From IMG/VR virus record IMGVR_UViG_3300000302_000058: DNA of 20,000 nt; one strand, 5' to 3'. This document shows, piece after piece, positions 1 to 20,000 of the stretch. The translations under genes were made by a program, and so were the position numbers. The first letter of the stretch is position 1. Each line of letters starts with the position of its first letter. The notes beneath the pieces were generated by a model. That model searched no databases, was not told the DNA's origin, and saw only the letters and a program-made list of their open reading frames with translations. The DNA comes from an uncultured virus (IMG/VR IMGVR_UViG_3300000302_000058). Its lineage: Duplodnaviria > Heunggongvirae > Uroviricota > Caudoviricetes.

Positions 1-454
1 TGGTAACTATAAAAAGTTTTTGAATAATTCTGCGTATCCATTCCCGAATTCAATTTATCTTATGAAAGCAAATGCCACAATCAACACTGAGCTTTACTCT
101 TACTGTCAGACTCAAATGGGTAGCGGTAAGATTCGTTTCTTAATTGACGAAAACACTGCGAAGAATAAGTTAATGTCTCAGGCTCAGAGTAAGAGAATGG
201 GTAAGGCAAAGCGAGCGGAATATTTGCGGCCATATGTTCTCACTTCTATTCTTGAAGACCAGATGGCTAATCTTATTCAAGAAAATGAGGGTATGAATAT
301 TATTTTGAAGCAGAACAACCGTACAATTAAGAAGGATAAATTTTCGGCGTTGATTTATGCTCTTTCTTGGCCGAAGATGATAGAAGAGAAAGGCGGGCGT
401 AAACGCCGAGGAAATATCAAAGACTTGATGTTGTTCACGAAAGCGAAGCGTTAA
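1..454 (+). CDS. Terminase large subunit, C-terminal part (5'-truncated by window)
   Basis: Frame 2 is open from position 2 to TAA at 452-454. The C-terminal 'IKKDKFSALIYAL' resembles the last acidic motif of the terminase RNase H-like nuclease domain. Lies just upstream of the portal gene. Confidence 0.8.
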   Translation, partial: GNYKKFLNNSAYPFPNSIYLMKANATINTELYSYCQTQMGSGKIRFLIDENTAKNKLMSQAQSKRMGKAKRAEYLRPYVLTSILEDQMANLIQENEGMNIILKQNNRTIKKDKFSALIYALSWPKMIEEKGGRKRRGNIKDLMLFTKAKR

Positions 455-463
455 AACTTTTTT

Positions 464-509
464 GGGCAAAAGATGTTTATTCGCAGCTTTGTTTTTTGAT
501 AATAAGTGA
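464..509 (+). promoter_or_regulatory. Candidate late promoter motif, copy 1
   Basis: GGGCAAAA-gatgt-TTA-N15-TTTGATAATAAGTGA in the intergenic gap after terminase; identical spacing to copies at 2994, 9700 and 14101. Confidence 0.6.
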
Positions 510-533
510 TATATGCTAAAAAGGAGGGATTCT

Positions 534-890
534 GTGCTAAGTTCTAAAGGTGAAAAAAAGATTCACGCTGTTCTAGAGCAATATGGAATCCCTTTTACTG
601 AAGAGTATGAATTTCCCGATTTGATTTCTACAAGTGGGAGGCACTTGCGATTTGATTTTGCGGTATTTAACGACGATGGGTCTTTAGATTTCTTAATCGA
701 GTACCAAGGCAGACAACATTACGAAGCTGTTAAGCATTTTGGTGGAGATAAGGCGGCTCAACGTCAAAAATACAATGATTCCGTCAAACGAGCATATTGT
801 GTCAAACATCATATTCAACTTGTTACGATTCCATTCTGGGATGAAGATAAAATATCTTATGAATACATCATGCAGGCTGCGGGATATTAA
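534..890 (+). CDS. Small PD-(D/E)xK (Vsr/DUF559-like) endonuclease-domain protein
   Basis: Motifs SKGEKKI, EYEFPDL, LRFDFAV, LIEYQGRQHY, D-x-x-K-x-x-YC, LVTIPFW. Start moved from 513 to GTG 534 because AGGAGG lies at 522-527. Confidence 0.75.
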   Translation: MLSSKGEKKIHAVLEQYGIPFTEEYEFPDLISTSGRHLRFDFAVFNDDGSLDFLIEYQGRQHYEAVKHFGGDKAAQRQKYNDSVKRAYCVKHHIQLVTIPFWDEDKISYEYIMQAAGY

Positions 891-901
891 AAGGAGGTGC
901 T

Positions 902-2500
902 ATGGCAAAACTATCTCAAACCCGTCAAAAAGAGATTGACTTTTCTAACTGGTATAAAAATAGTACCTACTATAATAAAATCAAAGTTGGTAGTAAGACG
1001 CTTCGTGATGATGCTTTTTTAAATGTTGATGCAACTACTGCGATTCAGACCAACAGACCAATCAAGAAAGATTTGGTTGTCAAAGCTATTAACTCTAAAG
1101 ATTATAAACAGCTTAGAGTCATTTCGAATTACTTCTATAATAAGAGTGGTATTTATGAACGTCTTATTAAATATATGGCTCACTTTTTCCGTTACGACTT
1201 TTTTGTTACACCGGTACAATATGATAAAACTGTGCCGCAAACGAAGATAATTGAAGGATGGTATAAGGCTTGTTTATTCTTAGAGAATTCTAAACCTAAG
1301 AAGCATCTTTCAGAGATTGCGGTCAAAGTGATTAAGAATGGTTGCTTTTATGGCTATCGTCTAGCTCAGAAAGACCGAGAGTTTTTACAGGAACTTCCAA
1401 TCGACTATTGCCGCAGTCGTTACAATTATAACGGCAAGCCCGCAGTCGAATTTAATGTTAAATATTTTGACGATACTTTTGCAGATAATGACTATCGTCT
1501 TCGTGTAGTGAAGATGTTTCCGAAAGAAATCCAACAGGCGTATGTTGCTTTTAAGAAGGGTATTTTGCCACAAGACTTTAACGGTGATGATAAGGGTTGG
1601 GTGCTTTTAGACCCAACAAAGACCGTTAAGTTTAATATTGATGGTTCTGATATGCCATTATTTATTAGTATCATTCCACATCTTTTGGATTTGGAAAAGG
1701 CTCAAGAAATTGACCTTCAAAAGATGCTTCAACAGATTTTGAAGATTATTATCCAAAAGTTCCCGCTTGATAAGAACAATGACCTTGTATTCGATATTGA
1801 CGAAATGCAAGCATTTCACAATATGGCTGTCGATATGTTGGGCGATGCGGTTGGAGTAGACGTTCTTTCTACTCTTGCGGATGTTGATGTTGCGGATATG
1901 TCTGATAAGGGCAATGTCTCTTCAGTTGACCAACTTGAAAAAGTAGAGCGTACAGTTTACAACGAAGCTGGCGTTTCTCAAATGCAATTTAATAGTGAAG
2001 GTTCTGTTGCTCTTGAACGCTCTATTTCTAATGACGAAGGTAGCTTAACCGATTTGATTCAACAGTTTGAAGAATATCTTGAAGATATGATTCTTCCTTT
2101 GAATCGCAATATTAAGAAGAAGTTAATCTATCGAGTTAATATTTTACCAACTACTGTTTACAATTACAAGGATATGGCATCTACTTATCGTGAACAGACG
2201 ATGCTTGGTTATTCTAAGCTTCTTACTCAGGTTGCTCTTGGAATGCCGCAAACCGTTGTTATGTCTGCGGCGATGTTTGAGAACCAGATGCTTAAACTTG
2301 ATGAAGTATTTATTCCGCCTCAAATGTCTTCTACTATGAGTGGAAACGACAGCGAGGATGAAGATAATAATAAAGACAGTGGTACTACTCAAAGTGGAGA
2401 CACTGGTAATGTTCAACCTCACGACGAGGGCGGCAGACCAGAAGTTGATACGGTTGAGAAGTCTGAAACCACTATCGAGACAGAAGAATCAAGACAGTAG
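902..2500 (+). CDS. Portal protein
   Basis: 532 aa, RBS AAGGAGGTG, located between terminase and prohead protease. Acidic low-complexity C-terminal tail with a GGRP motif, as is common in phage portals. Confidence 0.8.
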   Translation: MAKLSQTRQKEIDFSNWYKNSTYYNKIKVGSKTLRDDAFLNVDATTAIQTNRPIKKDLVVKAINSKDYKQLRVISNYFYNKSGIYERLIKYMAHFFRYDFFVTPVQYDKTVPQTKIIEGWYKACLFLENSKPKKHLSEIAVKVIKNGCFYGYRLAQKDREFLQELPIDYCRSRYNYNGKPAVEFNVKYFDDTFADNDYRLRVVKMFPKEIQQAYVAFKKGILPQDFNGDDKGWVLLDPTKTVKFNIDGSDMPLFISIIPHLLDLEKAQEIDLQKMLQQILKIIIQKFPLDKNNDLVFDIDEMQAFHNMAVDMLGDAVGVDVLSTLADVDVADMSDKGNVSSVDQLEKVERTVYNEAGVSQMQFNSEGSVALERSISNDEGSLTDLIQQFEEYLEDMILPLNRNIKKKLIYRVNILPTTVYNYKDMASTYREQTMLGYSKLLTQVALGMPQTVVMSAAMFENQMLKLDEVFIPPQMSSTMSGNDSEDEDNNKDSGTTQSGDTGNVQPHDEGGRPEVDTVEKSETTIETEESRQ

Positions 2501-2512
2501 GAGGTTATAAGA

Positions 2513-3997
2513 ATGATTTCTAATCGCTCTGTAGCCACTATTGATAGACCGGAATTTATTGATATTCAACCTTACAATCCTCTTATCTCACAATGTACCA
2601 TCAAGGTGCTTTATCTTGGTAAGAATCGTAACGGTTCTTTTATTGATAAGAATACGGCTATTCAAATGGCTAATTCATTACCGGGCACGCCGATTGTTGG
2701 GGCGTGGCGTAAGGATATCGAAGACTTTGGTGACCACGGCCATGTAATCACTATTGAAGATGGCGAGATTAAGTTTGCTTGCAAGACCGTTCCTTACGGC
2801 TTTGTTGCTCCCGGTGCTCGTGTTTGGTTCCAGAAGTTTAACGATATTGATGATTTTGGAAACGAAACTGAACGTGAATATATGATGACCACTGGCTATC
2901 TATGGACTGGACAGTTCCCAGAAGCTCAGAAGGTTATTGATGAAGGCCAAAATCAATCAATGGAACTAGATGAAGAACATTTGGACGGTCATTGGGCAAA
3001 TGACGCTAAAAGTGGGATGGACTTTTTCATTATCAATGATGCGGTATTCAGTAAACTCTGTATTCTAGGAGACGATGTAGAACCTTGTTTCGAAGGTGCC
3101 TCAGTCTTAGGTGGAGTTGACAACAACTATACAGAAGATACTGAATTCACGCATACATTATATACTATGATTAAACAACTTCAGGATATAATCGGCACCA
3201 CAGAAGGAGGGAAGAATATGCCAAAAAAGCCAGAAGAGTTAGAACAGACTGAGGTAGTCACTGAGTTCGTTGCCGGAAGTGGTAAGGACGAAGAAAAGAA
3301 AGACGAAACTCAGACTGAAACTAAAGATTCCGACGCTGAGAAGGAAGAAACTCCTTCTGAGGAGGAAGCCGAACCTGCGGCAGATGAAGAAAAGAAAGAG
3401 CCTNNNNNNNNNNNNNNNNNNNNNNNNNNNNNNNNNNNNNNNNNNNNNNNNNNNNNNNNNNNNNNNNNNNNNNNNNNNNNNNNNNNNNNNNNNNNTAAAA
3501 AAGAGCACGCTCTAGAAGAGTCTGAGCAGGAAGCTGAGGAAGAAAAGCCCGAAACTGAGCACGCTCTTGAAGAAGAACCTGCGGCTAAGGTTGAACCTGT
3601 TGTAGAACATTCTGCGGCAGAAGATGTTGAACCGGAACCTGCAAAAGTTAACTTTGCTCTTGAAGAGGAGAACAAGGAACTTCGTGCCGAGCTAGAGGCT
3701 CTTCGTCAGTTTAAACTTGATATCGAGAACAAAGAGAAGGATGCTTTGATTGCTAAGTATCATATGCTTAGCGACGAAGACAAGGCGGATATTATTGCTC
3801 ATAAAGAAGAATATACTTTAGAGCAAATTGACGAGAAACTTGCTCTCGTCTACGTCCGCAAGAACGTTGATTTCTCTACTGTTGATGGTCACCAAGAGGA
3901 AGAAGAGAAGATGGATTCCATTCTTTCCTTCTCCCTTGATGATAGTGAGGATGCGGAAGTTGTCAGCGACATTCAAGCTGCATTCCGTGCAATGTAA
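2513..3997 (+). CDS. Prohead maturation protease fused to acidic/coiled-coil scaffold domain
   Basis: The N-terminal ~235 aa carry KVLYLGKNRNGS, GTPIVG, GYLW, QSMEL and LCILGDDVEPCFEGASV motifs typical of caudoviral prohead proteases. The C-terminal half is very Glu-rich, then helical. The frame is preserved across the N gap as given. Confidence 0.75.
   Translation: MISNRSVATIDRPEFIDIQPYNPLISQCTIKVLYLGKNRNGSFIDKNTAIQMANSLPGTPIVGAWRKDIEDFGDHGHVITIEDGEIKFACKTVPYGFVAPGARVWFQKFNDIDDFGNETEREYMMTTGYLWTGQFPEAQKVIDEGQNQSMELDEEHLDGHWANDAKSGMDFFIINDAVFSKLCILGDDVEPCFEGASVLGGVDNNYTEDTEFTHTLYTMIKQLQDIIGTTEGGKNMPKKPEELEQTEVVTEFVAGSGKDEEKKDETQTETKDSDAEKEETPSEEEAEPAADEEKKEPXXXXXXXXXXXXXXXXXXXXXXXXXXXXXXXKKEHALEESEQEAEEEKPETEHALEEEPAAKVEPVVEHSAAEDVEPEPAKVNFALEEENKELRAELEALRQFKLDIENKEKDALIAKYHMLSDEDKADIIAHKEEYTLEQIDEKLALVYVRKNVDFSTVDGHQEEEEKMDSILSFSLDDSEDAEVVSDIQAAFRAM
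2994..3039 (+). promoter_or_regulatory. Candidate late promoter motif, copy 2 (intragenic)
   Basis: GGGCAAAT-gacgc-TAA-N15-TTTCATTATCAATGA, about 180 nt upstream of the internal ATG at 3218. Confidence 0.5.
3218..3997 (+). CDS. Putative nested scaffold protein (in-frame internal start within protease gene)
   Basis: AAGGAGG at 3204-3210, 7 nt before the in-frame ATG 3218 (M236, MPKKPEELE...), exactly where composition switches to acidic low complexity. Confidence 0.6.
   Translation: MPKKPEELEQTEVVTEFVAGSGKDEEKKDETQTETKDSDAEKEETPSEEEAEPAADEEKKEPXXXXXXXXXXXXXXXXXXXXXXXXXXXXXXXKKEHALEESEQEAEEEKPETEHALEEEPAAKVEPVVEHSAAEDVEPEPAKVNFALEEENKELRAELEALRQFKLDIENKEKDALIAKYHMLSDEDKADIIAHKEEYTLEQIDEKLALVYVRKNVDFSTVDGHQEEEEKMDSILSFSLDDSEDAEVVSDIQAAFRAM
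3404..3495. other. Assembly gap (92 N)
   Basis: Run of N inside the repetitive Glu-rich scaffold region; the true length is unknown. Confidence 0.99.
3503..3669 (+). repeat. Degenerate coding repeats in scaffold (EHALEE / EHSAAE / NFALEE)
   Basis: GAGCACGCTCTAGAAGA at 3503 and GAGCACGCTCTTGAAGA at 3557 (54 nt apart); GAACCTGC recurs at 3371, 3575 and 3635. Confidence 0.6.
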
Positions 3998-4027
3998 AAA
4001 CTATTTTTAGAAGGAGGAAAGTAGCAA

Positions 4028-4534
4028 ATGGCAGTATCTATTGCTAAGGCTAACGTTAAAGGCTATCGCCAAGTCGAGCCTAACCATCTAAGTGCTCCAC
4101 GCGACGGTCGCGTTTACGCACAACTTCCCGCAGCCGAAGATATTGAAGTGCTTGAACAGGGCACTTTCGTAAAGTATGACTATGCCAATGGCGAAGTCAA
4201 CTTCACCGGCAAAGGCCCTTGGATGATGGTTTTCAATGAGGAAAAACTATATGACGAGCGTAAGCAGATGCACCGTGATTTCGCTCAGCTTAAAGAGGAT
4301 GATATTCACGGCGTAATCGTTCCTCGTGTATTCGGCATGGTTCCCGGTGATATTTTCACCACTAACAACCTTGCTGATGGTTCCTACAATGTAGGTGACC
4401 TACTTGCTCCCGGTGCTGACGGTATTCTTGCCGCTGGTGGCACCGAGGGTGACGATCTTTGTGTTGAAGTCGTAAAAGAAACCACTATGCCTGACATGCA
4501 GCCTGCTGTCAAGGTTCGTGTTATTTCTGCTTAA
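4028..4534 (+). CDS. Capsid accessory / head decoration (stabilising) protein
   Basis: 168 aa, Gly-rich and beta-like, between scaffold and MCP. Strong RBS AAGGAGG and the same highly biased codon usage as the MCP. Confidence 0.55.
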   Translation: MAVSIAKANVKGYRQVEPNHLSAPRDGRVYAQLPAAEDIEVLEQGTFVKYDYANGEVNFTGKGPWMMVFNEEKLYDERKQMHRDFAQLKEDDIHGVIVPRVFGMVPGDIFTTNNLADGSYNVGDLLAPGADGILAAGGTEGDDLCVEVVKETTMPDMQPAVKVRVISA

Positions 4535-4556
4535 TTGAGGGGAGGTAAATAGTATA

Positions 4557-5591
4557 ATGGAGCTTTTAAAGTTTGATTCTCTTGTAAAGCTTGCTGTTGC
4601 AGCTTCTAACAAGACTTCTTTCAGTTTCTCTGAGAACGAGAAATATTCTGCCGAGCAGACTTCTGACCTACTTCGTGCTCAGATGAATCTTCTTGCCCAC
4701 GATTATCGTTCTTTCCGTGAGAACAAGAACACTATCTTCTCTCTAATCGAGCAGACTATTGACGAGGTTCTTCCTGCTAAGGTTCTACAGCAGTATGAGC
4801 AATTTGCGGATATTAGCACTGTTGCTCAAGGTGATAAGGTTGTATTCGTTCGCCGCATCACCGAAGCTTCTCGTATGCGTGCTAAGCAGTTCGTTACTCA
4901 GGTTGGCCTAGCTGGTCGTTACGAGACATTCATGCTCGACGGCGAGCGTCTTGAGGTCAAGACTAGTGCTATTGGTTCTGCCGCTCGTATCGGCTTCGAA
5001 GAGTTCCTTGATGGTCGTATTCAGTTCTCCGACCTTACCGATGTTATCATCGAAGCTATGGACGAGTACATTTACCGTGAGATTGCCAAGGCTCTTGCCA
5101 CCGCAGTTGAAGAGCTTCCTGCTCCTAACAAGGTAACTGCTTCTACCTTCGACGCTGCTTCTATGGACAGACTTCTTGCTATCGCTGACGCTTATGCTGG
5201 TGCTCCTGCTACAATTTATTGTACTTATGAGTTCGCCGCAACCATGCTTCCTGCTGAGGCTTGGGCTTCTAATGATATGAAGAACACTATTTGGGGCGAA
5301 GGTTATCTACCTCGTTACAAGGGTCACAACATCGTTCTTCTTCCTCAGTCTATGGAAGATGCTACCAACGCTAAGAAAGTAATCGACCCATCTAACGCTT
5401 ACATCATCAACTCTGGTGTTGAGAAGCCTGTCAAGATTGCTTTCGAGGGTCAGACCGCTGTCCGCGAGGTTTCTGACAATGATGACTGGAGCCGTGATAT
5501 GCAGACCTACAAGAAGTTTGGTGTTGCTATTCTAACCAATCCTTCTATCTGCGTATACAAGAACAGCTCCCTTAAGCTAGAGACTGTTTGA
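4557..5591 (+). CDS. Major capsid protein (HK97 fold expected)
   Basis: 344 aa, RBS GGAGGT, strongly biased codons (GCT, CGT, TTC, AAC) indicating high expression, canonical position in the head module. Ends at TGA 5589-5591. Confidence 0.85.
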   Translation: MELLKFDSLVKLAVAASNKTSFSFSENEKYSAEQTSDLLRAQMNLLAHDYRSFRENKNTIFSLIEQTIDEVLPAKVLQQYEQFADISTVAQGDKVVFVRRITEASRMRAKQFVTQVGLAGRYETFMLDGERLEVKTSAIGSAARIGFEEFLDGRIQFSDLTDVIIEAMDEYIYREIAKALATAVEELPAPNKVTASTFDAASMDRLLAIADAYAGAPATIYCTYEFAATMLPAEAWASNDMKNTIWGEGYLPRYKGHNIVLLPQSMEDATNAKKVIDPSNAYIINSGVEKPVKIAFEGQTAVREVSDNDDWSRDMQTYKKFGVAILTNPSICVYKNSSLKLETV

Positions 5592-6248
5592 GAAGAACCA
5601 GACCCAGAGCCAGAACCACCTGAACCAGGGCAAGAAACACACGCTGACGTTGCTAACGTAACTCAGTTGCGTGCAGCTCTGGACAATCCTCAGATTGAGA
5701 CGATTGCTCTAACTGGCAACTTCTCTACTTCTACAACTGTTTCCGTGAATCGTGCGGTAGATATCGACGGTCAAAATCACACTATCACGTTTACTAACAC
5801 TGGTCAGAACTTTGTAGTTGTAGCTAGTGGTACTAACGTACATGATTTAATAATCAAGAATACTGCGGCTGATACTACAGAATGGAATAGCACTTACGCT
5901 ATCCAATTCTACAAGGGCACGTATGACATTCACGATTTGACCGCAACGGGAGCTAATGCTGGTATCCTAATCAATAGCTCTACTGCTACCATCGGTGACA
6001 ATGTAGACGTTTCTGGCAATAACTTCGGAGGAATCGAGGTTTCACAGAGTTCTAGTCCCGACATGCCAGCTTCGCAAGCTACCATCAACTCTGTAATCAC
6101 CAATACTACAGAGGCTTACGGTAAGCCAACGGTTTGGACTGACGGGGAAAACGCCACAGTTATGGATAACACTGGCATGACCGCCAACGGTGAGGTCAAG
6201 GTCGGTCAGGTTCAGTATTACCTAAACGAAGAGAACTCCCACGAGTAG
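5592..6248 (+). CDS. In-frame C-terminal extension of MCP: Pro/Glu linker plus beta-helix (pectate-lyase-like) domain, probably made by TGA readthrough
   Basis: Same frame as MCP and open from the codon after TGA: EEPDPEPEPPEPGQETHADVANVTQLRAALDNPQIETIALTGN... to TAG 6246-6248. No RBS precedes the TTG at 5667 used by the ORF track. Confidence 0.7.
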   Translation, partial: EEPDPEPEPPEPGQETHADVANVTQLRAALDNPQIETIALTGNFSTSTTVSVNRAVDIDGQNHTITFTNTGQNFVVVASGTNVHDLIIKNTAADTTEWNSTYAIQFYKGTYDIHDLTATGANAGILINSSTATIGDNVDVSGNNFGGIEVSQSSSPDMPASQATINSVITNTTEAYGKPTVWTDGENATVMDNTGMTANGEVKVGQVQYYLNEENSHE

Positions 6249-6286
6249 GCTCTAGGTACTGAACATTAAATAGCTTTATTGTAAGG

Positions 6287-6327
6287 ACGGGGAGGGTGAT
6301 ACTAAATCCCCTCCCCGTTTTTATTTT
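6287..6327 (+). terminator. Rho-independent terminator after capsid operon
   Basis: Stem ACGGGGAGGG (6287-6296) / CCCTCCCCGT (6309-6318) followed by TTTTATTTT. Confidence 0.85.
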
Positions 6328-6349
6328 AGGAGAAAAAAGGAGAAAAATT

Positions 6350-6919
6350 ATGGCAGTTATTCGTGTTACTGAGCTTAGTGATACTGACAAAGTTATTATT
6401 CGTAATCTTGTCAATCATCCTGTAGTCATTGTAACCCCAATTCACAAGAAGCGTTTCGACCTTCCGCCCCACGGGGAAATGGAAGTAATGGTCGTAGATG
6501 TGCGGGAATGCTCTTACGACCAAGGTTGTCGTAATATGTTCCGTGATTATGTCCAAATTTGCGACCCAGAACTCGCTAAAGAGTTTGGCGTTTACGAAGA
6601 CGTTGTGGAATATAACTGGGGTGATAAGGAAATCACCGAAGCTCTAACTACTGCTCCAATTGAAGTGCTATTGGATGCTCTTGATTTTGCTCCCGATGGT
6701 ATTAAGGAAGCGATTCTAGACAAAGCTGTTGAACTTGAAATTCCTGATACTCGCCGTCGTGAGGCTATTAGCGAGGCTCTTGGAGTCAATGTTGATAACA
6801 AGATTAAAAACAAGCGTGATTCTCAGACTGGTGCCGAACCAGTTGCAAAGAAGGCTCGCCGTCGTGTTTCTTCCAATAGCTCTGAAACTAAGCAACGCCG
6901 CGTAGCAAAAGCGGAGTAA
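6350..6919 (+). CDS. Hypothetical virion morphogenesis protein
   Basis: ATG 6350 with AAGGAG RBS; the track start at 6296 falls inside the terminator. Basic C-terminal tail; lies directly after the MCP block. Confidence 0.7.
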   Translation: MAVIRVTELSDTDKVIIRNLVNHPVVIVTPIHKKRFDLPPHGEMEVMVVDVRECSYDQGCRNMFRDYVQICDPELAKEFGVYEDVVEYNWGDKEITEALTTAPIEVLLDALDFAPDGIKEAILDKAVELEIPDTRRREAISEALGVNVDNKIKNKRDSQTGAEPVAKKARRRVSSNSSETKQRRVAKAE

Positions 6920-6937
6920 TATAAAGAAGGAGGAATT

Positions 6938-7453
6938 ATGCCAGATTGTGCAAATACTCCTGAGTATACTACCTTTCAAGAAGTGTATGATGCCTTTACC
7001 TCTGGTATCACAGATGATATGTTTATGGAAATGACAAAAGAGGATACGGATGAAATTCTTGAAGAATTGCTAATGGCGGCTTTACCTCATTTTGAATTCC
7101 CACGGCAGGATATTTTTAATCTTGATAAATATAATAAAAGATTTAAATGTCTTCTTACTGCCGAAGAAATACGTATCATTCGTTCTTACATGGTAGTAGA
7201 ATGGATTAACTATCAACTTGCTAGTATTGAAAACGTGCGGCAAAAATATAGTGGAAGTGATTTTAGTTTCACTTCACAAGCTTCTCATATGGATAAGCTA
7301 ATTAAACTTCGTGAGACTTATAAAGACGAAGGATTCAAACTACAAAGACTCTACAAACGTCGCCGTAGAGCAGAGGATGGTTCTTACACATCGACTTTCA
7401 GAAAGATTATGTCTAAGCAACCTCGAAAGTTTGGTGACGTGTATGAGCCTTAA
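6938..7453 (+). CDS. Putative head-tail adaptor/connector protein
   Basis: 171 aa, predicted helical, RBS AAGGAGG, neck-gene position. Function inferred from gene order. Confidence 0.5.
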   Translation: MPDCANTPEYTTFQEVYDAFTSGITDDMFMEMTKEDTDEILEELLMAALPHFEFPRQDIFNLDKYNKRFKCLLTAEEIRIIRSYMVVEWINYQLASIENVRQKYSGSDFSFTSQASHMDKLIKLRETYKDEGFKLQRLYKRRRRAEDGSYTSTFRKIMSKQPRKFGDVYEP

Positions 7454-7763
7454 GATTGTTGATATTACTTGTAATAGGAGCGTGGTAGCTGAAAAACTAC
7501 ACAAGCTCACAGGACAAGTATTTCGTTTACTCCCGGCTCGTGAAGAGGGGGAGGATTGGATTAAGCCTCTAGAGACGGTTATTGTAGAGCTATCTGGTTT
7601 GTTTAATTTACTTGATGATTTACAAACTGGATTGACTGTGATTAGTAAGCTTGAAGGTTTGCGGCAACAGGGTGTGGATGTTGAATTTCCTCTTTATCGC
7701 CGCACAATTTTCGAGTGTTGTACTCTTTTATCTAATTTAGAACAGCAAATGCTCGAAGGCTAG
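7443..7763 (+). CDS. Hypothetical protein (neck region)
   Basis: ATG 7443 preceded by GGTGA and overlapping the previous gene's end by 11 nt; 106 aa, helical. The track start at 7311 is unlikely. Confidence 0.65.
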   Translation: MSLKIVDITCNRSVVAEKLHKLTGQVFRLLPAREEGEDWIKPLETVIVELSGLFNLLDDLQTGLTVISKLEGLRQQGVDVEFPLYRRTIFECCTLLSNLEQQMLEG

Positions 7764-7773
7764 GAGGTTTCAA

Positions 7774-8901
7774 ATGTCAATGAAATCCTTAGCTAGTAGG
7801 CTTACCTATGCTGGCGGCGACCAACTTGGCCGCATTAAAATGAACAAATTGCGTTCTTTTAAAGCGGCTTTGAAGAACGATTATCAATCACGTATGATTA
7901 AAGTCCCAAACAAGACAGCTTGGCCTTGTTTGATTAATAATAATACGTCCGGTTTGAAGTCAGACTATGACCGCAAGCGTTTATCCGTTGAATTTGATTC
8001 GGGGCTGCAAAGCGGAGATGTTTTTGAGTGCCTAGATGATGGTACACATTGGATGGTTTATTTGCCGACTTTGACTGAAATTGCTTATCTTCGTACCGAG
8101 ATTATCCGTTGTCGATACACGCTTGATGTAGATGGTCAAGTCTATTGGGTCTATTTCCAAGGGCCAACTGAGACAGATGTTACTTGGTTCCAAAAACAGG
8201 GTGTCCATTACGATGAACCGAATCTTTCTGGTACTATTTATATCAAAAAAGATGAACGTACAAAAGGATTTTTTAGTCGTTTTACCAAAATTCAAATGGA
8301 TGGACACGCTTGGGAAGTGCATATTGTAGACGAGATTTCTGTTCCCGGCATTATTGAACTTGAAGTCCGTGAGTTCTATGATGACCCTCTCGCAGATTTA
8401 CCTGTAGTTGAAAAAGAAGGTTGCCACGAAATTATAGGTCGTGAAAAAGTCGAACAAGATGGTACTTATGGATATATGATTCGTGACGCTTATTTTAATC
8501 CTGAGTTCTCTTGGAGAATTGAAGGTAATCCAAGAGTAGAGATAGAGTCTCAAGAGGGTAAGATGTGCAATGTACTTGTTCATGATGGCGCGATTCGTGG
8601 ATTTAAGCTTGTTTATGGTAATAAGAATTCTGGGTATCATATTGACGTAGCCATTGAACGCGAATGCAATGGTGTTGTGGGGCCAAAGTCTGTTTATCCT
8701 TACGATATTGTAGATTATAAGTCTAACGTGACTGGTACTTATCGACTTTCAGATAATCGAGTCGCTAAGATTATAGAGCGAACCGATACTGGTTGCACAG
8801 TGGAAATCACATCTGGGCGTTCAGGTGATTTTAAGGTTATCTTTGACCCCGCTGATTACGACATGATAATTGAATATCCGGTTCATATTGAGTCATTGTA
8901 A
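7774..8901 (+). CDS. Putative head closure/stopper-like protein with two C-terminal beta-sandwich repeats
   Basis: 375 aa, RBS AGGAGG, beta-rich N-terminal part (LQSGDVF...WMVY), neck position, duplicated ~80-aa C-terminal unit. Confidence 0.45.
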   Translation: MSMKSLASRLTYAGGDQLGRIKMNKLRSFKAALKNDYQSRMIKVPNKTAWPCLINNNTSGLKSDYDRKRLSVEFDSGLQSGDVFECLDDGTHWMVYLPTLTEIAYLRTEIIRCRYTLDVDGQVYWVYFQGPTETDVTWFQKQGVHYDEPNLSGTIYIKKDERTKGFFSRFTKIQMDGHAWEVHIVDEISVPGIIELEVREFYDDPLADLPVVEKEGCHEIIGREKVEQDGTYGYMIRDAYFNPEFSWRIEGNPRVEIESQEGKMCNVLVHDGAIRGFKLVYGNKNSGYHIDVAIERECNGVVGPKSVYPYDIVDYKSNVTGTYRLSDNRVAKIIERTDTGCTVEITSGRSGDFKVIFDPADYDMIIEYPVHIESL

Positions 8902-8911
8902 GGGAGGAAGA

Positions 8912-9505
8912 ATGATTAGACGGGCACCCGTTCTTGAAACTAATTACAAGTCAAGCTTCTTCTCTTATGAAAAGAATCTTGAATTGATTGTTAAGAAACT
9001 TTTTGTAGACAATCCTGCATACGCGGAGAATCTTAAACGTCTTTTGGTTATTAATAAACCAGACTGTCTTGCGACTGGGAATGAAGCTTATAATGAATTA
9101 ATTAAAGGTTACAGCGTAGGGCGGTTGAAGAAAGAAGGATATGTCCGTACAGTTCCGCGTCTTGACCTAAAGGAACATGCAGATATTAAATCGTATATTA
9201 TTATTATGATGGATGATTTTACCCCTACTTCAAATGATAAATATCGAGATTGTACTATTACGTTTTTTATCTTTTCTGAATATGACTATGCAGAGATGGA
9301 TAATTACGAATATCGCCCCATAAAGATTGCTGGATACATTGATGGTATTATGAGAGATGCTAAGCTTGCGGGAATCGGCAAATTACAATTCCTTGGAGCA
9401 CAGCAAGTTCCGCTGAATGAATATTGGGGTGGAATGGCCTTGATGTATGTTACGACACACGGAGAAGAAGAGGATTCAAGTCCTAACATTAACGAAGCGT
9501 CGTGA
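8912..9505 (+). CDS. Putative tail terminator / tail completion protein
   Basis: ATG 8912 with GGGAGG RBS; alpha/beta pattern (ITFFIF...RPIKIAGYIDGIM...GIGKLQF); upstream of the tail tube gene. Ends TGA-TAA. Confidence 0.45.
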   Translation: MIRRAPVLETNYKSSFFSYEKNLELIVKKLFVDNPAYAENLKRLLVINKPDCLATGNEAYNELIKGYSVGRLKKEGYVRTVPRLDLKEHADIKSYIIIMMDDFTPTSNDKYRDCTITFFIFSEYDYAEMDNYEYRPIKIAGYIDGIMRDAKLAGIGKLQFLGAQQVPLNEYWGGMALMYVTTHGEEEDSSPNINEAS

Positions 9506-9511
9506 TAAACT

Positions 9512-10354
9512 ATGGCAGAAGAGTACAAAGGAGATATTGGGCTATATCTTTCTGGACAACAAGTGAAAGTGCCGTCGTGCGGTGTTTTTATCACTCAACC
9601 AAAGATTAAAGATATAGTCCTAAGAAGTAGTGAAAATGAGTTTATGACAGCCGCGCACTTGTTAACTCATATCGACAAATTTGCGGCGATGATAAAAGAG
9701 GGCAAAAATGTGTTAGATACTATGCCTGATTTTCAAATAATCATAGAGGTTTTAAGGCAAGAGAATGGACAATTCACTCAATTAATAAATAATTTTTTTG
9801 CTTTGTGTTTGCCGCAATTCACCATTAAATGTTCAAAACACTCATTAGATTTTGTTACAGAAGATGGTGTTACTGTTGGAGTGCTCAATACATTTAATTA
9901 TAGTGATTTTGCTACAACTTTACAAGAGTTGTTCATTCCTCGCCAAAAAGAAGAAGAGCCTGAATATCATATTGATGAATCTAACGAAATGTCTAGAAGG
10001 TTATTGGAAAAGATAAAGCGAAATCGAGAGGCGTTGGCAAAACAGCGTGCGGCCAAAGAAGGAAGTAATATGTCAGTTTTTGGTTTGTACATTTCTGCTT
10101 TGTCTATTGGATTAGGTATGGATATAAATGTGTTTTATAATTATACTCCATTTCAATTATATGATGCTTTTAATCGTTTCTTAGCTAAGATGGCAAGAGA
10201 TAAATATGAGTCAATGCTGATGATTCCTTTTGCAGATACATCTAAGATTCAGGCTAATAAACCTCCAAGTTGGTTAGAAAATCTTTACAAGCCAACTGAA
10301 GAAAAATATAACTCTTTGCAAAAGCTTAACTCTGTTGGGGCTGATGCGAAGTAG
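9512..10354 (+). CDS. Hypothetical tail-region protein
   Basis: 280-aa ORF. The C-terminal 'DINVFYNYTPFQLYDAFNR' is reminiscent of tail-assembly chaperone-like segments; function uncertain. Confidence 0.6.
   Translation: MAEEYKGDIGLYLSGQQVKVPSCGVFITQPKIKDIVLRSSENEFMTAAHLLTHIDKFAAMIKEGKNVLDTMPDFQIIIEVLRQENGQFTQLINNFFALCLPQFTIKCSKHSLDFVTEDGVTVGVLNTFNYSDFATTLQELFIPRQKEEEPEYHIDESNEMSRRLLEKIKRNREALAKQRAAKEGSNMSVFGLYISALSIGLGMDINVFYNYTPFQLYDAFNRFLAKMARDKYESMLMIPFADTSKIQANKPPSWLENLYKPTEEKYNSLQKLNSVGADAK
9700..9747 (+). promoter_or_regulatory. Candidate late promoter motif, copy 3 (intragenic)
   Basis: GGGCAAAA-atgtg-TTA-N15-TTTCAAATAATCATAGA, about 720 nt upstream of the major tail protein gene. 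Confidence 0.45.
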
Positions 10355-10369
10355 GTATATTATTGTAGA

Positions 10370-10397
10370 AAAAATCACCTTTTCGCGGGTGGTTTTT
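10370..10397 (+). terminator. Hairpin, weak terminator or RNA-stabilising stem
   Basis: AAAAATCACC / GGTGGTTTTT inverted repeat (one G-U pair) in the intergenic region before the tail tube gene. Confidence 0.4.
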
Positions 10398-10461
10398 AGC
10401 AATGAGATATGTATACATAGACAAATTGTTAAGAAAAAAGAAAGGAAAAGGTGATTTCAGA

Positions 10462-11808
10462 ATGGCACAATATGGTATTCGTGACATTACTGACCTTGTT
10501 CTCAAGGCGCGCACCCGCGTGAAAATCGGTAAGCAAGTCTTCCAGCCCGGTCAGCCTGTAGTTTATTTTACTACCGCTCAGACCGCCACTCTTGAAGGTG
10601 CTGCTACTCAGGTCTTCGCGCAGGGCGGACATGGTTATCCTCGTCTTATTGCATGGGAAGGTGAGCGTACTGTAACGCTAACTCTCACTGAAGCTCTAAT
10701 CTCTCCTGAGAGCTTTGCAGTTCTATCTGGCGCTCTTCGTTCTGATGCTTCTGTAGAGGATAAGGCTTATATGCCTACTTGGTTTGAAGCTCCTGTTCAA
10801 GCTGATGGTTCTGTAGTTCTTGACCTTGATATTTGCGGCGATGACCATGACATTATCGTAAACGATACTTATCCAATGTTCGGTGTTGTACTTGACGATT
10901 CTGGCGCTCTTGCTGTTCATCTTGGTGAGCAGGCTGGTCTTGCTGGTGTAACTCCTAACTGTGATGTTTACACTGTAACTCGTGACAACAAGCTTCAGAT
11001 TACTTTCCCTAACGCTGAGCGTTATGCTGGTCGTGTTGTTCGTGTTGATTGCTATGTTGAGAAGACTGCTGGCGTAACTTCTCTTGATGTTACTGCTGAA
11101 GACTTCTCTGGTAACTTCTACGCTGAGGCTCTTACCTTCTTCCGTGAGCAGACCACTGGTACTGATATGCCTGTTGCTCTTATCTTCCCGAACGTCAAGG
11201 TCCAGTCCAACTTTACTCTCACCATGTCTGCTACTGGTGACCCTTCTACCTTTGATTTCGTAATGGATTGCTTCCCTGCTTACGTTAAGGGCGATTATGC
11301 TCACAAGGTCTTCTTTAAGACTATGATTGCTGGTCAGGATGCTTATACCCTACAGGAGTCTGAGGCTGCTGAGTGCCCAGAACTTGACATTGCTTTTGAC
11401 TCTGTAACCGCTGGTACTGACGTATTTACTGTGAAGGAGTTTGCTGGTAAAGACCTTACCACTCTAGGCTCTAACCTAAGTGCCACTGTTGACCGTGCCA
11501 GCATTGATTTTGCTGGTAAGCTCAACTATACTCCAAACTGGACTGAATTTGGTACTGCGGAACAAGACTTAGTTGGTTACTACTTCCCATTCCAGATGAA
11601 GGCCGAGAATGGTGCTAAGTTCATTATGGAGAACACTAGTGTTGGTCAGAAGACTCTAGTCTTTGGCGAGACTGGTGATGGTGACGGTACTATTAATATG
11701 GTTATGGCCGTTAACCCCGATGCTCCTGTAATGAACGCTAAACTACAGAGTGCTGACGAATCTAAGACTGTTGAATATAGCTTAGACTTCAGCGCTTGCC
11801 AATTCTAA
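10462..11808 (+). CDS. Major tail (tube) protein with C-terminal accessory domain
   Basis: ATG 10462 with AAGGTGA RBS; MCP-like high-expression codon bias. Motifs AQGGHGYPRLIAWEGERTVTLTLTEAL and FPNVKVQSNFTLTMSATGDPSTFDF resemble siphoviral tube proteins. A strong terminator follows. Confidence 0.75.
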   Translation: MAQYGIRDITDLVLKARTRVKIGKQVFQPGQPVVYFTTAQTATLEGAATQVFAQGGHGYPRLIAWEGERTVTLTLTEALISPESFAVLSGALRSDASVEDKAYMPTWFEAPVQADGSVVLDLDICGDDHDIIVNDTYPMFGVVLDDSGALAVHLGEQAGLAGVTPNCDVYTVTRDNKLQITFPNAERYAGRVVRVDCYVEKTAGVTSLDVTAEDFSGNFYAEALTFFREQTTGTDMPVALIFPNVKVQSNFTLTMSATGDPSTFDFVMDCFPAYVKGDYAHKVFFKTMIAGQDAYTLQESEAAECPELDIAFDSVTAGTDVFTVKEFAGKDLTTLGSNLSATVDRASIDFAGKLNYTPNWTEFGTAEQDLVGYYFPFQMKAENGAKFIMENTSVGQKTLVFGETGDGDGTINMVMAVNPDAPVMNAKLQSADESKTVEYSLDFSACQF

Positions 11809-11829
11809 TCTAACCTTAGATTGATTTAG

Positions 11830-11864
11830 GGGGAGAGGGAATTATCCCTCTCCCCTCTTTTTTT
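11830..11864 (+). terminator. Rho-independent terminator after major tail gene
   Basis: GGGGAGAGGGA-atta-TCCCTCTCCCC perfect 11-bp stem followed by TCTTTTTTT. Confidence 0.9.
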
Positions 11865-11893
11865 ATATGTATAGAGATAAAAGGAGGTGAATT

Positions 11894-13522
11894 GTGCTAG
11901 GAGGATTACCAAGTTATTATCACTATTCTTGGGAAGGGGCTTCAGAAGAACCGTTAGTTCAATCTGTTCAATCTCTTTTAGCCAATAGCAAAGATACCAT
12001 TTTATCTAACTATATAGGACGGTATAATGAAGCGTTCAATCTTTTCCAAGAGCAATCAGGTATATCATTAAGTGATGAACAAAGCGCAGTTCTTGATTTT
12101 GCGGCGGAGGAAACGTTAACTTCGCAAGATTTGGAAGCTGCTTTATCTTCTGCCATGAATCAAGCCCCGATTTCTGGTACTGATGTGGGTGGAGGAATGG
12201 GGCTTATTGCGGCTATTCAAGCACTAAATCAAAAAGTAACTGTAACGAATAAAACTTTAACTAATCTTAGCGCTTTAATGGATGCTTTTACAAACGCTAC
12301 CGATTTATATAAGCAAGTAGAAGATTCTATTGTCGCCCAAGGCGGAAACCTACGTTCTAAGGCTAGAGCTAAGTCTACCGTCGTGCGGCAAGTCGTTCAG
12401 AATATATTAAATCATCCAAATGGTTCTAAATGGAATCGTAGTTCTCAAGGATATATTAATGGCATTTCTGGTCTTAGTCAACGACTAAATCAATGGTTAG
12501 TTTTATTGTATGCTTTGACTACTAATCGTGTTCCGAGAGGTAGTAAAACTGCGGTCAAGGCCGCAATCATTCAGACTGTAAAAAATGATATGAACGGATT
12601 AGTAACTGCTCTTGGTAATGTTGGTACTAGAATAGCTTCTGCTGTTGCTACAATACAGTTCATTGAAACTTTAAATAGCCAAATAGATGTAAGTAAATTG
12701 AAAGTTAGCGCGCATACAAGTGGCGGTTTTATTGGACATACTATCAAAATAGAGAATAATGGTGCGACCCAGAGCTTATTAAATAACGTAAAATCAGAGC
12801 TAGCCGCTTTAGGTGGAGTGCAAGGCGGAATGGGAGATAAATTAAGTGTCAAATTGCCAAAAGCAAACGTGCAAGCTAATCAGCAAACATGGTCTGATAC
12901 ATTAGATGCGAATATTAATAATGTTACAGTTAAACCAACAACTAGTGTACGGACGTTGAGCAACGGAAGTCAGCGAATTGGTAGTATTACTGTGCAGCGT
13001 TCGACTTCTATGTTATCTTTGCTGAGGCAAGAATTGAATCTTAGTTCAAATAATGTCATAGGCTTATTGCAGTTAGCAATGGCACAGAACAGTTCTGAAC
13101 CAGATTCAACTTGGAATGATTTGCGGGAATATACCAAAAAGGCATTGTTGATTCCTGCTTTAACTGGTTTAGGTACTGCCGATTTTTCTAATATGAACTT
13201 AGCTACGATGATTAAGATAAATGATTATATCATTCCTATGCCGCAATTCTTAAATTATTTACAAGCGGCTTTAACTCGTCAAGCTGACGTGTTAGGAGAG
13301 TCATTTACTGGGTATATATCATTAGAGGGCTTCCCTAACAGGGGTGCTTTTACTAAGATTAATGCTTGGCAATCTCCCGCACAAAACAACTGGATTGCTG
13401 CACATCGTCGTTCTAGGCTTGCTTCATCAGAAGGTAAAGGACTATTACAATCTACTAAACTAAGAATGAGATTGAGAAATTTAAATTTGACGATGTTAAT
13501 CAAAGCTGGTTCTATCATTTAA
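11894..13522 (+). CDS. Hypothetical protein (542 aa, tail region)
   Basis: GTG start with strong RBS AAGGAGGTGA; long ORF rich in S/N/Q/T/L/A; no family recognised. Confidence 0.75.
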   Translation: MLGGLPSYYHYSWEGASEEPLVQSVQSLLANSKDTILSNYIGRYNEAFNLFQEQSGISLSDEQSAVLDFAAEETLTSQDLEAALSSAMNQAPISGTDVGGGMGLIAAIQALNQKVTVTNKTLTNLSALMDAFTNATDLYKQVEDSIVAQGGNLRSKARAKSTVVRQVVQNILNHPNGSKWNRSSQGYINGISGLSQRLNQWLVLLYALTTNRVPRGSKTAVKAAIIQTVKNDMNGLVTALGNVGTRIASAVATIQFIETLNSQIDVSKLKVSAHTSGGFIGHTIKIENNGATQSLLNNVKSELAALGGVQGGMGDKLSVKLPKANVQANQQTWSDTLDANINNVTVKPTTSVRTLSNGSQRIGSITVQRSTSMLSLLRQELNLSSNNVIGLLQLAMAQNSSEPDSTWNDLREYTKKALLIPALTGLGTADFSNMNLATMIKINDYIIPMPQFLNYLQAALTRQADVLGESFTGYISLEGFPNRGAFTKINAWQSPAQNNWIAAHRRSRLASSEGKGLLQSTKLRMRLRNLNLTMLIKAGSII

Positions 13523-13540
13523 GAGACAAAAGGAGAGTAT

Positions 13541-14095
13541 ATGTTTGATATCGAGTATGAAAAGAGCAAAAAGATTTCCACCGAGCAAATGTCGATGATT
13601 CTTGACATGGCTGCTCAGGCCGCAAGCGACGGCGGATTTATCAGCTCTTATATTTTCTATCGTGCGGCTTACGTTTTTGCCGCACAAGTGCTTTACCCAG
13701 AAAAGAAGGATACAATTGCTTCTACTGTTGGAGTAGGTTATGACATTCGTCTAGCTTTTGACCTTCTTGTTCAAGATGGAACTATTGAGGATATGCAGAC
13801 TACTTATGAAGTTGATATGAAGAAGCTTGATAGTGCAGCTGAGACTTGGTATTACGAGGTTTCTGATTATCAACAGTCTGCTCGTGGTCTTGTTGATTCT
13901 ATTACAACTCTTAGTGGCGATATTGTTAAGTCTGCTACTGAGCAGCTTCAGCAAGTAGCTAACGGTGATGTAAAGATTATCCAAGAATTTGCTGACCGTT
14001 GGGGTTTTAATCGCCCAACTCCCGGTGAGGATAATGCTGTTAGTGCCGCAGATATTCAAAAAAGTTTCCAAGCTTTAAAAGGCGGCAAAGAGTAA
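13541..14095 (+). CDS. Putative tail assembly chaperone
   Basis: 184 aa, acidic and helical, RBS AAGGAG, between the tube and tape measure genes. Function inferred from position. Confidence 0.45.
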   Translation: MFDIEYEKSKKISTEQMSMILDMAAQAASDGGFISSYIFYRAAYVFAAQVLYPEKKDTIASTVGVGYDIRLAFDLLVQDGTIEDMQTTYEVDMKKLDSAAETWYYEVSDYQQSARGLVDSITTLSGDIVKSATEQLQQVANGDVKIIQEFADRWGFNRPTPGEDNAVSAADIQKSFQALKGGKE

Positions 14096-14100
14096 ACCTA

Positions 14101-14146
14101 GGTCAAAAATCTATAAAAATATAGCCCCTACTTTCAGTATATGAGA
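14101..14146 (+). promoter_or_regulatory. Candidate late promoter motif, copy 4
   Basis: GGTCAAAA-atcta-TAA-N15-TTTCAGTATATGAGA, intergenic, upstream of the endonuclease and tape measure genes. Confidence 0.6.
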
Positions 14147-14164
14147 GTAGGGACTTTTTTATTT
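14126..14164 (+). terminator. Rho-independent terminator-like hairpin
   Basis: CCCTACTTTCA / TGAGAGTAGGG stem (one G-U pair) followed by ACTTTTTTATTT. Confidence 0.65.
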
Positions 14165-14183
14165 AGACTTAAAAGGAGTGATT

Positions 14184-15152
14184 ATGGGAAGAAGAATAAG
14201 GTATCTGTTAGGAGATGAAATTGGCACTAAAGGATGCCGATTCTTCTATGAAATAGAGCCGAGACGCAGTGGTAAAACGCAACAGGCGGTGCGTCAAGCT
14301 TATTTTAAATGCCCTCAGTGTGGTGCTAAATTTTTAGCAGATATAGGTGCTGTGCGAAAAGATTTGATGTGGCGTTGTAAAGAATGCACAAATAAAGCTA
14401 AAGGCTTGTCTCGTAAATTTCAATACGAAGTTGGAGATTATATAGACGCACAACATAATTTTATATATCTAGGAGAATATCAAGATAATACTTGTAATCG
14501 AAAAGTTACTGTAAAAGATATTCGAACCGGAGAGGTTTTTTCTACTTTTTTAAGTGGATTAAAAACAGGTAGGACTAAATATGCCCTTAGTATGTCTAAA
14601 AAAGAAGGTGGATTAAAAAATCAAAAGTACCATGTTGGAGACATAATAAACGGGGTTTTATTTGAACAAGAATTAGATAGATATATCACACCGAATGGGC
14701 AGGTTAAAAGGGTTGGTCTATTTAAAAATTTAGAAACTGATAAAGAGTTTATATGCTGGATTAATAGTGTCATTTACGGACATAGCTTAGGACTAGAAAA
14801 CGAGTCTTTAGGAGAGAATACTATTCGCAGATGGCTAGAAGAACACAATATATATTTTCAGCAAGAATATTCTTTTGAAAATTTAATTTCAGAACGTGGT
14901 AAAAAATTACGTTTTGATTTTTTCATACCTGCTATGAATTTATTAATTGAATATGATGGTATTCAACATTTCGAGAATACTTTTAGACTACCGGAGGAAG
15001 AGTATCAATATAGACTTTCTCTAGATAAATTAAAGGATAATTATGCTAAAGAGCATAATTATACTTTAATAAGAATTGGATACTCAGATTTCTCTGATAT
15101 ATCCATTATTTTATCGAAGAAAGTAGGTGAAGCTCTTGAGCAAATTCAGTAA
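14184..15152 (+). CDS. Putative free-standing homing endonuclease: repeated N-terminal domains (CxxC zinc ribbon) plus C-terminal PD-(D/E)xK nuclease
   Basis: ATG 14184 after AAGGAG; contains CPQC...CKEC. C-terminal SLGENTI, QEYSFENL, LRFDFFI, LIEYDGIQHF, DKLKDNY and LIRIGY motifs. AT-rich codons (AGA, ATA, TTA) unlike the structural genes. Confidence 0.75.
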   Translation: MGRRIRYLLGDEIGTKGCRFFYEIEPRRSGKTQQAVRQAYFKCPQCGAKFLADIGAVRKDLMWRCKECTNKAKGLSRKFQYEVGDYIDAQHNFIYLGEYQDNTCNRKVTVKDIRTGEVFSTFLSGLKTGRTKYALSMSKKEGGLKNQKYHVGDIINGVLFEQELDRYITPNGQVKRVGLFKNLETDKEFICWINSVIYGHSLGLENESLGENTIRRWLEEHNIYFQQEYSFENLISERGKKLRFDFFIPAMNLLIEYDGIQHFENTFRLPEEEYQYRLSLDKLKDNYAKEHNYTLIRIGYSDFSDISIILSKKVGEALEQIQ

Positions 15153-18100
15153 TACAATTTCTTATAATTTGCGTACCACTCTTGATGCTAGTGGTATTAC
15201 TCAACTCCAAGGTCAGTTGTCTTCTATTAATACTCAACTTGACCAAATGGCAAAAAAGGAGTTAATTTCTTCTCAAGAAGCTGCTCAAGCTCAAAGACAA
15301 ATCAAGCAATTAGGAGACGCTTTATCATCCTCTCTTAATCCGCAAACTGGACTTCTTGATTTGAGCAAGTTTAAGCAACAATTAAGTGGACTATCTTTGT
15401 CTCAGTTAGAGCAATCTATGAGCAAGGTTGGTGCTACTGGACAAATTGCCTTTGGTAATATGATTGGTCAGATTGGCAGAATGGATACTTCTTTTAAGAG
15501 TATCTCTAGTTTTGCCGATAAAATTTTTAATACTATGGGTAATACTGTTCGTTGGGGTATTACTGCGAGTATTTTCCAAACTATTCAAAACAGTCTTTAT
15601 CGTGCAGTTGATTACGTGCAAGAACTTGATACTTCATTAAACAATATTCGTATTGTAACTAGTGCTTCTAATGAAGATATGCGTAACTTTGCTCTTTACG
15701 CAAACGAAGCCGCACAGGCGATTGGTGCATCTACTACTTCATTTACTGACGCTGCTCAGCTTTATGCTCAAAATGGTTTTAACGAGGAAGATTACACTCG
15801 TCTTGCTGAGATTACAACAAAAGTAGCGAATGTTACCCAACAAAATACTACTGATGTGTCAGAGCAAATCACAGCTTTGATGGAAGGCTATCATATGTCC
15901 ATTGACCAAGTAGAAGATTCTCTTGGTGGGATGGCTGTTGTTGCAGCGGCAAGTGCTGCTGACCTAGAAGAACTTGCAACAGCAGAGCAGAAGGTTGCTT
16001 CTACTGCTAACACTCTCGGTGTTTCTCACGAACAGTTAACTGCTCAAATTGGTACAATTGTTTCTGTTACACGTCAAGCTCCTGAATCTGTTGGTAATGC
16101 TATGCGTACTCTTTACGCTCGTCTGGCAGACCTTCAAATGGGTGAAACTCTAGAGGATGGTACTACTCTCGGCAATCTTTCTGGTACTCTTGCGGAAATT
16201 GGTATTAATGTTATAGACACAGAAGGAAATCTTCGTAGCCTTGGTGATGTACTTGAAGAGCTTCAAGGTAAATGGGGCGATTTAAGTAACGCACAACAGA
16301 TTGCTTTAGGTACTCAACTTGCTGGTAAATATCAATTGAACCCATTTATGGCATTGATGGAAAATGCTGATATGTATCAAGAGCAGTTAGAAATGATGCA
16401 AACTTCTGGTGGTGCTCTTGAAGAACAGCAGTCTATTTATATGGACTCTATTCAAGCAAAAATGCAGCAGCTTACTACTGCAAGCGAGGGTTTAATTAGC
16501 CATTTATTTGACCCGCAAGCTTTTTCTCCTGCTTTAGAAGCTCTTACTAATTTGTTAAATTTAGTGACTGATTTAGTAGATTCTCTCGGTGGTGTAGGTC
16601 CAATTTTAACCAGTATTGGTGGAATTGGTATAAAAGTATTTAGTAATCAATTGGGGCAATCTATTAATAATATGATTACTAATGCTTCTCGTGCTCGTGC
16701 TATTAGAGAAAATGCTGCGAATGCTCCAAAAGTTATTGAAGAACTTGGTGGACTTGGAGATGCAAGCCAACATCAAAGCAGTGCCAATCTTGTAACCTCT
16801 CTTGGTAGCTATCAGAGTCGTATGAGTAAAGAACAACAAGAAGCATATAATGAAACTTTACAGAAAACAGTTAATCTTGAAAATGCTGTTGTAGCGGCTA
16901 AAGATAACCAAAAGCAAGCAGAAGAAGCTTTAACTGCTGCGGCTAGAGAGAGATATAAGACATTAATTACAAACGAGAAAAACGAACAAACAGCTGTTAC
17001 TCCAACTGGTGAAGTAAAGAAAAATGTTTTACGACAAATACAAACGGATATGGCAGGTACTACTAATGCTATCGAAGTTGTTAATCATGCTTTTAAAGAT
17101 TTAGAAAGTGGCACTTCGGCTCGTGGTATGTCTTCTCGAATGTCTAATCGTATTAAAGAGTTGCAAGGAGCATTACAAGGTGTTAATACTGATTTAAGTC
17201 CTATTATTGAAAAAATGAGTGCTTTTTCAAATAGTATGGATGGTTCTCAATTAGACGAAGCGATTGATGAAGCCACTACGGCTTTAATTAGATATAAAAA
17301 AGAATTAGAGAGTATTCAGTCCAATGCTAAGATTGTTGATTCTGCTAGTAAGCAATTTGAACAATCAAAAGCTGCTACTACTCAAGCTGAAGGTGAACTT
17401 GAAAGTAATAAAGGTGTACAGCAATTAGATGTTGAAGGAATTCAACGACAAGCCCAGATACAAGATGTTGCCTCAATGGTTGGTAATATTGGCGAACTGG
17501 CGTTTGCTTGGCAATCTTTCCAAGCTCTTGGTCCTCTTTGGGCAAATGCTGATTTATCTAGTGGAGAAAAAGTTCAGCAGACAATAATGAATCTTCTTAT
17601 GACTGTCCCGCAATTAGTAATGGCCTTTGCAGATATGAAAGAAATTGTTTCGACAACTTCTTTTGGAGATTTAGCAGGAACTTTATCTAATTATAGTAAA
17701 GAAGCGTTTGCTAGTGCTAAAGCTAATTTATCGTTTAGCACCTCTGGTATTGCTGCGGCTGCTTCAAGTGCAGCTATGGGTACTGCTAGTAAACTAGCTT
17801 CTGGTGGTATCAGACTATTGAGTAATGCTTTAAATACTTTAACTGGGCCAATGGGTATTGCTATTACGCTAGGTACCATGCTAGCTTCCACTTTAATTAG
17901 CGCAAGTGAAGCTGCTCGTGAAGCTAGTCTTGATTCGGGTATGGAGCAATATGAAGACGCTCAATCCACAGCTTCTTTAGATTTCTCTGGATTTGATGCT
18001 GCTTATGACGAATACCAAAGAACTGGCAACGTATCGGATAAATTAAAGACTTCTTCTGAACAGCTAGCGGAAAGTTTAGGCATTGTTGGTGCTCAAGCTC

Positions 18101-20000
18101 TTATAAATGCCGATAATTTTGGTGAATTAGCTGACAGAATTAACGAGGCTAAAGAAGCTTCGCAAACAGAAGTAAATCAGGCTGCTAAAAATCAATTTAA
18201 TGCTATTTCAGCAGATACCTCCAGTTATAATTTGTTCGAAGACGATTTTCAACACGCTATTTATGGAGATAGCGCATTCCAGTCTAGAACTGGTATCACT
18301 CAAGATATATTTGGTGGAGATACTAGCGGAATGGATGCTGTTGAAAAATTAGGAGCTATGAACAATGCATTAGAAGAGACTAATGCTAAAATAGAAGAGT
18401 ACCAAAAGCTCCAATCTCAATATGATGAAGATGATATAAACTTCCGTTTTTATGAAGCAAAGATAAAAAAAGAACAAGAATTATATGACCATATTTCAGG
18501 TCTAGCGGCTCAGTATAATTTTGATGATGTTGCTCAAATTGCTCAAGAACAGGCTCAAGCCGCAGAAAACGTATTAGATTCAGCGGATTTCGCAGGAATG
18601 ACTTTAGAAGAAATTGAAGCTGCTCTTACTGATAGACAGGGTGAATACTCTGCTATCGCAAATTATTACGCTACTCTTGGTGATGAAGCTGGTCAAGCAT
18701 ATATAAATTCCCTTATTTCAGCTATTGCTTCAGGTGATTCTGATATTGCATTGCAATATGCTCAACAAAATTTTGCAGATAAATTAAATCAAAAGTTTAC
18801 TAATACTAATCCTGAAGATGTTGCTGGATTGTCTGGGCTTTATGATACTTTGGGTGAAGCTGGCGTAAACACTTCTAATCTTACTGAAGAGCAAATTAGT
18901 GCTATTAACGAAGCAATGACCCAATCAGTTATAGAACAAGTAAATAATTCTTCTCTTTCAGAAGAAGATAAAGCGACTTTGATGAATAATATTGATTGGT
19001 CACAACCTATTGGGGATATTTTAGCACAAATTTCTCAAGCTGTTGATACAGGCAGTGTTGAAGGTGTAATGGTTGGTAATCCTGAAGATTTTATGGATGA
19101 TGAACGTGATGCTCGTTTGGATTCTTACGGTCTTGACGAAGGGATTATTGACACCTATACAGATATACAAAAGCAAACTACTGATTTAGGTTCACGAGAA
19201 GATGAATTAACTCAGCGTTCTCAAGAAGCTGCTGAAGCTGCACAGGAAGTTGCCGATGCTTACGGGGAGACTTCTAAGGAATACAAAGAAGCGGCAAAGG
19301 CTGCTGATGACGCGGAAAGTACACTAGAGGCGTATAATGATACACAAGAAGACCTTGTAGATATGTCTTTACAATCTCAGAAAGGGATGGAAGCTCTTTC
19401 TGAGAGTATCGAAGATAATGCTAAAATTCTTCGTGAAGGGGATACTGACAGTCTTGAATATACTGAAGCGATGGATGATACTCGTCAAGCCGTTGCAGAC
19501 CTTGTAAATGTTAGCAAAGATGATATTTCTCCTCAATTCGTTACAGATAATCTTGACACAATTGAAAAAGCCGCATACGGGGATGTAGAAGCTATTCAAC
19601 AACTTCGTATTGCAGCTGCTAATGAGATTTTAGTTCAAATTAATAAAACTGGCAATCTTACACCTGAGAATTTAGCTTATTTACAGCAAAAAGCTCAAGA
19701 GCTTGCCACAATGAATATCGAACCATATGCCGCAATTAATGATGCTAACTTTATTAATCAATTAAATAATATGATGGCTAACGGTCAAATGACCGCAGAG
19801 CAAGTCCAATCCTATCTAAATTCTATTGGATATGACCCAGTAATGGGAACAGAAACAGTAGATTATACTGCTTTTACTATTCCGGGAAACTCCATTCCTA
19901 TTAATGTGTTAGGTATGGAAGTTGGCTCAATTGATATCCCCGATATTGAAATTCAAGGTAAGACTCAAATGCCAAAGATTGAATCCATTCAATCTATTGG
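15136..20000 (+). CDS. Tail tape measure protein (3'-truncated by window, >1620 aa)
   Basis: TTG 15136 with AGGTGA RBS, frame 1 (MSKFSNTISYNLRTTLDASG...), open to the window end. TP901-type core (VQELDTSLNNIRIVT, SVTRQAPESVGNAMRTLYARL, LRSLGDVLEELQGKW, LAGKYQLNPFMALMEN); Ala/Gln/Glu helical composition with hydrophobic stretches. Confidence 0.9.
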   Translation, partial: MSKFSNTISYNLRTTLDASGITQLQGQLSSINTQLDQMAKKELISSQEAAQAQRQIKQLGDALSSSLNPQTGLLDLSKFKQQLSGLSLSQLEQSMSKVGATGQIAFGNMIGQIGRMDTSFKSISSFADKIFNTMGNTVRWGITASIFQTIQNSLYRAVDYVQELDTSLNNIRIVTSASNEDMRNFALYANEAAQAIGASTTSFTDAAQLYAQNGFNEEDYTRLAEITTKVANVTQQNTTDVSEQITALMEGYHMSIDQVEDSLGGMAVVAAASAADLEELATAEQKVASTANTLGVSHEQLTAQIGTIVSVTRQAPESVGNAMRTLYARLADLQMGETLEDGTTLGNLSGTLAEIGINVIDTEGNLRSLGDVLEELQGKWGDLSNAQQIALGTQLAGKYQLNPFMALMENADMYQEQLEMMQTSGGALEEQQSIYMDSIQAKMQQLTTASEGLISHLFDPQAFSPALEALTNLLNLVTDLVDSLGGVGPILTSIGGIGIKVFSNQLGQSINNMITNASRARAIRENAANAPKVIEELGGLGDASQHQSSANLVTSLGSYQSRMSKEQQEAYNETLQKTVNLENAVVAAKDNQKQAEEALTAAARERYKTLITNEKNEQTAVTPTGEVKKNVLRQIQTDMAGTTNAIEVVNHAFKDLESGTSARGMSSRMSNRIKELQGALQGVNTDLSPIIEKMSAFSNSMDGSQLDEAIDEATTALIRYKKELESIQSNAKIVDSASKQFEQSKAATTQAEGELESNKGVQQLDVEGIQRQAQIQDVASMVGNIGELAFAWQSFQALGPLWANADLSSGEKVQQTIMNLLMTVPQLVMAFADMKEIVSTTSFGDLAGTLSNYSKEAFASAKANLSFSTSGIAAAASSAAMGTASKLASGGIRLLSNALNTLTGPMGIAITLGTMLASTLISASEAAREASLDSGMEQYEDAQSTASLDFSGFDAAYDEYQRTGNVSDKLKTSSEQLAESLGIVGAQALINADNFGELADRINEAKEASQTEVNQAAKNQFNAISADTSSYNLFEDDFQHAIYGDSAFQSRTGITQDIFGGDTSGMDAVEKLGAMNNALEETNAKIEEYQKLQSQYDEDDINFRFYEAKIKKEQELYDHISGLAAQYNFDDVAQIAQEQAQAAENVLDSADFAGMTLEEIEAALTDRQGEYSAIANYYATLGDEAGQAYINSLISAIASGDSDIALQYAQQNFADKLNQKFTNTNPEDVAGLSGLYDTLGEAGVNTSNLTEEQISAINEAMTQSVIEQVNNSSLSEEDKATLMNNIDWSQPIGDILAQISQAVDTGSVEGVMVGNPEDFMDDERDARLDSYGLDEGIIDTYTDIQKQTTDLGSREDELTQRSQEAAEAAQEVADAYGETSKEYKEAAKAADDAESTLEAYNDTQEDLVDMSLQSQKGMEALSESIEDNAKILREGDTDSLEYTEAMDDTRQAVADLVNVSKDDISPQFVTDNLDTIEKAAYGDVEAIQQLRIAAANEILVQINKTGNLTPENLAYLQQKAQELATMNIEPYAAINDANFINQLNNMMANGQMTAEQVQSYLNSIGYDPVMGTETVDYTAFTIPGNSIPINVLGMEVGSIDIPDIEIQGKTQMPKIESIQSI

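Follow-up and report, generated by a model that had tools for sequence, protein, structure and literature searches.

Motif copies in the window

Do four copies of a fixed-spacing pattern in the DNA of an uncultured virus mark a promoter class, and if so, which genes does it serve and what reads it? A first-pass annotation of the 20,000-nt stretch analysed here (the window) had described a tripartite motif, GGKCAAAW-N5-TWA-N15-TTTSA, as a candidate phage-specific late promoter. The exact matches in the whole window were at 464-499, 2994-3029, 9700-9735 and 14101-14136, all on the + strand, where that annotation had placed them. The 12 GGNCAAA seeds counted on the + strand were also identical to those it had listed; the - strand carries 4. 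The four sites are as follows.

464..512, + strand: site 1, GGGCAAAA-N5-TTA-N15-TTTGA (464-499), followed by GATAAT (498-503)
2994..3029, + strand: site 2, pattern match inside ORF 2513-3997
9700..9749, + strand: site 3, inside ORF 9512-10354, followed by AATAAT (9736-9741) and TAGAGG
14101..14160, + strand: site 4, motif at 14101-14136, intergenic, overlapping an intrinsic terminator

Four or more matches to the pattern were found in 0/200 shuffles, a result that is biased because the pattern had been fitted to the same four sites. A selection-aware control was therefore used, in which 12 random + strand positions of the window were drawn, the best of the 495 four-subsets was taken and the invariant columns downstream were counted. 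At least the observed 6 invariant columns were obtained in 136 of 2000 trials (P = 0.068), so the motif is not established from the window alone.

Conservation of the motif in related phages

The motif, its spacing, position, orientation and conservation could be observed in five complete or near-complete related phage genomes. Exact GGNCAAA-N24-TTTSA gave 6, 4, 3, 2 and 0 matches in them (15 in total), and each of 12 other gaps gave 0-2 matches in total. When up to one mismatch was allowed, there were 31 intergenic matches co-oriented with the next gene at gap 24, 14 at gap 23, and 1-5 at each of 14 control gaps (16-22 and 26-32). The annotated fixed-spacing motif, upstream of genes and co-oriented with them, is thus borne out across the phage family (31 matches versus a control mean of 3.0). 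Matches within coding sequence were flat, with 27 sense and 18 antisense at gap 24 and 13-27 and 6-20 at the other gaps. Most intergenic instances (25/31) end 26-60 nt before a called ORF start. The TAA box was outside the search pattern yet is conserved (T14 in 24/31, A15 in 26/31 and A16 in 28/31 instances), as are further columns outside it (T31, 26/31; T37, 23/31; A38, 25/31). In the column table, the values at positions 1-7 and 32-36 are raised by the search pattern itself.

The motif precedes the nuclease-like and portal genes and the tape measure gene across clades in which the flanking genes share 37-65% amino acid identity, and other instances precede tail genes as well as the tape measure gene. 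It is kept in relatives with G+C contents from 28% to 47%, which probably infect different hosts. The close relative G001 carries at least 7-10 copies. Among them, the copy at 2324 stands before nrdD and the one at 4611 before a GIY-YIG gene, and in the early/middle region those at 84408 (DUF2726-type), 90843 (beside an HNH gene) and 105218 (HNH) stand before endonuclease genes. The distribution is therefore not restricted to late genes, and the label "late" proved too narrow.

Three of the four copies belong to the family motif

A scoring matrix was trained solely on 24 instances from four diverged genomes (G002, G003, G004 and G006) and applied to the window. The best match in each of 200 null windows served as the null, with a 95th percentile of 12.6. 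Site 9700 is the best match in the window (30.8), followed by site 464 (22.1; null best match as high in 0/200 windows) and site 14101 (18.4; 1/200). Site 2994 scored 7.6, at background level, and the null best match was as high in 64/200 windows. On sequence grounds, sites 464, 9700 and 14101 are true instances of the family-wide motif and site 2994 is excluded, so three of the four annotated copies stand.

Site 464 is intergenic, between the end of a terminase-like gene (454) and a small nuclease-like gene.

534..890, + strand: small nuclease-like gene (PHROG label "homing endonuclease"; weak DUF2726)
902-2500: portal gene, after the small nuclease-like gene

The small nuclease-like gene, the first gene downstream of site 464, has its likely start at GTG 534 after GGAGGG (523-528). 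It is syntenic between terminase and portal in all five genomes, with 54-99% identity. The element is found at the same position despite diverged flanks in ten relatives (L001-L006, L008-L010 and L015), and its geometry is also kept in G004, G003 and G002. The proposed role of site 464 is to drive expression of both the small nuclease-like gene and the portal gene.

Site 2994 lies over the codons W-A-N-D-A-K-S-G-M-D-F-F-I. Among 80 relatives, including L007-L009, its box is removed by synonymous changes such as TTC TTT ATT, and site 464 is kept in the clade L008-L010. The background matrix score and the synonymous loss in relatives speak against a functional copy here. We judge from the sequence that the match is a by-product of coding for a conserved peptide (W-A-N...M-D-F-F-I).

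Site 9700 is located about 650 nt upstream of a virion structural gene.

10402..11808, + strand: virion structural protein gene (phrog_2729), likely target of site 9700
11829..11875, + strand: strong intrinsic terminator 3' of the virion gene, with a 12-pair stem (11829-11856), then TTTTTTTATATGTATAGAG

The TTTTTTTATATGTATAGAG after this terminator is a borderline motif match without GGNCAAA, and its score of 11.5 is below the null 95th percentile of 12.6. Synonymous-site constraint was found at site 9700 among 18 lineages sharing less than 60% amino acid identity. The Asp codon is GAC in 15/15 (share elsewhere 0.18) and the Ile codon is ATA in 15/15 (share elsewhere 0.32); the third base of codon 63 is G in 17/18 lineages, and TTA is present in 18/18. 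Reduced synonymous variation, which the first-pass annotation had expected at both intragenic copies, was thus seen at 9700 and not at 2994, where synonymous changes destroy the match. The context differs from its statement that the copies precede gene blocks: 464 and 14101 are intergenic, 2994 and 9700 lie inside ORFs. Among the contig ends listed, RNA contigs from two studies start at 9790 (X7) and 9806 (X8), 16 nt apart. The X7 contig ends at 11830, inside the terminator, and the DNA-like run X1 reads through. The contig starts are a weak hint of a promoter at 9700, as assembled contigs cannot define RNA ends. The proposed role of site 9700 is that of an internal promoter from which the gene at 10402-11808, encoding an abundant virion protein, would be expressed.

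Site 14101 overlaps an intrinsic terminator and is followed by two genes.

14178..15152, + strand: HNH homing endonuclease gene (PHROG matches; likely start ATG 14184)
15127..19998, + strand: tape measure protein gene, the conserved gene downstream of site 14101, running off the window

An 11-pair stem (14126-14152) is followed by a T-rich tail (ACTTTTTTAT), which qualifies the hairpin as an intrinsic terminator. The T tract, TTTCA box and TATA-like part of site 14101 make up the 5' arm and loop of this hairpin. The fold has an energy of -21.3 kcal/mol (z -4.25), and 0/200 shuffles were equally stable. Upstream boxes and a hairpin also overlap before the tape measure gene in G001, G006, G002 and G003, with unrelated stem sequences. 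The HNH gene is inserted between site 14101 and the tape measure gene and is absent there in G001; run X6 has contigs in which 14160 is joined to 15142 or 15154. Upstream-derived transcripts would stop at the 14126-14152 hairpin, and transcription of the tape measure gene would begin anew at site 14101, within the terminator. Transcripts starting at the site would lack the 5' arm of the hairpin and hence would read on.

Promoter-like architecture of the element

Judged from its instances, the family element can be written as GGnCAAA(a)-N6-TAA-N14-TTTTnA-TAtaat. In it, TTTSA corresponds to the T-rich run that directly precedes a TATAAT-like, -10-like hexamer. Near -35, some 18 bp before that hexamer, stands the TAA box, which makes a poor -35 (about 3/6 matches), and GGNCAAA is at about -48 to -42. 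A best xAxxxT hexamer was found in 28/31 instances, 10 of which have it starting at position 37. Some instances are near AT-rich palindromes or terminators, so the T-rich signal could partly reflect terminator tails. The geometry had been annotated as not matching sigma70/sigmaA. Instead, the TATAAT-like hexamer with TAA about 18 bp upstream is compatible with a sigma-A-type core, with GGNCAAA as the extra element. Early-type promoters in G001 are of another class (TTGACT...TGnTATAAT, without GGNCAAA), so two promoter classes coexist.

The regular, short, co-oriented placement upstream of genes and the -10-like hexamer (A at position 2, T at position 6) suggest that the motif is most likely a factor-dependent promoter with a use wider than late genes. 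We consider it probable that sites 464, 9700 and 14101 belong to a family-specific promoter class whose recognition is aided by a phage-encoded factor; that the sites act as promoters, when they do so and which factor reads them are what we infer. Host RNA polymerase would use the -10-like hexamer and the phage-encoded factor would supply recognition of the upstream boxes. The best candidate for this factor is a conserved 370-aa protein, which could act as an activator or a sigma substitute.

Candidate phage-encoded factor

The 370-aa protein is encoded 2.7 kb upstream of the window position in a near-identical relative, at the head of the structural-gene block, and has a C-terminal zinc ribbon. 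It matched phrog_5767 "sigma factor" with an E value of 1.4e-35, and several GenBank records give its homologues the same label. Of its 357 homologues, 41 were aligned, and these share 49-95% identity with it. In G003, G002, L028 and L069 a motif copy is found inside the 3' end of the factor gene, before the next packaging-region gene.

The helix-turn-helix (HTH) region at 209-309 was compared with known structures. VIA aligned it with sigma-H (3mzy) over 76 residues (Z 6.5, rmsd 3.1), below the decisive level; it also matched DosR (Z 6.0) and a small-terminase HTH (Z 7.1), and Z values up to 7.1 are in the range that the tool calls common for helical models. In Atlas, GerE occurs on 37-47% of the members of the nearest named clusters (score 0.92-0.94), likewise below the decisive level. 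Pfam gave no match even at E 10. Searches of solved-structure (PDB) sequences gave none for the single sequence and one spurious match for the profile. Foldseek with the whole model returned nothing useful, the search being dominated by one helical hairpin. Sigma region 2 was not detected in Pfam (E <= 10), PDB sequences or fold searches. From the model, our lead is that the candidate may be a sigma-4/LuxR-like HTH protein, and it may be the protein that reads the motif.

In Enterococcus phage EF1, which encodes a homologue 30% identical to the factor, motif enrichment was not seen in 49 kb of the structural region, so factor and motif may not travel together. Neither an RNA polymerase gene nor a Pfam sigma domain was found in 146 G001 ORFs of at least 80 aa, a scan that left out shorter ORFs and 5 ORFs straddling fetched pieces. 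The annotated idea of a phage-encoded reader finds support in the protein of the near-identical relative that PHROGs labels a sigma factor, and none in the G001 scan.

Alternative explanations

It is unlikely, although not negligibly so, that the host primary sigma holoenzyme reads these promoters alone, with GGNCAAA and TAA as an UP-like or other host-recognised element. The hexamer after TTTSA and the primary-sigma spacing of TAA would suit such a reading, as would the result of the G001 scan and the unproven sigma label of the candidate factor. However, the early-type promoters of G001 have a clear TTGACT -35 and a TGn extended -10 and do without GGNCAAA, whereas TAA is a poor -35. The motif is also kept over the wide G+C range above, probably in different hosts. 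UP elements do not look like a G/C-containing box that keeps its place at -48 to -42 to the exact base pair.

Quite unlikely is a real motif that acts after or apart from initiation, as a site of leader RNA processing or stability or as a DNA-binding site for repression, packaging or nucleoid organisation. An element of leader RNA would be co-oriented with genes and lie 26-60 nt before their start codons just as a promoter would, and in four clades the copy before the tape measure gene overlaps with an RNA hairpin. Conservation, however, is of sequence only, most instances having no conserved hairpin, and the downstream block is a -10-like TATAAT, a promoter hallmark. Some instances contain or follow a terminator hairpin, and the next gene then needs a new start.

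The motif could also be part of mobile homing-endonuclease cassettes, as an insertion mark or their own expression signal, which we regard as very improbable. The four G001 instances at 4611, 84408, 90843 and 105218 precede endonuclease genes, G001 105218 and G006 17300 are nearly identical over motif and flank, and in the window an HNH gene directly follows site 14101. Against this, G001 keeps site 14101 without the HNH gene, and site 464 is followed by a core gene whose synteny holds in each of the five genomes. Elsewhere the motif stands before nrdD, tail genes and the tape measure gene. The simpler reading is that endonuclease genes borrow the phage promoter class.

That the four copies are a chance pattern, put together by eye from GGNCAAA seeds with the help of coding-strand composition and T runs, has next to no likelihood: the selection-aware control, the peptide at site 2994 and a 12 versus 4 seed strand bias, expected where all genes are on one strand, would allow it, but it is contradicted for three sites by the spacing-specific enrichment in five genomes (31 versus about 3), the top ranks of these sites under the cross-validated matrix and the synonymous constraint at 9700, and it stands for site 2994 only.

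Comparison with known systems

The factor-dependent promoter that we favour resembles several known systems in part. Like our candidate, the late activators of the RinA/ArpU type in Gram-positive siphophages are small putative or proven DNA-binding factors encoded directly upstream of packaging/structural genes, and their late promoter before terS is also factor-dependent and without a good -35. RinA has been described as binding a promoter region located upstream of terS and as controlling the late operon (PMC3152322). In contrast, the motif here occurs many times per genome rather than once and also precedes nrdD and endonuclease genes, and the candidate factor has 370 aa, a zinc ribbon and no Pfam match.

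With the phage-encoded sigma factors gp28 and gp33/34 of Bacillus phage SPO1 and gp55 of T4, a phage promoter consensus that recurs before middle or late genes is used by host core polymerase with a phage specificity factor. The "sigma factor" label given by PHROGs and several GenBank records to homologues of our candidate recalls these proteins. Unlike them, the candidate has no detected sigma region 2 or 4 Pfam domain, and some 29 bp separate the conserved upstream box from the -10-like hexamer, more than a standard -35/-10 pair allows. The SPO1 and T4 consensus sequences are not known to be related to the consensus found here.

In T4 middle promoters (MotA box plus sigma-70 -10, "sigma appropriation") and in the p4-activated late promoter A3 of phi29, a -10 of the host type is retained and the -35 is replaced or supplemented by a phage-factor site. 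The factor site is at a fixed distance in systems of this type, and homing-endonuclease genes ride on such promoters. The present element differs in box sequence and position (-48 to -42, TAA at about -35).

The motif-bearing family consists of ~130-145 kb gut siphophages related to phAss-1, and the window portal is 39% identical to that of Phass-1. The proposed Phassvirus from the human gut comprises siphophages of ~133-136 kb with very long tape measure genes (PMC10607447); the words "promoter", "sigma" and "RNA polymerase" have 0 occurrences in the main text of that paper. As described there, some relatives found here appear to read TAG as sense, whereas the window and G001 use the standard code.

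Motif matches in the window

The long ORFs of the window all lie on the + strand, and PHROGs named virion structural proteins among their products. An exact search with GGKCAAAW-N5-TWA-N15-TTTSA returned four matches, all on the coding strand, as the first-pass annotation had reported, and its list of GGNCAAA seeds was the same as the 12 recounted on the + strand (4 further seeds lie on the - strand). The sites and the genes around them are as follows.

464, +, motif match, intergenic
513/534-890, +, small endonuclease-like gene (PHROGs)
902-2500, +, portal gene (PHROGs)
2994, +, motif match inside ORF 2513-3997
9700, +, motif match inside ORF 9512-10354
3' of gene 10402-11808, +, second strong terminator
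14101, +, motif match, intergenic, with its TTTCA box forming part of an intrinsic terminator stem (14126-14152) that is followed by a T run
14178-15152, +, HNH endonuclease-like gene (PHROGs)
15127 onward, +, tape measure protein gene (PHROGs)

None of 200 shuffled windows reached four exact matches, but this was not a fair test because the pattern had been fitted to the same four sites. In a selection-aware control, invariant columns were counted in the best of the 495 four-subsets of 12 random window positions; the 6 columns observed were reached in 136 of 2000 trials (P = 0.068), so the motif was not established from the window alone. Scanning the window for the generic sigma-70 consensus was uninformative, with 53 sites found against 50.6 expected.

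The gene at 513/534-890 carries the PHROGs label 'homing endonuclease', with a weak DUF2726 match. It lies between the terminase-like and portal genes in all five genomes compared, at 54-99% identity, about the conservation of the portal, and would seem to be a core nuclease of the packaging region, not a mobile gene. ORF 2513-3997 contains a run of 92 N (3404-3495).

Conservation of the motif in related genomes

The whole window had no DNA match in the phage collection. The portal protein shares 39% identity with its counterpart in the gut phage Phass-1 and 29% with the one in Enterococcus phage EF1. When viral contigs were searched with protein 2513-3997, 80 loci were recovered, 12 of which contain the exact pattern. 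One locus, L001, is part of a complete genome of 143,581 bp (G001), to which the window aligns at 86-96% nucleotide identity, the alignment breaking at the N run. The exact pattern occurs in G001 only at the four sites orthologous to those of the window. G001, as a stand-in for the whole genome of the window, was compared with four diverged relatives (G002, G003, G004 and G006).

On both strands of these five genomes, exact GGNCAAA-gap-TTTSA matches with a gap of 24 numbered 6, 4, 3, 2 and 0 (15 in total), while 12 other gaps gave totals of 0-2 each. The relaxed search is summarized below.

Matches to GGNCAAA-gap-TTTSA with at most one mismatch in five genomes (14 control gaps: 16-22 and 26-32)
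Intergenic, co-oriented with the next gene: gap 24, 31; gap 23, 14; control gaps, 1-5 each (mean 3.0)
Coding, sense: gap 24, 27; gap 23, 25; other gaps, 13-27
Coding, antisense: gap 24, 18; gap 23, 20; other gaps, 6-20

Of the 31 instances that are intergenic and co-oriented, 25 end 26-60 nt ahead of a called ORF start. Conserved columns outside the search pattern include T14 (24/31), A15 (26/31) and A16 (28/31), which are the TWA box of the first-pass annotation, as well as T31 (26/31), T37 (23/31) and A38 (25/31). The family consensus is GGnCAAA(a)-N6-TAA-N14-TTTTnA-TAtaat. The gap-24 peak and the conserved TWA columns thus bear out a tripartite motif of fixed spacing, and at the family level the motif is real. 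The 49 kb of phage EF1 that were scanned, its structural region, had no spacing peak; the top matrix score there was 15.7 and the others were at background.

Membership of the four copies

Only intergenic instances from G002, G003, G004 and G006, 24 in number, went into a weight matrix, which thus owed nothing to the window or to G001 and was judged against the best score in each of 200 Markov-shuffled windows (95th percentile 12.6). Site 9700 ranked first in the window (30.8), site 464 second (22.1) and site 14101 third (18.4). Site 2994 scored 7.6, a value reached by the best match in 64 of the 200 null windows. Three of the four copies proposed as functional can therefore be kept, as real members of a conserved promoter-like motif, but not the copy at 2994.

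The element at site 464 is kept, within diverged flanks, in ten loci of relatives (L001-L006, L008-L010 and L015). Pairing at this site was not consistent across relatives by eye, and it is absent from the terminator-like sites listed, so a hairpin or terminator was rejected here.

Site 2994 encodes W-A-N-D-A-K-S-G-M-D-F-F-I, and its boxes track this peptide among the 80 relatives. The first box reads TGG TCA ACA in most of them, and in L007-L009 the TTTSA box is destroyed by synonymous variants (TTC TTT ATT); the clade that loses it keeps site 464 (L008-L010). Site 2994 is a by-product of coding.

Reduced synonymous variation, which had been predicted for both intragenic copies, was found at site 9700 but not at 2994. 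Codons at site 9700 were compared in 18 lineages with less than 60% amino acid identity to each other. The Asp codon is GAC in 15/15 (share elsewhere in the gene 0.18), the Leu codon TTA in 18/18 (0.52 elsewhere) and the Ile codon ATA in 15/15 (0.32 elsewhere); the third base of the codon before Asp is G in 17/18, even where the amino acid differs. The protein itself is only 24-30% identical across these relatives. Such codon usage amounts to nucleotide-level constraint within the gene. An internal translation start at this site (GAGGG, 7 nt, in-frame GTG) was rejected, since relatives have GTT, GTC or ATT there.

RNA contigs at site 9700

The RNA runs offered assembled contigs of relatives at 85-95% only, with a share of at most 0.09 in every run. 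A metatranscriptome contig of run X7 extends from 9790, just past site 9700, to 11830, at the terminator, and a contig of run X8, from a separate study, starts at 9806; run X1, which is DNA-like, reads through. These contig starts are a weak hint at most of transcription from site 9700. Higher contig depth over 10242-11483 was left out of the evidence because per-contig depth cannot rank genes.

Anatomy of the motif and the genes it precedes

The TTTSA box is a T-rich stretch adjoining a TATAAT-like hexamer, most often at positions 37-42. Counted from this hexamer, TAA lies at about -35, where it is a poor match to TTGACA, and GGNCAAA at about -48 to -42. The exclusion of sigma70/sigmaA by geometry is accordingly unsupported as first worded and needs revision, because the core fits a host-type -10. 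What sets the motif apart is the upstream pair of boxes at fixed spacing.

Copies in G001 precede structural genes (20743, 42567, 50834, 64381 and, weakly, 68752) and also nrdD (2324), a GIY-YIG gene (4611) and endonuclease genes (84408, 90843 and 105218). The label 'late' is not supported as given and is probably too narrow.

An HNH endonuclease gene follows both the copy at G001 105218 and that at G006 17300; these copies, together with about 60 nt of flank, are nearly identical, although the core proteins of the two genomes are only about 45-65% identical. This suggests that an endonuclease cassette was recently transferred along with its putative promoter.

Overlap with a terminator before the tape measure gene

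An arrangement 5' of the tape measure gene is common to the window, G001, G006, G002 and G003. GGNC(A/G)A(A/T) and TAA at fixed spacing are followed by a hairpin and then a T run, and both the T tract and the -10-like part fall within the 5' arm and loop of the hairpin. From clade to clade the stem sequences are unrelated (fold z -3.1 to -4.7). Transcripts arriving from upstream would terminate at the hairpin before the tape measure gene, and those initiated within it would lack its 5' arm and read on into that gene. Seen in four clades with unrelated stems, such a terminator-promoter overlap would be a compact and directly testable regulatory design.

In the window the HNH homing endonuclease gene (14178-15152) is an insertion that separates this element from the tape measure gene. 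The terminator of G001, which lacks the HNH gene, is followed directly by the tape measure gene, and run X6 has contigs in which 14160 is joined to 15142 or 15154, with 981 or 993 bases skipped.

A candidate factor

The motif had been read as a site for a phage-encoded sigma factor, activator or RNA polymerase. A Pfam scan of 146 ORFs of G001, each 80 aa or longer and lying within a single sequence piece (5 more crossed piece boundaries), found no sigma or RNA polymerase domain. PHROGs labelled one product 'sigma factor' (phrog_5767, E 1.4e-35). Its gene (G001 67576-68688, 370 aa) opens the structural block and lies about 2.7 kb upstream of the point where the window starts. Homologues in Enterococcus, Geobacillus and Brevibacillus phages bear the same automatic label. 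There are 357 homologues, and none of the 120 listed has a Pfam domain; 41 that were aligned are 49-95% identical to the candidate, with an invariant CxxC...CxxC tail.

The AlphaFold model has a mean pLDDT of 77.4, exceeding 89 at residues 180-350. Foldseek against PDB gave only long-helix matches, judged spurious, and sequence searches of solved structures gave none or one spurious match. By VIA, residues 209-309 matched sigma-H 3mzy (Z 6.5, 76 residues), residues 246-301 a small-terminase HTH (Z 7.1) and residues 241-298 DosR (Z 6.0). The nearest named Atlas clusters carry GerE (score 0.94). These matches are leads towards a sigma-4/LuxR-like HTH and fall short of placing the protein in the sigma-70 family. 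Position, conservation and fold suggest that the candidate acts at the motif, a phage-factor reading that is plausible but unproven.

A fuller reading is possible, if rather doubtful. The phrog_5767 protein, with HTH and zinc ribbon, would be a new RNA polymerase specificity factor that reads a two-part upstream signal, GGNCAAA (about -45) and TAA (about -35), both at distances from a host-type -10 that are exact to the base pair. The family would put this signal to three unusual uses: inside coding sequence, where synonymous constraint preserves it; merged with a terminator hairpin, in a single 60-nt element that ends transcripts from upstream and begins that of the tape measure gene; and as an expression signal that homing endonucleases have captured.

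A motif copy also lies within the 3' end of the candidate's gene in G003 (81338), G002 (62209) and two other loci (L028, 4818; L069, 3581). Its codons spell G-Q-x-K-L-A-H-N-x-F-F-S-K in the zinc-ribbon region, just 5' of the next packaging-region gene.

Comparison with known systems

We infer a promoter function for the motif, which would make it a phage-specific, factor-dependent promoter class. The specificity factors of SPO1 and T4 and p4 of phi29 are comparable factor-dependent phage promoter systems. Another is that of the RinA-type late activators (PMC3152322). The main text of the phAss-1 report contains no occurrence of 'promoter', 'sigma' or 'RNA polymerase' (PMC10607447), and further literature searches gave nothing relevant. 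As far as these searches reach, no publication describes the consensus, the family of the candidate factor, or the copies embedded in coding sequence or fused with a terminator. The family consists of uncultured gut phages of about 140 kb with most genes unannotated. The consensus, if validated, would allow transcription units to be split and co-regulated genes to be predicted, including those of nucleotide metabolism and homing endonucleases, and would give the well-conserved but uncharacterised phrog_5767 protein a testable function.

Other features of the relatives

A canonical early promoter-like class, TTGACT...TGnTATAAT, is present at 80-125 kb of G001 (L089-L091), with TTGACTCTTGG-N12-TGnTATAATATA before many + strand genes. 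A third promoter-like group, AGGGTATAAT, occurs at 94.6, 115.4 and 132.2 kb, and AGGGTATA lies in upstream regions in 5 of its 6 occurrences in G001.

Alternative genetic codes appear to be in use in some relatives. With TAG read as sense, coding density goes up from 0.81 to 0.92 in G003 (L093-L099) and from 0.74 to 0.92 in G004 (L115-L121), and with TGA read as sense from 0.74 to 0.88 in G002 (L107-L114; G+C 28%); L072, L078 and L080 have TAG codons in frame within aligned genes. TAG recoding is reported for phAss-1 (PMC10607447).

At 20.8-26 kb of G001 (L086:829-5983), nine adjoining small genes (124-149 aa) each encode a baseplate Gp10_C domain. Inverted repeats of the type ATCCTTATCGAAAGGAT occur in the spacers between them, and two of the genes are preceded by runs of 9-10 G. 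Together the genes may form a variable array of receptor-binding tips.

Follow-up and report, generated by a model that had tools for sequence, protein, structure and literature searches.

Introduction

Minor extended capsid subunits in tailed phages are a textbook outcome of programmed frameshifting. In phage Q-beta, a leaky UGA closing the coat gene yields A1, whose in-frame extension has no start of its own and is carried by a small share of the subunits built into the capsid. Readthrough of the coat stop in luteoviruses and poleroviruses (CP-RTD), and likewise in similar plant viruses, is described in PMC3542737 as adding to some coat proteins a projecting domain that contacts the environment. 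In tailed phages, T7 (10A/10B), T3, Lactobacillus phage A2 and the Listeria phages PSA, A118 and A500 are listed in PMC5009743 as producing a minority capsid form with a C-terminal surface domain. Some gut phages, phAss-1 (PMC10607447) among them, recode stop codons (TAG as Gln in code 15, TGA as Trp in code 4) and encode suppressor tRNAs.

Here, we describe a capsid locus in a 20,000-nucleotide stretch of an uncultured virus of the Caudoviricetes (IMG/VR IMGVR_UViG_3300000302_000058), hereafter the window. The locus resembles Q-beta A1 in its coat-gene UGA and in an extension without its own start, but there is no homology: Q-beta, a small ssRNA coliphage, has an unrelated coat fold, whereas here the shell is HK97-fold, the phage is a tailed dsDNA phage of ~140 kb and the predicted cargo is a beta-helix behind a Pro/Glu linker. 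Luteovirids are eukaryotic RNA viruses whose readthrough makes use of UAG or UGA codons in defined 3' contexts together with RNA pairing over long range, and no such signal was found here. What does recur from the class formed by Q-beta and the luteovirids is a start-less in-frame ORF, its evolution as coding sequence, and a stop whose identity is kept together with the extension and relaxed without it. Capsid extensions of the T7 type share with our proposal a tailed dsDNA phage and two products per gene, but they use a −1 or +1 shift at a slippery site and often carry Ig-like cargo; here the frame is not shifted, and a beta-helix cargo follows the stop immediately in the zero frame. The capsid belongs to the same family as that of phAss-1, and relatives in this family carry CTA- or TCA-anticodon tRNAs and many in-frame stops. 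Unlike these, the lineage of the window shows just one in-frame stop, ends other genes with TGA in the normal way and lacks a suppressor tRNA; the marks of genome-wide reassignment are missing. As for the cargo, the binding region of a serine-rich repeat adhesin of Lactobacillus reuteri (PDB 5nxk) and the beta-helices of phage tailspikes are comparable in fold, which does not imply a common function. The domain described here is shorter (~200 aa) and is attached to a capsid protein, not to a cell-wall adhesin or a tail. No description of a readthrough-type capsid extension in a tailed phage was found in the open-access literature searched.

Results

The capsid gene and the frame behind its stop

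The capsid transcription unit of the window contains the following elements.

4537..4545, + strand: ribosome-binding site of the capsid gene (GAGGGGAGG, read from sequence)
4557..5588, + strand: major capsid protein, 344 aa, 38.4 kDa, predicted HK97 fold (phrog_4088, E 4.9e-63)
5589..5591, + strand: in-frame UGA in the context U-UGA-G, proposed as a leaky gate
6246..6248, + strand: TAG closing the extended frame (read from sequence)
6287..6328, + strand: intrinsic-terminator-like hairpin and T-run closing the capsid transcription unit (found by folding)

The capsid gene starts with ATG at 4557 and ends GAG ACT GTT TGA; the GAGGGGAGG motif also precedes the capsid ATG in three relatives (loci L004, L007 and L127). 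A tblastn search with the capsid protein matched SPbeta-like, Enterococcus and Bacillus phages, some of the matches being annotated as major capsid protein, and its AlphaFold model was matched by Foldseek to encapsulins, HK97 and other phage capsids (E ~2e-6, probability 1.0). A portal gene (phrog_2739) lies upstream, in keeping with a portal-scaffold-capsid gene order. On this modelling, the 344-aa product is an HK97-fold major capsid protein.

A first-pass annotation of this DNA had pointed to a same-frame extension of 218 codons behind the capsid TGA and to a terminator placed only after it, and both are present: the frame stays open up to the TAG, and the segment 6280–6332, with the hairpin and T-run, folds at −29.4 kcal/mol. 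The hairpin was found by direct folding and had been missed by a simple terminator scan, which we attribute to its long loop. The next gene begins at ATG 6350 behind a strong ribosome-binding site, with AGGAG repeats ahead of the ATG. Within the window, the capsid gene and its extension are the sole long same-frame pair split by TGA.

A linker and a predicted beta-helix

Three elements lie within the extension.

5592..5639, + strand: Pro/Glu-rich linker of 16 residues, predicted to be disordered (EEPDPEPEPPEPGQET)
5640..6245, + strand: predicted right-handed parallel beta-helix domain (PF20585, a pectate-lyase-like adhesive domain)
5667..5669, + strand: TTG, the sole early candidate start, rejected (within the first helix of the fold)

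In a model of the fusion, the linker has a pLDDT of 54–57 and the folded domain begins at extension residue 17, with a first strand at 17–20, a helix at 23–31 and a pLDDT of 80–98. The match to PF20585 (Pectate_lyase_5) begins at residue 18 and scores 34.6 bits against a gathering threshold of 24.3, with scores of 50.3 and 45.9 bits in the relatives L164 and L166. The predicted domain superposes on solved beta-helices, and it has the right-handed parallel form. The cargo of the extension is thus a right-handed beta-helix, predicted with confidence, as the first-pass annotation had supposed. It is a putative glycan-binding or glycan-cutting domain. Elsewhere, PF20585 occurs as an internal module of phage proteins of ~200 to more than 1000 codons (928 aa in L086), and no capsid homologue adjoins it at L086 or at 23 metagenome loci (L135–L157), where it is found in large proteins.

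The TGA is genuine

Among 1235 database matches to the junction region, the 120 best proteins are all 344 aa long, and none of these 120 has a sense codon at the gate. This tells against a fused form, because a closely related one would rank first. Two chicken-gut contigs cover 5200–6300 with 20 and 34 differences from the window and no indel, and none of the 40 differences listed, beside which there are 22 more, lies at 5589–5591. The TGA is genuine and is no assembly error. A contig from an RNA library also spans the stop, though DNA carry-over is possible in that library; run X1, which had the largest share of words, gave no contig over the stretch. Parts of the stretch occur on contigs of chicken-gut runs from several studies (four runs were examined), and capsid proteins 99–100% identical over residues 250–344 are encoded on many separate ~140-kb contigs in ENA, Logan and JGI data.

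In one database cluster, members of 348 aa stand beside 591-aa proteins that join capsid and extension and have Q where the stop lies. In the 591-aa entries, a second Q followed by a junk-like tail appears where the extension of relatives ends in TAG. Our reading is that a gene caller has probably rendered TAG as Gln in these entries, while a true constitutive sense-codon variant is possible. The DNA behind them was not found in IMG/VR, where the best match is 80% identical.

Conservation of the stop and of the extension

A capsid gene followed by a stop, an in-frame Pro-rich linker and a cargo domain was found at 24 loci, which collapse into 17 clusters at a nucleotide identity of at least 99%. 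Fifteen clusters have TGA as the gate codon and the other two have TAG; none has TAA. In all 17 clusters, the extension lies in the capsid frame and is without a start or ribosome-binding site of its own. The conservation reaches far, as capsid identity to the window falls as low as 55% among nine extension bearers (alignment A3) and is 55–64% for the relatives with TGA and linker; synonymous sites are saturated between groups. Linkers differ in length among lineages by whole codons only, and the frame is open for 212–570 codons in all extension-bearing lineages. A megablast search with 4400–6400 and a tblastn search with the extension gave no match among 50,697 phage records, so the arrangement is absent from that collection.

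When the window, L004 and L007 are compared in pairs, dN/dS of the extension is 0.084, 0.079 and 0.055, at dS of 0.5–1.3. Over the first 30 aligned columns, which lie upstream of any start, dN/dS is 0.075–0.155 on small counts (9.5 synonymous versus 3.5–4.5 nonsynonymous changes in the two pairs with the window, and 2 versus 1 in L004–L007). Seven further pairs were computable, of which six give 0.073–0.137 and L190–L194 gives 0.206. These values indicate that the extension is under purifying selection, including the codons ahead of any start.

Three loci without an extension are nested inside the extension-bearing clade in a neighbour-joining tree (Biopython, midpoint-rooted, without support values). 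Two of them, L005 and L006 (capsid protein 90% identical), end in TAA, with the same hairpin directly behind; the third, L059, ends in TAG. More widely, 52 capsid genes without an extension stop at TAA (42), TAG (5) or TGA (5). These comparisons suggest that loss of the extension is accompanied by loss of the TGA.

The extension could be imagined as a dead remnant, that is, the untranslated downstream part of an ancestral fusion cut by a nonsense mutation, given that one point mutation can yield TGA and that 591-aa fused entries exist in one cluster. Such a remnant would not be expected to show dN/dS of 0.055–0.21 at dS up to saturation, long open frames in every lineage and linker indels that keep the frame, nor a terminator that comes only after it. 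Lineages that truly lack the domain show a clean deletion together with a switch to TAA or TAG. We regard a dead remnant as very improbable.

Initiation within the extension

The first in-frame ATG, GTG or TTG of the extension is the TTG at 5667 (extension codon 26). It sits inside the folded domain, since the fold begins at residue 17 and the Pfam match at residue 18. For the same reason, the beta-helix domain needs the codons upstream of this TTG. None of the 4-mers GGAG, GAGG, AGGA and GGGG occurs between 5541 and 5680. L004 and L007 have CTA in place of this TTG and L127 has TTA; conversely, the TTG at codon 25 of relatives is CTG in the window. An independent start at TTG 5667 is rejected for its place in the fold, the missing Shine-Dalgarno-like 4-mer and the change of the codon in relatives. 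The first-pass annotation had argued that the linker-like run lacks a start codon and a ribosome-binding site, that the domain begins before this TTG and that initiation there would truncate it, and it was right on all these points.

The same evidence bears on a reading of the locus as two separate proteins, with the beta-helix made by its own initiation or by termination-reinitiation past the capsid stop and then serving as a free decoration protein. Decoration proteins are often encoded just downstream of capsid genes, and besides the TTG of the window there is a GTG at extension codon 4 in L190 and L194. Against this, no start codon is kept in position and no ribosome-binding site is seen, and the first canonical start of six lineages comes only at codons 46–68, within the fold (codon 47 in L127; 46–49 in L131, L166 and L169; 66 in L134; 68 in L187). 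The codons before every candidate start show purifying selection and frame-keeping indels, and a free protein would have no need of the capsid frame that every cluster retains. Two separate proteins are therefore quite improbable.

Genetic code and tRNAs

The window has one in-frame TGA and 45 TGG codons in 6393 codons. In G001, the complete genome of a relative (143.6 kb), the capsid pair is the only long TGA-split pair whose two halves are both recognisably coding and whose second half lacks a start close to the stop, as judged by eye on translations. TGA terminates ~22 of 183 crude ORFs of this genome, some of which are then followed by 45–67 open codons. No tRNA with a TCA, CTA or TTA anticodon was found in any of seven extension-bearing genomes (three rated 100% complete, four incomplete at 67–91%), whereas three of five relatives without the extension (G004, G005 and G006) carry a suppressor-type tRNA. 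A UCA-anticodon tRNA is missing from all seven genomes, and other genes of G001 end with TGA in the ordinary way; genome-wide stop recoding of the window lineage is therefore unlikely.

Another reading is efficient, near-constitutive decoding, in which UGA or UAG is mostly read as sense, through a host suppressor tRNA, weak UGA termination in the host or a suppressor tRNA of a co-infecting relative, and most or all subunits are decorated. Reassigned stops are frequent in the wider family: the capsid genes of L016, L069, L071, L052, L053 and L076 contain in-frame TGA or TAG codons, three relatives carry suppressor tRNAs, and phAss-1 is placed in a code-15 clade (PMC10607447). The fused 591-aa entries also speak for this reading. 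In the extension-bearing genomes, however, the cognate tRNA is missing, TGA ends ordinary ORFs in G001, and the window has no second in-frame TGA. A sense codon would suffice for full fusion but is not seen in the 120 best of the 1235 matches, and relatives that have recoded TGA use TAG at the gate, a codon that is still a stop for them. We consider near-constitutive decoding improbable.

A phage tRNA-Trp(CCA) was considered as a special UGA decoder, an idea taken from PMC13092985, and was found to be neither specific nor required. The tRNA-Trp(CCA) of G001 and G002 has an ordinary 5-bp anticodon stem, and G004 and G006 share its U11-A24 pair and its G or C at position 9. It was rejected because these features are shared with genomes that lack the extension and because tRNA-Trp is present in only three of the seven extension-bearing genomes, being absent from the complete G009.

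Sequence context of the stop

Ten clusters have G as the base following the stop, six have A and one has T, a range also covered by the other TGA stops in G001. Only U at −1 and a purine at +4 recur around the gate (16 of 17 clusters each). The sole predicted downstream hairpin is weak, with a z of −2.2 and one compensatory pair of 26, and it starts ~50 nt past the stop. Rfam gave no match around the stop up to an E of 10. Since no conserved stimulatory signal was found, what looks programmed may be basal leakiness kept by selection.

The missing Rfam match also bears on insertion of selenocysteine at the UGA by means of a downstream SECIS. UGA is the selenocysteine codon, and selenoproteins are common in Clostridia. 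Clostridia have been put forward as hosts of the related phAss-1 (section 2.5 of PMC10607447). However, the sequence right after the stop varies between lineages, two clusters use TAG instead, and selenocysteine would have no evident use inside a disordered linker. Selenocysteine insertion is very improbable.

Discussion

Comparative evidence on the capsid stop strongly favours stop-codon readthrough. We propose that one capsid mRNA gives both the 344-aa product and a minor 563-aa readthrough subunit bearing the beta-helix, a reading to which we assign a probability of about 0.78. Two products from one mRNA are proposed because the extension is always in frame behind the stop and has no start of its own. 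Most ribosomes would terminate at UGA 5589–5591 and release the 38.4-kDa HK97-fold capsid protein. In a minority, the UGA would be decoded by a near-cognate host tRNA, tryptophan being the usual insertion in bacterial UGA readthrough, and translation would run in frame to the TAG at 6246, giving a subunit of 61.7 kDa with the predicted junction peptide ...LETV-X-EEPDPEPEPPEPGQETHADVANVTQLR. The disordered Pro/Glu linker would tether the right-handed beta-helix of ~200 residues to the capsid C-terminus, and the fused subunits would co-assemble into the shell, so that between a few and some tens of beta-helix domains would face outwards from each head. These domains would bind, or might cut, a polysaccharide found on the host surface or in gut mucus. 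The occurrence of readthrough, its level, the inserted residue, the exposure on the outside and the ligand are inferred.

The first-pass annotation had put forward a leaky UGA giving a minor 563-aa capsid form with a pectate-lyase-like beta-helix. Its proposal is supported by all the computational tests that it named, namely confirmation of the TGA, alignment of related loci, structure prediction of the extension, the search for a TCA-anticodon suppressor tRNA and the assessment of purifying selection on the extension.

The cargo types seen behind the stop comprise the PF20585 beta-helix of 212–224 codons, a 570-codon version, other beta-helices of 314 and 319 codons, and, behind a TAG, a 431-codon domain of unassigned family. 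As for the gate, standard-code lineages have UGA, and UAG is found in relatives that have recoded TGA and in a few other lineages. The variety of cargoes and the use of TAG go beyond the first-pass annotation. Tentatively, and with more doubt than confidence, this may be read as a modular, stop-gated capsid display used across the family, with a leaky stop and Pro/Glu-Asp linker as the socket, a stop of the phage's own code as the gate, and a dose set by translation, including by suppressor tRNAs of co-infecting phages.

At present the proposed 62-kDa product escapes annotators, and contigs of this kind may lead gene callers to change the genetic code in error. For phage engineers, the stop and linker would form a natural, dose-limited display site to copy. 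The phages concerned are abundant gut siphophages of ~95–145 kb, and a glycan-binding beta-helix on the head, as proposed here, could mediate a first contact with the host capsule or adherence to mucus. If the family-wide reading is true, suppressor tRNAs of co-infecting recoded phages would tie the code changes of the family to the virion surface, which connects with the question why phages of this family recode stop codons so often. If the proposal for the capsid stop is true, readthrough extension of the capsid protein would add a recoding route to the biology of tailed phages.

Capsid gene and in-frame extension

A structural module of phage type was present in the window:

902-2497, portal gene
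from ATG 2513, 494-aa head protein, next after the portal gene
between the head protein and the capsid gene, 168-aa scaffold-like protein
ATG 4557 to TGA 5589-5591, capsid gene, preceded by GAGGGGAGG
after the capsid gene, connector and tail genes
513-887 and 14178-15149, two HNH homing-endonuclease genes, inside the structural module
15127 to the window end, tape-measure gene

The 344-aa capsid protein matches phrog_4088 (E 4.9e-63) and, by tblastn, capsid genes of SPbeta-like Bacillus, Enterococcus, Lactococcus and gut phages, the closest being an unannotated faecal contig (56.5%) and phAss-1 (51.3%). The first-pass annotation had described a capsid gene with a single in-frame TGA and a 218-codon continuation, and its coordinates were confirmed in the sequence: the gene ends in GAG ACT GTT TGA (5589-5591), and the capsid frame contains 218 further open codons up to TAG 6246-6248. 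The terminator was likewise found only past the extension, as a strong hairpin and T-run within 6280-6332 (-29.4 kcal/mol). Of 17 long closed frames on the + strand, 11 end in TAA, four in TAG and two in TGA. The second TGA (9503-9505) has TAA directly behind it; this tandem stop (9503-9508), which closes a virion structural protein gene (8870-9505), is also found in G001, the whole genome of a relative.

An AlphaFold model of the read-through product (77-row alignment, mean pLDDT 82.5) has an HK97-fold N-terminal part, with Foldseek matches to encapsulins and phage capsids (E about 2e-6), a low-confidence linker at residues 345-360 (pLDDT about 55) and a very confident C-terminal domain (pLDDT 93-98). 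Modelled alone (pLDDT 92.9, pTM 0.87), the extension is a short right-handed parallel beta-helix, with the first strand at residues 17-20 and the first helix at 23-31. From extension residue 18 onward it matches Pfam PF20585, a putative pectate-lyase-like adhesive domain (34.6 bits vs a cut-off of 24.3), and weak Foldseek matches are of the same kinds; the pectate-lyase-like beta-helix that had been proposed was thus upheld by both model and profile. The earliest in-frame ATG, GTG or TTG 3' of the capsid stop is TTG 5667, extension codon 26. Because the first strand lies at residues 17-20, the first helix at 23-31 and the Pfam match starts at 18, this codon lies inside the folded domain, which begins ahead of it as had been claimed.

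Reality of the TGA and fused database forms

When the junction region (read-through residues 250-450) was searched against 5.8 billion proteins, 1235 matches were obtained, the best 120 of which are all 344 aa long and cover the capsid part only, on many contigs of up to about 145 kb. In two chicken-gut runs, contigs cover 5200-6300 free of indels, with 20 and 34 differences, and none of the 40 differences listed falls at the stop; a contig from an RNA library covers 5387-5780. The protein matches and the chicken-gut contigs both support a real TGA.

Among proteins of 309-986 aa, the extension region had 43 matches, and the capsid family PF27364 occurs together with PF20585 only in the database protein P0132 (591 aa). 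Its cluster has 47 members, 40 of which were covered; among the 15 listed, eleven are 348 aa, ending in ...ETRA, and four are 591 aa. Both lengths occur in one 90%-identity cluster (P0132, P0166, P0170 and P0178 vs P0165 and P0171). The 591-aa proteins read ...ETRA-Q-IDPVPDPEPEPP... and later ...GQ-Q-LEPT..., followed by a junk-like tail. Since TAG closes the extension in relatives where these proteins have the second Q, both Q residues can be read as TAG translated under code 15, and the fused forms are probably the product of a gene caller using that code on short contigs. A true sense-codon variant is possible.

Relatives carrying the extension

An IMG/VR scan with the capsid protein yielded 244 relatives, of which 80 were kept, and the frame was walked past each stop. 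L004 and L007 (capsids 99% and 86% identical) carry a 212-codon in-frame extension behind TGA; L005 and L006 (capsids 90%) end in TAA with a terminator hairpin directly behind. A metagenome scan using an alignment of the extension yielded 31 loci. In eight (L127-L134; capsid identities 99.7, 98.5, 86, 93, 59, 64, 58 and 63%) the domain lies behind a capsid homologue, with an in-frame TGA gate (the stop between capsid gene and extension) in 8/8; in the other 23 the domain belongs to large proteins that have starts of their own, or the locus is truncated, and no capsid gene was found nearby. A second IMG/VR scan, with a 591-aa database protein, yielded 34 loci, including nine further ones with TGA and 212-224 codons.

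The cargo varies. The stop is TGA in L190, L194 and the cut L195, with 314 codons behind it in L190 and 319 in the other two, and with different Pro-rich linkers; their Beta_helix PF13229 matches score 31.3 bits (cut-off 25.9) and, below that cut-off, 17.1 bits. In L134 (2486-4195) the TGA-gated extension comprises 570 codons, of which the first ~230 (in the alignment of nine extension-bearers) show 45% amino-acid identity to the window domain; the whole extension had no Pfam match at E up to 0.001. L187 and L188 have TAG (3554-3556) followed by the Pro-rich linker DDPSPDDPTPEPPEPEP and 431 codons, the extension reaching 4849, and Pfam gave no match for this cargo; the remaining six long frames at the L187 locus all end in TAA, with no sign of recoding.

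In total, 24 extension-bearing sequences form 17 clusters at ≥99% nucleotide identity, 15 with TGA and two with TAG, and the expectation that relatives keep TGA and an in-frame linker was borne out in 15/17. All linkers begin no more than a few codons past the stop and vary in length by whole codons (EEPDPEPEPPEPGQE, TEPDPEPEPD, DNQTPEPEPPEPEPT, EVPVPDPEPPE, GNGGTDPEPGPDDPSE, TDPVPEPDPED, TEPVPEPEPEPEPED, SDPVPPSPEPEPP..., ENPVPPTLDPTP... and that of L187).

In the TGA-recoded relatives L173, L176 and L177, neighbour genes merge only with TGA as sense. Their capsid genes end in TAG (3596, 3788 and 3566), and behind it comes an in-frame peptide of 22-28 codons, which in every case closes ...PDSLFLDP before a second TAG and may be a short gated tail.

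Selection and candidate start codons

By the Nei-Gojobori method, the extension has a dN/dS of 0.084 (window-L004, dS 1.09), 0.079 (window-L007) and 0.055 (L004-L007). Other pairs gave 0.073 (L187-L188, L164-L166 and L164-L165), 0.081 (L131-L164), 0.096 (L169-L132), 0.137 (L131-L132) and 0.206 (L190-L194); comparisons of the window with L130, L131 or L134 were saturated in dS. Across the pairs computed, the range of 0.055-0.206 indicates the purifying selection that had been looked for. In the first 30 aligned columns, upstream of any start codon, the three values are 0.075, 0.098 and 0.155, based on small counts.

Candidate starts are not conserved. In place of the window TTG, L004 and L007 have CTA and L127 has TTA, and a codon-25 TTG among these relatives is CTG in the window. 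Canonical starts first occur at extension codon 47 (L127), 46-49 (L131, L166, L169), 66 (L134) or 68 (L187). With TTG 5667 replaced in these three relatives and no Shine-Dalgarno-like 4-mer in 5541-5680, the first-pass view that the residues following the stop come with no start codon or ribosome-binding site held.

Evidence against a changed code or a phage-encoded suppressor tRNA

The window has 45 TGG codons vs one in-frame TGA among 6393 codons. It shares about 93% nucleotide identity with part of G001, whose 143.6-kb record carries terminal repeats and is rated complete. About 22 of 183 crude ORFs of G001 end in TGA, and the capsid pair is the sole long TGA-split pair that is coding on both sides with no start just past the stop (translations judged by eye). 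At G001 125364-125744 (in L125), a 126-aa ORF with a TGA end is followed by 121 open in-frame codons, possibly a second gated pair, possibly chance.

ARAGORN scans of seven extension-bearing genomes found 25 (G001), 20 (G002), 10 (G008), 18 (G009), 6 (G010), 12 (G011) and 3 (G012) tRNAs, none with a TCA, CTA or TTA anticodon. Extra low-scoring Infernal hits carry GTA, GCA, CAT, TAC, TGT or TGA anticodons by relaxed ARAGORN or anticodon-loop reading, so a TCA suppressor, the check that had been proposed, was missing from 7/7. Among five relatives without the extension, G004 (L159) has CTA and TCA suppressors, G005 (L160) CTA and G006 (L161) TCA, the last with a tmRNA-like gene as well (L161 987-1411); no suppressor occurs in G003 or G007. 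In-capsid stops occur as TGA in L016, L069 and L071 and as TAG in L052, L053 and L076.

Other features of the window

Two segments lack a nucleotide-level counterpart in G001 and are therefore variable or inserted parts: 11897-13519, a 542-aa ORF without a PHROG match, and 14161-15141. The portal gene stop TAG (2498-2500) is followed four codons on by ATG 2513 of the 494-aa gene in the same frame, likewise in G001, probably as ordinary tight spacing. ORFs 6938-7453 and 7311-7763 lie in different frames and share 143 nt; for the latter, the PHROG match begins at residue 53, which implies either a start further downstream or a frameshift joining both ORFs.

Stop identity and the extension

Among 52 capsid genes without an extension, the stops are TAA (42), TAG (5) and TGA (5). 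In a midpoint-rooted neighbour-joining tree of 61 capsid proteins, built without support values, all nine extension-bearers then known lie in one clade, together with L059 (TAG, no extension); L005 and L006 (TAA, no extension) are nested within the window's group. Where the extension has been lost, the TGA is also gone.

Readthrough and its consequences

All computational tests available support the first-pass interpretation of stop-codon readthrough, to which we assign a probability of about 0.78. In the simplest reading, the host translation apparatus would decode the stop by a near-cognate tRNA at a low rate, which would give a fixed minor share of extended subunits. No strong cis signal was found around the stop in the 17 clusters: the -1 base is U in 16/17, the base behind the stop is G (10 clusters), A (6) or T (1), and L004, L007 and L127 share the TGA-ACT context. 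The only predicted hairpin near the stop is weak and distant, and an Rfam match is absent.

A head of this genome size (T=13-16 geometries) has some 800-950 subunits, so readthrough of about 1% would put several domains on each head. Outward exposure of the capsid C-terminus would be expected from T7-type display.

Overexpressed tRNA-Trp(CCA) and some variants are reported to raise UGA readthrough in E. coli (PMC13092985). A phage tRNA-Trp was considered as the UGA decoder and set aside, the genes being neither universal nor distinctive across relatives: tRNA-Trp(CCA) is encoded in 3/7 extension-bearing genomes, with no features that relatives without the extension lack.

Capsid extensions of tailed phages are described as arising by frameshifting in T3, T7, A2, PSA, A118 and A500 (PMC5009743), and coat-protein extension by readthrough is described in luteoviruses and other RNA viruses (PMC3542737). 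phAss-1 and its relatives are reported to recode TAG, to carry suppressor tRNAs and probably to infect Clostridia (PMC10607447); in the main text of that paper 'readthrough' has 0 occurrences and 'TGA' one. No description of readthrough of a tailed-phage capsid gene was found in the open-access papers and preprints searched. A readthrough-type coat extension, previously known from other viruses, would here be placed in a new setting, that of a large dsDNA tailed phage, where it would carry a beta-helix cargo in a modular, family-wide socket.
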